In this document: piece by piece, positions 1 to 64,000 of the stretch
Position numbering within the stretch: the first letter of the stretch is position 1
How the letters are laid out: the number at the start of each line of letters is the position of its first letter
Assembly: GCA_965198005.1 (NCBI GenBank)
Contig: CBDAOI010000004.1
Span: forward strand, 64,001-128,000
DNA length: 64,000 nt
DNA from: Spirochaetia bacterium
GTDB lineage: Bacteria > Spirochaetota > Spirochaetia > SZUA-6 > Bin103
Direction of reading: 5' to 3'
Program-made: the position numbers and the translations under genes
Notes under the pieces: generated by a model
The model's database searches: none
What the model was told of the DNA's origin: nothing
Seen by the model: the letters and a program-made list of their open reading frames with translations, nothing else

Positions 1-152
1 AGCGGATCGAACAGCACGCCGACCACGGCGACGGTGTCGCCGTCGCGCGCCAGCAGGGTGTTGAAGCTCTTGGGGTCGTTGTTGATCGAGCCGAGCCAAG
101 TGCCGCCGACGGTGCCCAGCTCCCATTCCTGGCCGCCGGGGCGTTCCACCAT
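1..152 (-). CDS. Partial ABC transporter solute-binding protein (family 5-like); runs off the window and appears to lack its own signal peptide
   Basis: Minus strand reads MVERPGGQEWELGTVGGTWLGSINNDPKSFNTLLARDGDTVAVVGVLFDP. GGT...DPKSFN is typical of the N-terminus of peptide SBPs. An in-frame stop at 207-209 leaves no room for a signal peptide. Confidence 0.55.
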   Translation of the reverse strand, partial: MVERPGGQEWELGTVGGTWLGSINNDPKSFNTLLARDGDTVAVVGVLFDP

Positions 153-206
153 CTTGGCGAGGATCCTGCGCGTGAATCTCGAAATGGATGACTGGTGGCC
201 TCGCCG

Positions 207-590
207 TCAGGCAACTCGACCGCGTTTGATGTTGGACAAGTGCTTGTCGAGCGTTGCTTCGACTTCCGGTTTGCCGCCTATGGTGTCATCGTAGAAGATC
301 ACCCGATAGCCGCTGATATCGAATGGCAGATCCCCCCCGCGTCGAGCCAGTAACACCGTTGGCTTGTCGAGGGCATGAGCATACCCAAGCTCATAGAACA
401 CGTTGGCATTGGACGGCGATATTTCGGCGATCACGACATCCGAGTCCAGCAAACCGTTAATGATATCTTGCAGAATTATCCCAGGGCGAAACACGTCATC
501 GGCACGCTGCACCTGGAAGCCGCTTTTTTCACAGACAGGCCGAATCACTTCTCTATACAAGTTGTCGTAGGTGTCCTCGAACTTCATCAC
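207..590 (-). CDS. Nucleoside 2-deoxyribosyltransferase-like (NDT/TIR-related) domain protein, probably a 5'-truncated fragment
   Basis: Motifs RADD, SDVVIAEISPSNANVFYELGYAHALDKP and LPFDI. Reading frame continues upstream (DGTRPKAFIVMKF) without a start. Lower GC than the flanks. Confidence 0.7.
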   Translation of the reverse strand: MMKFEDTYDNLYREVIRPVCEKSGFQVQRADDVFRPGIILQDIINGLLDSDVVIAEISPSNANVFYELGYAHALDKPTVLLARRGGDLPFDISGYRVIFYDDTIGGKPEVEATLDKHLSNIKRGRVA

Positions 591-838
591 TATGAATGCT
601 TTCGGACGTGTCCCGTCGACCAGAAAATCGCGAAACTCGACGACTCCATCCCCGAGATTTGACCTTGCGCCCCATTACCAAGTCATCTCCAACCATACAC
701 GACAACCCAGGCCGCCGCACGGCGCTGCCGACGGGGCACAGAAGCACGTCCAGACGGGCGCTGGGTTTGTCGGGCGCCAGCAGATCGGGCTCCCGCGAGC
801 CGGGCGCCGGCCCGCGCACGTCCAAGACTCGGTGTACT

Positions 839-922
839 TGCCCGGAAGAGGACTCGAACCTCCACAGCCGTACGGCCACTAGACCCTGAACCTAGCGTGT
901 CTACCAATTTCACCATCCGGGC
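839..922 (-). tRNA. tRNA-Leu(CAG)
   Basis: GCCCGGATGGTGAAATTGGTAGACACGCTAGGTTCAGGGTCTAG...GGTTCGAGTCCTCTTCCGGGCA. Anticodon CAG, long variable arm, no encoded CCA. Confidence 0.96.
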
Positions 923-1047
923 GGGATGGGCGGCGCGCCGCCTATCCCGCAACATAGCGCCGGAGGCCGGTTGGTGTCAACTCCTGCGCCGCCGGCGCCG
1001 CCGGCGACGGCGGCGCAACGCGCGCGGCATGATATGGTACGGGATAG

Positions 1048-2205
1048 ATGGAAAGAGGGATGGAAACCGGCGTGCGCATTCTGTTCATCGGGGAGATCGT
1101 CGGCCGGGCCGGGATCTACTGCGTCAAGGCGCTGTTGCCCGGCCTCAAGCGCGAGTTGGGGATCGACCTCACGATCGCGGCGGCCGAGGGCGCCACGGGG
1201 GGCTTCGGGATCGGCAAGGGCCATGCGGTGTACCTGCACAAGCTCGGGGTCGACGTGATCACCACCGGCGACTTCGCCTACTTCAAGCGCGACCTGGTCG
1301 GCCACTTGGCGCAGGCGCCCTACATGCTGCGGCCGGCCAATTACCCGTCCAGCAACCCGGGCCGCGGCTGGCTGGTGACCGGCCGACCCGCCGCCCGCAC
1401 CCGGCAGCCTGACCCGGCACCCGCGCCCGCGCAACCGGCACCGGCAGCCGCCCAGCCGCCACCGGCGCCCGCCCAACCGCCACCGGCGCCCGCCCAGCCG
1501 CCACCGGCAGCCGCCCAGCCGCCACCGGCGCCCGCCCAACCGCCACCGGCCGCCCCCCCAACCGGCGCCCGCCGCCAACCGGCACCCGCCGCCACCCAGC
1601 CGGCGCCTGCCGCCACCGCGCCTGCTGCCGGGGGCGGAGCGGCGCCCGGTCCCGGCCCCCGCCCGCGCGTGGGAATCATCACGCTGCTCGGACAGGCCGG
1701 GTTTCACCGGGTGCACCTGCGCAGCCCGTACGAGTTCGCCCTCCAGCTCGTCGAGCGGGTAAGGCGGGAAACGCCGCTGGTGCTGGTCGACTTTCACGCC
1801 ACCACCACCTCCGAGAAGACCACCATGTGCGCCCTCCTCGACGGCAAGGTGTCGGCCATCGTCGGCACCCACGTGCGTACCCTGTCGGCCGACGCCCGGC
1901 TGCTGCCGCGCGGCACCGCCGCCATCACCCACAGCGGGCGCACCGGCAGTCTGCACTCGGTGGGGGGTCTCGACCCCGTGGTCGAGACCCGCATGCTGAT
2001 CAACCAGGTGCACGAACAGTCGCGCGACGCCTGGGGGTTGCTGGAGCTGCAGGGGGTGGTGCTGGAGCTGGGCGCCGACGGCGCCGCCCGCAGCATCGCC
2101 TCGCTGCGCCGCCAGACCCGCGCTTCGGAGGCGGAGCAGGCGGCCGCCGAAGGTCCGCCGCAGCACCATCCGCGCGCCGGCCGGCGCGGCGACCGGCGCC
2201 GTTGA
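1048..2205 (+). CDS. YmdB-like metallophosphoesterase (TIGR00282 family) with a Pro/Ala/Gln-rich insertion
   Basis: ILFIGEIVG, RPANYP..NPGRGW, VDFHA..TSEK and VGTH motifs. True start may be 1060. Confidence 0.8.
   Translation: MERGMETGVRILFIGEIVGRAGIYCVKALLPGLKRELGIDLTIAAAEGATGGFGIGKGHAVYLHKLGVDVITTGDFAYFKRDLVGHLAQAPYMLRPANYPSSNPGRGWLVTGRPAARTRQPDPAPAPAQPAPAAAQPPPAPAQPPPAPAQPPPAAAQPPPAPAQPPPAAPPTGARRQPAPAATQPAPAATAPAAGGGAAPGPGPRPRVGIITLLGQAGFHRVHLRSPYEFALQLVERVRRETPLVLVDFHATTTSEKTTMCALLDGKVSAIVGTHVRTLSADARLLPRGTAAITHSGRTGSLHSVGGLDPVVETRMLINQVHEQSRDAWGLLELQGVVLELGADGAARSIASLRRQTRASEAEQAAAEGPPQHHPRAGRRGDRRR
1432..1560 (+). repeat. About 6 imperfect 21-nt tandem repeats encoding QPPPA(P/A)A
   Basis: ca(a/g)ccgccaccggc(a/g)(g/c)ccgcc units visible directly. 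Confidence 0.85.
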
Positions 2206-2218
2206 GGAGTCGGCCGGC

Positions 2219-2872
2219 GTGAGCGCAACCCGCCTGCGCCGCGGTGGGAAGGGGCGCCCGCCGCGCGGCGTTTCGGGGCGCCGCTGCCGGGACCGCGGTC
2301 GCGCCGCGGCCCGGGCGCGGCGTACGGCGTTCGCCGCCGCGGCCGCCGCGTTCGCGGTCGCCGCCTGCAGCTTCGACTATCCCACCAAGGGCGCCGACGA
2401 GCTGGCCGAGCAGGTGCCGAAGACGGTGCTCACCGGCGTCACCTACCGGATCGTACGGGACGGTCGGGTGCGGGCGGTGATCGGGGCGCGCCAGGTTGAG
2501 CACTACCCGAGCACCGGCACCGCGCTGCTGATCGGCGCCCACTACACCGAGTTCGACGATGCGGGAACCGTGGTCGCTACCGGCAGCGCCCAGCGCGCGG
2601 TGTACTACACCGAGAGCGAAGACGCGGAACTGGCCGGGGCGATCGACCTGCGGTCCGAGTCGGAGCAGACCGCGGTGCACGCGGGCGTGCTGCGCTGGGC
2701 GAGCAAGCCGCGGGAGCTGAGCGCTCCGGCGGGGGAGGTGGTGGAGCTGGCCCGGGACGATGGCTCGCAGGTACGCGGCGCCGGGTTCACGGCCGACCTG
2801 CGCCGCAAAGCGGTCCGGTTCGCGGCGCCGGTGACCGGCAGCTTCGTCGTCGACGGCGCCGAACATGAGTGA
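2219..2872 (+). CDS. lptC: LPS export ABC transporter periplasmic protein LptC-like
   Basis: Lipobox-like VAAC, beta-jellyroll-like body ending VRGAGFTADL, position upstream of lptA/lptB. Confidence 0.65.
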   Translation: MSATRLRRGGKGRPPRGVSGRRCRDRGRAAARARRTAFAAAAAAFAVAACSFDYPTKGADELAEQVPKTVLTGVTYRIVRDGRVRAVIGARQVEHYPSTGTALLIGAHYTEFDDAGTVVATGSAQRAVYYTESEDAELAGAIDLRSESEQTAVHAGVLRWASKPRELSAPAGEVVELARDDGSQVRGAGFTADLRRKAVRFAAPVTGSFVVDGAEHE

Positions 2873-3653
2873 CCCAGGCCGCAGCCGCCGGCCTGCCGGC
2901 CCGCGCGCCGGCGGGTGGTGGCGTCCGGCCGCGCTGGCCGTGCGTGCGGCCGGAGCCGCCGCGCTGTTGCTGCTGGCGGCGGCGGCCGCGGGCGCTGACG
3001 AGGCCGCCGGCGCTGACGAGGCCGGTGCCGCTGCCGGCAGCGGCGCCGACAACGGCGCCGACCGGTTCTCGTTCGCCGCCGACCTGATGGAGACCGTGCT
3101 GGCGGAGGGGCGTGAACATACGCTGCTCAGCGGTCATGCCACGCTGACCTCGCGCGACACGCGGATCACAGCCGATACCATCGAGCTGTTCGGCGAAGAG
3201 TTCGGCGCGGTCCGCGCCGCCGGCGAGGTGCGGGTGGTGAACGCGGTACGCGGTATCGAGATCAGGAGTCAGACCCTGATCTACGACCGCGACCAGCAGA
3301 TCGTGCGCATCCCGGCCGAGGCCCTGCTGGTGGACCGCGAACACGACCTGGTGATCAAGGGTGGCTACCTCGAGCACTGGGAGGAGCGCGACCAGACGGT
3401 GATCCAGATTCAGGTGCGGATTCTGGGCGACGACCTGGTGGCGCGCGCCGAGCACGTGCGCTACGACCGCGCCCGCCAGCTCCTGGAGCTGAGCGGGCTG
3501 CCGCGGGTGACCTGGAAGGGCGACGAGTTCCGGGCGGCGCACATCGCCATCGACCTGGAGACGGAGCGGATCGAGCTGGAGGGCGCGGTCAGCGGGCTCA
3601 TTACCCGTGACGAGGATGGCGGCGAGGCCGGCGGTGAGGCCGGCGGTGAGTGA
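2865..3653 (+). CDS. lptA: LptA/OstA-like periplasmic protein
   Basis: Signal peptide, repeated I-x-A-D/Y-D beta motifs, translationally coupled to lptB. Confidence 0.65.
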   Translation: MSDPGRSRRPAGPRAGGWWRPAALAVRAAGAAALLLLAAAAAGADEAAGADEAGAAAGSGADNGADRFSFAADLMETVLAEGREHTLLSGHATLTSRDTRITADTIELFGEEFGAVRAAGEVRVVNAVRGIEIRSQTLIYDRDQQIVRIPAEALLVDREHDLVIKGGYLEHWEERDQTVIQIQVRILGDDLVARAEHVRYDRARQLLELSGLPRVTWKGDEFRAAHIAIDLETERIELEGAVSGLITRDEDGGEAGGEAGGE

Positions 3654-4380
3654 CCCGGCGACGCTCGAGGTGGCCGGGCTGCGCCGGCGGTTCGGCCGCA
3701 AGGAGGTGGTGCGGGGGGTCTCGTTCGCGATGCAGGCGGGCGAGGTGGTGGGGCTGCTGGGCCCCAACGGCGCCGGCAAGACCACCGTGTTCTACATGGT
3801 GGTCGGCTTCATCCGCCCGACTGCCGGGCGCATCTTCCTTGGCGGCACCGACATCTCGCGCCTGCCGATGTTCCGGCGCGCGCGGCTCGGCATCTCCTAT
3901 CTGCCGCAGGAAGCGTCGGTGTTTCGCAAGTTGACCGTGGAGCAGAACATCCTGGCGGTGCTCGAGCTCCAGCGCGGCATCTCCCGCCGCGCCCGGCGCC
4001 GGCGCTGCGATGAGCTGCTCGACCAGCTCGGCATCGGTGACCTGCGCCACCAGCGCGCGCAGACCCTGTCCGGCGGCGAGCGCCGGCGTACCGAAATCGC
4101 GCGCGCGCTCGCTACCGGCCCGAAGTTCCTGCTGCTGGACGAGCCGTTCACCGGCGTCGATCCGATCGCGGTGCAGGAGATCAAGCGGATCATCCTCAGC
4201 CTGGCCGAGGCCGGCATCGGCGTCCTGATTACCGACCACAACGTGCGCGACACCCTGGAGATCACCAGCCGCAGCTACATTCTGCGGCTGGGCAGGCTCA
4301 TGGTCAGCGGTACGCCGGCCGAATTGCTCGACAATGCCGAGGCGCGCGCTCTCTACCTGGGGCGCGACTTCAGAATGTAG
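3646..4380 (+). CDS. lptB: LPS export ABC transporter ATP-binding protein
   Basis: GPNGAGKTT, YLPQEASVFRKL, LSGGERRR, LLDEPF, ITDHNVRDTL. Confidence 0.95.
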   Translation: MSDPATLEVAGLRRRFGRKEVVRGVSFAMQAGEVVGLLGPNGAGKTTVFYMVVGFIRPTAGRIFLGGTDISRLPMFRRARLGISYLPQEASVFRKLTVEQNILAVLELQRGISRRARRRRCDELLDQLGIGDLRHQRAQTLSGGERRRTEIARALATGPKFLLLDEPFTGVDPIAVQEIKRIILSLAEAGIGVLITDHNVRDTLEITSRSYILRLGRLMVSGTPAELLDNAEARALYLGRDFRM

Positions 4381-4499
4381 CACCTGCCGGCGCTCCGCCG
4401 CGCGACCGGCGCCTACCGGCGCGACCGGCGCCGGCCGTACCGGCGCGACCGGCGCCTCGTTGACAAACAGGTGGCCCGCACCCCCACCATGCAGGCGAG

Positions 4500-5900
4500 A
4501 TGTTGTCGCAACGGCCCGTCCTGCGCCAGGAGCAGCGCCTCAAGATGACGCCGCAGCTCTACCAGGCGATCCGCATCATGGCGCTGCCGGTGCAGGAGCT
4601 GAAGGCCACGATCGAGGACGAGTTGGAGCGCAACCCGGCGCTCGAGGTGATTGCCGACAACTCCACCACGTCGCTGGACACCGGTCCCGAGCGGCGGGAG
4701 GAGGAGAGCGTGTTCGCCGAGTCCTCCGACCCCGGTTACCTGAACGGGCGCGGCGGCACCGACGACGACGCCAAACGGAGGTTCCTCGAGGGTGCGTTGG
4801 CGCGGCCCGATTCGTTACAGGATCACCTGCTGTGGCAGCTCCGCCTGCAGCCGCTGCACCCGCAGGAGTTCGCGCTCGGCGAGCTTCTGGTCCACAATCT
4901 CGATCACAACGGGTTCTTCCTGGAGGAGCCTTCGACGCTCGATCCGGCCGCGCCCGCGGCCCGGCTGCAGAAGCTGATCGAGCTGATCCAGGGGTTCGAT
5001 CCGACCGGGTGCTGCACGCGCGACTACACCGACTCGCTGCTGGCCCAGATCCGGGTCCATCCCCATCCCGAACCCGGCAGCGCCGAGCTGGTGTGCGGCC
5101 AGATGGAGCTGGCGGAGCGCGGCAAGATCCCCGAGATCGCGCGCAACCTGAAGCTCCCGGAGGCGCAGGTCCACCGGATTCTCGCCTTCGTGCGCGAGCT
5201 CGATCCGATTCCGGGCCGCAATTTCAGCGCGGAGCAGGTCCGGTACGTGACGCCCGACGTCATCGTGAAGGAGACTGGCGGCGAGTTCACGCTGCTGGTC
5301 GACGACGAGCAGATCCCGGTGCTGGGCGTGAATCAGTTCTTCGACGAGCTCAGCCGCGCCAGCGACGATCGCGACCTCAAGAAGTTCGTGAACAACGGAC
5401 TGCGCGACGCGCGCTGGTTCATCCGCAGCATCGACGAACGCCGCCGATCGCTGATCAAGGTCGCGCGCGCGGTGGTCGAGTTTCAGCGCGCGTTCTTCCG
5501 CGGCGGCCCCAAGCACCTGGTGCCGCTCACCCTCAAGGACGTGGCCCACGAGGTGGGGGTGCACGAGGCCACCGTATCGCGCCTCGCCAACGGCAGGTAC
5601 GTGCAGACCGAGTTCGGGACGTTCGAGCTGCGCTATTTCTTCACCAATTCGATTTCCGGCTCGGGATCGAAGGGGTCGCGCTTCTCGAAGCAGGGCGTAA
5701 AGGAAATGATCCGTGAGGTGATTCTGGACGCCGACGCTCCCGGCGGCGGCGCACCCGGAGGCGACGGCAAACCGTTATCGGACAGTCGGATCGCGCTGAT
5801 TCTGGCCGAGAAGGGTGTCCACATCGCGCGGCGCACGGTCACCAAGTATCGCCGCGAGCTGGACATCGACAGCTCGTACCGGCGCACCGGAAGCGCCTGA
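4500..5900 (+). CDS. rpoN: RNA polymerase sigma-54 factor
   Basis: Q/L-rich region I, HEATVSR helix-turn-helix, RpoN box ARRTVTKYR. Confidence 0.97.
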   Translation: MLSQRPVLRQEQRLKMTPQLYQAIRIMALPVQELKATIEDELERNPALEVIADNSTTSLDTGPERREEESVFAESSDPGYLNGRGGTDDDAKRRFLEGALARPDSLQDHLLWQLRLQPLHPQEFALGELLVHNLDHNGFFLEEPSTLDPAAPAARLQKLIELIQGFDPTGCCTRDYTDSLLAQIRVHPHPEPGSAELVCGQMELAERGKIPEIARNLKLPEAQVHRILAFVRELDPIPGRNFSAEQVRYVTPDVIVKETGGEFTLLVDDEQIPVLGVNQFFDELSRASDDRDLKKFVNNGLRDARWFIRSIDERRRSLIKVARAVVEFQRAFFRGGPKHLVPLTLKDVAHEVGVHEATVSRLANGRYVQTEFGTFELRYFFTNSISGSGSKGSRFSKQGVKEMIREVILDADAPGGGAPGGDGKPLSDSRIALILAEKGVHIARRTVTKYRRELDIDSSYRRTGSA

Positions 5901-5914
5901 AGAAGGAGGCAGAC

Positions 5915-6238
5915 GTGCAATTGAACCTGAAGGCGGTCCACTTCGATCTCAATCCCCACCAGCGCGAGCATATCGACAAACGGCTGCAGCGGCTCACCTA
6001 CGGGCGCGACTATCTGCACGATCTGGCGATTACGCTGACCCGCGAAGGCAGCATGTTTCACGCCGACGCCTCGCTCCATTTCCGGTGGGGCCCTACCACC
6101 CACTTGCGGGTCAGCGGCTACGACGTGCTGGAGGCGTTCGACCGGCTGTTCGACAAGACCCAGGCCAAGATCAGCAAGGAAAAGGACAAGATCACGCACG
6201 TCGCCCACCGCGACCCCGAACGGGATTCCCGAGCATGA
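5915..6238 (+). CDS. hpf: Ribosome hibernation promoting factor / RaiA family
   Basis: Size, position after rpoN, sigma-54 modulation protein pattern ending AFDRLFDK...KEKDK. Confidence 0.85.
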   Translation: MQLNLKAVHFDLNPHQREHIDKRLQRLTYGRDYLHDLAITLTREGSMFHADASLHFRWGPTTHLRVSGYDVLEAFDRLFDKTQAKISKEKDKITHVAHRDPERDSRA

Positions 6239-6245
6239 TCGCCGC

Positions 6246-7208
6246 ATGACCGTGCTCGACCTGCTGCAGCTCGACCTGAAGGAGCACGAAGCGCTGGAGC
6301 TGACCTGCATCGGCGGCCGGCGCGGCCTGACCGCCGAGTTGACCGGTCCCGAGCTGAACCGGCCGGGGCTCGCCCTCGGCGGCTTCTACGACAGCTTCGC
6401 CTATCAGCGGATCCAGGTGTTCGGCCGCGGTGAGAGCGCCTATCTGCGCAAGCTGGCGGCCGAGGGCTCCACCTCGTCGCTGGAGCGGTTGGTGCGCTAC
6501 GACCTGCCGTGCAGTGCGTTCACCCACGGCATTGATCCGACTCCCGACTTCATGCGCCTGTCGGAAGCGGCCGGACGCGCGGTGCTGCAGACCTCCCTCC
6601 CGACCGCCGACTTCACCGCGCGCGTGGCGCGCATCCTGTCCTTGATGTTCGCGCCGTCGGTGCGCGTGCACGGCGTGATGCTCGAGGTGTTCGGTCTCGG
6701 CGTGCTGATCCAGGGACCGAGCGGAGTCGGCAAGAGCGAGGCGGCGCTGGCGCTGGTCGAGCGCGGCCACCGGCTGGTGGCCGACGACGTGGTGGAGGTG
6801 CGTCTGGTCGGCGGCAACGTGCTGCGTGCCAGCGGCACCCGCGTCGCCAGCCACCACATGGAGATTCGCGGACTCGGGATCATCAACATCTCCCACCTGT
6901 TCGGCGTCGGCGCGGTGCTCGATTCCCAGAACGTGCAGCTCGTGGTGCGGCTCGAGGAGTGGGACGCCAACGAAGCCTACGACCGGTTGGGGCTGGAAGA
7001 ACGCACCGTGGGGTTCCTCGGCGTAGGCGTGCGCGAAGTCCTGATTCCGGTGCGCCCGGGACGCCCGATCTGGATTATCATAGAGACCGCGACCATGAAT
7101 GAACGGTTGAAGCACATGGGGTACTACTCGGCGGCCGAGTTCAACCGCAACGTGACCCGCTGGATCGAAAGCCGTCAGCCGCACGCGGTGTCGATCGAGG
7201 AGTGGTAA
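6246..7208 (+). CDS. hprK: HPr(Ser) kinase/phosphorylase
   Basis: NRPGLALGG, GPSGVGKSE, HRLVADD, MEIRGLGII. Confidence 0.96.
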   Translation: MTVLDLLQLDLKEHEALELTCIGGRRGLTAELTGPELNRPGLALGGFYDSFAYQRIQVFGRGESAYLRKLAAEGSTSSLERLVRYDLPCSAFTHGIDPTPDFMRLSEAAGRAVLQTSLPTADFTARVARILSLMFAPSVRVHGVMLEVFGLGVLIQGPSGVGKSEAALALVERGHRLVADDVVEVRLVGGNVLRASGTRVASHHMEIRGLGIINISHLFGVGAVLDSQNVQLVVRLEEWDANEAYDRLGLEERTVGFLGVGVREVLIPVRPGRPIWIIIETATMNERLKHMGYYSAAEFNRNVTRWIESRQPHAVSIEEW

Positions 7209-7224
7209 CCTGCAGGAACAGGAC

Positions 7225-7476
7225 GTGCTGATCACCAACCGGGCCGGGATTCATGCCCGTCCGGCGGCCAAGCTGGTACAGACCGCCAGCCGGTTTTCTG
7301 CCGATATTTTCTTCGAGAGCAATGGCGAGCGGGTCAACGGCAAGTCGATCATGGGGATCATTACGCTCGGCGCCACCTACCGGACGACGATCCGGATCAT
7401 CGCCGACGGGGCGGACGAACGCGACGCGGTGGCGGCTCTCGCGGCGCTGTTCGAACACCGCTTCGAGGATGGCTGA
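7225..7476 (+). CDS. ptsH: Phosphocarrier protein HPr
   Basis: GIHARPA and NGKSIMG motifs. Confidence 0.95.
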   Translation: MLITNRAGIHARPAAKLVQTASRFSADIFFESNGERVNGKSIMGIITLGATYRTTIRIIADGADERDAVAALAALFEHRFEDG

Positions 7477-7577
7477 GCTACGGTGAGCACGGTGAGCACG
7501 GTGAGTAGGGTCAGTTCGGTCAGAGGTGCCCCTTGGCACGAACCGATCCGGGTGCGTAAACTACGCGCGGGAACGCG

Positions 7578-8183
7578 ATGAAGGGCCTGACTTCCCGCCA
7601 GCTCGAGTTGATCGCCTGGATCGGGGGATACATTGAGGAACACCGGTATTCGCCGTCGGTTCGCGAGCTGTCCGAGCACTTCCGGATTTCGACTGCGGGC
7701 GCGTACGACCACCTCATTGCGCTGCGCAAGAAGGGCGCCATCAGTTTCGGCAACGGCCGCTACCGCGCGCTCGAGGTGCTCGCCGGGGATCCGGCCCAGC
7801 GCGCGCAGCAGATGGTGCGCGTGCCGTTGCTCGGGCGCGTCGCCGCCGGCGTGCCGCTGTTCGCGGAGGAGAACTTCGAAGGCACCGTCGGCGTCTCGCG
7901 CGAGCTGCTCGGGTCGGGCGACTACTTCGCTCTGCGCGTGCAGGGCGACAGCATGCGCGACGCCGGTATCCTGGAGGGCGATACCGCCGTGGTGCGGCAC
8001 CAGGAGACCTCCCGCAACGGCGACATAGTGGTGGCGATGATCGAAGAGGCGGTAACCCTGAAGCGGTTCTTTCTCGAAACCAACCGCGTGCGGCTGCAGG
8101 CGGAGAATCCCGCCTATCCTCCCATCTTCACCCGCAATCTCAGGATCCTCGGCAAGCTGCGAGCCCTGCTCCGTGCCTACTAA
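7578..8183 (+). CDS. lexA: SOS repressor LexA
   Basis: LTSRQ..PSVREL wHTH, GRVAAG cleavage site, GDSM and TLKR catalytic Ser/Lys. Confidence 0.95.
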   Translation: MKGLTSRQLELIAWIGGYIEEHRYSPSVRELSEHFRISTAGAYDHLIALRKKGAISFGNGRYRALEVLAGDPAQRAQQMVRVPLLGRVAAGVPLFAEENFEGTVGVSRELLGSGDYFALRVQGDSMRDAGILEGDTAVVRHQETSRNGDIVVAMIEEAVTLKRFFLETNRVRLQAENPAYPPIFTRNLRILGKLRALLRAY

Positions 8184-9225
8184 GCCGGCGCGACCCGCGC
8201 GGCCGGCCGCCGCCGGACCCGGCGCGCAGCCGGGGGGCGTGCGCCTGCTGCTCGGCCCCGATACCGGCAAGAAAGGGGCGTTCGTCGACCGTGTCGTGGC
8301 CGCCGCCGAGGCCCGCTTCGGCGCCACCGAGGTGCTGCGCACCTTCCCGTACGACACCGACCTGGTCGACCTGGTCGCAACCCTGCGCACCCCCGGGCTG
8401 TTCACGGCGCACCGGGTGGTGGTGCTGCAGGAGGTCCAGGACCTGCGCGCCGGCGCGCAGCTCGACGCGCTGCTCGCGTACTGCCGGGACCCCGCGCCCG
8501 CCAGCACCCTGCTGCTCACCGCGGGCGGCACCGCGCGCGACCTGCTGGTCGCCCTCCCGCGCGCGGTGGGCAGCGCCCGCACCACGATGTTCTGGGAGAT
8601 GTTCGAGAACCAGCGCCAGGGCTGGCTGGTGAACTACTTCCGCGCGCGCGGCAGCGTGCTCGAGCCCGCCGCGTGCGCGCTGATCCTGGAGATGCTGCCG
8701 GCCAACACCGCCGACCTGGAGGCGTTGTGCGGCAACCTGGCCAGTTTCCTGGGGCGCGGCGCGACCATAACCGTGGCGGAGATCGAGCAGTACCTGTTCC
8801 ACAGCCGCCAAGAGAACGTGTTCACGCTGTTCGACCGGGTGGCGGAGCGCGACCTGCAGGGCGCGCTGGAAACCGTGGCCACCCTGCTGCTGGCACGCAG
8901 CGGCGACGCGGTGCAGATCGTCGGCGTCCTGCTCAGCCAGTTTCAACGCCTGACTCAGCTCAAGGAGTTGCTCGCGGAGCGCACGGCGGAGAGCGTCGCG
9001 TACCAGAAGCTGCGCATCTCCAGCAAGCGGATGCAGCACACCTACCGCACCGCTCACCGCCAGTACCACGCCGCCGAGATGGCGCCGATCCAGCGGCTGC
9101 TGGTGGAGTTCGACACCCGCACGCGGCTGTTCAATCAGGAGCTGACCGAGCCGCTGCTGCAGCTCCTTCTGTATCATCTTGTCGTGCGAGGTGGGCGAGG
9201 AGGGTGGCGGCAGTTTCGCGTGTGA
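8173..9225 (+). CDS. holA: DNA polymerase III delta subunit
   Basis: LLLGPDTGKK, LRTPGLF..HRVVV, ENVFTLFD; typical size. Confidence 0.8.
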   Translation: MPTKPARPARPAAAGPGAQPGGVRLLLGPDTGKKGAFVDRVVAAAEARFGATEVLRTFPYDTDLVDLVATLRTPGLFTAHRVVVLQEVQDLRAGAQLDALLAYCRDPAPASTLLLTAGGTARDLLVALPRAVGSARTTMFWEMFENQRQGWLVNYFRARGSVLEPAACALILEMLPANTADLEALCGNLASFLGRGATITVAEIEQYLFHSRQENVFTLFDRVAERDLQGALETVATLLLARSGDAVQIVGVLLSQFQRLTQLKELLAERTAESVAYQKLRISSKRMQHTYRTAHRQYHAAEMAPIQRLLVEFDTRTRLFNQELTEPLLQLLLYHLVVRGGRGGWRQFRV

Positions 9226-11029
9226 GCCCGGTGCGCACCGCCACCGTTTCCGGCGCCGCGGCCCGGATCCGCTCCAGCGACCCGAACTCCTCCAGCAGGC
9301 GGCGGCTGCGCACCCGCCCTACGCCGCGCACCGCCTCCAGCAGGGACAGCGCCACCCGCTTGCTGCGCAGGCGCTGGTTGAAGCCGGTGGCGAAGCGGTG
9401 CGACTCGTCGCGCGCCCCCTGCAGCACGCGCAGCGCGGCCGAGGCCGGCGGCAGCACGATCGCCGCCGAGCGGCCCGGCACGAACACCTCCTCGTGGCGC
9501 TTGGCCAGCCCCGCCACCGGCAGCCGGTCCAGGCCCAGGGCGCGCAGGATCTGCACCGCCGCGCTCACCTGCCCCTTGCCGCCGTCCACCAGCACCAGGT
9601 CGGGCAGCGGCCGGTTGTCGTTCAGCAGGCGGGTGTAGCGGCGCGCGATCACCTCGCGCATCGCGGCGAAGTCGTCCACCCGATCGCCCAGGGTGCGCAG
9701 CCGGAACCAGCGGTAGGACTGTTTCTCCGGCCGCCCGTCCACGAACACCACCATCGACGCCACCGTGTCGCTGCCCTGCAGATGGGAGATGTCGAACGCC
9801 TCGATCCGGCGCGGCGCGGCGTCCAGCCCGAGCGCGTCGCGCAGGGCGTGCAGCGCCGCCACCCGCTGGTCCTGGTCGGCGCGCTGCTTGCGGCCCGTCT
9901 CCCAGTCCACGCGTGCGTTCTGGTGGGCCATGCGCAGGAAGCGCGCGTGCTTGCCGCGCTGCGGCACCCGCACCGTGATCTGGCGCCCGCGCCCGCCGCG
10001 CGCCGGGCCGAGCGTGCGGTCCAGCGCGCGTTGCAGCAGCTCGACGGCGGCGGCCGGGAGCTGCAGGTACACGCCGCGCGGCCGGGTCTGGATGCCGGCG
10101 TAGAACTGCAGCAGAAAGCTGGGCAGCACCTCGTCCGGCGACGCCGGGTCGACCAGGCGGAAGTGCTCCCGGCCCAGGAGCTGCCCGTGCCGGATCTGGA
10201 ACACGGCGAGCGTGTAGTGGCTGCCGTCGTGGTGGACGCCGACGTAGTCGCGCGCCTCGCGCGAGAAGTCGACCACGTCCTGGTCGCTGCCGCTCACCTC
10301 GCTGATCGTCCGGATGCGGTCGCGGTACTCCGCCGCCTGTTCGAACCGGAGCGCGGTCGAGGCCTGCAGCATCCGGGTGCGCAGCTCGCGGATCAGGTCG
10401 CTGCTGTTGCCGGTCAGGAGCTGGCGCACCGCGGCCACCCGCTCGGCGTAGGCGGCGGCGTCGATCCGGCCCACGCAGGGGGCGGCGCAGCGGCCGATGT
10501 GGAAGTTCAGGCACGGCTGCTCGCGGCGCTTGAACACCTCGCCGCGCTTGCGCAGCGGGAACAGCTTGTCGATCAGGTTGAGGTAGACGTCGATCTGGTT
10601 GACCTTGGGGAAGGGGCCGAAGTACTCCGAGCCGTCGAGCACGATGGTGCGGGTGCGGAACACCTTGGGGTATTCCTCGTTGGTCAGGCGGATCACCGGG
10701 TAGGACTTGCCGTCCTTGAGGTTGATGTTGTAGCGCGGGCTGTGGTGCTTGATCAGCGAGTTCTCGAGCAGCAGCGCCTCGAACTCGCTGTGGGTGACGA
10801 TCACCTCGACGTCCGCGGTCTTGCCCACCAGCACCTGGGTCTTGACGTCGCGCACCGCCGCGGGCCCGGCCGGGTTGAAGTAGGTGCCGACGCGGGCGCG
10901 CAGGTCCTTCGACTTGCCCACGTAGAGCACGCTTCCGCGGCGGTCCTTGAGCAGGTAGACTCCCGGCTTGCGCGGGAGCTGCCGGGCGAGCCCGGTCAGG
11001 TCGGCGGCGGGCTGGGCGCTGGCGGCCAT
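9131..11029 (-). CDS. uvrC: Excinuclease ABC subunit C
   Basis: GIY-YIG PGVY..YVGKS, FDISH, LVDGGKGQ, RDESHRFA, HhH tail. Start placed at ATG 11029. Confidence 0.96.
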   Translation of the reverse strand: MAASAQPAADLTGLARQLPRKPGVYLLKDRRGSVLYVGKSKDLRARVGTYFNPAGPAAVRDVKTQVLVGKTADVEVIVTHSEFEALLLENSLIKHHSPRYNINLKDGKSYPVIRLTNEEYPKVFRTRTIVLDGSEYFGPFPKVNQIDVYLNLIDKLFPLRKRGEVFKRREQPCLNFHIGRCAAPCVGRIDAAAYAERVAAVRQLLTGNSSDLIRELRTRMLQASTALRFEQAAEYRDRIRTISEVSGSDQDVVDFSREARDYVGVHHDGSHYTLAVFQIRHGQLLGREHFRLVDPASPDEVLPSFLLQFYAGIQTRPRGVYLQLPAAAVELLQRALDRTLGPARGGRGRQITVRVPQRGKHARFLRMAHQNARVDWETGRKQRADQDQRVAALHALRDALGLDAAPRRIEAFDISHLQGSDTVASMVVFVDGRPEKQSYRWFRLRTLGDRVDDFAAMREVIARRYTRLLNDNRPLPDLVLVDGGKGQVSAAVQILRALGLDRLPVAGLAKRHEEVFVPGRSAAIVLPPASAALRVLQGARDESHRFATGFNQRLRSKRVALSLLEAVRGVGRVRSRRLLEEFGSLERIRAAAPETVAVRTGLTRETAATLLAHLARQDDTEGAAAAARSAPD

Positions 11030-11184
11030 CGGACGGCCAGTATACCAACGGCACGGCTGCGGGGGGGGGGGCCGGGGCCGGGGCGGTGGCGGCGGCCTCG
11101 GCGGCCTGCGGGCCTTGCGGGGCTGCGGGGGCTGGTCATTGCACGCGATATCGGGCATGGTATACCGGCAGCGCACCTGCACCG

Positions 11185-11257
11185 GGGGGATTAGCTCAGG
11201 TGGTAGAGCGATTGGTTCGCAATCAATAGGTCAGGGGTTCGAGTCCCCTATCCTCCA
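11185..11257 (+). tRNA. tRNA-Ala(CGC)
   Basis: GGGGGATTAGCTCAGGTGGTAGAGCGATTGGTTCGCAATCAAT...GGTTCGAGTCCCCTATCCTCCA. Anticodon CGC and G3:U70 pair. Confidence 0.96.
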
Positions 11258-11647
11258 CTGTAAACATTGGGTGTAGGTCTCGTATTGAGTGAATCAGAGG
11301 GGCAAGATCTGGTTTGGAGGACGATTGCAGCGCAGGGGTGATAAAGTGTCACGCAGGGCGGTGCGAGCGCGTGCGACCGCTGACCTCCTCGGGCGCGTCC
11401 GAGCGTGCGCGGGGCTCTCTCAAAAAAAATCGAAAAAATCGCTCTTGGGCGGCGTTTGGAGCTTGACACGGTTTTCACAGCCCACCTCGGTCCCGCGCCA
11501 ACCCACGCCACCATCTCCCGCACCCGGGCCCTAGCCTGCGCTGGAGCGGCCGCCAACCCCAATCCGGCCACGAAACTCCAAAATCGCCGAACCAAGCCCG
11601 CCACGGCCGCGTACGGCCCCGTCCAAAACCGGGTGTACCATACAGCC

Positions 11648-13369
11648 ATGGAAACCGCCATGGAACAATCAGCATCCCGCACGGCGCCGCCACCGGCCCC
11701 GCCCCCGGCGCCGGCCGCCCCGCTCGACCTGGATCAGCTCGGCGACCGCATCGCCGAACTCTCCGCCCGCATCCAGGCCGCCACCTATGACCTGCTCTGT
11801 GACCTACGCGTATTCGACCGCCGCCACGGCTGGGAAGGCTTCCGCTCCTGCGCCCACTGGCTCAACTGGCGCACCGGCCTCGACCTCGGCGCCGCGCGCG
11901 AGAAGCTGCGCGTGGCCGCCGCCCTGGCCGACCTCAACCACGTGAGCGCCGCCATGGCCTGCGGCGTGCTGTCCTATTCGAAGGTACGGGCGCTTTCTCG
12001 GGTGGCGACCCCGCGCACCGAGGCGCGGCTGCTGGCGGTGGCGTGCGGCGCGACCGCGGAGCAGGTGGAGCGGCTGGTGCGCGGCTGGCGGCGAGTGGAC
12101 CGGGAGCAAGCGGCGGCCGGCGACGATGGCGCGCAGGTGCGCCTGGCGCGGCGCGGGTTGAGCCTGCGGGTGGACGAAGACGGGACGGTGGTGCTGCGGG
12201 GGCGGTTGCTGCCGGAGGTGGGGGCGGTGGTGCTGCGGGCGCTGGAGGCGGCGCTGGAGCAGGTGCCGGCGGCGGCGGCGGACGGCACGGAGTGCACTGC
12301 CTCGCAACGGCGCGCGGATGCGCTGGGGGTGGTGGCGGAGAGCGCGCTGGCCGGCAAGCTGGACCCGGGCGCCGCCGGTGACCGCTACCAGGTGACGGTG
12401 CACGTGGACGCGGCGGCGTTGGCCGCCGGTGAGACTGCCCGTGAGACTGTCCCCGAGACTGCTCGCGACACTGCCTCCGACGCGCCGGAGATTTCCGCGG
12501 AAACGTGCGCCGGTGCTCCGGCCGCGGCAGCGAGCGCCCCGGCTGCGTTGGCAGCCGGCTGCGCTGACGCTGACGCCGGCGCAGTTTCAGCGGAAACGCG
12601 GGGCACCGGCCGGACTGCGCCACCGGCGATGCCGGCAGCACCGTGCGCCGCCGGTGAGACTGCCGCCCAGCCGGTCGCGCCGCCGGTCACGGCTCCCGTC
12701 GCGGACGCCCCTGAGCACCCCGACGCTCGTCACCCCGCCGCCGGCGCGCAGGTCCCCGCACCGGTGGCACCGGCGCCGACGGCCGACTCCACCCGCGCCG
12801 CCGACGCGGCGGTCATCGAACAGGCGAATGGCATTCACCTCGCTGCGACCGCAGCCCGCCGCATCGCCTGCGACGCCGGCCGCGTGCTGGTGGCGCACGC
12901 TCCCGACGGCGCAGTCCTGGAGGTCGGGCGCAGAACGCGCACGGTGCCGACCCCGTTGCGCCGCGCGCTGGAGGTCAGAGACCACCATCAGTGTCAGTTC
13001 CCCGGCTGTCAGCTCCGCCACTGCGACGCGCATCACGTCGTGCACTGGGCGGACGGCGGGGCGACGCGGCTCGAGAATCTCGTTTTGTGCTGTCGCTACC
13101 ACCACCGGGCGGTGCACGAGGAGGGGTTTCAGGTGGTCTCTGGCGCGGATGGGCAGTTTCTGTTCCGGCGGCCGGATGGTACGCCGCTGCCGGCGGTGCC
13201 GGTGGCGCCTCGCTGGGAGGGGGCGCCGCTGGAGCCGACCGAGGCGCGGCTGCGGCAGGCGGGGATCACGATCGGCCCGCATACGGCGACGCCGGAGTGG
13301 TACGGGGAGTCGCTCGACGTGGCGGGGGCGCTCGACCTGTTGTGGGAACCGCCGCCGGCCGGCGGTTGA
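11648..13369 (+). CDS. DUF222 (REP13E12-like) protein with C-terminal HNH endonuclease
   Basis: SCAHWLNWRTG, QRRADAL, ARRIACD, RD..CQFPGC, HHVVHWADGG.T.LENL..LC..HH. Start uncertain (11648 or 11660). Confidence 0.88.
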   Translation: METAMEQSASRTAPPPAPPPAPAAPLDLDQLGDRIAELSARIQAATYDLLCDLRVFDRRHGWEGFRSCAHWLNWRTGLDLGAAREKLRVAAALADLNHVSAAMACGVLSYSKVRALSRVATPRTEARLLAVACGATAEQVERLVRGWRRVDREQAAAGDDGAQVRLARRGLSLRVDEDGTVVLRGRLLPEVGAVVLRALEAALEQVPAAAADGTECTASQRRADALGVVAESALAGKLDPGAAGDRYQVTVHVDAAALAAGETARETVPETARDTASDAPEISAETCAGAPAAAASAPAALAAGCADADAGAVSAETRGTGRTAPPAMPAAPCAAGETAAQPVAPPVTAPVADAPEHPDARHPAAGAQVPAPVAPAPTADSTRAADAAVIEQANGIHLAATAARRIACDAGRVLVAHAPDGAVLEVGRRTRTVPTPLRRALEVRDHHQCQFPGCQLRHCDAHHVVHWADGGATRLENLVLCCRYHHRAVHEEGFQVVSGADGQFLFRRPDGTPLPAVPVAPRWEGAPLEPTEARLRQAGITIGPHTATPEWYGESLDVAGALDLLWEPPPAGG

Positions 13370-13492
13370 TGACGGCCGCGCCACCTGCCGGCGGGATGCA
13401 CCCGCGCCCGCGCATGGTCGAGCTGGCACACGGCCGTGCTGCCTTGACCGGTCAATTTGAGACCTACGCCCTAAACATTGATACATGCTCCG

Positions 13493-13581
13493 CTACTGGG
13501 CGCGAATCACGTTGCGGCCCGGGATGCCGACCGCGGGCGCCGCGGTCAGCAGGCGCTGGTCGCGGTATCGAAATAGGTCAT
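13493..13581 (-). pseudogene. VapC/PIN toxin remnant with large internal deletion
   Basis: ATG overlaps the antitoxin stop. MTYFDTA (PIN N-terminus) is joined out of frame to DQRLLTAAPAVGIPGRNVIRAQ* (PIN C-terminus). Confidence 0.7.
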
Positions 13582-13820
13582 CCGCGGTCGCGGTCCTCCG
13601 CGACGTAGACGCTGGAGTCCCCGGACACCGGCGGCAGGGCATCGAACTCCGGCAACGTGCGACGCTGCCCGAACGGCGTGCTCAGGTCGCCTGGGCGAAC
13701 CGGCAGCAGAGAGGCGAGCGGGCGCCCGCGGTCGGTGATGACCACCCCCTCACCAAGTGCAGCGCTGCGCACCCACTCGCCGGTTTTCAGGTGCAATTCC
13801 CGGATCCCGATACGCTTCAT
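13578..13820 (-). CDS. Phd/YefM family antitoxin
   Basis: MKRIGIRELH...GEGVVITDRGRPLASL pattern. Confidence 0.85.
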   Translation of the reverse strand: MKRIGIRELHLKTGEWVRSAALGEGVVITDRGRPLASLLPVRPGDLSTPFGQRRTLPEFDALPPVSGDSSVYVAEDRDRG

Positions 13821-13951
13821 GTGCACAATGGGTACCATCAATCTGGCCGCAGTCAAGGCGTGTGAGGCGTGTGGCCTTGATACGTGTGAGCCGAGCGTTT
13901 ACGTTGTTTGTCACTTTAGGTGAACAAGATGAAACGTCAAGGAGCGGTACA

Positions 13952-14491
13952 ATGATCGTCTCGCAGGAAACCCTGCAGCGGCTGCTGCAGGAGGGCAGGA
14001 TCGTGGTCGAGCCGCTGCAGCCGGAGCAGCTCCAGCCTGCCTCGGTCGACCTCACGCTCGGCGACCAGTTCCTCAAGGTCGACGAGAACGCGGTCGACCG
14101 GATCACGCTGGACACCGAGGTCCGCTACCTCAACCTGCACGCCGAGGAGATCGTCATTCCCCCGCTGTCGTTCCTGCTGGCGGTCACGCGCGAGCGGATC
14201 AGGCTGCCCAACGACGTCACCGCGTTCGTCGAGGGCCGCAGCTCCATCGGCCGCATGGGGCTGTTCATCCAGAACGCCGGCTGGGTGGATCCGGGCTTCG
14301 ACGGCACCATCACCCTGGAGCTGTTCAACGCCAACCGCCTGCCGATCCGCCTGCGCGCCGGCCGCCGCATCTGCCAGATCGTGTTCGCCCAGCTCGACCG
14401 CGCCACCGGCCACCCCTACCGCGGCAAGTACCAGCACCAGTCCGGCGCGGTCGGCAGCCGCATCCACCTCGACACCCCCGGAGCCAAGTGA
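13952..14491 (+). CDS. dcd: dCTP deaminase
   Basis: QPASVDL, EGRSSIGRMGL, AGWVDPGFDGTITLE, Y.GKYQ. AAGGAG ribosome site before ATG 13952. Confidence 0.95.
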   Translation: MIVSQETLQRLLQEGRIVVEPLQPEQLQPASVDLTLGDQFLKVDENAVDRITLDTEVRYLNLHAEEIVIPPLSFLLAVTRERIRLPNDVTAFVEGRSSIGRMGLFIQNAGWVDPGFDGTITLELFNANRLPIRLRAGRRICQIVFAQLDRATGHPYRGKYQHQSGAVGSRIHLDTPGAK

Positions 14492-14629
14492 GCGAGCGAC
14501 ACTTCTTGAATCTGTAGACACTCCGCGTTTCACCGTGACATATCTCCTACGGCGGTTATGAGGATGACAGAGATTACAAGAGCGGCGTAGAACAAGCCGC
14601 TTCATCCACAACTCCGGCGACGGGCATCT

Positions 14630-15409
14630 TCACGAAGACGGCAGGAGGTGCAGCAGACCCTGCTCGATCAGGGTCTGGAAGTGCAGCACCGTGGTCGCCG
14701 CCAGAGTGCGATCTCGCACCAGGAGTCCCAGCTCGATGTTGCGGTCGAATGCGGCTTCGGTCAGGTTCGCGGAAGTGATGAACACCGCTTCGTCGTCTGC
14801 CACCACCGCTTTGGCGTGGAGCACCCCGCCGGGCCCGTCATCTGCGACGGAACGCGGGTCGTAGTACACCCTCGGGCGGGTCTTGCCGGGCCACGCCTTT
14901 CCCCAGAAGTGATCCGCGAAGCGGCGCACCAGGGTATCCGCCGCGGTAGTGTCGCCGCGCCGGCGTTCGATGTTGAGTAGCAGCGTAACCTTAAGCAACG
15001 GGTTCGCATCCAGCCGCCCGGCGAGCGTCGCAAACGCGGTCGGCCCATCGAAGAACGCGTAGCTGCACACCCAGATCGAATGTTGCGCTGAGCCGATCAA
15101 CTCCTCGTACACCCGGCGCGTGTCGCGCGCGTGCAGCCCGACGACCTCCGGGCCGGTCCAGACGAAGTCGGGCGCCGGCGCTCGGTCCGCCGCGCGCGCC
15201 AGACTGTTCAGCCAGATGACTCCCGCCTCCGGCGAGACGCCGATGCGCTGCCACTCCCGGAGCACCTGCAGGATCCCATCCTGATGGTCGCCGCCGACCG
15301 TCGAGCGGACGGCAACCTCCGAGTACGGTGGGACGAGTTGGCGGGATTCCAACGCGCTCAACAGCCTACTGCGCACGTACGGCGGTAGCGCAAGAAGTGC
15401 GGCGATCAC
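14630..15409 (-). CDS. drmC: DISARM phospholipase D-like nuclease DrmC
   Basis: VWTGP, single HKD motif LHAKAVVADD, TSANLT...NIELG; last gene of the operon. Confidence 0.9.
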   Translation of the reverse strand: MIAALLALPPYVRSRLLSALESRQLVPPYSEVAVRSTVGGDHQDGILQVLREWQRIGVSPEAGVIWLNSLARAADRAPAPDFVWTGPEVVGLHARDTRRVYEELIGSAQHSIWVCSYAFFDGPTAFATLAGRLDANPLLKVTLLLNIERRRGDTTAADTLVRRFADHFWGKAWPGKTRPRVYYDPRSVADDGPGGVLHAKAVVADDEAVFITSANLTEAAFDRNIELGLLVRDRTLAATTVLHFQTLIEQGLLHLLPSS

Positions 15410-15419
15410 GGAGCGCCGA

Positions 15420-17246
15420 TCATGGCACGCCGAAGAACGCGGCTTCCGGGGCGTACAGCGCCGGCGCCACCAGCGCACGGTCCAGGTACTCGTTGCGCAT
15501 CTCGCACGAGGTTTCCGCGATCAGCGCGCAGCCATGGCACGCCGCCCCGTGCAGCCAGCGTTCCTCCATGCTCTGCCCCGGTACGTGCTCGGCGCAGACC
15601 GGATCGTTGGAACACAGCGCCGCGGAATCAAGCGCGTATCGCAAGTGGTCTTCCACGCGGCGCGCTTCCTGGACCAGCCCACCCAGCGTGCCTTCGGCGT
15701 CGGGGCTCGCGGTGTACAGCAACAGGGCGAATCGCTTGCCGTCGTAGTCTGCGTAAATTCGTTCCCGTATCGACGCGGCGGGGTAGCCGCAGCGCATGGA
15801 CAACGACTGGATCAGAAGGTGGGACAGTGTGTGCAGCAGCACATAGGGTCCGCCGGGAAAGTGCCGCTCGCTGTTCCGCTGACGCGCCCAGGCGACGTGG
15901 CCGTCGACAAGCTGGCTCAGCCGCTTCTGCACCGGCTCCCGGCCGAGCCAGTCCATCACGGCGTCCCCGCGGAGCTGCAGAACAATCCCCTCCCCGCGGT
16001 TCTCCACTGCCGGGAACCACGTCGGTTCCAGCGCGATGTCCGCCCTCTCCACCTCGGCTTCGTACTCTCCGTCCACGTTGGGCATCACCGGTTCCAGCCG
16101 GGTGAACCCGGCCAGCGCCAGCACTTCGCGCAGCCGGTGCACCTGGATGACGGACGCGATGCCGTCGCTACGCGTCGACCGGCGCCACACCGACTCTGGC
16201 AGACGCCGAGCATGGAAGTCGGGATCCACGGGCACGTCGTCGCCGAAGCCCTCGGGGACCGCGAGCAGCGCATCGAGCTCTGCGTACTTGATCGGTCGCT
16301 CTGCCCCACCGCCGCCCGAACGCCGCGCCGCGATCGCGTTCAACACCTCGTCGTCCGAAAACGCCGCCAAGCGACCCGCCACGCCCGGGTACTGCTTCAC
16401 GAAGCTGAGCTGTGTCAGATCGTTGACGATCTGCAGTTGTTGCCAAAGCTCTTCGACCGCCTGATCGACCTCTGTGCCGCGGTCCGGCAGAGCGAGGACG
16501 CTCAGCACCTGCGGGAACCAGGCATTCGACGCTGTGCGGATCAGCAGCCGGCTGGGCTGATCACAGGGCTCGTTCGCGTGGCGTCCCAGCCACGGTCTGG
16601 CGCCGCTGCAGGTGCCGAGGGGGAACTTCGCCAGGTCCGTCGCCTCGTGCATGCGGCGCGACTTGCCACACTCGCAACGCACGATCTGCTCCGCCAGATC
16701 GCCGCTGGTGCCGCGCTCGTCCAGCCTGAGTTGGCGGCGGCATTGGTCGCCCGGCCCATGGACGAACCGATGCCAGTCGATGTCGTCCACGTGGCCCCTG
16801 GAGCAGGCACGGACGAATCGGGTGGCCACCACGGGCCTCCTGTCGAACTTCCCCCGATCAAGCGCGGTCCGGCGCACGATGCGCCGCGATCGCGAGCCGG
16901 TCTGTCCCGTCGAGCCGGGGTTGGATTCCTGCACCACGAACCACTCGGGGAACCGCCACGCGCCGATGCCCCGTTGCCGATCCTGCCAGTGCTCCGGCTC
17001 CGGCGGGGGAGCGTACAGCCTCGGACCCTGCACGCCTGTCATGGAGGTCAGCTTGGACGCCAGGCGCGGCTCTTCTATCGATTCCAGGCTGGTCTCGGCA
17101 CCCCAGGTGTCGAGACCACCCACAATGGCCGATTCGTCGGGCAGATCGATCAGCGCTCCCGGCCCGAACGTGGTGATGACCTGGCTGCGCCGCAACTGGC
17201 CGTTGACCTTACCGTTCACTCGCCGCTCCCGCTGAGCCGGCTGCAC
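15420..17246 (-). CDS. drmB: DISARM DUF1998 protein DrmB
   Basis: LRRSQVITTFGPGA, ACSRGH..D, LHTLSHLLI, CSNDPVC...ACHGC cysteine cluster. Start may be GTG 17219. Confidence 0.92.
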   Translation of the reverse strand: MQPAQRERRVNGKVNGQLRRSQVITTFGPGALIDLPDESAIVGGLDTWGAETSLESIEEPRLASKLTSMTGVQGPRLYAPPPEPEHWQDRQRGIGAWRFPEWFVVQESNPGSTGQTGSRSRRIVRRTALDRGKFDRRPVVATRFVRACSRGHVDDIDWHRFVHGPGDQCRRQLRLDERGTSGDLAEQIVRCECGKSRRMHEATDLAKFPLGTCSGARPWLGRHANEPCDQPSRLLIRTASNAWFPQVLSVLALPDRGTEVDQAVEELWQQLQIVNDLTQLSFVKQYPGVAGRLAAFSDDEVLNAIAARRSGGGGAERPIKYAELDALLAVPEGFGDDVPVDPDFHARRLPESVWRRSTRSDGIASVIQVHRLREVLALAGFTRLEPVMPNVDGEYEAEVERADIALEPTWFPAVENRGEGIVLQLRGDAVMDWLGREPVQKRLSQLVDGHVAWARQRNSERHFPGGPYVLLHTLSHLLIQSLSMRCGYPAASIRERIYADYDGKRFALLLYTASPDAEGTLGGLVQEARRVEDHLRYALDSAALCSNDPVCAEHVPGQSMEERWLHGAACHGCALIAETSCEMRNEYLDRALVAPALYAPEAAFFGVP

Positions 17247-17279
17247 AGCTGTCGACCGGCGCCCTTACTACCTCTTGAA

Positions 17280-17864
17280 CTATGCATGGTCAACGCCATT
17301 GAGGAGCGCCTCCAGAAAGCCTCTGAAGCTCGGACTGCGACGAGCGATGGTCTCCGCATCCAGAGTGCGGGCGATCTCCTCCGAGACGCGAGCGGTATAT
17401 CCCTGGCTGAGAATGTTCTTCAAGTGAAGCTTGGGGTTCTCTATCTCGTCCGGACGCGAGTCATCGACTCTTCCCAGGTCGCGCTTGAGATAGCCTCGGA
17501 GATTCCCACCGTCAGCGAAGTACCATGCTTCGAGATGCCGTTGCGCGTGTGCGTATTGCATCTTCTTCTCGATCTCATCGGGTAACCGACGGGATAGTTC
17601 GTCTCTTATCTGACGCACAACCTGATCGGGTGAGTTCCTATCGACATCTACCAGCAGGACGATTTTGTCCAGCTCGGCACCCAGGTTCTCATACCATAGC
17701 GACTTGATGATCTTTTCTGCCACGCCGACATCAAGTGCCTTGTTTCGTGGTGGAATACGCACGTCATCCACCGAAGTGCCCTGCTGCTGGAGATGTGACA
17801 CAAGTTGCGGCAGCGAACGCCGCTCGGTCTCGCCGGAGGCAACGACGACCACGTGACCAGCCAC
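17280..17864 (-). CDS. DUF4276/RloB-like TOPRIM-related protein
   Basis: SGETE, LVDVD, LEAWYFAD, DEIENPK, RSPSF. Coupled to upstream ATPase. Confidence 0.7.
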   Translation of the reverse strand: MAGHVVVVASGETERRSLPQLVSHLQQQGTSVDDVRIPPRNKALDVGVAEKIIKSLWYENLGAELDKIVLLVDVDRNSPDQVVRQIRDELSRRLPDEIEKKMQYAHAQRHLEAWYFADGGNLRGYLKRDLGRVDDSRPDEIENPKLHLKNILSQGYTARVSEEIARTLDAETIARRSPSFRGFLEALLNGVDHA

Positions 17865-17865
17865 G

Positions 17866-18999
17866 TCAAGGCGCCCCGAAGCCCTTCGTCTGATGAAATT
17901 CGCCCAAGCTGAATCCTGAAGCGTTCAGAGCACGGCGAACTCCGTCGGGATTCGCTTCGCGATTGACGGCTGTCCCCTCCCGGTCACCACGTTGTACGAC
18001 GCATACGGAAGCCGGATCGTCCAGTAGATCGAGCAGCAGGGGCGAGTGCGTCGTCACCATGAATTGTACACGGTACTGGGAATCGCGCAGATACTCGACG
18101 AAGGCAGACAGAGCGCTCGGGTGGATGTAGTTCTCCGGCTCCTCGATTCCCAACAAGTTCGTCTCCGGTTTTCCGAGGAGCGCCGTCATCAGTGCTAGCG
18201 TTCGCAGTGTCCCGCTAGACACTCCCATCTGGTGGACAGAGTAATGGAGACCCGGCTCCGACTGCACGAAATAAAACCGATCTTCCGACTCGCGCGTTTC
18301 GATGCCCACCGGGAGACCGACGATGTTCTGAGTCGCAGAACGGATACGGTCTACGATCTCGGGAGACGAACTGGCAAGGGCATGAAGCGTCTCACCCAGG
18401 TTGCGCCCGTAATGATCGAGTCGGCTCGATTCCAGTCCTGACCAGTCACGGCGGAGCAGAAACGGATTCGGATCGAAGAAGCCCCACCGACGCACGAAAT
18501 CAGCGATTTCGCGTGCGGGAAAGGACGCGTCCGCTGCGGCGGCCGCGAGCGCACAGACCGTCGCCGGCTGCTCCATCTCGACTCGCTCGCTCGTGGTGTT
18601 TGACCACCACCAGCCGGTTCCACCGTCGGCCTCCAGCAACACGACTGGTGGAGACTGGGACGGGAGCCGTGCAACACGCTCCCCGACGCGAAAGTGATGT
18701 CCTTGTCTCGTGATCTGAATCGACCATTCGGTAGACTCTTCATCGTCCTGCAGAATCACCGCCAAGTCGATCTGATGCGCTTGCTCACCCTTCCACGCAA
18801 GATTGAGGATACCCCCGCGCGTAAACACCGGTGCTTCGAAGTCACGGGCATGCATTCCTTCATGGAGAAAGCGCAGCGCATCGAGGATGGTGCTCTTTCC
18901 GGCGGCGTTGGCGCCAATGAACAGGTTGAAGTCCTCCAACTTGATGCTCACGTCGCGCAGACTGCGATAGTTCTTCGCCTTGAGGCTCAACAACTTCAT
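17866..18999 (-). CDS. ABC-type (AAA_21/SMC-like) ATPase
   Basis: NYRSL, GANAAGKS, VSSGT, IEEPENYIHP, TTHSP. Confidence 0.9.
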   Translation of the reverse strand: MKLLSLKAKNYRSLRDVSIKLEDFNLFIGANAAGKSTILDALRFLHEGMHARDFEAPVFTRGGILNLAWKGEQAHQIDLAVILQDDEESTEWSIQITRQGHHFRVGERVARLPSQSPPVVLLEADGGTGWWWSNTTSERVEMEQPATVCALAAAAADASFPAREIADFVRRWGFFDPNPFLLRRDWSGLESSRLDHYGRNLGETLHALASSSPEIVDRIRSATQNIVGLPVGIETRESEDRFYFVQSEPGLHYSVHQMGVSSGTLRTLALMTALLGKPETNLLGIEEPENYIHPSALSAFVEYLRDSQYRVQFMVTTHSPLLLDLLDDPASVCVVQRGDREGTAVNREANPDGVRRALNASGFSLGEFHQTKGFGAP

Positions 19000-19067
19000 C
19001 GATCAGACACTCCTCTCAAACAGACTGGCGTAGTGCCCAGCGCTGATTCGTATCGTCCGCTGTCCGT

Positions 19068-22000
19068 TCACGCGCCGTTCCTGGCGAGGCGGCTGGAGAG
19101 GTCCTGCAGGAACAGGTTCACCTGCGGCTCGACGTCGCGCAGCGACCGGTTGGTGCGGAACTTCTTGTGATGGGCGGACTCGAAGTCGGTGTCCAGCATC
19201 TCGCGCAGGAGCGGCCTTCTGGTCCGGACCTCATGCTTCTGATACTGCATCGTCACGCCGTCAGCGCGGTAGTCGTCAAGGATCGCCCGCCACGAGTCGA
19301 GCAGGTCACCGATCCGGTTCTGAACGCTGCGCCGCCGCTCTTCGCGTTCGTCGTCGTCCTGCAGAGGCTGTTCGTTGATCCGGGCGCGGAAGACATCGAG
19401 CAACAGTCGTTCGAGCTCCACTCGCTCTGCCTCGATCGCCTCCACCCCGGCCGGCGGCGTCATCGCCGGGCGTGAGTGACGGGCAAGCGTCACCACTGCC
19501 CCCGCGAAGCCGCGATCCAGGGCGCGGGCCGCGAACGGCGTCACGCTGGCGACCTCGACCGAGCGGTAGAAGGTCTCGTGGTAGTGCCGGAAGCGTTCGT
19601 AATGCGACCGGTCACGCGGGCGGTGCACGTTGTAGAGCGTCACCACCAGTCCGGGGCGGCGATCATCGCGTCCGACCCGGCTGGTGGCCTGGATGTACTC
19701 CGCATTGGTCTTCGGCTGGCCGTAGACCAGCATCAGCCCGAGCCGCTGAATGTCCAGGCCCACCGAGATCATGTTGGTGGCGATGGCGCAGTCCACCCGC
19801 TGCTTGCGGTCGTGGAAGGTGGTTTGCAGCCGCCGCCGCGCCTCGGCCACGCGGTCGGTGCTCACCCGCGAGGTCAGCTCGACCACGTCGGAGAAGCTGG
19901 AGCGGTCGCGAAACAGACCCTGCGCCTCGCCGAGCCGCTTGCGGTCGCCGTAGCGCTTGAGCGTGTTCTGGACCTCTTCTTCCAGGATGCGCCGCGCGCC
20001 GCCGAGTTCGCGCAGGCTGTTGAAGTAGCCGAGCACGGTCATGTAGGGATCGGCCGGGTTGTCCGGATTCCGGGGACCGCCGGCGTCGCGCCACGCCCGC
20101 TCGGCCGCGCCCATGAGCGTCAGTACTACCCGGCGCATCGCCTCCTTCGGGTTGCGGCCCTGGGAGGCGATCCCTACGTACTCGCGCGCATTGCGCTCCG
20201 ATGCGGGCATGGTGCGGGCGAAGAACGAATCGCTGCGTGCCGGTCCCGGCGGCGGGAAGACGTGCGTCGCCGGTCGCCCGAACAGCCCCTGAATCTGTTC
20301 CCGCGCGCGGCGAACCGTGGCCGTGGAAGCGACGATCTTCGGCTTCACCTGCCGGCCGTCGATCTCCCGCACGCACAGCGCTTCGATCGCCGCCTCGTAG
20401 AGGCCGGCCATGGTCCCGAGCGGCCCGGAGATCAGGTGCAACTCGTCCTGGATGACGAGGTCCGGCGGCGGGAGCGGACGGCTCAGACGGTTGCCGCGGC
20501 GCGGTTCGGCCGCGCCGTAGAACCCGACGTCGTCATGGCGGTCGGCGCCGCCGAGGAGCGCGCCGGATTCGCCCACCCACGGCAGCGACGCGAACTTGTC
20601 CACGGTGGCGACCAGAAAGGCGGGCAGGCGCCGGTACAATGGCTCGTCCACGGCGACGATCGGCAACGGCGTGTCGCCAGAGAAGTCGCACTCCCAGTCG
20701 GCGCAGACGATACGCAGCTCGGTGGGATGGTCGGCGTCCGGCAGCAGCGTGAAGGAATTCGGGGTGAAATCCTCGCCACACCAGGGGCAGGCCTCCAGCG
20801 GAATGGGCGCCGGCTTGCCCTGCGGATTGTTCTTGTACTGGCTGACCTTGCTGCGCGCCGAGTCCGAACGGTTGTCGCCGCGTTCGCCGAGTCGGTTGGG
20901 CGTGCCCGCCTTGCCCACCCACAAGCCGATTTCGAACGGCCACCCGCCGTACCGGCCGGCGTCCTTGCGCCGCTCCAGCTCCAGTGCGCACACCAGGCCG
21001 GCGGCGCGTCCAAGCTGGTCCAGGGTCAGCAGCCGCAGGGTGTATCGCATGATGACGCTGACTCCGGCTCCAGCCCGGCCGCCGTCTTCCGGATTGCGCA
21101 GCCGCCGCAACACCATGGTAAACGCGGCGAGCCCGAGATACGCCTCGGTCTTGCCGCCGCCGGTCGGAAAGAACAGCAGGTCCACGAACTCACGTTCCGG
21201 ATTGGCGGGGTCGGCGAGACCGGGGAGGTTCAGCAACAGGAAGGCGAGCTGAAAGGCGCGCCAGCGTGGCGGCTCGGAACCCCTTTCGCGGGCCAGGCGC
21301 CGCGCCAGCGCCGCGGCAACGGCGCGGTTCGCGACGCGGAAGGCATCGAGTGCGTCCTGATCCTGAGCCAGCACGCGGATGCCCCGTTCGATGCGGCCGG
21401 CGGCGGACCGGGCATGGAACAGAAGCTCCTCGGCGGTGTCACGTGCCTCACCCGCCGGGTCGGTCAGCGCGGCGTGCTGCTGCTTGATCCAGGCCTGGTA
21501 ACCGGTAGCCAGCGGCGTCAACGCACGTTCCGCGGCGGCGCCGTCGGTCAAGTCGCCGAGCGCCGCCATGCCGAGTTCCACCCGCGGCATCTCGACGGTC
21601 TCCGTCTTCTCGACGTGGGCCGACGGAATCCACCTGGTGAGAATGAGGCGGCAGGCTGTGTCGGCCAGCTCCCAGTCCGCCGCAACCCCGTGGCCGGCCG
21701 CGTATTCGGGCGTATCGGCGTAGTGCAGATCGGCGACGCGCTCATCGGGATCGTCGCCGGTCCCTCCGCGCGGATCGGGCCGCGGGACGAACGGCGCTGG
21801 GCCGGTCACCTCCAACTGGGCCTGAAAGGCGAACGCCTCGTCGCGCACAGCCTCCGCTGACGGGGGCCGTTCGTTCACCAGGAACACCGACACGGAGCGC
21901 GTCCCCGGAGCGATCCGGCCCGCAAGGCTCTCAGCGTTCACAGGACGGGCGACCACGTGGAGGAGCAGCCCGCGCGAACCGGGGACGCGGTACTGGCGCG

Positions 22001-22556
22001 TATCGTTCGCAGCCGGAATCATCACCGGGACGGCCTCCTGATGGGGCACACGTTGCCACCAGGTCGACGCCGTACGGCTGTCCCCCGCGGCAGCCTCGTC
22101 GTCCGTGCTCTCCGTCCCGTCGCGCGACTCCCCGGTTTCGGCCGCGCCATCCGAGCCTTCGGCCTCCGAGGCTCCTTCCGTGACGGGGCGGTAGTCGCCC
22201 CAGCAGACCGTCAACTCGAGGTCGTCGACTTCCGCCGCAACCAGAAAGCTCAAGCCCATCGAAGACGGAAAGAAGCCCTTCTTGGCCGGTCGGCGGTCTT
22301 CCGTGGAATCATCGCCGAGACCGCCTTCACCCGCGACCTCCGGATCGAAGTCATCGTCCGCGTCGGCGTCCGCGCGCTGTTCCGCCGGCGCCCCTCGTGG
22401 GACCAGAAACCCCGTAAGGTACCAGTTGGACGGCCGCACCCACCCCGGCAGCCGCTCGTCCGCCAGTGGATGCCAAGCCCCGGGACCAACCAGGTCGAGC
22501 TCCAGCGCCTCCCGCAGCCGGAAGCGCACGCCAACCGGTCGGGTCACCTGCCCCAT
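19068..22556 (-). CDS. drmA: DISARM SF2 helicase DrmA
   Basis: LDLVGP...PSNWYLTGFL N-terminus, FPTGGGKT, QDELH, ATNMISVGLDI, QATSRVGR. Confidence 0.93.
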   Translation of the reverse strand: MGQVTRPVGVRFRLREALELDLVGPGAWHPLADERLPGWVRPSNWYLTGFLVPRGAPAEQRADADADDDFDPEVAGEGGLGDDSTEDRRPAKKGFFPSSMGLSFLVAAEVDDLELTVCWGDYRPVTEGASEAEGSDGAAETGESRDGTESTDDEAAAGDSRTASTWWQRVPHQEAVPVMIPAANDTRQYRVPGSRGLLLHVVARPVNAESLAGRIAPGTRSVSVFLVNERPPSAEAVRDEAFAFQAQLEVTGPAPFVPRPDPRGGTGDDPDERVADLHYADTPEYAAGHGVAADWELADTACRLILTRWIPSAHVEKTETVEMPRVELGMAALGDLTDGAAAERALTPLATGYQAWIKQQHAALTDPAGEARDTAEELLFHARSAAGRIERGIRVLAQDQDALDAFRVANRAVAAALARRLARERGSEPPRWRAFQLAFLLLNLPGLADPANPEREFVDLLFFPTGGGKTEAYLGLAAFTMVLRRLRNPEDGGRAGAGVSVIMRYTLRLLTLDQLGRAAGLVCALELERRKDAGRYGGWPFEIGLWVGKAGTPNRLGERGDNRSDSARSKVSQYKNNPQGKPAPIPLEACPWCGEDFTPNSFTLLPDADHPTELRIVCADWECDFSGDTPLPIVAVDEPLYRRLPAFLVATVDKFASLPWVGESGALLGGADRHDDVGFYGAAEPRRGNRLSRPLPPPDLVIQDELHLISGPLGTMAGLYEAAIEALCVREIDGRQVKPKIVASTATVRRAREQIQGLFGRPATHVFPPPGPARSDSFFARTMPASERNAREYVGIASQGRNPKEAMRRVVLTLMGAAERAWRDAGGPRNPDNPADPYMTVLGYFNSLRELGGARRILEEEVQNTLKRYGDRKRLGEAQGLFRDRSSFSDVVELTSRVSTDRVAEARRRLQTTFHDRKQRVDCAIATNMISVGLDIQRLGLMLVYGQPKTNAEYIQATSRVGRDDRRPGLVVTLYNVHRPRDRSHYERFRHYHETFYRSVEVASVTPFAARALDRGFAGAVVTLARHSRPAMTPPAGVEAIEAERVELERLLLDVFRARINEQPLQDDDEREERRRSVQNRIGDLLDSWRAILDDYRADGVTMQYQKHEVRTRRPLLREMLDTDFESAHHKKFRTNRSLRDVEPQVNLFLQDLSSRLARNGA

Positions 22557-22758
22557 GTCGACTCCTGCACCATCAGCGCGGTCGAAAATCCGCTCGCCTC
22601 ACCGCCAGGAGCGTGAATCGAGGCCGTGGCCAGAATGATGCGCGCCGGGCGCATCCCGGTGGACTCTTCGTAGAGCCGGCGCTTGCGCTCCGGATGGGTC
22701 TGAATCGTACGTCCGACGCTGTCGGCGATCTCGACGAGAACGTGCTGTCGATCATGGA

Positions 22759-23082
22759 TCACGACGTGGAACCGCTCGCCGGCGATGGTGCCCGATGGAG
22801 GGTTGAAGCCGGCCGAATGCCGTCGATGAGCTGATGTCTGTCCCTCGCGAGCTTGCGAAAGTCGCATTCCACCTGGAGTCCGTGCCAGAACTGATCCGAC
22901 TGACGGAAGAAGGCGCCGAAGCGAATAGACATGGCCGGCGTAATCGACCGCCGGCCATGTACGATCTCATTGATTGCACGAGGGGCAACGCCTAGCGCGC
23001 GACTCATTGCGTTCTGAGAGATCCCCATCGGCTTGAGGTATTCCTCAAGGAGAATCTCACCGGGTGTAATCGGAATGTTCAT
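22759..23082 (-). CDS. higA: HigA family antitoxin (HTH)
   Basis: [17 protein letters not shown]...[12 protein letters not shown]...FWHGLQ. Confidence 0.9.
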
Positions 23083-23120
23083 CTATTTGACTCTCATACC
23101 AATACGCCATGTGACCATTG

Positions 23121-23168
23121 TCAATGGTAGTCGATCATGACCACTTGGTCGGGTCCGGAATCGGTCCA
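23121..23168 (-). pseudogene. HigB toxin C-terminal remnant
   Basis: Reads WTDSGPDQVVMIDYH* directly upstream of higA, matching the usual W...V.I.DYH end of HigB. Confidence 0.7.
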
Positions 23169-23917
23169 CTTCCAGCTCGGCTTGGAAGGCGAACGCCTCG
23201 TCGCGGGCGGCGTCGGCTGCGGGGGTCCGCCCGTTCACCAGGAACAGCGACACGGATCGCGTCCCCGGCGGAATCCGGCCCGCAAACGTCGTAGCGCTCA
23301 CTGGGCGGGCGACCACATGGAGGATCAGCCCTTGAGAGCCCGGCACCGGCTCCTGGTACGGATCGTCCGCTGGGGCAAGCGTCACCGGGACGCTTTCTTC
23401 ACAGGCCGCGCGTTGCCACCGCGTCGACGCTTTTTCCTCACTCTTCACAGCCGCCCCGTCGACCGCGCCCTCCGTCCCGCCGGACGACTCCCCGCTATCG
23501 GGCGCATCGTCGGTCCTTCCGTCGTCCCGGGATGCGTCCTCGACGTAGCGGTAGTGACCCCACCGGACGGTCACAGCCGGCCTGTCGACGCCCTTTGCGA
23601 CCAAAAAGCTCAGGCCCATCGACGACGGAAAGAAGCTCTTCTTGGCTGATCGGCGGTCTTCCGTAGAGTCATCGCCGAGACCGCCTTCAACCGCGACCTC
23701 CAGATCGAAGTCATCGTCCACGTCGGCATCCGCGCGCTGTTCCGCCGGCGCTCCACGTGGTACAAGCAAACCCGTGAGATACCAGTTGGACGGACGCATC
23801 CACCCCGGCATCCGTTCCGCCGCCAGCGGATGCCCGGCCCCGGGACCAATCAGGTCCAACTCAAGCGCCTCCCGCAGCCGGAACCGCACGTCAGCGGGTC
23901 GGGTCATCTGCCCCCAT
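23169..23917 (-). pseudogene. Truncated second copy of the drmA 5' region (about 250 codons)
   Basis: Colinear with DrmA residues 1 to about 250 (ELDLIGP, PSNWYLTG, FFPSSMGLSFLV, DEAFAFQAELEV). Extra G after the ATG; fused to the higB remnant. Confidence 0.88.
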
Positions 23918-23933
23918 GCCGACTCCGGCACTA

Positions 23934-24482
23934 TCAGCGCTGGCGAAAGTCGGCTCGCCTCACCGTGAGAAGCGTGAACAGCGCCTCGCGTGCTGCGTCC
24001 GAGGAGTCACGAAGCCGTGTTCGAGCAAGTCGAGCATTCCGACATGCCTCGAGGAGATGCCACTTGACGAACATGACCTCATGATCGTAGTCCGCCAAAT
24101 GCCGATGTTCCTGCATGTCGTTGAACAATCGAAGGCTCTCAACGAGTGCAACATCTTTGGCGACCACGTCAAGCAAAGGTCCGAGTTTCTCAAGCCGTCC
24201 CGGTAGTGGAGCGTCGGGGGCGTGCGTCAGAGTGATGGATCGCTCGACGACGTGCTCCGCAAGCTCCGAGATCTCTCCATGTGACCATGAGCGGCGAATC
24301 TCGTTCTGAATATCGCGAGCGCACGAGGCGACCAGATGATCTGCAGCGTGACTGGTAACGTCATGAAAAACGGCATAGTACGCCGTGCTGATGCCGCGCC
24401 TGATGGCCGCGTCCGTCAGACGCACCGGACGATTGTCCGCAATCTGCTCCGCATGGTCCATAAGGCCGTCGGGGTCAATCAT
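23934..24482 (-). CDS. HEPN-domain protein (UPF0332-like)
   Basis: RRGISTAYYAVFH and RHLADYD motifs. Confidence 0.75.
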   Translation of the reverse strand: MIDPDGLMDHAEQIADNRPVRLTDAAIRRGISTAYYAVFHDVTSHAADHLVASCARDIQNEIRRSWSHGEISELAEHVVERSITLTHAPDAPLPGRLEKLGPLLDVVAKDVALVESLRLFNDMQEHRHLADYDHEVMFVKWHLLEACRNARLARTRLRDSSDAAREALFTLLTVRRADFRQR

Positions 24483-24840
24483 GCACAGTCACCCTGGGGC
24501 GTCCGGCAACCGTGACCACGTAGACACCCCATTCATCGACCTTGGTGCCGACCAAGCGCCGCCGCAGGTCGTCGATCGCGCTTCCGGCTGCTTCATATGG
24601 ATAGTCACGTGTGTCTGAGTCGTTGTCGAGATCAAGCACTACCGCGAACACGAAGATCAAGCGATCCTTGCTGCCGTACCGGGTGGTCCATTCGGCGTCG
24701 TAAGCCGGAGAGTCCGCCGGCAGGTTCTCGACGAACTCCGTCCTGACCCGCTCGGCGTCCTGCTTCGCCGCGTCCAGCGCCGCCTGGAACTCGGCGGCAC
24801 TGAGCTCATCCTGCCACGGGTACACGCTCGGGTAGCTCAT
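24475..24840 (-). CDS. Small acidic hypothetical protein, paralog 1 (HEPN partner; possible divergent MNT)
   Basis: Overlaps the HEPN start; YGS-x12-DLD; two further paralogs upstream. Confidence 0.7.
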   Translation of the reverse strand: MSYPSVYPWQDELSAAEFQAALDAAKQDAERVRTEFVENLPADSPAYDAEWTTRYGSKDRLIFVFAVVLDLDNDSDTRDYPYEAAGSAIDDLRRRLVGTKVDEWGVYVVTVAGRPRVTVHD

Positions 24841-24847
24841 GGTCCTC

Positions 24848-24876
24848 AGCCTACCGGGCTATTGCCTCCCTCTCAA
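24848..24876 (-). promoter_or_regulatory. Sigma70-like promoter TTGAGA-17-TAGGCT, 7 nt before ATG (also at 25514-25542 and 26010-26039)
   Basis: Both hexamers conserved in all three paralog copies while the spacer sequence varies (17, 17, 18 nt). Confidence 0.6.
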
Positions 24877-24899
24877 GCTCGATGCCGACGGCTCCGACG

Positions 24900-25145
24900 G
24901 GTGTGCTGCCTCTCGCCGGTGCCGCTCACCGCTTCGCCCACGCTCGCGGTCGTGCCGAATCCGACCGTTCGTAATCCTGCGGCGAAGCCACCAGATGAAA
25001 TGATTCGCGGCGTGTCCGGTCAGGTCATGACAGACCGCTCAGTAGGCAGCGCTGCGCGATGCCTGAGAGCCCCGTCCGTCGGACGACCTCCGCCGGCGCC
25101 CGCAAGCTACTCCGCGTGCCCGAGGAGTCCGTCGGGGTCAATCAT
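24900..25145 (-). pseudogene. Degraded HEPN copy
   Basis: MIDPDGLLGHAE* versus intact MIDPDGLMDHAEQ. Later HDLTGHAANH versus HDVTSHAADH. Confidence 0.7.
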
Positions 25146-25506
25146 CGGATGACGATCGGGGGCGACCGGTCACGGTGACCACGAAGACGCCCCACTTACC
25201 AACCTTGGTGCCGGCAATTCGCCTGCGCAGGTCAGTGGTAGCGTTATCCGCCGCTTCGCCGGGGTAGTCACGTATATCGAAGTCGTCACCGTCGAGATCA
25301 AGCACCACCGAGAACACGAAGATCACTCGATCCTTGCTGCCGTACCGGGTGGTCCACTCGGCGTCGTAGGCGGGAGAGCCGGGCGGCAGGCTCTCGACGA
25401 ACTCCTTCCTGACCCGCTCGGCGTCCTGTTTCGCCGCGTCCAGCGCCGCCTGAAACTCGGCAGCACTGAGCTCATCCTGCCACGCATACACGCTCGGCCA
25501 GCCCAT
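25138..25506 (-). CDS. Small acidic hypothetical protein, paralog 2
   Basis: Highly similar to 24475-24840. Confidence 0.7.
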   Translation of the reverse strand: MGWPSVYAWQDELSAAEFQAALDAAKQDAERVRKEFVESLPPGSPAYDAEWTTRYGSKDRVIFVFSVVLDLDGDDFDIRDYPGEAADNATTDLRRRIAGTKVGKWGVFVVTVTGRPRSSSDD

Positions 25507-25516
25507 GATCCTCAGC

Positions 25517-26002
25517 CTACCGCGCTATGCCGTCCCTCTCAAGCTCAGATGGGCATGTGCGTTCTTGTTGGCAGCTCGTCCGTTCCTCGTCGTTCGCTCG
25601 ACGCTCCCCGAGCGTCCGCTCAGGCGAGACACTCAGTGCATCGGATGACTGTCTGGGGCGACCGGTTACGGTGACCACGAAGACACCCCGTTTAGCGACC
25701 TTGGTGCCGAGCAGGCGTTTGCGCAGGTCAGTGGTCGCGTTACGTGCCGCTTCGTAGGAATAGTCACGTATATCGAAGTCGTCACCGTCAAGATCGAGCA
25801 CCACCGAGAACTCGAAGATCAATCGATCCTTGCTGCCGTACCGGGTGGTCCACTCGGCGTCGTAGGCGGGAGAGCCGGGCGGCAGGCTCGCGACGAACTC
25901 CTTCCTGACCCGCACGGCATCCTGCTTCGCCGCGTCCAGCGCCGGCTGGAACTCCGTGGCACTGAGTTCATCCTGCCACGCATACACGCTCGGCCAGCCC
26001 AT
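25517..26002 (-). CDS. Small acidic hypothetical protein, paralog 3 (read-through tail)
   Basis: First 122 aa similar to the other paralogs, then an unrelated extension. Confidence 0.65.
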   Translation of the reverse strand: MGWPSVYAWQDELSATEFQPALDAAKQDAVRVRKEFVASLPPGSPAYDAEWTTRYGSKDRLIFEFSVVLDLDGDDFDIRDYSYEAARNATTDLRKRLLGTKVAKRGVFVVTVTGRPRQSSDALSVSPERTLGERRANDEERTSCQQERTCPSELERDGIAR

Positions 26003-26055
26003 GATCCTCAGCCTACGCAGGCCATCTCATCCCTCTCAAGCTCGATACTACGCTG

Positions 26056-26155
26056 CTCGTTCGCCAGCATATGCCTGGCTCCCGGACCTATCAGCTCGAG
26101 CGCACGCGCGTGCCGCAGCCGGTACCGTGTCATCGGGTTGGACCACCTGCTCCAT
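26056..26155 (-). pseudogene. Third, highly degraded drmA 5' end
   Basis: MEQVVQPD then (frameshift) RYRLRHARALELIGPGARHMLANE versus DrmA MGQVTRPVGVRFRLREALELDLVGPGAWHPLADE. Confidence 0.7.
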
Positions 26156-26176
26156 GTCATCTCCAGAAGCCATCCG

Positions 26177-26740
26177 CTACCGCAGCAGCGCGCTGACCGC
26201 ACGCCACAGCTTGTCGAAGGAGGCCGAACGCCGGCGCGCCAACGGCATGTCGAATCTGGCGGTAAAGGCAGCCTGATCTGCGGTCGGTCGGTAAGGCGTC
26301 TGCATATCATATGCCGGCCGAGCCACTCCTTGGCGCCGCGAATCGACTCCGGGTCGGGCGGTGCAACGAGGTCGCGGGCGAGTGTGCGGCTGCCCGCGAT
26401 GGATTCAACGGAAGCGAGAAGCCATGCTTCGTACTCGTACTTCGCCAAGACGGCTTCGATACGCCGATCCGGGCGTGCTCTGCGGGCGCGTGCAAGGAGA
26501 GCGGGACCGAGACGCGCAGGACACGCTCCGTTGGCGTCGAGCAGGATCAGGATACCGCCGCCGGCGCCAACGCGTTGCGCGGCGAGACCGACGTATCCTC
26601 GATCGAGGGACGCGGATGGGCTTCAGGACTGCCGGAGGACTGACCGGGGCGAGTTCCTGCACGATCCGCCGGAGCAGCACCGGTACCGCCTGGACTTCGC
26701 CGTTGCCTTCGACGACCGTCATGATGGCCGCCAAGATCAA
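26177..26740 (-). pseudogene. DUF4276 family protein with two frameshifts
   Basis: VVEGNGEVQAVPVLLRR / ILLDANGACP..EYEAWLLAS..PESIRGAKEWL / YRPTADQAAFT..RRSASFDKL lie in successive frames. Confidence 0.78.
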
Positions 26741-27963
26741 GCCTTACGGAACAGGTCGACCCGTTGTGATGCCGACACGTCGGAAGCCGGGTGAAGCTGG
26801 TCGATGCGAAGCAACTCGCCGGCGGTGAAGGTTCCGTCTTGCAGTACCGAGCTGCCTACATCGTCCAGCGGGCCGATCTTCGATTCCCCGTCGACGTACA
26901 CGACCGGTAAGATCGACTTTATGGGAACCGAGTCTCGATCCAGGAGATCGGCGCTATGGGTAGTGACGACGACCTGAGTGTATTCGCTCGCCTCCAGCAG
27001 CACGTCCATCAGTACGCCGGCGCTTTCGGGATGGAGTGCGACCTCCGGTTCCTCGATACCGACCACGTGAGTGTGGATCCCGGCCCCTGATTTCTGCAGG
27101 AGCGCGAGGAGAACGCCCAGAAAATGCAGCGTCCCGTCCGACATGCTGTCGCCAAAATACGTCACAAGGTGTGCCTCACCAGGCACCCGTTGGTGGAACC
27201 GTAGCACGTGTCTGTTGCCAACGCCGTGGGCGTCCACTCCTGCGATTTCGGGAACGACCGCTGCGAGATAGTCGGCAAGGCGTTGGACGCTGCCGGGACG
27301 CTGGGACTTCATGTTTGCCAGTACGCCGGCGGCGTTACTGCCGTCGGGCGCAAGCGCACAGTCGCCGGCCGGAGTCTGAAATCCTCCGAGGCTGCGCGGA
27401 TCAATATGGTAAAATGCCATACTCGACAGTGCATCGTATACCGGACGGAACTCCGGTACGCTCGAAGCGCGCACCAGATACAGCGATCCGCGGTCTACCA
27501 GCGGTGGATATGCGAGCGAGCTGGCAGTACAGCGACCGTTCTCGATCCGAAAAAACTGCTCCGCGCCGTCGCCGTTGGTCCTCACGTGGCACTCTTCGCG
27601 TCGCACGACGTAGCCGCCATCGTCGTGCGCCCCGATGTCGAATGCATACCAGCCGGGCGTGTCCGCCAGCCGAAAGTCAAGACGAATGCCGAAATAGTGT
27701 GGCTCCGGCACCCCTCGGTGGCAGACTTCCGCAATGCCGCCCCGCTCCCGCAAGGCGTGTTCCAGCGAGATGCCCAGCGCCTCGACCGTGAATCTCAGCG
27801 CGTCCAGAAAATTGCTCTTGCCCGCACCATTGCGGCCCACTACGATGGCCAATGGCCCCAGCGAGACATCGCACGCGGCAATGCTCTTGAAATTTCGCGA
27901 CGCCACATGCGTGATCAATCGGCGAGCAGCGACTGCGACGAGGGGGCGCTGTTCCACCATCAA
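26737..27963 (-). CDS. ABC-type (AAA_21) ATPase
   Basis: NFKSI, GRNGAGKSN, MSDGT, IEEPEVALHP, TTHS. Confidence 0.9.
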   Translation of the reverse strand: MMVEQRPLVAVAARRLITHVASRNFKSIAACDVSLGPLAIVVGRNGAGKSNFLDALRFTVEALGISLEHALRERGGIAEVCHRGVPEPHYFGIRLDFRLADTPGWYAFDIGAHDDGGYVVRREECHVRTNGDGAEQFFRIENGRCTASSLAYPPLVDRGSLYLVRASSVPEFRPVYDALSSMAFYHIDPRSLGGFQTPAGDCALAPDGSNAAGVLANMKSQRPGSVQRLADYLAAVVPEIAGVDAHGVGNRHVLRFHQRVPGEAHLVTYFGDSMSDGTLHFLGVLLALLQKSGAGIHTHVVGIEEPEVALHPESAGVLMDVLLEASEYTQVVVTTHSADLLDRDSVPIKSILPVVYVDGESKIGPLDDVGSSVLQDGTFTAGELLRIDQLHPASDVSASQRVDLFRKA

Positions 27964-28418
27964 GCTGTCTCCAGTGATGCTGTCACAGCGTCCGATCGTT
28001 CGTTCAACGCTCGGAACAGTCCACTCTCCGGTGCAACACGTGTATAGAACTGTGGCGGATGAAAGGAACGGGCTACGCGCCTTATGCTTCTTATCGGCAT
28101 CGGATCATCCAGCCTTCTCACTCCCTCTAGCAACAAGGCAGACACTTGAGGTCGATCGCCGACGTAGTGCTCGAATCCCACCCAGTCGATACACATTTGA
28201 CTGCGGAAGCGTCTCCATATCGCCACGGGACTATCATGGACTACCGACTTTACTTCTGCCATAGCGACGATTTCGCCTACTGGGCGTGTGACGTAGATCC
28301 AGATCGTCGTACCTGGCTCGATCCTGACGATCCTGTTTCGAAGCTCCACCGTCTTGGAACCACACAGCACCAGTTTGCCGTATGCAGGCTTGAGTGATAT
28401 GATCACCTGCTTCATCAC
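27960..28418 (-). CDS. ASCH domain protein
   Basis: IISLKPAY..LVLCGSKTVELR, IYVTRPVGEIV, PPQFY. Confidence 0.85.
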   Translation of the reverse strand: MMKQVIISLKPAYGKLVLCGSKTVELRNRIVRIEPGTTIWIYVTRPVGEIVAMAEVKSVVHDSPVAIWRRFRSQMCIDWVGFEHYVGDRPQVSALLLEGVRRLDDPMPIRSIRRVARSFHPPQFYTRVAPESGLFRALNERSDAVTASLETA

Positions 28419-29017
28419 ACTACAGCCTCTCCGAATCCTTCCTTAACGATACCCATAAGTGCCTCCGATGAGACGCTCCGAGCAGTCCTGAGATTGGCGC
28501 CCCCAACGCAGTCCATTTGCTTGAGCTTCTTGAAGTCGATGCTCACAGGAAACTCCAATACATTATCGAATGTGAATATCGTAATCTCGTTACGATCGTT
28601 TGCGCGTTGACCTATTTCGTCCTCCGTCAACACTCCTTGTCTGTTCAGGTTCGTCACTGCCTGAGTTTTCGTAATGGTGTCCGAGAATGTCACCCTGGCT
28701 AGTGCAACTGCTTGCCCGCGCTTTCCACTCGCATAGAACACGACTATCGTTCCTCGCGGAAACAGTCTATGCACTCCAGCTCTGAGGTAGTAGACTCTCT
28801 CGATCCGCAAGGCGGACTCGCTCTGCCAAAACACTCCTTCGGACCGTGTTTGGGGAAGGAGTTCGTCCGAATACCGTTCCTTGATCGGGACAACCACCGC
28901 GGATCGTCCCGGCCCAATCAAGTACCCCGGAGAAATGAACGTCTCAAAATCGAAGAGTGTCATCGTGAAGGATGGCTGACCACTATCGCGCCCGAGGACG
29001 ACACCGGTGTTGCTCAT
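28415..29017 (-). CDS. EVE/ASCH-like domain protein, probably the C-terminal remnant of a larger GNAT/PIN-associated protein
   Basis: VVPIKERYSDELLP, ERVYY, GTIVVFYASG pattern; coupled to the ASCH gene. Confidence 0.55.
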   Translation of the reverse strand: MSNTGVVLGRDSGQPSFTMTLFDFETFISPGYLIGPGRSAVVVPIKERYSDELLPQTRSEGVFWQSESALRIERVYYLRAGVHRLFPRGTIVVFYASGKRGQAVALARVTFSDTITKTQAVTNLNRQGVLTEDEIGQRANDRNEITIFTFDNVLEFPVSIDFKKLKQMDCVGGANLRTARSVSSEALMGIVKEGFGEAVV

Positions 29018-31347
29018 CTCGACAGGATTTCCGGTACGACCTTGGCGAGTAGAATGCCAAGGTTTTGGTCCCAGAAATGAGTTCCCGCTTGTATGTCAGC
29101 GAGAGCGAGGTCCAGAGCTCTGAGGTAACGGTCGACCATGCCGTCAACCGACGCGGTATCCATGCGGGCCACGGACGCGCGATCGAAGAGACATTCGACC
29201 GCTTTCGCATCGTTAAGGCGAATCAGCGTCGCCATCGCCCAGTACGGAGAGTGAGGAGCGACGCGAGACAAGGCTCCCGCCGCGGTCCTCGTGGCGATCG
29301 TACATCCGGGCATTCGAAAAGGTACGCCGGCTTCCTCACAAAATCGCAAGAATCGGTACGCGGTCAACGTCTCCGTGTCCTCGCGTTGGAAACTGCGACC
29401 CTGGGTGACCCTGCCGATGTCGAACGTGAACTTGCGCGTCGTGTTCTGTTTGTGCTCTGGCGGTCGATCTAGAGCGAGTTCAAATACTTCGAACTCCCCC
29501 CACGGGTCGCAACCGAATTGCCGAAGCGTATGCCAGCGGTCTGTGAAATCCTTGGCGGACTCCTCATACTTGGAGAGCTCTCCTGCCGGGAAGACCAACG
29601 CCAGTTGCACAGAGCGAAGCAGGAGCATGACGATCGACTCCTGCGAAGCAAGAGAATAGTCCGTTGTAACGGGCTTGAGGTTCGACCTGGTACGGATCGC
29701 TGCAAGGGAATTCTCAAGAATCCTCGCGGCATCTCGCAGTTGACCGATTTCTGCGAGCAGACCGGCGCGTTTCGCTTCCCAGAACGGTAGCGAGTCGTCT
29801 ACCGGCCACTCCTCGATCTTCTTCTTGACATCCTGCGGGTCAGGAGCGAACAGCGCGGCGAGCGCTCGTTCGTAGTGGAACCGGGCTCTATAGTCGGGGG
29901 ACATCGTTGTCACTAGGCCCTCGATCCTTTCGCAAGTGCCGTTCCACTTCTCCTGCAGGCCCTCTTCGCGGAAGTACCGCAACACCGCAAGTAACAGGTG
30001 ATGACACATGTCGCGAACCCCGCTTTGAGGGAGGCTTCGCCCATTCGTGTCCTTCGAGCTCGACGGCGATGAGTCGGTCGGAGCGTCAGCACCGGTCAGA
30101 GGTAAGTACCGATTCAGAGTGAGCTCAAGAAACTCGATCTGATTGTCGAAGATGGGGCACTGGCACTTCTCCATTCGCCAGATCAGCTCGAACGCAAACT
30201 CTAGATCGAGACTATCTGAAAAGCTGTCCGGGACTGGCAGTTTTCGAACCCACTCGCGAGTGGACCGCCAGAGAGCGACACGACGGTCGTCGGGAACGAT
30301 AACCCAACCCGGATACGAGCGCCGCTGGTCTCTCCACGTTGGCACGAGGCTGGAGATCTGGGAAGCTATTGCCTTATCCTTTCCACTGGTGTGAGCGTGA
30401 TCATCGTGTGGCCATCGAAGCCGACTGTAGTCTCTCTGTCTGGAATCGAAATAATCGGAGAGTCTCCGACTATGGTCTCTCCTTCTGGAGTCGAAAAAAT
30501 CGAAGAGTCGATGGAGCGCCTTGTTGTGGTCATCGGCGCCAATGTCCGGATACTGGGACAGGTCCACGCATACGATGTTTCGTTCGTCGAGTAGTTTCTT
30601 CTGGGAGTCGGACAGCCGGTATACGCCGACGAGATACATCTTGGGAGCGTCTCGGCGGCCGAGGTTGTCTGCGATCCATCCAATCCAATCCAGGAAATTG
30701 CGATCGTCGCCGGAGAAACCGATCAAGCATAGCGTGTTTTCCAGAAGTGCCTGACGAATCGTATTAACGAACGGTGCATGATCTTCCCGATAGCGGCGGT
30801 AGTCTTCGTCGGTGACGATCAGCCGAGAGGCGGGTGACAAACTGCCATGGAGTTTGACGATTCGTGGCCGGTCCGAGTTGATGAGATCCTGTTGATCGAC
30901 TACGATGCCGTATTTCTGCGAAGCGACCGATCTGCACGCTCTCTCAAGGAGAGTATCGTAATTGGTTGTGAAGACGTCCGACCACGGAAGACTGAGCAAC
31001 GCTATGTGTAATTCTGCTGGCTCGTGGTCCTCATCCGGAATGGCAGAGTTCAGGATCCGATCCAGAGCTGGCCGACCGAGGGTGGCTTCAACCTCTTTGG
31101 CCAAGGTTGGGACGCTGAGATACTTGGCTCCAGCGTCAGGCTGTTTGTGGTGAAGTTTCTCGTAGAACAGGTCTCCCAGCCCGGACCAGTCCGGAAACTG
31201 GGGAGATGAACCACCCCGCGGTTGCGCGTTCCGGCTAAAGCCGGATCCGATCATGACGGCCGCATGACCGGAGAACAGACGCTCGGCAATTTCGTTCAGA
31301 TACGGATAGAGATCGGAAGGAACTGGAGGGGATTCCGGTTCACTCAT
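29014..31347 (-). CDS. SIR2-family anti-phage NADase, Dsr1-like, apparently C-terminally truncated
   Basis: AVMIGSGFSRNA, FTTNYDTLLE, KLHGS, LIGFSGDD, then a long helical region that stops at VVPEILSR. Confidence 0.8.
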   Translation of the reverse strand: MSEPESPPVPSDLYPYLNEIAERLFSGHAAVMIGSGFSRNAQPRGGSSPQFPDWSGLGDLFYEKLHHKQPDAGAKYLSVPTLAKEVEATLGRPALDRILNSAIPDEDHEPAELHIALLSLPWSDVFTTNYDTLLERACRSVASQKYGIVVDQQDLINSDRPRIVKLHGSLSPASRLIVTDEDYRRYREDHAPFVNTIRQALLENTLCLIGFSGDDRNFLDWIGWIADNLGRRDAPKMYLVGVYRLSDSQKKLLDERNIVCVDLSQYPDIGADDHNKALHRLFDFFDSRRRDHSRRLSDYFDSRQRDYSRLRWPHDDHAHTSGKDKAIASQISSLVPTWRDQRRSYPGWVIVPDDRRVALWRSTREWVRKLPVPDSFSDSLDLEFAFELIWRMEKCQCPIFDNQIEFLELTLNRYLPLTGADAPTDSSPSSSKDTNGRSLPQSGVRDMCHHLLLAVLRYFREEGLQEKWNGTCERIEGLVTTMSPDYRARFHYERALAALFAPDPQDVKKKIEEWPVDDSLPFWEAKRAGLLAEIGQLRDAARILENSLAAIRTRSNLKPVTTDYSLASQESIVMLLLRSVQLALVFPAGELSKYEESAKDFTDRWHTLRQFGCDPWGEFEVFELALDRPPEHKQNTTRKFTFDIGRVTQGRSFQREDTETLTAYRFLRFCEEAGVPFRMPGCTIATRTAAGALSRVAPHSPYWAMATLIRLNDAKAVECLFDRASVARMDTASVDGMVDRYLRALDLALADIQAGTHFWDQNLGILLAKVVPEILSR

Positions 31348-31431
31348 GCAGTTTCCATGATAGCATCCAGTCACGACTTCCAGAAGCGTCGCTATTCATT
31401 GAAATCGGCGTCAGAGCGCGGTCGAACTGAG

Positions 31432-34400
31432 TCAGGTGCCGGCGTCACGCAGCGACGTCTGGCCTGCCGCTGGCGTCTCTCCTCGTCTTGGGCGCACGTC
31501 AGGCGCGCCGCGGACGACCTCGTCCGCAGCGCGTTCAGCGTTGAGGGCGAGGAGGCGGGCGAGCACCTCGTCGCGGACGGGGTCTGGCCAGCGGTAACGG
31601 TATGGCTTCCTTTTTTGGCCCCAGGTTGCCTCGTCGATTTGGTAGTCGAGGAGGAATTCGCAGTCGGTGCGAATGTCGTCCCAGCCGTAGGCATCGAGCA
31701 AAGCGCGGTCCATGGCCGTGTGCAACTCGCGGAGCTGGACGATCCGCGGATCGGTCTCATAGATGTCGTGAAAGCGGTTGTACGTACGCGTCATGCCTTC
31801 GGTGTTCGCCACCATGATCGCGGCGCGGTACTCGTAGTAGGAACGTCCAGCGGCTTCGAGCGAGCGATCGGCTTCCCAACCTCCCGGGAATGGAAAGGTT
31901 TCGAAACAATCGGATGGAGAGTAGTTCATATCGTCTTTCATCGTGGAGCTAAAGAACCTTGCCCAGACTTCGTGCGCGTTCGATTGCAGCGCACAGAAGG
32001 CTGAAAGACTCTGAAACGGAAAGACAGCCAGTTTGTGCGAGAATACCACCCTCAGAGGGAGGAACGTAAAGACAACCCTGTTGCTGACGATTGAACACAC
32101 GATTACCTGATCCAGTCCCTCGATCGTGGAATATAGCGCGGGCTGTCTGTCACCAAACTGCCACCATCGGACTCGCCGGACTTGCCTGTTTACCTTCATT
32201 CGCCCGGGCTTCACGCGACGTGCCACAATCGCCATGAGATCGGGCCAGCGTCGCCGGCACTCCTCCTCGCTTCGCCCGCCGAAGTTGATCACGTAGCGGT
32301 GGTGGGTATGGGTGGGGCTGGTGTTGACCTCCTCGCCGCCGATGTAGGGGAAGATGACCTCGCAGTTGCGCGGGTCGGATTCGATGAGCCGCTGCATTTC
32401 GGCGAGTGAGGACGCAACGCCTTTCCGGTCGGTGTCGTCGAAGGTGAAGCCCATGCCGAGGACGATGCTGCCCTGGAAGCTCTTGCCGGCGTTGGCCGCC
32501 AGCCGTACCGGGTCCGCGTGGCCGCCCCGGTGGAACAGGAACGCGGTGATATTGTCGACGCTCGCGCCGTCGAGCGCCTTGTGGCCGCGAAACGGACCCT
32601 TGGCGACGTGGAGAACACTTACGATGACGGCCGCTTCGCCGGGCCACTGGACCCGCTTGGTAGCGCGGTAGATCTCGCCACCGTGCTCGCAGATCCAGCG
32701 TAAACCGCTGGAGCGGGTATCGCCCTGGGCGATGGTGTTGGTGGCGATCAGGCCGAATGTGCCACCATCGCGAACCAAGTTGAACGCACGCCGGTAGAAG
32801 TGCGCCACGAGGTCGGCATTGCCGTGGCTCTCCTCATGCATCTCCTTGAGCCAACTCGGGTAGGCGACAATGTTGCCGGCCGCGACGTTGTTCTTGCCCG
32901 CGAACGGCGGGTTGCCGACGAAGCCGTCGAAGCCGGGGTTGTCGCGCTCGAATGCCTCGGGGAACTCGATTTCCCAGTGGAACGGAGCGAACGGCAGCTC
33001 CGCGTTGCGGCGCCCGTCCATCTCCACCGCGTGACGCCACGCCTCTCCGGTGAGGATCGCCTCCTGGTAGGCGGAGCGCCGTGACTCCCGCTCCTTTGGC
33101 TTGGCGCCCTCGAAGAATGCGGCGAGCACGAGATCGCCGAACAGGCGCACTTCGCCGACTGCGTCCTGAGCTTCGCGCCAGAGGTTCTGCAAGCGGCGTT
33201 CATCGACGGTGTCGTCGGCTTCACGGATCTGCCGCCGCAACTCCGATGCCGCTTCCACGGCTTCGCGCACGCCGAAGCCAGTGAGGATCGGCTGCCCAGC
33301 CTTCCAGTTCAGCGATTCGATCTGCTGACGGGTCAGCCCGACGAGCGAGTCGCCGTGACGGAACGCATGGTCGACGAAGGTGAGCGGATGGTCGCGCGCG
33401 AGCGTGCTGAGCCAGAGCGAGACCTTGGCGAGGTCAACGGCCATGGGGTTGCGGTCGATGCCGTAGAGGCACTTCTGAGCGACGAGCCGACGGGCGAAGA
33501 TCACCTCGTCTTCATCGGGTGGAATGTCCGGCATGGAGCCGTGAGCGCCCCACGCGTCGATCAGAGCGTCGGCGAGCTGGCGACAGGTCTCGACCAGGAA
33601 TGCGCCGGAGCCCATTGCCGGATCGCAGATCTTGAGGTCCAGGATTTGCTCCGGGGTCGGCGCCCGGCCGTCCTCGCCTTTCAGCCGATCGAGCAGGGGT
33701 GCGAGGGTGTGACGAACAATCGGCTCGGTCAGTTCGCGCGGCGTGTAATGGGAGCCGGAGCGCCGTCGTTCCTCGTTGGGTTGCAGTACCAGAGCGCCAG
33801 GCGGGGCGATGTCGGGCGTCGCGTCCTTGTCCAGAACGCGGTCCAGCGCCACGTGCAGATCGACCACCGTCTCCGCTTCCCGGAGCCCCTTCGCAACCCT
33901 GTCCGTGATGGTGCGGCCCGCGCGCTCCTGAAACCACCGCCTGCGGCTGGCGCTCGGCTGAGCCAGCAGCGTGTCAAGATCGATTGTGTTCGGTGCTCCG
34001 AGCTTCTTTGCCGGCTTGATGGCAACCGAGCGGCCGGTGGCGGTCTCCAGGCGAAAGCCCATGATGGTCTCGTACACGGAGCCGATCTGCTCCACGTCGA
34101 GCGTGCGGTACGAGATGCGCTCGCCGTCGAGCACAAGCAGCTTCTCCAGCACCCGGTAGATGACGCCGTCGGAGATGCGCGGCGGCACAACGCGCTCAAT
34201 CGTCTGCCGGGCACCGCCGCCGCTACGGCCTTCAAGGAATCGGAAGCGATCGGGGTCGAACAGAGCGCCGCGGCGCTCCGGAAGGCTTACGGCGCCGCCG
34301 GTGCGATGGGCGCGTGACCCATCGTGGATGAGGCGAAACAGCACGAGAAGCTGCGCCCAGGCACCGAAGCGCTGGTCCATGGTGTCCGGGTTGAGCGCCG

Positions 34401-35400
34401 CATCCTCGCGCAAGCGCTGGTAGAGGCCGGTGAGCGAGTAGTAGCGCGCGAAGTTCTCATCGTCCGGCAGCATGCCACGTTCCTCGGCGTAGAGCAAAAA
34501 GACCAGGCGCAGGATGACGGAGAGCAGGCCGCGGTAGATGTCGTTGCGGTCGCCGTCCTCGGACAGCGGCTCGCCCAGGAGCTCGCCCCCGGAGGAGTCG
34601 TGAGCGGTTTGGAAGCCGCGGAGGAGTTCGTACAGGGCATGGAGCACTTGCTCCGAGAGGCGCTCGGAGACCTCGTTCTGGTACTTGCGGCTGCTTTCGA
34701 GCAGCGCGGCGAGCCGCTGATCGCGGGGCAGTGCCAGCAGCCGCTGTTCGGATAGCAGCAGGCGCAGCGCCGAGCAGAGCGGGCGCCCGGCGGTGTTGAT
34801 CAGGTCCGCGAAGCGGAAGTCCATCCAGCCGGAGCTCTCGCCTCGGGGGGCAGAGATCAAGCGTAGCGCGACGCCGTTGAACAGCACACCGGCGGGGACC
34901 CCGGTGCCGCGCAGAAGGCGCTCCACTCGGCCCTGGGGAGATGCCTCCAGTCCGCCGGCGCCGGACGTCGCCTTGTCGAAGTCTTGTCCGACGGCGAGCA
35001 CCTGCACGAGCAGTTGCCACGGCGATGTGCCATTCCGAGGGTCACGTTCACGAATTGCGAAGTCCGGGTGCAGCGTCTCGTCGTAGTCCGGGAGAACGAC
35101 CGCCAGATCGGCCGGGACGGGAGACTCTGCCGTGCCCGCGTAGCCCCTGGACGAGAAGCCCCAGCCGAGGACCGCGCTCGCGAACTCTTGGAAGTCTCCC
35201 ACGCACGGCCCGGGATCGCGTCCTGGGAAGACCGTCGGTTGGTGGACGCACCCGGCGAGCAGCGCCTGCCCCTCCGCATCCTGACGGTTCAGGATCGCAC
35301 CCGCCTTGACCAGCGCCGGAGCCGAGACCACCAATCCGTTCGGTTGGATGAAACCCAGCCACTCGAGGTGGGCGCGTGTGTTCGGGTCTTGCGCGGGCAT
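31432..35400 (-). CDS. drmMI: DISARM class I N6-adenine DNA methyltransferase DrmMI
   Basis: GSHYTP, DPAMGSGAFL (motif I), GNPPF (motif IV), C-terminal target-recognition region. Confidence 0.9.
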   Translation of the reverse strand: MPAQDPNTRAHLEWLGFIQPNGLVVSAPALVKAGAILNRQDAEGQALLAGCVHQPTVFPGRDPGPCVGDFQEFASAVLGWGFSSRGYAGTAESPVPADLAVVLPDYDETLHPDFAIRERDPRNGTSPWQLLVQVLAVGQDFDKATSGAGGLEASPQGRVERLLRGTGVPAGVLFNGVALRLISAPRGESSGWMDFRFADLINTAGRPLCSALRLLLSEQRLLALPRDQRLAALLESSRKYQNEVSERLSEQVLHALYELLRGFQTAHDSSGGELLGEPLSEDGDRNDIYRGLLSVILRLVFLLYAEERGMLPDDENFARYYSLTGLYQRLREDAALNPDTMDQRFGAWAQLLVLFRLIHDGSRAHRTGGAVSLPERRGALFDPDRFRFLEGRSGGGARQTIERVVPPRISDGVIYRVLEKLLVLDGERISYRTLDVEQIGSVYETIMGFRLETATGRSVAIKPAKKLGAPNTIDLDTLLAQPSASRRRWFQERAGRTITDRVAKGLREAETVVDLHVALDRVLDKDATPDIAPPGALVLQPNEERRRSGSHYTPRELTEPIVRHTLAPLLDRLKGEDGRAPTPEQILDLKICDPAMGSGAFLVETCRQLADALIDAWGAHGSMPDIPPDEDEVIFARRLVAQKCLYGIDRNPMAVDLAKVSLWLSTLARDHPLTFVDHAFRHGDSLVGLTRQQIESLNWKAGQPILTGFGVREAVEAASELRRQIREADDTVDERRLQNLWREAQDAVGEVRLFGDLVLAAFFEGAKPKERESRRSAYQEAILTGEAWRHAVEMDGRRNAELPFAPFHWEIEFPEAFERDNPGFDGFVGNPPFAGKNNVAAGNIVAYPSWLKEMHEESHGNADLVAHFYRRAFNLVRDGGTFGLIATNTIAQGDTRSSGLRWICEHGGEIYRATKRVQWPGEAAVIVSVLHVAKGPFRGHKALDGASVDNITAFLFHRGGHADPVRLAANAGKSFQGSIVLGMGFTFDDTDRKGVASSLAEMQRLIESDPRNCEVIFPYIGGEEVNTSPTHTHHRYVINFGGRSEEECRRRWPDLMAIVARRVKPGRMKVNRQVRRVRWWQFGDRQPALYSTIEGLDQVIVCSIVSNRVVFTFLPLRVVFSHKLAVFPFQSLSAFCALQSNAHEVWARFFSSTMKDDMNYSPSDCFETFPFPGGWEADRSLEAAGRSYYEYRAAIMVANTEGMTRTYNRFHDIYETDPRIVQLRELHTAMDRALLDAYGWDDIRTDCEFLLDYQIDEATWGQKRKPYRYRWPDPVRDEVLARLLALNAERAADEVVRGAPDVRPRRGETPAAGQTSLRDAGT

Positions 35401-35402
35401 CG

Positions 35403-35876
35403 TCAGCCTTGTGGCACCCGACAGAGATCGCGAGCCGCAAGGAGACCCCGATGCGCATCCGTGACGTTGGCGTTCCTGGCCGTCGTGTAGATCTTGCCGC
35501 GCGGTCTCGCGACGATCTCCGGATTCCCGAAGTCATCGATCAGTGCCGCGTCGTTGGTGTAGAGCAGACGCGCCCCACTCACCAGCGCGAGCGCAAGCAC
35601 ATGCAGGTCGTCGGACTTGCACACCCCCTTCCCGAGGAGGCCTGCGGCATGATCGTCCACTACTTCGTCAGTCACTGAGCGAGCGCGTCCATTTCTGAGG
35701 GCGCTCCTGAGCCACTGGAAGAATCGCCGGTCCCGGGCCAGCTCCTCTCGAAGTTGACCGCCGACCACCAACTGTCCGCGTGGGCTCGACAGCCAATCAA
35801 AGAATCGTCTGCCAGCCGGAGGGCGGTCGCTTCCAAATACTTCGTATGCCACGTTGGCATCGACGATGGCGCACAT
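35403..35876 (-). CDS. PIN-domain protein, copy 2
   Basis: IVDANV...EEL...SDDLHVLALA...LLYTND supplies the four PIN acidic positions. Confidence 0.72.
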   Translation of the reverse strand: MCAIVDANVAYEVFGSDRPPAGRRFFDWLSSPRGQLVVGGQLREELARDRRFFQWLRSALRNGRARSVTDEVVDDHAAGLLGKGVCKSDDLHVLALALVSGARLLYTNDAALIDDFGNPEIVARPRGKIYTTARNANVTDAHRGLLAARDLCRVPQG

Positions 35877-37229
35877 TTACAGTCCGATCGACCGCCTCGT
35901 TTCTTCCATGAAGAACTGACCATAGCCGTCCGGTGCATCCCACAGGTTGCCTTGTTCATCGAATCTCAAGGAATGGATATGAACGTCAAGATCGGCCCTT
36001 TCGAAGAACAAGATGGAAACATCCTCCGGCTTCAGACCCGTCTCACGGTCGCGGATGTCCATGCGAACACGATCGACGATGTAGTCGCTGTGTGTTTCGA
36101 CAATAAGCTGGCGACCTGACGCGGCGCTCGTGCAGAACAGGCTTCCAAGAGCCGCCTGGGCGCTGGGATGGAGGTGCACTTCAGGCTGCTGCAGAAGGAA
36201 TCGCGGGTATCCGTCCTCAATGAGTAGCTCCAGCAACAGGGGCAGCACTTGGCTAACGCCATATCCCACGTCGATCAGGTTGTGCTTTGCACCCTTGCGT
36301 TTGCCGTGCTTGCCCCACTTTCGCATCTCCAATTGAAACGGTTCATATTCATGCTTGCCAAGCCGTTTGACAAATATCTCGTTAAACAGACCTGACTTGT
36401 GCCCGAATTGTTCGATCCGCTGCTTCAACTCGTGCCACTGCTCCGAGTCTCGAGCGTGAGCATCCGCGAGGAATGCCGGCACCGAGCTTCCCTCCGGATC
36501 GCGCACGATCCTCACCGGATCGTACGTGCGGAGCGGGCTGGATCGGGTGGGTCCTCCCGCAAACGCACTTGCACTGAACAAAGCACCCTCTTCATAGAGT
36601 TTGGCGAAGTCGTGATAATCGCTCTCGGTGAGGATCGCGTCAGTATCTCCCGTCAGCGGCTGCAGCTCACCCGCCGTGCCGCTCTCCGCAGCGACGCGTA
36701 GGAACTGCGCCATCGTAGACGCTCCTCCGCCGTAGATGTAGTTGTCGTTGGGTCCGCGCCCCAAAGCGGGCAGCCGCCAAGAACCGCTCGCGCAACCCAG
36801 TTCGGTGCGAGGGTTCGAATCGCGGCGTTGGTCTCTGATCCACACACCTGCGGCGCTCCACACTACGGTGGCAAGGGCGGGGGAAGCGCCCTTGCCGAGG
36901 GTAAACGTCGCGTCAAATTCGACGGACTCAACCGAGTTTCCCGAACACTCGAAGCCAATGCTGAACGATTCGGCGCCTGCACGGCGGCTATCTTGTGCGT
37001 GATGGGCGATCTCATGGAACGATCCGAGATCGTACGGCGCACTGCGAAAGTCGGGGTCCTTGTGGTAACTTGCGACTTCGAGAATCGCCTTTACCGCGGC
37101 GAGAAAAGAGGTCTTACCGGTGCTGTTGTCGCCGAGCAGCAACGTCAGCGGCGCCAAGCGAGCCGCCTGCTGCTCGCGAAAGCAACGAAAGTCACGGAGT
37201 CTGAGTTCCTGTAGCGGTTGGTGGTCCAT
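35877..37229 (-). CDS. ABC-type ATPase (AAA_21 with DUF3696-like C-terminus), copy 2
   Basis: DFRCF, GDNSTGKTS, VGYGVSQ, LLQQPEVHLHP, VETHS. Alternative GTG start at 37247. Confidence 0.88.
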   Translation of the reverse strand: MDHQPLQELRLRDFRCFREQQAARLAPLTLLLGDNSTGKTSFLAAVKAILEVASYHKDPDFRSAPYDLGSFHEIAHHAQDSRRAGAESFSIGFECSGNSVESVEFDATFTLGKGASPALATVVWSAAGVWIRDQRRDSNPRTELGCASGSWRLPALGRGPNDNYIYGGGASTMAQFLRVAAESGTAGELQPLTGDTDAILTESDYHDFAKLYEEGALFSASAFAGGPTRSSPLRTYDPVRIVRDPEGSSVPAFLADAHARDSEQWHELKQRIEQFGHKSGLFNEIFVKRLGKHEYEPFQLEMRKWGKHGKRKGAKHNLIDVGYGVSQVLPLLLELLIEDGYPRFLLQQPEVHLHPSAQAALGSLFCTSAASGRQLIVETHSDYIVDRVRMDIRDRETGLKPEDVSILFFERADLDVHIHSLRFDEQGNLWDAPDGYGQFFMEETRRSIGL

Positions 37230-37243
37230 CGGTGCTCCCGTGG

Positions 37244-37720
37244 TCACCCCGCCCTGGGTCCGATACAGAGGTCCGCGTCAAGCAGCTTCCGGTGTTCAGC
37301 CGTGAAGTGGCCATCGGGTCGCGACGTGTAGATCCGGCCCGCTACACCTGGAATGACTGCGGGGTCCGCAAAGTCACGCTGCAAACGGCCGTCATCCGTA
37401 TAGAGAAGGCGAGCACCGCTCGCCAAGGCAAGCGCTATGATGTGCACATCGTTGGACTGAAGATTGCGGGATTGGCCGAGTTCGTCCTCGTATCGACGGA
37501 TTCGGGCACCACCAATCTGTCGCACGCGGCCGCTCACACGCCGTGCTTCCAGCAGCCAGCGTCCGAAATTGCGATTGTGTGTGAGTTCCTCCGAGACTCT
37601 CCCACCGACAACAAGCTGTCCACGCCCATCATCCAACCAGTTCCGAAAACGAATACCCGCCGCGGTTCGCTTTCGGCCGAATACTTCGAACGCGACGCTC
37701 GCATCGACGATGGCGCACAT
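37244..37720 (-). CDS. PIN-domain protein, copy 1
   Basis: IVDASV...EEL...SNDVHIIALA...LLYTDD; paralog of 35403-35876. Confidence 0.72.
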   Translation of the reverse strand: MCAIVDASVAFEVFGRKRTAAGIRFRNWLDDGRGQLVVGGRVSEELTHNRNFGRWLLEARRVSGRVRQIGGARIRRYEDELGQSRNLQSNDVHIIALALASGARLLYTDDGRLQRDFADPAVIPGVAGRIYTSRPDGHFTAEHRKLLDADLCIGPRAG

Positions 37721-39066
37721 CAGTAATCGATTACTCGCTTCAGTTCGTCCCGGAAGAATCGTCGGTATCCGTCCGGTGCATCGAGCACGTTGCCTTCGTC
37801 ATCAATGCGAATTGAGTGGATCGTGACGGACAGGTCATCCCGTTCGAAATAGAGGATCGATACGTCGTCCGGCTCCAGATCGGATCGTTTGTCGCGAATG
37901 TCGAGCAGGATGCGGTCAAGAATGTAGTCGCTATGCGTTTCGACGATCAGTTGACAGTGGGACCCCGCCGAGGCACAGAACAGGCTGCCGAGTTCGGCCT
38001 GCGCGCTTGGATGCAGGTGTACCTCCGGCTGCTGCAGCAGGAACATTGACGCTCGGTCGTGCCGGAATAGCTCCACGAGCAGTGGCAGAATCTGACTGAC
38101 GCCGTAGCCTACGTCGATCAGATTGCGTCTTGCGCCTTTGCACGTCTTGCCCCGCTTGCGTACTTCCAACTGGAACGGCTCGAACTCGTGCCGGCCAAGT
38201 CGCTTCACGAACACATCGTCGAACAGTCCAGACTTGTGGCCAAACTTCTCCAGATCACTCTTCATGTCCTGCCACGCATCGGGATTCCTGGCATGCACGT
38301 TCGCCAGGAACGCTGGAGTCGAGACCCCCTGCGGATCTTGCACCAGCCGTACCGGATCGTACGTGCGCAGCGGACTGGACCGAATCGGCGCCCCGGCAAG
38401 AGCTCCCGATGCGAACCTGTTGTTCTCAACAAACAGAGCGATCAATTCGACGACGTCACGCTCCGTGGGCACCAAGTCAACATCGCCGTGCAGCGGCTGC
38501 AGCTTTCCCGGCATGCCGCTCTCCACCGCAACCCCCAGGAGTAAGTTGACCTTGGCGGTGTCTCCGCCGTAGAGATAGCGACGATCGCGATCCGGGACCG
38601 GCGGCAGACGCCATGAGCCGCTGGCGCATCCCAGGTCGGTGTAGGATCCTTCTGTGTCGCGATGCTCTCGCACCCACACGTCTGCGGCGCTCCAGCGTAC
38701 GGTCGAGAGCTTCGGAGCGGCGCCGTCACCCAGCGTGAAGGTGGCGTCCACGGCGACTGGTTCGCCCTTCTCCCCAGCGTACCTGAAACCTATACCGAAC
38801 GATTCGGCTCCGCCACGACTGCCGGTTGGATCCTGGCGATATGCAATCTCGTGAAAAGAGCCGAGGTCATAGGGCGGGGCACGGAAGTCGGGGTCTTCGT
38901 GGTAGCTACCGACCTCCAGCATCGCCCGTACCGCGGCCAGAAACGACGTCTTTCCGGTGCTGTTTTCGCCGATCAGCAGCGTCAGCGGCGCCAGGCGCGC
39001 AGTCTGCTGTTCTCGAAAGCAGCGGAAGTCGCGCAGTCTGAGCTCCTGCAGCGGTGGCTGATTCAT
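37720..39066 (-). CDS. ABC-type ATPase (AAA_21 with DUF3696-like C-terminus), copy 1
   Basis: DFRCF, GENSTGKTS, VGYGVSQ, LLQQPEVHLHP, VETHS. Confidence 0.88.
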   Translation of the reverse strand: MNQPPLQELRLRDFRCFREQQTARLAPLTLLIGENSTGKTSFLAAVRAMLEVGSYHEDPDFRAPPYDLGSFHEIAYRQDPTGSRGGAESFGIGFRYAGEKGEPVAVDATFTLGDGAAPKLSTVRWSAADVWVREHRDTEGSYTDLGCASGSWRLPPVPDRDRRYLYGGDTAKVNLLLGVAVESGMPGKLQPLHGDVDLVPTERDVVELIALFVENNRFASGALAGAPIRSSPLRTYDPVRLVQDPQGVSTPAFLANVHARNPDAWQDMKSDLEKFGHKSGLFDDVFVKRLGRHEFEPFQLEVRKRGKTCKGARRNLIDVGYGVSQILPLLVELFRHDRASMFLLQQPEVHLHPSAQAELGSLFCASAGSHCQLIVETHSDYILDRILLDIRDKRSDLEPDDVSILYFERDDLSVTIHSIRIDDEGNVLDAPDGYRRFFRDELKRVIDY

Positions 39067-39076
39067 CCGATCCTCG

Positions 39077-42000
39077 TCATCCCGTGTCCGGCCAAAGATA
39101 CACCAGACCAACCGGCTCCACGCGCCGAGCCCGCACTTCGTAGAACTGGCGAATTCGGGGTGGCTCGGTTTCGAGGTCGCGGTCGAACTGGGTTAGGCGC
39201 CGGCGCCACGCGGCGACGTCGGCCTGTCGCTGGCGTTTCTCTTCGTCGTTGAACTCAAGGGAGAGCTGGACTTGGGCAGCCTCGTGCTTGCCGAGCTCCG
39301 CTTCGACGCGCTGGCGCTGGCGTTCCAGGGTGACGCGGAGCTGTTGAGCCTCACTCTCGCCTCGATCGCGCAGGGCGTCGGCCGCGCTTCGGGCGACCTG
39401 ATCGGCTCGCTCTTCGAGCTGCGGCAGCAGGTCGGTGATGTCCTGCGCGCCAGTTTCAAGCAGACGGCGGTGAACGGTCTCACTCGGGGCGTGCGCATCT
39501 CGCAGCGCGGACTCCAGGCGTTGGAGGGTCCGCGCTTCGGCCTCCCCGGCGTACGCTTTGAGCGGCCCCACGCGTCGCGACGGCTCGATCCAGCGCGCGG
39601 CGACCGGCGTCAGGATCTCGTGCAGGCGTTCGGCACGGCGGCCGTACAGGCACAGCCGGCCCAACAGGATCACCCGCGGGATCGAGTCGGCCGCCTGTAC
39701 CAGGCAGGCGCGGGACAGGTCGTGGTGGACGAAACCCTGGGCTCGGAAACGGGCCAGCAGGCGCTGCGCCATCCGCTGCTCCAGGTGCAGGTGCACCGTG
39801 GCGTCGGTGAGCACGCCGGCGTCCTCGAAGACGACCGGGCGGATGGGCGCTTCGCGCCGCCACTCGGCCAGTTTCTGGTTGCTCCTGCGTGGCACGCGCA
39901 GCGTATCCAGGGTACTGGTCCAGCTCGCGTCGGCCAGCGTCTGGCCGGTGAGCGGCGGGAACATCCACACCGGGGAGCCATCGTCGGCACGCTCTCCCTG
40001 CAACGGTTCGGCGCCCAGCAGCTCCAGCGAGCAGGACATCGCGTCACGGAACGGTTCCGGCTCGAAGTCCACCCAGCGGCGCGACCGATCCAGCAGCCCC
40101 CGGCAGCGCTCGATCTGATCCTTCAGATCCTCCTGCCGTTCGCGTGCCGCTTCGAGCTCCTCGGTGGCAACGCGCTTCTTCTCCTGGTCCAGGTCGGCCG
40201 CTTCGATCTCACGTGCAAGCCGTGTCGCCTCCCGGTGACGGATGCCACCGCGCAGTCGGCGCTCGATGTCGTCGTCGATCACCTTGGAGAGGCTGCCGAG
40301 CTCGCGCTTGATGGTCTGGGTCTTCCTGACCAGCACTTCCAGCACGCGGTCCTCGGCGCGTTGCGGGAGCGCGAAGTAGTGGCAGCGTACCTCCGGCGCC
40401 GGTTGCAGCTTGCGGTCGATGCGCCCGTTGCGCTGCTCGATCCGGCCGGGGTTCCAGGGCAGGTCGAAGTGGAACAGGTCGGTGCAGTGCGCCTGGAAGT
40501 TCAGCCCCTCGCGGGCGGCGTCGGTGGCGATCAGGATGCGCAGCGGATCGTCCGCCGGGGCCGCGTTGAAGCGGCGCTGGATCTCCCTGCGGTTGGCGCC
40601 CGCGGTCTGGCCGTCGATGGTTTCGATCCGCTCGTCGGCGAGGTCGGTGCCGGCTATGGCCTGCCCCAGCATCTCGCGCAGGTAGCGCTTGGTGCCGATC
40701 ACGTTCTCGGTGAAGATCAGCACCCGCCCGTCGTTCCAGCGGGGACGGTCGGGACACAGGTGGTCGTCGATCCAGTGGATCAGCTTGCGGGTCTTCGCGT
40801 CAGGCCGGCCGCGCGCGGCGGAGGCCACCTCCTCCATCCGGTCGAGCAGGTCCTGTTCGGTGTGCCACAGCGCCTCGGCATCCGGAGTCCGGCCCGATGC
40901 GCTCTCGGCTGCGGCGTTGATGGCGGCGATCTGGGTTGCCTCTTCCGCCGCGTTCTCCTCGTCCGTGCGCTCCGCGCGATCGTCGTCGGCGTCGGGGGGC
41001 GTGGCGAACCGGGATGCGGCCTTGGACGCGAACGCATCGCTGCCGGCGGCCGGGACCTGGCCCTCACCGGCCGCGAAGCGCTCCCACTGCTCGCGGGCCG
41101 TCTTGCGATGCCGCGCCAGAGAAATGGCGAACGCCTCGATCGACGACAGCAGCTTCTGTTGCAGCCCCACCACGAGCAGTCCGGCCGCGGCGCGGGTGCG
41201 CGCGGGTACGTCTTGGAACCGGGTCTCCCGCACGTGGCGGTACTCGTCGAGCAGCCGCGACAGCACGAGCTCCGGCGCATCCTCCGGCAACCCGTCGATC
41301 ACTACCCGGCACACCTCGCGTTTCGGGAAACCGCCCTGTACTTCGCGGATGTCCTCCTTGAGGCGGCGGACCATGACGTCTTCCAGAGCGCTCTTGCCGC
41401 GCACCGGCACTCCGCGCGTGAAGCGGTAGGGGTCGAGCAGCTCGAGCAGGGTGGCGAAGCTGTTGGAGTGGCCGTTGTGAGGTGTGGCGGACAGGAACAG
41501 GCGGTGCTCGAAGCGGCCGCCGAGCTCGCGGATGGCGCGCGTGAACTTGGTCTCGATGCCGTAGCGTCCGCCGCTGGACGGCGCCGCGTGGTGGGCTTCG
41601 TCCAGAATCAGCAGGCTGCCCGGCGCCAGGTCGCCGAGCCACTCCCGCATCGGGTCCGCGTAAGCCGAGTCGATGAGCAGATTGTGCGACACGATGAAGC
41701 GGCTGTGGGTGCGCCACGGATTGACGCCGAAGCCCCGGTCGCGGCGCACCTGCGCCAGGTAGGCGCGGTCGAGAATCACGAACAGAAGCCCGAAGCGTTC
41801 CTCCATCTCCGCCTTCCATTGCTCCATTACGGAAGCGGGGGCTGCGACCACCACCGTCCGCGCTCGCTTGCGCAGCAGCAACTCGCGGGCGATCAGGCCG
41901 GCTTCGATGGTCTTGCCGAGGCCGGTGTCGTCGGCGATGAACAGGTTGACGCGCGGCAGGCGCAGCGCCTTGCGCAACGGCTCCATCTGGTAGGCGTCGA

Positions 42001-42349
42001 GCTTGATGCCGGCGCGGAAGGGCGATTGGAACAGGTTAGGATCGGTGCCGGTGATGCAGTTCCAGCGCAGCGTGTGCAGGAACGCGCTGAAGTGGCGCGG
42101 CGGGTCGAAGCCCTTGGCGCCGAGGTCGGACCACGCTTCCTGCTCCAGGATGGCGCGGTCGATCTCGAAGTCCCAGTACACTTCCAGGGTCTGGCCCTGG
42201 GCATCGTCGTCGGCGCAGGCCAGGCTCACGCGCGCGCACTCGCGTGGCGGCGTCTCCACGGCTTCCACCAGCCAGCGCCGCGAACGCACCTCGACCAGCT
42301 CGCCGAGGTGCGGAGGCCGGTTGGGGAGCAGTCTCATCGGGCGGGCCAC
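39077..42349 (-). CDS. drmD: DISARM SNF2-like helicase DrmD
   Basis: VRSRRWLVE, ADDTGLGKT, DEAHH, LSATPHNG, EGLNFQ, WNPGRIEQRNGRIDR, EPVGLVYLWP. Start 42349 or 42337. Confidence 0.93.
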   Translation of the reverse strand: MARPMRLLPNRPPHLGELVEVRSRRWLVEAVETPPRECARVSLACADDDAQGQTLEVYWDFEIDRAILEQEAWSDLGAKGFDPPRHFSAFLHTLRWNCITGTDPNLFQSPFRAGIKLDAYQMEPLRKALRLPRVNLFIADDTGLGKTIEAGLIARELLLRKRARTVVVAAPASVMEQWKAEMEERFGLLFVILDRAYLAQVRRDRGFGVNPWRTHSRFIVSHNLLIDSAYADPMREWLGDLAPGSLLILDEAHHAAPSSGGRYGIETKFTRAIRELGGRFEHRLFLSATPHNGHSNSFATLLELLDPYRFTRGVPVRGKSALEDVMVRRLKEDIREVQGGFPKREVCRVVIDGLPEDAPELVLSRLLDEYRHVRETRFQDVPARTRAAAGLLVVGLQQKLLSSIEAFAISLARHRKTAREQWERFAAGEGQVPAAGSDAFASKAASRFATPPDADDDRAERTDEENAAEEATQIAAINAAAESASGRTPDAEALWHTEQDLLDRMEEVASAARGRPDAKTRKLIHWIDDHLCPDRPRWNDGRVLIFTENVIGTKRYLREMLGQAIAGTDLADERIETIDGQTAGANRREIQRRFNAAPADDPLRILIATDAAREGLNFQAHCTDLFHFDLPWNPGRIEQRNGRIDRKLQPAPEVRCHYFALPQRAEDRVLEVLVRKTQTIKRELGSLSKVIDDDIERRLRGGIRHREATRLAREIEAADLDQEKKRVATEELEAARERQEDLKDQIERCRGLLDRSRRWVDFEPEPFRDAMSCSLELLGAEPLQGERADDGSPVWMFPPLTGQTLADASWTSTLDTLRVPRRSNQKLAEWRREAPIRPVVFEDAGVLTDATVHLHLEQRMAQRLLARFRAQGFVHHDLSRACLVQAADSIPRVILLGRLCLYGRRAERLHEILTPVAARWIEPSRRVGPLKAYAGEAEARTLQRLESALRDAHAPSETVHRRLLETGAQDITDLLPQLEERADQVARSAADALRDRGESEAQQLRVTLERQRQRVEAELGKHEAAQVQLSLEFNDEEKRQRQADVAAWRRRLTQFDRDLETEPPRIRQFYEVRARRVEPVGLVYLWPDTG

Positions 42350-42368
42350 GGGCCGGCGCAGCGGCGGC

Positions 42369-43655
42369 TCAGCGCTGGTCCATCGGGACGTAGGGGCGTT
42401 CGGTGGGGCCGGTGTAGATCTGGCGCGGGCGGGCGATCTTGTATTCGGGGTCGTGAATCATCTCGCCCCACTGCGCGATCCAGCCGGGGAGGCGGCCGAT
42501 GGTGAACAGGGTGGTGAACATGTTCACCGGGATTCCGATCGCCTGCAGGATGATGCCGGAGTAGAAGTCGACGTTGGGATAGAGCTTGCGCGCCACGAAG
42601 TAGTCGTCGCGCAATGCGATCTCCTCGAGCTGGACCGCGATGTCCAGCAGCGGGGTGGAGACGTGCAGCCGCTCCAGCACCTCGAAGCAGGCGCGTTTGA
42701 GGATCAGCGCGCGCGGGTCGAAGTTCTTGTAGACGCGGTGGCCGAACCCCATCAGCCGGGTCCTCGCCCGCTTGTTCTTCACCTTCTCCAGGAACTGGCG
42801 GCCGTCGTCGCCGCCGGCGTGAATCCGCTCCAGCATCTCGATCACCGCCTGGTTGGCGCCGCCGTGCAGTGGCCCCCAGAGCGCGTGCACCCCGGCCGAG
42901 ATCGCCGAGAACAGGTTGGCCTGCGAGCTGCCGACGATGCGCACCGTGCTGGCGGAGCAGTTCTGCTCGTGGTCGGCGTGCAGCAGGAAGATCAGGTCCA
43001 TGGTCCGGGCCACCAGCGGGTCGACCTCGTACTGCTCGGCCGGCGTGGCGAACATCATGTGCAAGAAGTTGGGGGCGTAGCCGAGCCGGTTGAGCGGCGA
43101 CATGAACGGATGGCCGATCGAATGCTTGTACGAGTAGGCGACGATGGTCGGCACCTTGGCGATCAGCCGGTGGGTGGCGATCTCGATCTCGCGCTCGTCG
43201 GAAACATCCATCGAGTCGGGGTAGAAGGTGGACAGCGCGCCCACCACGGCGCCGGTGATCGCCATCGGATGCGCCTGCTTGGGGAACCCGGTGTAGAACC
43301 GCTTCACGTCCTCGTGCACCATCGTGTGGTAGGTGATGTGGCCGGTGAACTCCTCGAGCTGCTCCCTGGTCGGCAGCTCGCCGTAGATCAGCAGCCACGC
43401 CGCCTCCAGGAACGAGCTGTGCTCGGCAAGCTGCTCGATCGGGATGCCGCGGTAGCGCAGAATGCCGCGCTCGCCGTCGATGAAGGTGATGCCGCTGCGG
43501 CAGGAGCCGGTGTTGCCGTAGCCCGGGTCCATGGTGATGACCCCGACCTGCGCGCGCAGCCGCGAGATGTCGATCGCGACCTCGTTCTCGGAGCCCCGCA
43601 CCACCGGCAACTCGTAGTCTTTCCCGTTCACCTGTAACCGTGCCGGCTCCGCCAT
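42369..43655 (-). CDS. gltA: Citrate synthase (type II)
   Basis: DPGYGNTGSC, LHADHEQNCS, GPLHGGAN, GFGHRVYKNFDPR, YPNVDFYSG. Confidence 0.97.
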   Translation of the reverse strand: MAEPARLQVNGKDYELPVVRGSENEVAIDISRLRAQVGVITMDPGYGNTGSCRSGITFIDGERGILRYRGIPIEQLAEHSSFLEAAWLLIYGELPTREQLEEFTGHITYHTMVHEDVKRFYTGFPKQAHPMAITGAVVGALSTFYPDSMDVSDEREIEIATHRLIAKVPTIVAYSYKHSIGHPFMSPLNRLGYAPNFLHMMFATPAEQYEVDPLVARTMDLIFLLHADHEQNCSASTVRIVGSSQANLFSAISAGVHALWGPLHGGANQAVIEMLERIHAGGDDGRQFLEKVKNKRARTRLMGFGHRVYKNFDPRALILKRACFEVLERLHVSTPLLDIAVQLEEIALRDDYFVARKLYPNVDFYSGIILQAIGIPVNMFTTLFTIGRLPGWIAQWGEMIHDPEYKIARPRQIYTGPTERPYVPMDQR

Positions 43656-43972
43656 CGCCCCGCTGCCCGCTTGCCCGCCGCCGAGTATACGCCCGCGGGC
43701 CGAGCCGTGCAACCCGAGCCCGGCCGGCTCGGCCGGCTGCGGCCGGCCGCCGGCGCCGCCGGTGAGTAGGCGGCCGGCGCTGCAGGCCGGGGCTACCAGA
43801 CCTGCGTCAGGTCGACGGCGACATCCGCCGGGTTGGCCATCGCTACCCGGTGGTGGAACGCGCCGCGCTCCACCAAGTCGCCCCGGTCGCTCGTTCGCCG
43901 TCGCCGGCAGACGCCTGCCCGTGCGCGTGTACTCTGAGCTGTGGTATGCTATGGTGGAATGGAGGATAGCCC

Positions 43973-44788
43973 ATGGCCAGCCCGATGCTCGCACCCGCCA
44001 AGGTTCACTACCCCTCATCCGACGGCCGGCCGATGGCGGAAAGCGACTTCCAACGCACCCCGCTGACCTACGCCGTCGACCGGCTGCGGTTCCACTTTCG
44101 CGACCGCCGGGACGTGTACGTCTCGGGCAACCTGCTGCTCTACTACCAGGAGGGGAATCCGCGGGCGGTGGTGGCGCCCGACGTGTTCGTGGTGCTGGGC
44201 GTATCCAACGCCGACCGCTCCAGCTACCGGCTGTGGAAGGAGCGCAAGGTGCCTGACTTCGTGCTGGAGATTACCTCGCGCTCGACGTACCGCGAGGACC
44301 AGGGGAGCAAGCGCGAGGTGTACCGTGCGCTGGGGGTGCGGGAGTACTGGCAGTACGACCCGACCGGCGACTATCTGGAGCCGCCGCTGCAGGGCCTGGA
44401 GTTGAGCGCGGGGGAGTATCGGCGGCTGCCGGGGCGGGAGTTGGCGGACGGCACGCTGGCGCTGGCGAGCGGCGTGCTGGGGCTGGAGTTGCGGGTGACG
44501 GCGCGGGGGCTGCGGTTCCACGATCCGGACACCGGGCAGGACCTGCCGAACCTTGCGGAAACCGACGAGGCGCGGCAAGCGGCGGAGACGCGCCTCGCGC
44601 AGGAAGTGGCGGCCCGCCAGCAGGAAGCGGCGGCCCACCAGCAGGAAGCGGCGGCCCACCAGCAGGAAGCGGCGGCCCACGCAGCCGCGCAAGCGCGGGT
44701 GGCCGAGCTGGAGGCCTTGTTGCGCCGGGAGCGCGGCCGCGAGTCCGGTCAGGACGGCAATCCACCGGCGCCTCGTCAGGGTCGGTAG
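43973..44788 (+). CDS. Uma2 (DUF820) family PD-(D/E)XK endonuclease, copy 1 (271 aa)
   Basis: YPSSDGRPMAES, APDVFVV, PDFVLEITS.ST..ED, GVREYWQYDP; coiled-coil tail. Confidence 0.88.
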   Translation: MASPMLAPAKVHYPSSDGRPMAESDFQRTPLTYAVDRLRFHFRDRRDVYVSGNLLLYYQEGNPRAVVAPDVFVVLGVSNADRSSYRLWKERKVPDFVLEITSRSTYREDQGSKREVYRALGVREYWQYDPTGDYLEPPLQGLELSAGEYRRLPGRELADGTLALASGVLGLELRVTARGLRFHDPDTGQDLPNLAETDEARQAAETRLAQEVAARQQEAAAHQQEAAAHQQEAAAHAAAQARVAELEALLRRERGRESGQDGNPPAPRQGR

Positions 44789-44807
44789 GGCACGTCCCCG
44801 CAAGTCC

Positions 44808-44872
44808 AAGAGCGCCATATCTCCTCCCAGCTACCGGTCAGGTCGGGGCGGTCCAGCACATCGACCAGGGTT
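44808..44872 (-). pseudogene. Short AbiEi-like antitoxin fragment
   Basis: TLVDVLDRPDLTGSWEEIWRS; overlapping DNA also at about 59660-59700. Confidence 0.6.
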
Positions 44873-44900
44873 GGGGTCGGCACCGTGCGGCAATGAGCGG

Positions 44901-45215
44901 CTACAGGCTCAGGCCGCCGTCGACCATGAACACGCCGCCGGTGCAGTGGGCGGCTTCGTCGCTGCACAGGAACAGCATCATCCGCGCCACCTCTTCCGGT
45001 TCGCCGTAGCGCCCGTCCAGGGAGCGCCGTTCCAACTGGTGCTTGATCTCCTCGCCCCGGCCCGGTATCCGCATGTCCTCGATCGAGCGCATCATGCGGG
45101 TCTCGGTGGGGCCGGGATTGACCGTGTTCACCCGGATGCCGTGCGGTCCGCCTTCCATGGCCGCGCAGCGCATCAGGCCGATCACCGCGTGCTTGCTGGT
45201 GTGGTAGGCGGACAT
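44901..45215 (-). pseudogene. 3' half of SDR-B (5' part deleted)
   Basis: MSAYHTSK...VDGGLSL matches 51988-52302 and is fused to the end of SDR-A. Confidence 0.85.
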
Positions 45216-46066
45216 GCGGCCCCGGTGATGAACGCGTGGCGTCCTTCGCCGCGCTCGCGGAGCTGCGCCCGGCTGCCGCGGGCCGCCGTCAGGCCGCCGT
45301 CGACCATCAGGTTGACCCCGGTCACGTGCACGCTCTCGTCGCTCGCCAGGTACACCGCAGCGTGGGCGATGTCGTCGGCCGCTCCGGCGCGCCCCTGTGG
45401 CATGCTGTCCTCGAACCATCGGGTGAGGCGCGCCGCGCGCGCGGCGTTCTCCTGCGCCGTGTGACCGGTCTGGCCGCCCCAGAAGATCGGGGTGATGATG
45501 GCGCCCGGCGAGATGCAGTTCACCCGCACGCGGTGCTCCGCCAGCTCGGTCGCCCATACCTTGGTGACGTGAATCACACCCGCCTTGCACGCCGAGTACT
45601 CGGCGCTGGAGCCGTCGGTGGTCACGCCCGCGGTGCTGCCGTTGTTGATGATGCTGCCGCTGCGCTGCCGTTTCATGATCGGCGCCGCGTACTTGACGCC
45701 GAGGAAGCAGGAGCCGAGCAGCACCATCACGTCGCGCTGGAACCGTTCGAGGTCGAACTCGTCCACCTCGCAGTAGGAGTGGCCGCTGCCGGCGTTGTTG
45801 AACAGCGCGTCCAGCCGCCCCCAGCGTTCGACCGTGGCCGCCACCATCGCCTGCACGTCGGCCTCGACGGTCACGTCGGTGCGGATGAACTGGGCGTTGT
45901 CGCCGAGCCGCTCCGCCAGCGCCCGGCCCGCGTCCTCGCCGCGCGCGGCGATGGTCACCCGCGCCCCCTCGGCCACGTACCGTTCGACCGTCGCGGCTCC
46001 CATGCCGCTGTTGCCGCCAGTAACGATGGCCACCTTGCCGGCCAGCCGGCCTGTCGTAGTTGCCAT
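45182..46066 (-). CDS. Short-chain dehydrogenase/reductase SDR-A, copy 1 (C-terminus altered by deletion)
   Basis: TGGNSGMG, NNAG, YSACK. Confidence 0.9.
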   Translation of the reverse strand: MATTTGRLAGKVAIVTGGNSGMGAATVERYVAEGARVTIAARGEDAGRALAERLGDNAQFIRTDVTVEADVQAMVAATVERWGRLDALFNNAGSGHSYCEVDEFDLERFQRDVMVLLGSCFLGVKYAAPIMKRQRSGSIINNGSTAGVTTDGSSAEYSACKAGVIHVTKVWATELAEHRVRVNCISPGAIITPIFWGGQTGHTAQENAARAARLTRWFEDSMPQGRAGAADDIAHAAVYLASDESVHVTGVNLMVDGGLTAARGSRAQLRERGEGRHAFITGAACPPTTPASTR

Positions 46067-46276
46067 TTCGGCCAGTGTAACCCGAGGCGCGCCGCCGCGC
46101 CAGACCCGCCGCGCTCGAGCCGGTCCGTCGGGACGCCGCCGCCCTTGCTCCCAATTCGACGTGCTCGAATCGCCGGCCGCGCTACTACGCGGATCAGATT
46201 GGCGCGGGCGGCCGGCGGGTCGCCGTGCGCGTGTGCTCTGAGCTGTGGTATGCTATGGTGGAATGGAGGATAGCCC

Positions 46277-47155
46277 ATGGCCAGCCCGATGCTCGCACCC
46301 GCCAAGGTTCACTACCCCTCATCCGACGGCCGGCCGATGGCGGAAAGCGACTTCCAACGCACCCCGCTGACCTACGCCGTCGACCGGCTGCGGTTCCACT
46401 TTCGCGACCGCCGGGACGTGTACGTCTCGGGCAACCTGCTGCTCTACTACCAGGAGGGGAATCCGCGGGCGGTGGTGGCGCCCGACGTGTTCGTGGTGCT
46501 GGGCGTATCCAACGCCGACCGCTCCAGCTACCGGCTGTGGAAGGAGCGCAAGGTGCCTGACTTCGTGCTGGAGATTACCTCGCGCTCGACGTACCGCGAG
46601 GACCAGGGGAGCAAGCGCGAGGTGTACCGTGCGCTGGGGGTGCGGGAGTACTGGCAGTACGACCCGACCGGCGACTACCTGGAGCCGCCGCTGCAGGGCC
46701 TGGAGTTGAGCGCGGGGGAGTATCGGCGGCTGCCGGGGCGGGAGTTGGCGGACGGAGCGCTGGCGCTGGCAAGCGGCGTGCTGGGGCTGGAGTTGCGGGT
46801 GACGGCGCGCGGGCTGCGGTTCCACGATCCGGCGACCGGGCAGGACCTGCCGAACCTTGCGGAAACCGACGAGGCGCGGCAGCGCGAGCGGCAGGCGCGG
46901 CAGCGCGAGCAGCAGGCGCGGCAAGCGGCGGAGACGCGCCTCGCGCAGGAAACGGCAGCCCGCCAGCAGGAAACGGCAGCCCGCCAGCAGGAAGTGGCAG
47001 CCCGCCAGCAGGAAGTGGCGGCCCGCCAGCAGGAAGCGGCAGCCCGCGCAGCCGCGGAAGCGCGGGTGGCCGAGTTGGAGGCCTTGTTGCGCCGGGAGCG
47101 GGGCCGCGAGTCCGGTCAGGACGGCAATCCACCGGCGCCTCGTCAGGGTCGGTAG
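46277..47155 (+). CDS. Uma2 family endonuclease, copy 2 (292 aa)
   Basis: As copy 1; upstream TGcTATGGT extended -10 and GGAGG. Confidence 0.88.
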   Translation: MASPMLAPAKVHYPSSDGRPMAESDFQRTPLTYAVDRLRFHFRDRRDVYVSGNLLLYYQEGNPRAVVAPDVFVVLGVSNADRSSYRLWKERKVPDFVLEITSRSTYREDQGSKREVYRALGVREYWQYDPTGDYLEPPLQGLELSAGEYRRLPGRELADGALALASGVLGLELRVTARGLRFHDPATGQDLPNLAETDEARQRERQARQREQQARQAAETRLAQETAARQQETAARQQEVAARQQEVAARQQEAAARAAAEARVAELEALLRRERGRESGQDGNPPAPRQGR

Positions 47156-47190
47156 GGCACGTCCCCGCAAGTCCGCAAGTCCTCGCCTCG

Positions 47191-47219
47191 TTGACCCTCG
47201 TCCCGACGTTCGCTACACT
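47191..47219 (+). promoter_or_regulatory. Sigma70-like promoter TTGACC-17-TACACT (also 54780-54808 and 62403-62431)
   Basis: Near-consensus hexamers with a 17-nt spacer, about 820 nt upstream of the SBP start. Confidence 0.7.
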
Positions 47220-48042
47220 GACGAGCCTGTCGTATGATTCGGCTCACACGAATCACACGAAAAAGGCAGTCGACGTGCTTGCTGCAATGTGCTACGGTCG
47301 TGTTGCTCGGTTCGGGAGAGGCGTACATGCGACGGGATGACATCATCAGGCCCCGTATTCGGACGTTAGCGCCAGCGGTGCGTTCTGCCCTCCCCCTGTA
47401 CCCCCCCAACATTTTCGAACCGAGAAGCGAGAAACAACTAACCGCTCGGGCTGATCGCCCCGGACGCGGCCCCGCGCACGCCGTCGCCTTCACCACCGCC
47501 GTAGCTATCCGTGGCGCCGGCTCGGTCCATCGCCGAACCGGCATGCGGACCGCCCGCGCCCTTCCCGTCGACCGCAACCGTCCCGGATCCCCGCCCGCGA
47601 CTGACTGCCGGCAAAACTCACCCCCGGCGTTGCGGCCCATTCAGACTCGCTGCTTCGCCGACCACCGCCGCGCGTGGCGCACCGCACCCCATCTTACGTC
47701 TCGAAGTCTGTCGGATTGCGACAGACTTCGAGGCGAGTGGACGGGATGGGCCAAAAGCGGCGCTGACAGGCGGCGGTTTTGGGGCGCTATTGCCGGCCCG
47801 AGACAGGCAGCTTCCGTCTGGCATCTGGCAGGGCACCCTGTGCCCCAAGAGAGGAGGTGCAAAATGATACTCAAAGAACCGCACGCGCGCGCGGCGTGAG
47901 CCCGGGTGACCCCGGCTGAGTCACACGCCGCGCGCTCTTGGAATCTGACTCTGACTGGCCGTCCGCGTTGCGGGCCCGAGAGTAGCCAGGGAGCGGCAAT
48001 CCGCTCCGCAATACTCTCGAAATAACATTCAAGGAAGAAACG

Positions 48043-49845
48043 ATGAAGATATTTTTTGCATGGACCTTCGCGGTTGCGTTGGTCCTCGTCCTGACCGCAA
48101 CCGGCCTGTGGGCCGCTGGCGCAGAGGAAGAGGCACCGGCAGCCGCTGCCGACAAGCAGTATGTGACCGACCCCACCACCGGCAAGGTGGTGGTGGCGCC
48201 ACAGTACGGCGGGATATTAACCGCCGGTCATACTCAGGGCGGTAGTACTGGGGCTCCTAATGACCCCTATTTCGGCAATCCGTGGGGCCCAGGGGCGGTC
48301 GTCAATGAGAGGCTTGGTATCGGGAACTGGGGAATAGATAGAGACGTATTTGACTTTAGTAGTAGTTATCTACCTGTATCTATCTTAACAGGGCGGCTGG
48401 CGGAAAGCTGGGATATTTCCCCGGACGGCCTCACCTATACCTTCAACATCCGCCAGGGCGTTCGGTGGCATAACAAGGCGCCGATGAATGGTCGGGAGCT
48501 GACTGCCGATGATGTCGAATGGAACTTTCACCGTTATCTGGGTCTGGGCGACTTCACCGAAGCCGGACCTAGCACCTGGGGTGGCGCTGCCAACTTCATC
48601 TCCATACCATTCGAATCGGTAACGGCCACCGACAAATGGACGGTTGTGACGAAGCTGAAGGAGCCACACCTCGCTGCGCTGGAGATTATCCTCAACGACT
48701 CTGCTGTTGCCATATTGCCCCCCGAGGTAATCGAGCAACATGGCGAGTATCAGGATTGGAGGATCCTGGTCGGCACCGGACCCTTTATGGTGACTGATGT
48801 AGTCGACGAGAGCAGCATCACCTGGACCAAGAATCCTGACTACTGGGGCTATGACGAAAAGTACCCGCAGAACCGCTTGCCCTACGTTGACCAGTTAAGG
48901 CGACTGGTTATTCCAGAGGAAGGAACAATGATGGCGGCACTACGCTCAGGCAAGCTTGATTTCAGAATGTATGCCCCTTCAGATATCGACTCGATAGAGA
49001 GCCTGCAGCGGACCAACCCCGAAATCGCGGCGCACCCGATCTATTTTCGGTCGAGTGATTCTTTTGCTCCTAACCATCGCGTGCCGCCCTTTGACGACAT
49101 CAACGTGCGCCGCGCCCTGCAGATGGCGCTGGACAACGAGACCGTTGCGGTTACGTACTGGAAGGGTTGGGCAGATCCGACACCTCACGGGCTGGTAAGG
49201 TTGAAAGGGTATTACATCCCCTTCGAGGAATGGGACGAAGAGGTCAAGCAATACTACCGGTATGACCCGGAAGCTGCCGAGAAGCTCCTTGATGAGGCTG
49301 GGTATCCGCGCGGCGCGGACGGCATTAGATTCAAGACCGCCCTGAATTACGGGACTTTTGCAAGCTTAGACTTTGCAGAAATAGCTGCCTCCTACTGGGC
49401 TGAGATTGGCGTCGATGTTGAGATTGATGTATTTACCAGCGCCGAACATTGGGAGAGGGTACTCTCGCGTACTTATGAAGGCATGCACAGTACCATTGCG
49501 GGCGCCGGTTATGCCCCTCTCCTGATGGCAAGCTGGTATCACTCGGATGGGGGGGCTCACAACCGCGGCGGATCCCAGTGGCCTGAGATGGACGCCATGA
49601 TTGACGCCGTCCGAGCCGCTACTACCAATGAGGAGCTTCAGAGGCTGATGAAAGAGCTGGATATGTACGCAATAGAGAACCACTGGCTGATATGGACTCC
49701 TAAAACTCCATTTTTTCATTATGCCCAGCCGTGGGTCATAGGCTATAGCGGTGAATTTCCAAATGCTTTGGGCCAGTCAGAAACCTATACCGTCTTTGCC
49801 CGCCTCTGGATTGATAGTGAGCTGAAGGAGGCAATGGGTTATTAG
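48043..49845 (+). CDS. Peptide/nickel ABC transporter solute-binding protein (family 5), copy 1
   Basis: Signal peptide, LAESWDIS.DG.TYTF.IRQGV.W, GTGPF, NPDYW, VRRAL..ALD, YDPEAAEKLL.EAG. Confidence 0.92.
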   Translation: MKIFFAWTFAVALVLVLTATGLWAAGAEEEAPAAAADKQYVTDPTTGKVVVAPQYGGILTAGHTQGGSTGAPNDPYFGNPWGPGAVVNERLGIGNWGIDRDVFDFSSSYLPVSILTGRLAESWDISPDGLTYTFNIRQGVRWHNKAPMNGRELTADDVEWNFHRYLGLGDFTEAGPSTWGGAANFISIPFESVTATDKWTVVTKLKEPHLAALEIILNDSAVAILPPEVIEQHGEYQDWRILVGTGPFMVTDVVDESSITWTKNPDYWGYDEKYPQNRLPYVDQLRRLVIPEEGTMMAALRSGKLDFRMYAPSDIDSIESLQRTNPEIAAHPIYFRSSDSFAPNHRVPPFDDINVRRALQMALDNETVAVTYWKGWADPTPHGLVRLKGYYIPFEEWDEEVKQYYRYDPEAAEKLLDEAGYPRGADGIRFKTALNYGTFASLDFAEIAASYWAEIGVDVEIDVFTSAEHWERVLSRTYEGMHSTIAGAGYAPLLMASWYHSDGGAHNRGGSQWPEMDAMIDAVRAATTNEELQRLMKELDMYAIENHWLIWTPKTPFFHYAQPWVIGYSGEFPNALGQSETYTVFARLWIDSELKEAMGY

Positions 49846-49854
49846 AGAAAGAAA

Positions 49855-49898
49855 GGGAGCTGGGAGGCTGTCGCCTGCAGGCGCGCTTCCCAGCTCCC
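49855..49898 (+). terminator. Strong stem-loop between SBP and permease (also 57194-57237); mRNA-stabilising or partial terminator
   Basis: gggagctggga...tcccagctccc inverted repeat; no poly-U tail on the plus strand. Confidence 0.6.
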
Positions 49899-49928
49899 AA
49901 CGAGATTGCCACGCCCCCATGATGTGAC

Positions 49929-50936
49929 ATGAGAGCCTATCTCATCAGGAGATTGTTGCTCATAATCCCCACCTTGTTTATCTTGAGCATCCTGGTCTTT
50001 CTCTCGGTCCGCTTCATCCCCGGCGATGTAATAGACACAATGGCGGCGAGGATGGCAGAGACGGGGGCGCTGGCATTCAATATTGACCGTGAAGCTCTCG
50101 AGCATATGCTGGGATTGGACGTGCCTGTCTACGTGCAGTATGGACGCTGGACAGGGGTGTTGCCAACCCCTGACTTTGTTACCAAGCAGTCTCACTTCAA
50201 CGGTCTCCTCCAGGGCAGCCTTGGTGAATCACTGATGAGCTCTTTTACGGTAGAGGAGAAGATAAGAGGTAGATTGCCAGTAACCATTCAGCTTGGTGTC
50301 ATGGCAATCGTGATTGGGCTCCTGATAGCGCTGCCGGTCGGCATCTACTCGGCGATTCGCCAGGATACCGCCGCCGACTACCTGGGGCGCTCGATCGCCA
50401 TCCTCGGCCTGGCAACTCCCAACTTCTGGCTGGGACTTATGGTCGTGCTCTACCCCGCCATCTGGTGGGGCTGGTCGCCGCCGATGGAGCTGATTCCCTT
50501 TGCCGAAGACCCGCTGGGGAATCTCGGGATGTTCCTCATTCCCAGCTTGATTCTGGGGACGGCCTCGGCTGCCGCCGCCATGCGGATGACGCGCACCATG
50601 ATGCTGGAGGTGCTCAGGCAGGACTATATCAGGACCGCCTGGGCCAAGGGTCTCAGGGAGCGGGTGGTCGTCATGCGGCATGCCATCAAGAATGCACTCA
50701 TCCCGGTAGTTACCCTGATAGGCCTGCAGTTGCCGATCCTGATAGGTGGCTCGGTCATCATGGAGAACATATTCAACCTGCCGGGGTTGGGTCGTCTCAT
50801 GGTGGTTGCGCTGAAAGATCGAGACTACCCGGTGGTCTCCGGGGTCAATCTGTTTTTCGCCACCGCGGTGGTGCTGTTCAATCTCCTGATAGACCTGCTC
50901 TATTCCTTTCTGGACCCGAGGGTGCGGCATGACTGA
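49929..50936 (+). CDS. ABC permease, DppB/OppB family, copy 1
   Basis: YLIRRLL, PGD, DYIRTAWAKGL, HAIKNAL, RDYPVV, LDPRVR. Confidence 0.92.
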   Translation: MRAYLIRRLLLIIPTLFILSILVFLSVRFIPGDVIDTMAARMAETGALAFNIDREALEHMLGLDVPVYVQYGRWTGVLPTPDFVTKQSHFNGLLQGSLGESLMSSFTVEEKIRGRLPVTIQLGVMAIVIGLLIALPVGIYSAIRQDTAADYLGRSIAILGLATPNFWLGLMVVLYPAIWWGWSPPMELIPFAEDPLGNLGMFLIPSLILGTASAAAAMRMTRTMMLEVLRQDYIRTAWAKGLRERVVVMRHAIKNALIPVVTLIGLQLPILIGGSVIMENIFNLPGLGRLMVVALKDRDYPVVSGVNLFFATAVVLFNLLIDLLYSFLDPRVRHD

Positions 50937-51825
50937 CGCGCGCGGGCCGTTTGCCGATTTCTTCGGCAGGTTGTGGCGGCAGAAGCCGCTGGGGATCGCC
51001 AGCGGGGTCGTCATCCTGATCCTGATTCTGTTGGCGATCTTTGCCGATGCTCTGGCCCCCTATCCTTTCGATAAACTGAACCTGGCAGACCGGCTGCAGG
51101 GCCCGTCGGCCCGCCATCTGCTGGGGACTGACCAGTTGGGCCGCGACCTGTTGAGCCGTCTGCTGTTCGGGGCGCGCATCTCGCTGGTCGTCGGTCTGGC
51201 GGCGACCACGTTGAACGTGGTGGTCGCCACCCTGATCGGCGGCACGTCCGGATTCATTGGGGGCAAGCTGGACCTGGCGGTGCAGCGCTTTGTCGATGCC
51301 TGGATGGCGTTCCCGGGACTGCTGCTGTTGCTCACGATCATGTCGGTCGCGGGGCAGGGTCTGCCACAGATCATCGTGGTGCTGGGGATCGCCGGCGGGG
51401 TGGGCGGCTCGCGCGTGGTCAGAGGCGCGGTGGTGGCCACCAAGGGGAACGATTTCTTTCTGGCTGCCCGGGCGGTGGGCGCGCCGACGCGCCAAGTCCT
51501 GGTGCGCCATGTCCTGCCCAACATCGTGGCGCCGCTGATCATCGTCTTCAGCATCAACGTCGGCGGTGTCATCCTGGCCGAGGCCAGCTTGAGCTTTCTC
51601 GGCTTCGGGTTACCCATCAAGGTCCCCAGTTGGGGCGGCATGCTGAGCCGGGAAGGGCGGCGGTTCATGGAGCAGGCGCCGTGGCTGGCGCTGTGGCCCG
51701 GGCTGTGCCTGACGATCGTGGTGTACAGTTTCAACATGTTGGGTGATGCCATGCGGGACTTGCTCGACCCTAGGCTCAGGGGTGGTGGCGGTCGTCTGGC
51801 TGCCGGCGGCGCCGCGTCGGTCTAA
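50929..51825 (+). CDS. ABC permease, DppC/OppC family, copy 1
   Basis: HLLGTDQLGRD, AARAVGA, HVLPN, EASLSFLG, PSWG.ML. Confidence 0.92.
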   Translation: MTDARGPFADFFGRLWRQKPLGIASGVVILILILLAIFADALAPYPFDKLNLADRLQGPSARHLLGTDQLGRDLLSRLLFGARISLVVGLAATTLNVVVATLIGGTSGFIGGKLDLAVQRFVDAWMAFPGLLLLLTIMSVAGQGLPQIIVVLGIAGGVGGSRVVRGAVVATKGNDFFLAARAVGAPTRQVLVRHVLPNIVAPLIIVFSINVGGVILAEASLSFLGFGLPIKVPSWGGMLSREGRRFMEQAPWLALWPGLCLTIVVYSFNMLGDAMRDLLDPRLRGGGGRLAAGGAASV

Positions 51826-51841
51826 GTGTGGCGCAGGTTCG

Positions 51842-51976
51842 GAGCCGCGTCGCCCCGCGGTCCGCCCAGTGCGCGACGTGATGCGCGGCGCAGTGGCGGA
51901 GCTGACAGCCGGGGAACTGACACTGATGGTGGTCTCTGACCTCCAGCGCGCGGCGCAACGGGGTCGGCACCGTGCG
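51842..51976 (-). pseudogene. Fragment of the DUF222/HNH gene (near-identical to about 12938-13072)
   Basis: RTVPTPLRRALEVRDHHQCQFPGCQLRHCAAHHVAHWADRGATRL; about 3 mismatches in about 135 nt by eye. Confidence 0.85.
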
Positions 51977-51987
51977 ACAATGAGCGG

Positions 51988-52746
51988 CTACAGGCTCAGG
52001 CCGCCGTCGACCATGAACACGCCGCCGGTGCAGTGGGCGGCTTCGTCGCTGCACAGGAACAGCATCATGCGCGCCACCTCTTCCGGTTCGCCGTAGCGCC
52101 CGTCCAGGGAGCGCCGTTCCAACTGGTGCTTGATCTCCTCGCCCCGGCCCGGTATCCGCATGTCCTCGATCGAGCGCATCATGCGGGTCTCGGTGGGGCC
52201 GGGATTGACCGTGTTCACGCGGATGCCGTGCGGTCCGCCTTCCATGGCCGCGCAGCGCATCAGGCCGATCACTGCGTGCTTGCTGGTGTGGTAGGCGGAC
52301 ATGCCGGTGGTGCCCATCACCCCGGCGGTCGAGGAGGTGATGACGATGCTGCCGCCGCGTTCGCGCATCGCCCGCATCACGTACTTGAGACCCAGCCACA
52401 CGCCGCGCACGTTGACCGCCATCACGCGGTCGAAGGTGTCCAGGTCGTACTCGGTGATCGGCGCCACGTCGCCTTCGATGCCGGCGTTGTTGAGAAACAG
52501 GTCCACCGTGCCGTAGCGCTCGACTGCGGTGGCCACGTACGCCTCCGTCTGCGCCGGGTCGGTGACGTCGGCCACCGCGTAGCTGGCGGCGGCGCCGATC
52601 GAGGAAGCGACCTGCTGCAGGGCGGTCTGGTCCAGATCGACCAGCAGCACGCGCGCGCCTTCCGCCGCGAACAGCGCCCCGGCCGCGCGGCCGATGCCGC
52701 CGGTGCCCCCGGTTATGATCGCCACCTTGCCTTCAAGTCGTGCCAT
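51988..52746 (-). CDS. Short-chain dehydrogenase/reductase SDR-B (intact copy)
   Basis: TGGTGGIG, NNAGIEG, YHTSK. Confidence 0.9.
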   Translation of the reverse strand: MARLEGKVAIITGGTGGIGRAAGALFAAEGARVLLVDLDQTALQQVASSIGAAASYAVADVTDPAQTEAYVATAVERYGTVDLFLNNAGIEGDVAPITEYDLDTFDRVMAVNVRGVWLGLKYVMRAMRERGGSIVITSSTAGVMGTTGMSAYHTSKHAVIGLMRCAAMEGGPHGIRVNTVNPGPTETRMMRSIEDMRIPGRGEEIKHQLERRSLDGRYGEPEEVARMMLFLCSDEAAHCTGGVFMVDGGLSL

Positions 52747-52771
52747 TCCGTGTGCCTCCAATGCTCCGAGA

Positions 52772-53626
52772 CTAGTCGGCCCCGGTGATGAACGCGTGGC
52801 GTCCTTCGCCGCGCTCGCGGAGCTGCGCCCGGCTACCGCGGGCCGCCGTCAGGCCGCCGTCGACCATCAGGTTGACCCCGGTCACGTGCACGCTCTCGTC
52901 GCTGGCCAGGTACACCGCAGCGTGGGCGATGTCGTCGGCCGCTCCGGCGCGCCCCTGTGGCATGCTGTCCTCGAACCATCGGGTGAGGCGCGCCGCGCGC
53001 GCGGCGTTCTCCTGCGCCGTGTGACCGGTCTGGCCGCCCCAGAAGATCGGGGTGATGATGGCGCCCGGCGAGATGCAGTTCACCCGCACGCGGTGCTCCG
53101 CCAGCTCGGTCGCCCATACCTTGGTGACGTGAATCACACCCGCCTTGCACGCCGAGTACTCGGCGCTGGAGCCGTCGGTGGTCACGCCCGCGGTGCTGCC
53201 GTTGTTGATGATGCTGCCGCTGCGCTGCCGTTTCATGATCGGCGCCGCGTACTTGACGCCGAGGAAGCAGGAGCCGAGCAGCACCATCACGTCGCGCTGG
53301 AACCGTTCGAGGTCGAACTCGTCCACCTCGCAGTAGGAGTGGCCGCTGCCGGCGTTGTTGAACAGCGCGTCCAGCCGCCCCCAGCGTTCGACCGTGGCCG
53401 CCACCATCGCCTGCACGTCGGCCTCGACGGTCACGTCGGTGCGGATGAACTGGGCGTTGTCGCCGAGCCGCTCCGCCAGCGCCCGGCCCGCGTCCTCGCC
53501 GCGCGCGGCGATGGTCACCCGCGCCCCCTCGGCCACGTACCGTTCGACCGTCGCGGCTCCCATGCCGCTGTTGCCGCCAGTAACGATGGCCACCTTGCCG
53601 GCCAGCCGGCCTGTCGTAGTTGCCAT
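52772..53626 (-). CDS. SDR-A, copy 2
   Basis: TGGNSGMG, NNAG, YSACK. Confidence 0.9.
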   Translation of the reverse strand: MATTTGRLAGKVAIVTGGNSGMGAATVERYVAEGARVTIAARGEDAGRALAERLGDNAQFIRTDVTVEADVQAMVAATVERWGRLDALFNNAGSGHSYCEVDEFDLERFQRDVMVLLGSCFLGVKYAAPIMKRQRSGSIINNGSTAGVTTDGSSAEYSACKAGVIHVTKVWATELAEHRVRVNCISPGAIITPIFWGGQTGHTAQENAARAARLTRWFEDSMPQGRAGAADDIAHAAVYLASDESVHVTGVNLMVDGGLTAARGSRAQLRERGEGRHAFITGAD

Positions 53627-53836
53627 TTCGGCCAGTGTAACCCGAGGCGCGCCGCCGCGCCAGACCCGCCGCGCTCGAGCCGGTCCGTCGGGACGCCGCC
53701 GCCCTTGCTCCCAATTCGACGTGCTCGAATCGCCGGCCGCGCTACTACGCGGATCAGATTGGCGCGGGCGGCCGGCGGGTCGCCGTGCGCGTGTGCTCTG
53801 AGCTGTGGTATGCTATGGTGGAATGGAGGATAGCCC

Positions 53837-54736
53837 ATGGCCAGCCCGATGCTCGCACCCGCCAAGGTTCACTACCCCTCATCCGACGGCCGGCCGATGG
53901 CGGAAAGCGACTTCCAACGCACCCCGCTGACCTACGCCGTCGACCGGCTGCGGTTCCACTTTCGCGACCGCCGGGACGTGTACGTCTCGGGCAACCTGCT
54001 GCTCTACTACCAGGAGGGGAATCCGCGGGCGGTGGTGGCGCCCGACGTGTTCGTGGTGCTGGGCGTATCCAACGCCGACCGCTCCAGCTACCGGCTGTGG
54101 AAGGAGCGCAAGGTGCCTGACTTCGTGCTGGAGATTACCTCGCGCTCGACGTACCGCGAGGACCAGGGGAGCAAGCGCGAGGTGTACCGTGCGCTGGGGG
54201 TGCGGGAGTACTGGCAGTACGACCCGACCGGCGACTACCTGGAGCCGCCGCTGCAGGGCCTGGAGTTGAGCGCGGGGGAGTATCGGCGGCTGCCGGGGCG
54301 GGAGTTGGCGGACGGAGCGCTGGCGCTGGCAAGCGGCGTGCTGGGGCTGGAGTTGCGGCTGACGGCGCGCGGGCTGCGGTTCCACGATCCGGCGACCGGG
54401 CAGGACCTGCCGAACCTTGCGGAAACCGACGAGGCGCGGCAGCGCGAGCGGCAGGCGCGGCAGCGCGAGCAGCAGGCGCGGCAGCGCGAGCAGCAGGCGC
54501 GGCAAGCGGCGGAGACGCGCCTCGCGCAGGAAACGGCAGCCCGCCAGCAGGAAGTGGCAGCCCGCCAGCAGGAAGTGGCGGCCCGCCAGCAGGAAGTGGC
54601 GGCCCGCCAGCAGGAAGTGGCAGCCCGCGCAGCCGCGGAAGCGCGGGTGGCCGAGCTGGAGGCCTTGTTGCGCCGGGAGCGGGGCCGCGAGTCCGGTCAG
54701 GACGGCAATCCACCGGCGCCTCGTCAGGGTCGGTAG
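53837..54736 (+). CDS. Uma2 family endonuclease, copy 3 (299 aa)
   Basis: As copy 1. Confidence 0.88.
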   Translation: MASPMLAPAKVHYPSSDGRPMAESDFQRTPLTYAVDRLRFHFRDRRDVYVSGNLLLYYQEGNPRAVVAPDVFVVLGVSNADRSSYRLWKERKVPDFVLEITSRSTYREDQGSKREVYRALGVREYWQYDPTGDYLEPPLQGLELSAGEYRRLPGRELADGALALASGVLGLELRLTARGLRFHDPATGQDLPNLAETDEARQRERQARQREQQARQREQQARQAAETRLAQETAARQQEVAARQQEVAARQQEVAARQQEVAARAAAEARVAELEALLRRERGRESGQDGNPPAPRQGR

Positions 54737-55376
54737 GGCACGTCCCCGCAAGTCCGCAAGTCCGCAAGTCCTCGCCTCGTTGACCCTCGTCCCGACGTTC
54801 GCTACACTGACGAGCCTGTCGTATGATTCGGCTCACACGAATCACACGAAAAAGGCAGTCGACGTGCTTGCTGCAATGTGCTACGGTCGTGTTGCTCGGT
54901 TCGGGAGAGGCGTACATGCGACGGGATGACATCATCAGGCCCCGTATTCGGACGTTAGCGCCAGCGGTGCGTTCTGCCCCCCCCCCCCCCCCCCAACATT
55001 TCGAACCGAGAACCGAGAAACAACTAACCGCTCGGGCTGATCGCCCCGGACGCGACCCCGCGCACGCGAGTGGACGGGATGGGCCAAAAGCGGCGCTGAC
55101 AGGCGGCGGTTTTGGGGGGCTATTGCCGGCCCGAGACAGGCAGCTTCCGTCTGGCATCTGGCAGGGCACCCTGTGCCCCAAGAGAGGAGGTGCAAAATGA
55201 TACTCAAAGAACCGCACGCGCGCGCGGCGTGAGCCCGGGGTGGACCCGGATGAGTCACACGCCGCGCGCTCTTGGAATCTGACTCTGACTGGCCGTCCGC
55301 GTTGCGGGCGCGAGAGTAGCCAGGGAGCGGCAATCCGCTCCGCAATACTCTCGAAATAACATTCAAGGAAGAAACG

Positions 55377-57184
55377 ATGAAGATATTTTTTGCATGGACC
55401 TTCGCGGTTGCGTTGGTCCTCGTCCTGACCGCAACCGGCCTCTGGGCTGCTGGCGCAGAGGAAGAGGCACCGGCAGCCGCTGCCGACAAGCAGTATGTGA
55501 CCGACCCCACCACCGGCAAGGTGGTGGTGGCGCCCCAGTATGGCGGGATATTAACCGCCGGTCATACTCAGGCCGGTAGTACTGGGGCTCCTAATGACCC
55601 CTATTTCGGCAATCCGTGGGGCCCAGGGGCGGCCGTCACTGAGAGGCTTGGTATCGGGAACTGGGGAATAGATAGAGACGTATTTGACTTCAAAGCGGTC
55701 TACCTCCCTCTGTCTACCCTAACGGGGAGGCTGGCTGAAAGCTGGGATATTTCCCCGGACGGCCTCACCTATACCTTCCACATCCGCCAGGGCGTTAACT
55801 GGCAGAACAAGGCACCGATGAATGGGAGAGAATTCACTGCGGACGATGTCGTATTCAACTTTCACCGTATGTTGGGTTTGGGCGACTTCACCGAAACCGG
55901 AGCGCGCAACCCTTCTATTGGCTCTGCGGGCGCCGCGGCACTTATCTCCATACCATTCGAATCGATAACGGCCACCGACAAATGGACGGTTGTGATGAAA
56001 CTGAAGGAGCCATTCCTCACTGCGCTGGAGGTTATCCTCAACGACCCTTATGTTGCCATATTGCCCCCCGAGGTAATCGAGCAATACGGCGACATGCAGG
56101 ATTGGAGGAACGTGGTCGGCACGGGACCCTTTACGGTGACTGATGTCGTCGAGGAGAGCAGCATCACCTGGACCAAGAATCCTGACTACTGGGGCTATGA
56201 CGAAAAGTACCCGCAGAACCGCTTGCCCTACGTTGACCAGTTACGGCGACTGGTTATTCCAGAGGAAGGAACAATGATGGCGGCACTACGCTCAGGCAAG
56301 CTTGATTTCAGAATGTTTGCCCCATCAGACATCGACTCGATAGAGAGCCTGCAGCGGACCAACCCCGAAATCGGGGTGCACCCGATCTATTTTCGGTCGA
56401 GTGATTCTCTTGCTCCTAACCATCGCGTGCCTCCCTTGACGACATCAACGTGCGCCGCGCCCTGCAGCTGGCGCTGGACAACGAGACCGTTGCGGGTACG
56501 TACTGGAAGGGTTGGGCAGATCCGACACCTCACGGGCTGGTAGGGTTGCCAGGGTATTACATCCCCTTCGAGAAATGGGACGAAGAGGTCAAGCAATACT
56601 ACCGGTATGACCCGGAAGCTGCCGAGAAGCTCCTTGATGAGGCTGGGTATCCGCGCGGCGCCGACGGCACTAGATTCAAGGCCGCCGTGAATGTCGGGGG
56701 TTTTGCAAGCTTGGATTATGCAGAAATAGCTGCCGCCTACTGGGCTGAGATTGGCGTTGATGTTGAGGTTGAACAGAGCCCCGAATATCGCGAGAGGGTA
56801 CTCTCGCGTACCTGGGAAGGCATGCACAGTGCCGTTGCGGGCGCCGCTTATGCCCCTCTCCTGATGGCAAGCTGGTATCACTCGGATGTGGGGTATTCGA
56901 ACAAGGGCGGATCCCAGTGGCCTGAGATGGACGCCATGATTGACGCCGTCCGAGCCGCTACTACCAACGAGGAGCAGCAGAGGCTGATGAAAGAGCTGGA
57001 TATGTACGCGATAGAGAACCACTGGCTGATATATGCTCCCAAAACTGCGTTTATTCATCTTGCCCAGCCGTGGGTCATAGGCTATAGCGGTGAATTTCCG
57101 AATGCTTTGGGCCAGTCAGAGACTTATACCGTCTTTGCCCGCCTCTGGATTGATAGTGAGCTGAAGGAGGCAATGGGTTATTAG
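55377..57184 (+). pseudogene. Family-5 solute-binding protein, copy 2, split by a 1-nt deletion near 56436 (real or sequencing error)
   Basis: ccc tt gac versus ccc ttt gac in copy 1. ORFs 55377-56543 and 56450-57184 together give the full protein. Confidence 0.8.
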
Positions 57185-57267
57185 AGAAAGAAAGGGAGCT
57201 GGGAGGCTGTCGCCTGCAGGCGCGCTTCCCAGCTCCCAACGAGATTGCCACGCCCCCATGATGTGAC

Positions 57268-58275
57268 ATGAGAGCCTATCTCATCAGGCGGTCATTGCTC
57301 ATAGTCCCCACCTTGTTTTTCTTGAGCATCCTGGTCTTTCTCTCGGTCCGCTTCATCCCCGGCGATGTAATAGACGTAATGGCGGCTAGGATGGAAGAGG
57401 AGGGGACGCTGGCATTCGAGATTGACCGTGAAGCTCTCGAGCAAATGCTGGGATTAGACGTGCCTGTCTACGTGCAGTATGGACGCTGGATAGGAGTGTT
57501 GCCAACCCCCGACTTTGTTACCAGGGAGTCTCACTTCAACGGTCTCATCCAGGGCAGCCTTGGTGAATCACTGATGAGTACGTTTACGGTAGAGGAGAAG
57601 ATAAGAGGCAGATTGCCAGTAACCATTCAGCTTGGTGTCATGGCAATCGTAATCGGGCTCGTGATAGCCCTGCCGGTCGGCATCTACTCGGCGATTCGGC
57701 AGGATACAGCCGCCGACTACGTGGGGCGCACCATCGCCATCCTCGGCCTGGCAACACCCAACTTCTGGCTGGGACTCATGGTCGTGCTCTACCCCGCCAT
57801 CTGGTGGGGCTGGTCGCCAGCGATGGAGCTGATTCCTTTTGCCGAAGACCCGCTGGGGAATCTCGGGATGTTCCTCCTTCCCAGCTTGATTGTGGGGACG
57901 GCCTCGGCGGCCGCCACTATGCGCATGACCCGCACCATGATGCTGGAGGTGCTCAGGCAAGACTATATCCGGACCGCCTGGTCGAAGGGTCTACGAGAGC
58001 GGGTCGTGGTGCTGCGGCACGCCGTCAAGAACGCACTCATCCCGGTAGTTACCCTGATCGGCCTGCAGTTGCCGATCCTGATCGGTGGCTCGGTCATCAT
58101 GGAGAACATCTTCAACCTGCCGGGGTTGGGTCGTCTCATGGTGGTTGCGCTGGAAGACCGGGACTACCCGGTGGTCTCCGGGGTCAACCTGTTCTTCGCC
58201 ACCGCGGTGGTGCTGTTCAATCTCCTGATCGACCTGCTCTATTCCTATCTGGACCCGAGGGTGCGGCATGAATGA
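57268..58275 (+). CDS. ABC permease, DppB/OppB family, copy 2
   Basis: Paralog of 49929-50936. Confidence 0.92.
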   Translation: MRAYLIRRSLLIVPTLFFLSILVFLSVRFIPGDVIDVMAARMEEEGTLAFEIDREALEQMLGLDVPVYVQYGRWIGVLPTPDFVTRESHFNGLIQGSLGESLMSTFTVEEKIRGRLPVTIQLGVMAIVIGLVIALPVGIYSAIRQDTAADYVGRTIAILGLATPNFWLGLMVVLYPAIWWGWSPAMELIPFAEDPLGNLGMFLLPSLIVGTASAAATMRMTRTMMLEVLRQDYIRTAWSKGLRERVVVLRHAVKNALIPVVTLIGLQLPILIGGSVIMENIFNLPGLGRLMVVALEDRDYPVVSGVNLFFATAVVLFNLLIDLLYSYLDPRVRHE

Positions 58276-59164
58276 CACGCGGGGGCCGTTCGCCGATTTC
58301 TTCGGCAGGTTGTGGCGGCAGAAGCCGCTGGGGATCGCCAGCGGGGTCGTCATCCTGATCCTGATTCTGTTGGCGATCTTTGCCGATGCTCTGGCCCCCT
58401 ATCCTTTCGATAAACTGAACCTGGCAGACCGGCTGCAGGGCCCGTCGGCCCGCCATCTGCTGGGGACTGACCAGTTGGGCCGCGACCTGTTGAGCCGTCT
58501 GCTGTTCGGGGCGCGCATCTCGCTGGTCGTTGGACTGGCGGCGACCACGCTGAACGTGGTGGTCGCCACCCTCATCGGCGGCACCTCCGGATTCCTCGGC
58601 GGCAAGCTGGACCTGGCGGTGCAGCGCTTCGTCGATGCCTGGATGGCGTTCCCGGGACTGCTGCTGTTGCTCACGATCATGTCGGTCGCGGGGCAGGGTC
58701 TGCCACAGATCATCGTGGTGCTCGGGATCGCCGGCGGTGTGGGCGGCTCGCGCGTGGTCAGAGGCGCGGTGGTGGCCACCAAGGGCAACGATTTTTTTCT
58801 GGCCGCCCGGGCGGTGGGCGCGCCGACGCGCCAGGTCCTGGTGCGCCATGTCCTGCCCAACATCGTGGCGCCCCTCATCATCGTTTTCAGCATCAACGTC
58901 GGCGGCGTGATCCTGGCCGAGGCGTCGTTGAGCTTCCTGGGCTTCGGGTTACCCATCAAGGTCCCCAGTTGGGGCGGCATGCTGAGCCGGGAAGGGCGGC
59001 GGTTCATGGAGCAGGCGCCGTGGCTGGCGCTGTGGCCCGGGCTGTGCCTGACGATCGTGGTGTACAGTTTCAACATGTTGGGCGATGCCATGCGGGACTT
59101 GCTCGACCCTAGGCTCAGGGGTGGTGGCGGTCGTCTGGCTGCCGGCGGCGCCACGTCGGTCTAA
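58268..59164 (+). CDS. ABC permease, DppC/OppC family, copy 2
   Basis: Paralog of 50929-51825. Confidence 0.92.
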   Translation: MNDTRGPFADFFGRLWRQKPLGIASGVVILILILLAIFADALAPYPFDKLNLADRLQGPSARHLLGTDQLGRDLLSRLLFGARISLVVGLAATTLNVVVATLIGGTSGFLGGKLDLAVQRFVDAWMAFPGLLLLLTIMSVAGQGLPQIIVVLGIAGGVGGSRVVRGAVVATKGNDFFLAARAVGAPTRQVLVRHVLPNIVAPLIIVFSINVGGVILAEASLSFLGFGLPIKVPSWGGMLSREGRRFMEQAPWLALWPGLCLTIVVYSFNMLGDAMRDLLDPRLRGGGGRLAAGGATSV

Positions 59165-59215
59165 GAGAGCCATGGGCTACTCTCCAGGCTGGCGCGCGCT
59201 CGAACCGTTTGCACG

Positions 59216-59386
59216 TCAGCTGCCGAGCAAGGCGGTGCCGCCCTTAAGGACCCACTTGCCTCTCAGCGAAGGGTGGGAGTTCAGGACGTTCAGGAGATGC
59301 ACCAGATGGAGGACCTTCTCGACCGCACCCTCGTCGAATCCGTCGGGTCTGGATAGGGGCAGGATTTCCGCCGTGGAGAATCTCAC
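59216..59386 (-). pseudogene. AbiEii-like nucleotidyltransferase toxin, N-terminal fragment
   Basis: VEKVLHLVHLL...WVLKGGTAL then a stop shortly after; GTG overlaps the AbiEi stop. Confidence 0.72.
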
Positions 59387-59700
59387 AGCACCTCCCCCCA
59401 GGACCGACTCAGGATTTCGGCCGGGATCATGAGGTTCCAGCCTTTGACCCACTGGCAGCCTTTGCGCCTGCCCCGCGTCAGATAGTGGGGCTGCTGCGGG
59501 CGGAGCTCGCGCAGCGCATCGAGATGCGCTTCTTCCACCGTCAACGGCTCCCGGTACTGCTCGAGGAAGAACCCCACCTTTGCGGCGGTGGTCGCATTCT
59601 CCAGCAGGCGGGTGTACTCGATGACCTGATCCAGGATGAAGAACTCCACCGACTCCAAAGAGCGCCATATCTCCTCCCAGCTACCGGTCAGGTCGGGGCG
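59383..59700 (-). pseudogene. AbiEi-like antitoxin, C-terminal fragment
   Basis: RPDLTGSWEEIWRSLESVEFF..AAKVGFFLE..WNLMIP; fused into the end of SDR-B. Confidence 0.68.
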
Positions 59701-60407
59701 GCTTCGTCGCTGCACAGGAACAGCATCATGCGCGCCACCTCTTCCGGTTCGCCGTAGCGCCCGTCCAGGGAGCGCCGTTCCAACTGGTGCTTGATCTCCT
59801 CGCCCCGGCCCGGTATCCGCATGTCCTCGATCGAGCGCATCATGCGGGTCTCGGTGGGGCCGGGATTGACCGTGTTCACGCGGATGCCGTGCGGTCCGCC
59901 TTCCATGGCCGCGCAGCGCATCAGGCCGATCACCGCGTGCTTGCTGGTGTGGTAGGCGGACATGCCGGTGGTGCCCATCACCCCGGCGGTCGAGGAGGTG
60001 ATGACGATGCTGCCGCCGCGTTCGCGCATCGCCCGCATCACGTACTTGAGACCCAGCCACGCGCCGCGCACGTTGACCGCCATCACGCGGTCGAAGGTGT
60101 CCAGGTCGTACTCGGTGATCGGCGCCACGTCGCCTTCGATGCCGGCGTTGTTGAGAAACAGGTCCACCGTGCCGTAGCGCTCGAGCGCGGTGGCCACGTA
60201 CGCTTCCGTCTGCGCCGGGTCGGTGACGTCGGCCACCGCGTAGCTGGCGGCGGCGCCGATCGAGGAAGCGACCTGCTGCAGGGCGGTCTGGTCCAGATCG
60301 ACCAGCAGCACGCGCGCGCCTTCCGCCGCGAACAGCGCCCCGGCCGCGCGGCCGATGCCGCCGGTGCCCCCGGTTATGATCGCCACCTTGCCTTCAAGTC
60401 GTGCCAT
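59688..60407 (-). CDS. SDR-B, third copy, last residues lost (ends DEAAPT)
   Basis: Near-identical to 51988-52746 until DEAA, then AbiEi DNA. Confidence 0.82.
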   Translation of the reverse strand: MARLEGKVAIITGGTGGIGRAAGALFAAEGARVLLVDLDQTALQQVASSIGAAASYAVADVTDPAQTEAYVATALERYGTVDLFLNNAGIEGDVAPITEYDLDTFDRVMAVNVRGAWLGLKYVMRAMRERGGSIVITSSTAGVMGTTGMSAYHTSKHAVIGLMRCAAMEGGPHGIRVNTVNPGPTETRMMRSIEDMRIPGRGEEIKHQLERRSLDGRYGEPEEVARMMLFLCSDEAAPT

Positions 60408-60465
60408 TCCGTATGCCTTCACTATGGTCGTTGGTCATGGTCGTTGGTCTGGTCGGCCCCACTGA

Positions 60466-61320
60466 CTAGTCGGCCCCGGTGATGAACGCGTGGCGTCCTT
60501 CGCCGCGCTCGCGGAGCTGCGCCCGGCTGCCGCGGGCCGCCGTCAGGCCGCCGTCGACCATCAGGTTGACCCCGGTCACGTGCACGCTCTCGTCGCTCGC
60601 CAGGTACACCGCAGCGTGGGCGATGTCGTCGGCCGCTCCGGCGCGCCCCTGCGGCATGCTGTCCTCGAACCAGCGGGTGAGGCGCGCCGCGCGCGCGGCG
60701 TTCTCCTGCGCCGTGTGACCGGTCTGGCCGCCCCAGAAGATCGGGGTGATGATGGCGCCCGGCGAGATGCAGTTCACCCGCACGCGGTGCTCCGCCAGCT
60801 CGGTCGCCCATACCTTGGTGACGTGAATCACACCCGCCTTGCACGCCGAGTACTCGGCGCTGGAGCCGTCGGTGGTCACGCCCGCGGTGCTGCCGTTGTT
60901 GATGATGCTGCCGCTGCGCTGCCGTTTCATGATCGGCGCCGCGTACTTGACGCCGAGGAAGCAGGAGCCGAGCAGCACCATCACGTCGCGCTGGAACCGT
61001 TCGAGGTCGAACTCGTCCACCTCGCAGTAGGAGTGGCCGCTGCCGGCGTTGTTGAACAGCGCGTCCAGCCGCCCCCAGCGTTCGACCGTGGCCGCCACCA
61101 TCGCCTGCACGTCGGCCTCGACGGTCACGTCGGTGCGGATGAACTGGGCGTTGTCGCCGAGCCGCTCCGCCAGCGCCCGGCCCGCGTCCTCGCCGCGCGC
61201 GGCGATGGTCACCCGCGCCCCCTCGGCCACGTACCGTTCGACCGTCGCGGCTCCCATGCCGCTGTTGCCGCCGGTAACGATGGCCACCTTGCCGGCCAGC
61301 CGGCCTGTCGTAGTTGCCAT
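60466..61320 (-). CDS. SDR-A, copy 3
   Basis: Protein identical to copy 2. Confidence 0.9.
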   Translation of the reverse strand: MATTTGRLAGKVAIVTGGNSGMGAATVERYVAEGARVTIAARGEDAGRALAERLGDNAQFIRTDVTVEADVQAMVAATVERWGRLDALFNNAGSGHSYCEVDEFDLERFQRDVMVLLGSCFLGVKYAAPIMKRQRSGSIINNGSTAGVTTDGSSAEYSACKAGVIHVTKVWATELAEHRVRVNCISPGAIITPIFWGGQTGHTAQENAARAARLTRWFEDSMPQGRAGAADDIAHAAVYLASDESVHVTGVNLMVDGGLTAARGSRAQLRERGEGRHAFITGAD

Positions 61321-61530
61321 ATCGGCCAGTGTAACCCGAGGCGCGCCGCCGCGCCAGACCCGCCGCGCTCGAGCCGGTCCGTCGGGACGCCGCCGCCCTT
61401 GCTCCCAATTCGACGTGCTCGAATCGCCGGCCGCGCTACTACGCGGATCAGATTGGCGCGGGCGGCCGCCGGGTCGCCGTGCGCGTGTGCTCTGAGCTGT
61501 GGTATGCTATGGTGGAATGGAGGATAGCCC

Positions 61531-62367
61531 ATGGCCAGCCCGATGCTCGCACCCGCCAAGGTTCACTACCCCTCATCCGACGGCCGGCCGATGGCGGAAA
61601 GCGACTTCCAACGCACCCCGCTGACCTACGCCGTCGACCGGCTGCGGTTCCACTTTCGCAACCGCCGGGACGTGTACGTCTCGGGCAACCTGCTGCTCTA
61701 CTACCAGGAGGGGAATCCGCGGGCGGTGGTGGCGCCCGACGTGTTCGTGGTGCTGGGCGTATCCAACGCCGACCGCTCCAGCTACCGGCTGTGGAAGGAG
61801 CGCAAGGTGCCTGACTTCGTGCTGGAGATTACCTCGCGCTCGACGTACCGCGAGGACCAGGAGAGCAAGCGCGAGGTGTACCGTGCGCTGGGGGTGCGGG
61901 AGTACTGGCAGTACGACCCGACCGGCGACTACCTGGAGCCGCCGCTGCAGGGCCTGGAGTTGAGCGCGGGGGAGTATCGGCGGCTGCCGGGGCGGGAGTT
62001 GGCGGACGGAGCGCTGGCGCTGGCAAGCGGCGTGCTGGGGCTGGAGTTGCGGGTGACGGCGCGCGGGCTGCGGTTCCACGATCCGGCGACCGGGCAGGAC
62101 CTGCCGAACCTTGCGGAAACCGACGAGGCGCGGCAGCGCGAGCGGCAGGCGCGGCAGCGCGAGCAGCAGGCGCGGCAAGCGGCGGAGACGCGCCTCGCGC
62201 AGGAAACGGCAGCCCGCCAGCAGGAAGTGGCGGCCCGCCAGCAGGAAGCGGCAGCCCGCGCAGCCGCGGAAGCGCGGGTGGCCGAGCTGGAGGCCTTGTT
62301 GCGCCGGGAGCGGGGCCGCGAGTCCGGTCAGGACGGCAATCCACCGGCGCCTCGTCAGGGTCGGTAG
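61531..62367 (+). CDS. Uma2 family endonuclease, copy 4 (278 aa)
   Basis: As copy 1. Confidence 0.88.
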   Translation: MASPMLAPAKVHYPSSDGRPMAESDFQRTPLTYAVDRLRFHFRNRRDVYVSGNLLLYYQEGNPRAVVAPDVFVVLGVSNADRSSYRLWKERKVPDFVLEITSRSTYREDQESKREVYRALGVREYWQYDPTGDYLEPPLQGLELSAGEYRRLPGRELADGALALASGVLGLELRVTARGLRFHDPATGQDLPNLAETDEARQRERQARQREQQARQAAETRLAQETAARQQEVAARQQEAAARAAAEARVAELEALLRRERGRESGQDGNPPAPRQGR

Positions 62368-63190
62368 GGCACGTCCCCGCAAGTCCGCAAGTCCTCGCCT
62401 CGTTGACCCTCGTCCCGACGTTCGCTACACTGACGAGCCTGTCGTATGATTCGGCTCACACGAATCACACGAAAAAGGCAGTCGACGTGCTTGCTGCAAT
62501 GTGCTACGGTCGTGTTGCTCGGTTCGGGAGAGGCGTACATGCGACGGGATGACATCATCAGGCCCCGTATTCGGACGTTAGCGCCAGCGGTGCGTTCTGC
62601 CCTCCCCCCCCCCCCCCCAACATTTCGAACCGAGAACCGAGAAACAACTAACCGCTCGGGCTGATCGCCCCGGACGCGACCCCGCGCACGCCGTCGCCTT
62701 CACCACCGCCGTAGCTATCCGTGGCGCCGGCTCGGTCCATCGCCGAACCGGCATGCGGACCGCCCGCGCCCTTCCCGTCGACCGCAACCGTCCCGGATCC
62801 CCGCCCGCGACTGACTGCCGGCAAAACTCACCCCCGGCGTTGCGGCCCATTCAGACTCGCTGCTTCGCCGACCACCGCCGCGCGTGGCGTTGTGACGCAG
62901 GTCCCGACCTGGCGAGCGGTCGGCGTTTGCACGATCGGGCTGCGTGCCGGCCCGAGACAGGCAGCTTCCGTCTGGCATCTGGCAGGGGTGCCCCAAGAGA
63001 GGAGGTGTAAAATGATACTCAAAGAACCCTAGGCGCGCGCGGCGTGAGCCCGGGTGACCCCGGCTGAGTCACACGCCGCGCGCTTCAAGAATATGGCTCT
63101 GACTGGCCGTCCGCGTTGCGGGCGCGAGAGTAGCCAGGGGGCGGCAATCCGCTCCGCAATACTCTCGAAATAACATTCAAGGAAGAAACG

Positions 63191-64000
63191 ATGAAGATAT
63201 TTTTTGCATGGACCTTCGCGGTTGCGTTGGTCCTCGTCCTGACCGCAACCGGCCTGTGGGCCGGCGGCGCTGAAGAGGCACCGGCAGCCGCTGCCGACAA
63301 GCAGTATGTGACCGACCCCACCACCGGCAAGGTGGTGGTGGCGCCCCAGTATGGCGGGATATTAACCGCCGGTCATACTCAGGGCGGTAGTACTGGGGCT
63401 CCTAATGACCCCTATTTCGGCAATCCGTGGGGCCCAGGGGCGGCCGTCAATGAGAGGCTTGGTATCGGGAACTGGGGAATAGATAGAGACGTATTTGACT
63501 TTAAAGCGGTCTACCTCCCTCTGTCTACCCTAACGGGGAGGCTGGCTGAAAGCTGGGATATTTCCCCGGACGGCCTCACCTATACCTTCAACATCCGCCA
63601 GGGCGTTAACTGGCAGAACAAGGCACCGATGAACGGGAGAGAATTCACTGCGGATGATGTCGTATTCAACTTTCACCGCTATCTGGGTCTGGGCGACTTC
63701 ACCGAAGCCGGACCTAGCACCTACAGTGGCGCTGGCAACTTCATCTCCATACCATTCGAATCGGTAACGGCCACCGACAAATGGACGGTTGTGATGAAGC
63801 TGAAGGAGCCAAATCTCACTGCGCTGGAGCTTATCCTCAACGACCGTGCTGTTGCAATATTGCCCCCCGAGGTAATCGAGCAACATGGCGAGTATCAGGA
63901 CTGGAGGAACCTGGTCGGCACCGGACCCTTTATGGTGACTGATGTAGTCGAGGAGAGCAGCATCACCTGGACCAAGAATCCTGACTACTGGGGCTATGAC
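63191..64000 (+). CDS. Family-5 solute-binding protein, copy 3 (partial, runs off window)
   Basis: MKIFFAWTFAVALVLVLTATGLWAGGAEEAP... open to the window end (NPDYWGYD). Confidence 0.9.
   Translation, partial: MKIFFAWTFAVALVLVLTATGLWAGGAEEAPAAAADKQYVTDPTTGKVVVAPQYGGILTAGHTQGGSTGAPNDPYFGNPWGPGAAVNERLGIGNWGIDRDVFDFKAVYLPLSTLTGRLAESWDISPDGLTYTFNIRQGVNWQNKAPMNGREFTADDVVFNFHRYLGLGDFTEAGPSTYSGAGNFISIPFESVTATDKWTVVMKLKEPNLTALELILNDRAVAILPPEVIEQHGEYQDWRNLVGTGPFMVTDVVEESSITWTKNPDYWGYD

Follow-up and report, generated by a model that had tools for sequence, protein, structure and literature searches.

Two stacked and anciently diverged alleles of a two-gene module, an ABC/DUF3696 ATPase followed by a coupled PIN protein, probably occupy a cassette slot within a class 1 DISARM operon in the 64,000-nucleotide stretch of Spirochaetia DNA analysed here (the window); we give a probability of about 0.62 to this reading, in which the module is autonomous, of the HEC-03 kind and related to NsnB. 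The four ATPase and PIN genes are intact and encoded on the minus strand, and both the open reading frames and the PADLOC assignment of the flanking genes agree with the sequence-only reading of this DNA, which had placed a duplicated ATPase and PIN pair between drmD and drmMI. The genes of this part of the operon, in the order in which they are read, are as follows:

39077-42349, minus strand: DrmD, a class 1 DISARM helicase (SNF2) bordering the cassette slot upstream
37720-39066, minus strand: ATPase1, ABC ATPase with a DUF3696 tail, 448 aa, ATG start
37244-37720, minus strand: PIN1, predicted stand-alone PIN-fold nuclease, 158 aa
35877-37229, minus strand: ATPase2, the other ATPase of the ABC/DUF3696 type, 450 aa (456 aa if started from the GTG at 37247)
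35403-35876, minus strand: PIN2, second stand-alone PIN, 157 aa
31432-35400, minus strand: DrmMI, a class 1 DISARM methylase (N6-adenine) bordering the slot downstream

All junctions along this series either overlap or leave at most 14 nt. The DrmD stop (39077) lies 10 nt from the ATPase1 ATG (39066), base 37720 is common to the stop of ATPase1 and the start of PIN1 (TGATG), the ATPase2 TAA abuts the PIN2 ATG at 35877/35876, and 2 nt separate the PIN2 stop (35403) from the DrmMI ATG (35400), exactly as the sequence-only reading had them. PIN1 and ATPase2 overlap by 4 nt if ATPase2 starts at the GTG and lie 14 nt apart if it starts at the ATG, the 450-aa form being the one whose ATG agrees with the N-terminus of the family. 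The flanking genes were identified by PADLOC and Pfam (DrmD, 1.8e-302 over residues 11-1088, with SNF2-rel_dom and Helicase_C; DrmMI, E = 0 and 1300 bits, with Eco57I, MmeI_Mtase and N6_Mtase). Since the reading frames are long and have hundreds of homologues, chance is no concern for the four genes. A promoter and terminator scan of positions 31000-44500 returned counts at the level of shuffled sequence. In four metatranscriptome runs of one study, both ATPases and PIN1 are covered by short contigs that are 95-99% alike, one of which (37366-37770) bridges the PIN1/ATPase1 junction, with DNA carry-over possible in these RNA libraries.

The DISARM scaffold itself is complete, with PADLOC matches for drmD, drmMI, drmA, drmB and drmC on one strand, and it carries a further embedded pair:

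19068-22556, minus strand: DrmA (PADLOC DrmA 1.1e-278)
17280-18999, minus strand: HEC-01-like pair embedded in DISARM (PADLOC HEC-01A 9.8e-52, HEC-01B 1.3e-12)
15420-17246, minus strand: DrmB (PADLOC DrmB 4.8e-82)
14630-15478, minus strand: DrmC (PADLOC DrmC 1.3e-79)

Both larger proteins of the cassette are ABC-type ATPases, as had been proposed, according to their Pfam matches (ATPase1: AAA_15 1.2e-19, AAA_21 4.1e-17, DUF3696 1.4e-6; ATPase2: AAA_15 1.5e-16, AAA_21 3.8e-16, DUF3696 5.9e-4) and to the AF2 model of ATPase1 (pLDDT 85), which matched Rad50/SMC heads (7e-13) and the retron PtuA (6e-11) in Foldseek. Their best PADLOC match was NsnB in both cases (2.2e-44 for ATPase1; 6.2e-44 over residues 12-442 for ATPase2), with PDC-M55A (1.9e-33) and HEC-03B (5.5e-26) following for ATPase1. 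The latter protein contains the Walker A motif GENSTGKTS, the Walker B motif LLQQPE and the H-loop ETHSD, and across 42 ATPases of the family there is little or no variation in Walker A, LLQQPEVHLHP and ETHSD. The replacement of the Walker B DE by QQ next to an intact Walker A suggests that canonical hydrolysis is slow or absent, and ATPase activity is uncertain because the canonical Asp-Glu is missing.

BLASTP aligned the two ATPases over 451 columns at 63% identity, and the identity in successive blocks of 40 columns (85, 72, 58, 55, 45, 52, 55, 68, 78, 68, 65 and 36%) follows the pattern of conserved termini and diverged middles noticed previously. The same pattern was found over 81 family ATPases, in which conservation is 0.25-0.45 at residues 91-210 vs 0.68-0.84 elsewhere; in ATPase1, residues ~90-230 make up a hypervariable insert. 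This hypervariable middle fits the idea, also put forward in the sequence-only reading, that the two copies have differing sensor specificities.

The small partner has a confident PIN fold with the D-E-D-D set of acidic residues, in agreement with what had been claimed for it. Pfam PIN was matched by PIN1 (3e-7) and, slightly below the curated 23.6 bits, by PIN2 (5.5e-4, 21.0 bits), the two proteins being 48% identical over 157 columns (BLASTP 1e-44). A search with the PIN model (PIN1, AF2, pLDDT 91.6) in Foldseek gave a best E of 1.6e-3 and nothing at E ≤ 0.001, so a wide search with VIA-align was needed to show the fold; its best match was the VapC chain 5x3t_B (Z 9.9, rmsd 2.7 over 120 residues), and ranks 1 to 28 were all VapC or other toxin-antitoxin proteins, PIN-domain proteins, or uncharacterised archaeal or bacterial proteins. 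The PIN profile returned only spurious matches (designed TIM barrels, SusD) among PDB chain sequences. The four acidic positions, carried by PIN1 and PIN2 within IVD, EEL, [ND]D.H and YT[ND]D, correspond to D6, E45, D91 and D110, and all 34 of the 34 family members share these four residues; in 120 diverse representatives, D6 and D91 again never vary, and 90% or more retain E45 and D110. Both the fold and the four acidic residues of a PIN-domain nuclease (PF01850) are therefore present, with the residues placed by sequence. Neither window PIN matched any PADLOC model at E ≤ 0.1.

The cassette between DrmD and DrmMI is far more variable than its flanks: identity among relatives is 72-91% for the flanking genes, 49-81% for the cassette ATPases and 43-89% for the PINs. 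Twelve of the 16 DrmD-bearing relatives have one pair adjoining DrmD, and the other four present, one each, an ATPase-ATPase-PIN arrangement, an ATPase only, a broken ATPase, and an empty slot, the last in a more distant relative (L110) where DrmD adjoins DrmMI directly. In a quick IQ-TREE tree, PIN1 and PIN2 fell in two distinct subclades, both supported (SH-aLRT 96 and 97) and each with orthologues in the DISARM slots of other genomes. Judged from these sequence relationships, the two copies would be alleles of ancient origin, stacked in a hot spot for such cassettes, and not the product of a recent duplication. The locus illustrates clearly how a slot in DISARM can be a hot spot of exchangeable putative defence cassettes.

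Among the readings considered, we infer abortive-infection defence as the most likely mechanism of the ATPase-PIN module. An oligomer of the ATPase would bind the translationally coupled PIN and hold it inactive, probably by way of the C-terminal tail, in the manner modelled for NsnB with the inactive PIN-like domain (inPIN) of NsnC. The hypervariable insert may recognise a phage cue, and ATP binding would then act as the switch by which the PIN is released or activated. Once released, the PIN would cleave RNA (tRNA or rRNA, as VapC does) and stop translation, with abortive infection or growth arrest as the outcome, and two alleles that differ in insert and in PIN would allow a response to more triggers. 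A 1:1 complex prediction of ATPase1 with PIN1, run with alignments (score 0.01, mark 0.32), speaks neither for nor against such binding.

A broader reading, which we put forward only tentatively, holds that a tail clamping a PIN is common to NsnB, HEC-03 and the window family, that this very large and unannotated family shows the simple, perhaps ancestral condition of a docked PIN that is itself the active nuclease, with the inactive inPIN and fused toxin of Menshen as a later elaboration, and that the DrmD-DrmMI slot exchanges cassettes. Sensor inserts on the one hand, and tail plus PIN on the other, would recombine there as separate modules, and the cassettes could be stacked, as in this genome, widening phage recognition. 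The ATPases of two loci, L007 and L011, bear on this, as they are chimeric, with an N-terminus and insert similar to ATPase1 and the last ~100 residues similar to ATPase2, and both accompany a PIN of the PIN2 type. However, simple linkage between the ATPase tail and the neighbouring PIN gene can also account for these chimeras, and no tail-specific co-variation with the PIN was detected family-wide (Spearman 0.51-0.59 for all four ATPase regions). The relatives provide a natural series of alleles and chimeras with which the sensing and the nuclease-holding parts of the ATPase could be mapped.

The ATPase and the PIN form a real, strictly conserved two-gene unit. For this analysis, 80 loci were collected through the PIN and the gene upstream was then checked for homology to the ATPase, which was found directly upstream and on the same strand in all 80. 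Coverage of the ATPase was at least 0.98 in 76 loci, partial in two (L050, L060) and limited by a contig end in another two (L012, L025). The PIN family comprises 654 matches and 1858 cluster representatives (50% identity, E ≤ 1e-3), and nearly all of the 150 representatives listed are stand-alone proteins of about 150-175 aa. It occurs under many phylum labels, and some copies from different phyla are nearly identical. Only 13 of the 80 loci lie in the DrmD-DrmMI slot, which makes the unit autonomous and no part of DISARM; the other 67 have for the most part housekeeping genes as their nearest neighbours (aminotransferases, dehydrogenases, transporters). When 120 nearest neighbours were compared with PADLOC (E ≤ 1e-10), none of the 25 families listed had more than 4 members (HmaB 4, DUF1156_MTase 4, MTase_II 4, mad3 4, HEC-01A 3, PDC-M19B 2, HEC-01B 2), so the enrichment in defence islands is weak. 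The genome of the window also holds degraded remnants, at L089 and in the form of a broken HEC-03 PIN at L087.

These surroundings bear on the possibility that the pair is a selfish module similar to toxin-antitoxin systems, in which a VapC-like PIN toxin is restrained by the ATPase as a non-canonical antitoxin, and which, stabilising itself and the island, spreads horizontally with no dedicated anti-phage role. We regard this as unlikely, although the solitary position of most copies among housekeeping genes, the structural likeness of the PIN to VapC toxins, the near-identical copies across phyla and the degraded remnants in its own genome would all agree with it. Against it, the homologous HEC-03 architecture protected against phage, the module is found repeatedly within operons of DISARM and Hma, and the hypervariable insert together with the stacking of alleles fits diversification in an arms race. 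Addiction and abortive infection are compatible with each other. A defence role for the window family is plausible, given its embedding in a defence operon and its homology to HEC-03 and NsnB. If the family is active, it would represent a widespread ATPase-PIN system missed by current defence finders, PADLOC having no model for this PIN family.

Considerably less probable is the proposal of the sequence-only reading that the pairs depend on DISARM in function and come into play as its backup once a phage inhibits it. The genes are indeed packed tightly within the DrmD-DrmMI operon, and the slot holds at least one ATPase of the family in 13 of the 80 loci and in 14 of the 16 DrmD-bearing relatives; however, the 67 loci outside DISARM speak against the proposal, as does the slot of L110, where DrmD and DrmMI occur without the cassette. 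In addition, class 1 DISARM, as described in the accessible part of a preprint (bioRxiv 10.1101/2021.12.28.474362), has drmD and drmMI without such ATPase or PIN genes, and the scaffold in the window also harbours unrelated modules, a Dsr2-like gene and HEC-01-like pairs. The embedding of defences within larger operons is described generally in the accessible text of another preprint (bioRxiv 10.1101/2024.01.29.577857). The tie to DISARM is positional, given by a shared operon and a hot spot of cassette exchange, with no functional dependency.

Regarding named systems, the window pairs share with VapBC the VapC-like PIN fold and its acidic residues, but the small DNA-binding antitoxin VapB has its place taken by a 448- or 450-aa ATPase whose gene overlaps or abuts that of the PIN. 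With PARIS (AriA/AriB) and Septu (PtuA/PtuB) they have in common an ABC ATPase as scaffold or sensor and a small nuclease as effector. Partial PADLOC matches of the window ATPases to the AriA, PtuA and GajA models were found, the similarity to the PARIS and Septu ATPases extending no further than the Walker A region and C-terminal lobe; the effector is a TOPRIM protein in PARIS (AriB), an HNH protein in Septu (PtuB) and a PIN in the window, and neither AriB nor PtuB was matched by the window PINs in PADLOC.

Menshen (NsnA-NsnB-NsnC) comes closer. Its NsnB, like the window ATPases, combines an ABC domain with a DUF3696 tail and a non-canonical Walker B, and in both cases the gene after the ATPase encodes a PIN fold, which in Menshen is modelled as docked between, and clamped by, the tails of two NsnB subunits (Li et al. 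2025, PMC12065111). NsnC consists of an N-terminal inPIN followed by a C-terminal toxin domain (PMC12065111), whereas the window PIN is a stand-alone protein of 157-158 aa with its acidic residues kept and no toxin domain, so it would be adaptor and effector in one. That the window pairs are a reduced Menshen, with NsnA lost and the PIN left as a remnant of the inactive adaptor, is very improbable, for in spite of the NsnB match, the DUF3696 tail and the PIN-like start of NsnC, no ParB-DUF262 gene, as expected for the sensor NsnA with its ParB-DUF262 and ParBDB domains, lies upstream within the window, where DrmD and PIN1 are found instead, DUF262 is absent from the families matched by at least two of 63 upstream neighbours, the D-E-D-D residues lacking in all major inPIN families (PMC12065111) are retained in the PIN, and the two-gene form is kept throughout the 80 loci.

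The closest counterpart of the preferred reading, two stacked alleles of an autonomous ATPase-PIN module, is HEC-03, an ABC ATPase with a stand-alone PIN embedded in Hma, for which the accessible part of the preprint reports protection against phage in plaque assays that needs both genes (bioRxiv 10.1101/2024.01.29.577857). Because this pair had already been published with such assays, and the window ATPases are homologous to those of HEC-03 and NsnB, the description of the module as undescribed was overstated. HEC-03 and the window pairs alike consist of an ATPase of ~450-465 aa and then a PIN of ~160 aa, the HEC-03 loci L090-L092 and L094 have the gene order of the window with overlapping start and stop, Walker B deviates in both (EQPE in HEC-03, QQPE in the window), and both are embedded in larger defence operons, Hma in one case and DISARM in the other. 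The window family escapes the PADLOC models of HEC-03: the ATPases matched PDLC04148 below member level (5.5e-26 and 5.9e-23, C-terminal half only), compared with 2.2e-207 over the full length for the true HEC-03 ATPase of the same genome, and PDLC04147 was matched at E ≤ 0.1 by neither window PIN and by only 2 of 120 members of the PIN family (best E 0.03). By profile comparison (hhalign), the PIN families show no detectable sequence relation (probability <3%), and the ATPases are homologous over their full length (five HEC-03 ATPases; probability 100%, E 9e-41, 393 columns, 23% identity). The ATPase-PIN design of the window resembles those already described for HEC-03 and Menshen and, if the family is active, would link both systems through a common coupling of an ATPase tail to a PIN fold.

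The cassette between DrmD and DrmMI of the class 1 DISARM scaffold holds two ATPase-PIN pairs, named pair 1 and pair 2 in order of transcription:

37720-39066, minus strand, ATPase1, intact ORF of 448 aa
37244-37720, minus strand, PIN1, intact ORF of 158 aa
35877-37229, minus strand, ATPase2, intact ORF of 450 aa
35403-35876, minus strand, PIN2, intact ORF of 157 aa

Checking of the minus strand from 35403 to 39066 confirmed the four intact ORFs and every junction listed in the sequence-only reading: 10 nt from DrmD to ATPase1, an overlap of one base (37720) between ATPase1 and PIN1, abutting codons between ATPase2 and PIN2 (35877/35876), and 2 nt from PIN2 to DrmMI. The flanking genes were recognised by PADLOC as DrmD (1.8e-302) and DrmMI (E = 0). 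The ATG at 37229 gives ATPase2 the N-terminus MDHQPLQELRL, in agreement with ATPase1 and the family, and an alternative GTG start at 37247 would extend it to 456 aa. Identity was 63% between the two ATPases and 48% between the two PINs.

Pfam PIN matched PIN1 at 3e-7 and PIN2 at 5.5e-4, the latter slightly below the curated cut-off. The AF2 model of PIN1 was confident (pLDDT 91.6). Foldseek by itself gave weak matches to it (best E 1.6e-3), and a wide structural search returned VapC 5x3t_B as the best one (Z 9.9, rmsd 2.7 over 120 residues), with ranks 1-28 occupied by annotated VapC or toxin-antitoxin proteins, PIN-domain proteins, or uncharacterised archaeal and bacterial proteins. The acidic residues D6, E45, D91, and D110 were invariant in the alignment of 34 family members (34/34); a wider set of 120 diverse cluster representatives likewise showed no variation at D6 and D91 and retained E45 and D110 in at least 90%. 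In addition, C2, H93, H143, and C152 of PIN1 (37244-37720) were invariant in the 34 close members, three of them (C2, H93, C152) being kept in at least 90% of the 120 diverse ones; these four residues could form a metal site connecting the C-terminal tail with the region around the active site.

Both ATPases matched Pfam AAA_15 and AAA_21, with DUF3696 at the C-terminus. Their top PADLOC model was NsnB of the Menshen system NsnA-NsnB-NsnC (2.2e-44 and 6.2e-44), followed by PDC-M55A and by "HEC-03B", a model of the Hma-embedded ABC ATPase plus PIN system HEC-03. ATPase1 was modelled by AF2 as an ABC head (pLDDT 85, pTM 0.88), which Foldseek matched to heads of the Rad50/SMC type (E 7e-13) and to retron PtuA (6e-11), and a sequence search of solved structures found none closer than OLD, PtuA, or GajA fragments. 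Three motifs were invariant in 42 aligned family ATPases, namely the Walker A G-x-N-S-T-G-K-T, the block L-x-Q-Q-P-E-x-H-L-H-P, and E-x-H-S, with flanking positions at least 90% conserved. Along the ATPase, K39 is the Walker A lysine, and the insert and the tail span residues ~90-230 and ~396-448, respectively. Thus, Gln-Gln replaces the canonical Walker B Asp-Glu family-wide; the HEC-03 ATPases carry E-Q-P-E at this place, and the Walker B of NsnB is given as E-N by Li et al. 2025 (PMC12065111). A single in-frame stop codon was seen in one family ATPase (L078:8618-9997), possibly reflecting a pseudogene or an assembly error.

The PINs belong to a large family: 654 of 1171 candidates matched at E<=1e-3. 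Searching 1.84 billion representatives with a profile gave 1858 matches at E<=1e-3, of which 1261 reached E<=1e-10, and those listed, 150 in number, were nearly all stand-alone proteins of about 150-175 aa. Of 536 pattern candidates among the GTDB species genomes, 438 encoded a relative, and 80 loci were retained. An ATPase homologue lay directly upstream of the PIN gene, on the same strand, in all 80, with a coverage of at least 0.98 in 76 of them; it was partial in L050 and L060 and cut by the contig end in L012 and L025. Within this sample, pairing could thus not be stricter, and the two-gene module proposed in the sequence-only reading is conserved. According to record titles and the tree, these PINs come almost only from uncultured MAGs under many phylum labels. 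Near-identical ones occur under different labels, as in L034 (Gemmatimonadota) and L046 (Latescibacteria), with branch lengths of about 0.03; the cause is either a recent horizontal transfer or an error in binning. Contig C4 of the same genome as the window also carries a third, intact and distant pair (L088:6180-7942; 36% and 35% identity to pair 1) and a degraded remnant with ATPase and PIN fragments only (L089:5499-6153).

The pair occupied the slot between DrmD and DrmMI in 13 of the 80 loci and lay elsewhere in 67, where the nearest genes of at least 150 aa on either side were mostly housekeeping ones. The commonest Pfam families were DUF1156 (4) and DUF4276 (3) among 63 upstream neighbours, and AAA_21 (4) and short-chain dehydrogenases (3) among 65 downstream ones. 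A PADLOC scan of 120 neighbours at E<=1e-10, leaving out 8 from four near-duplicate loci, showed no family matched by more than 4 members among the 25 listed, which included HmaB, DUF1156_MTase, MTase_II, and mad3 (4 each), HEC-01A (3), and PDC-M19B and HEC-01B (2 each). The module is thus autonomous, often solitary and at times found inside DISARM or Hma-like operons. The suggested wiring of the pairs to DISARM found no support beyond their position.

DrmD was detected at E<=1e-100 in 16 of 60 relatives of the window genome, 12 of which had one ATPase-PIN pair downstream of it. Other arrangements were two successive ATPases with one PIN after them (L107, the same locus as L003, 350-3621), an ATPase without PIN directly before DrmMI (L106:336-5691), ATPase fragments only (L109), and, in the most distant of the 16 (L110, 71% DrmD identity), an empty slot with DrmMI 10 nt after DrmD. 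Two complete pairs were found only in the window genome. Within the family, identity to the window was 77-91% for DrmD and 72-88% for DrmMI, and 49-81% and 43-89% for the ATPases and PINs of the cassettes; the slot is a diversity hot spot within a conserved scaffold. This scaffold (DrmD, DrmMI, DrmA, DrmB, and DrmC; 14630-42349, minus strand) holds several further embedded modules:

29014-31374, minus strand, Dsr2-like SIR2 protein (PADLOC Dsr2 1.5e-291, covering only positions 5-748 of the 1222-position model)
28415-29017 and 27960-28418, minus strand, PDC-M11-like pair
26737-27963, minus strand, HEC-01A-like ATPase (2.3e-134)
17280-18999, minus strand, HEC-01-like pair between DrmA and DrmB

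Elsewhere in the window, a direct repeat (48000-53100 and 55334-60800, start-to-start about 7.3-7.7 kb) has blocks 83-100% identical, among them ORFs of 335 and 298 aa that recur; it represents either a segmental duplication or a mobile element that is repeated.

A quick ML tree built from 79 PINs placed PIN1 with L001 and L002 (SH-aLRT 96) and PIN2 with L008, L007, L011, and L016 (SH-aLRT 97), both groups coming from DISARM slots of related genomes. As the DNA of the two pairs also differs along its whole length, the cassette stacks two old alleles and does not stem from a recent duplication. The ATPases of L007 and L011 were chimeric: in the first ~240 columns they shared 80-100% identity with ATPase1, and in the last ~100 they shared 82-100% with ATPase2 versus 38-68% with ATPase1. 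They were followed by a PIN2-type PIN. Their sequences fit a modular division between "tail + PIN" and "sensor insert", and are explained equally well by the physical linkage between the tail and the gene that follows it; family-wide, the correlation of distances between ATPase regions and PIN gave no tail-specific signal (0.51-0.59 in all regions). Regarding expression, short contigs 95-99% alike from four metatranscriptome runs belonging to one study covered both ATPases and PIN1, one of them crossing the PIN1/ATPase1 junction. This is weak positive evidence, and DNA carry-over is a possible source of the contigs.

From the published behaviour or models of PARIS, Septu, and Menshen, in the summary given by Li et al., together with the genetics of HEC-03 and the conserved catalytic residues of the window PINs, a mechanism can be proposed in which the PIN would be sequestered by an ATPase oligomer, a phage product would be sensed by the hypervariable ATPase insert, ATP binding would be the switch that sets the PIN free or activates it, and RNA cleavage by the PIN would halt translation. 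The module is probably defensive, with two specificities. In this respect the sequence-only reading holds, as it does for the two-gene module, and is thus partly right; its claim of an undescribed kind falls, and that of DISARM wiring has no support other than position.

The former falls because HEC-03, which lies within Hma systems and pairs an ABC ATPase with a VapC-like PIN protein, has been published, and, according to the preprint of Payne et al., it reduces plaquing and requires both genes (bioRxiv 10.1101/2024.01.29.577857). In PADLOC-DB, PDLC04147 "HEC-03A" is the PIN (159 positions) and PDLC04148 "HEC-03B" the ATPase (458 positions), reversing the names of the preprint, where HEC-03A denotes the ATPase and HEC-03B the PIN. 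A true HEC-03 ATPase is present on contig C3 of the same genome (L087:5549-7262, PADLOC 2.2e-207); the HEC-03-type PIN after it matched the model in two pieces only (positions 3-37 and 77-157), has a stop after about 45 codons from the ATG, and looks degraded. By that standard, the ATPases of the window are no more than distant relatives (5.5e-26, C-terminal half), with full-length homology in profile-profile comparison (E 9e-41, 393 columns, 23% identity), and no relatedness between the two PIN families was detectable by sequence. The sole segment paired by hhalign was a short (A/G)G..F..W(L/I) motif, at residues 16-38 of PIN1 and 62-84 of the HEC-03 PIN, which is not colinear (before strand 2 in PIN1, after the second acidic residue in the other) and may be due to chance or mark an ATPase-contact element common to both families.

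Regarding Menshen, Li et al. 2025 (PMC12065111) show NsnB to be an ABC ATPase whose tail is a DUF3696 domain, and the N-terminus of NsnC to be an inactive PIN-like domain, placed by AF3 between two NsnB tails. Their survey was seeded on NsnA, so pairs lacking NsnA fall outside its scope; a literature search on DUF3696 and on PIN plus ABC ATPase defence found no further account of such a pair in the main texts covered. In conclusion, the window ATPase-PIN pairs are a variant of the HEC-03/Menshen kind, within a large family missed by current models.
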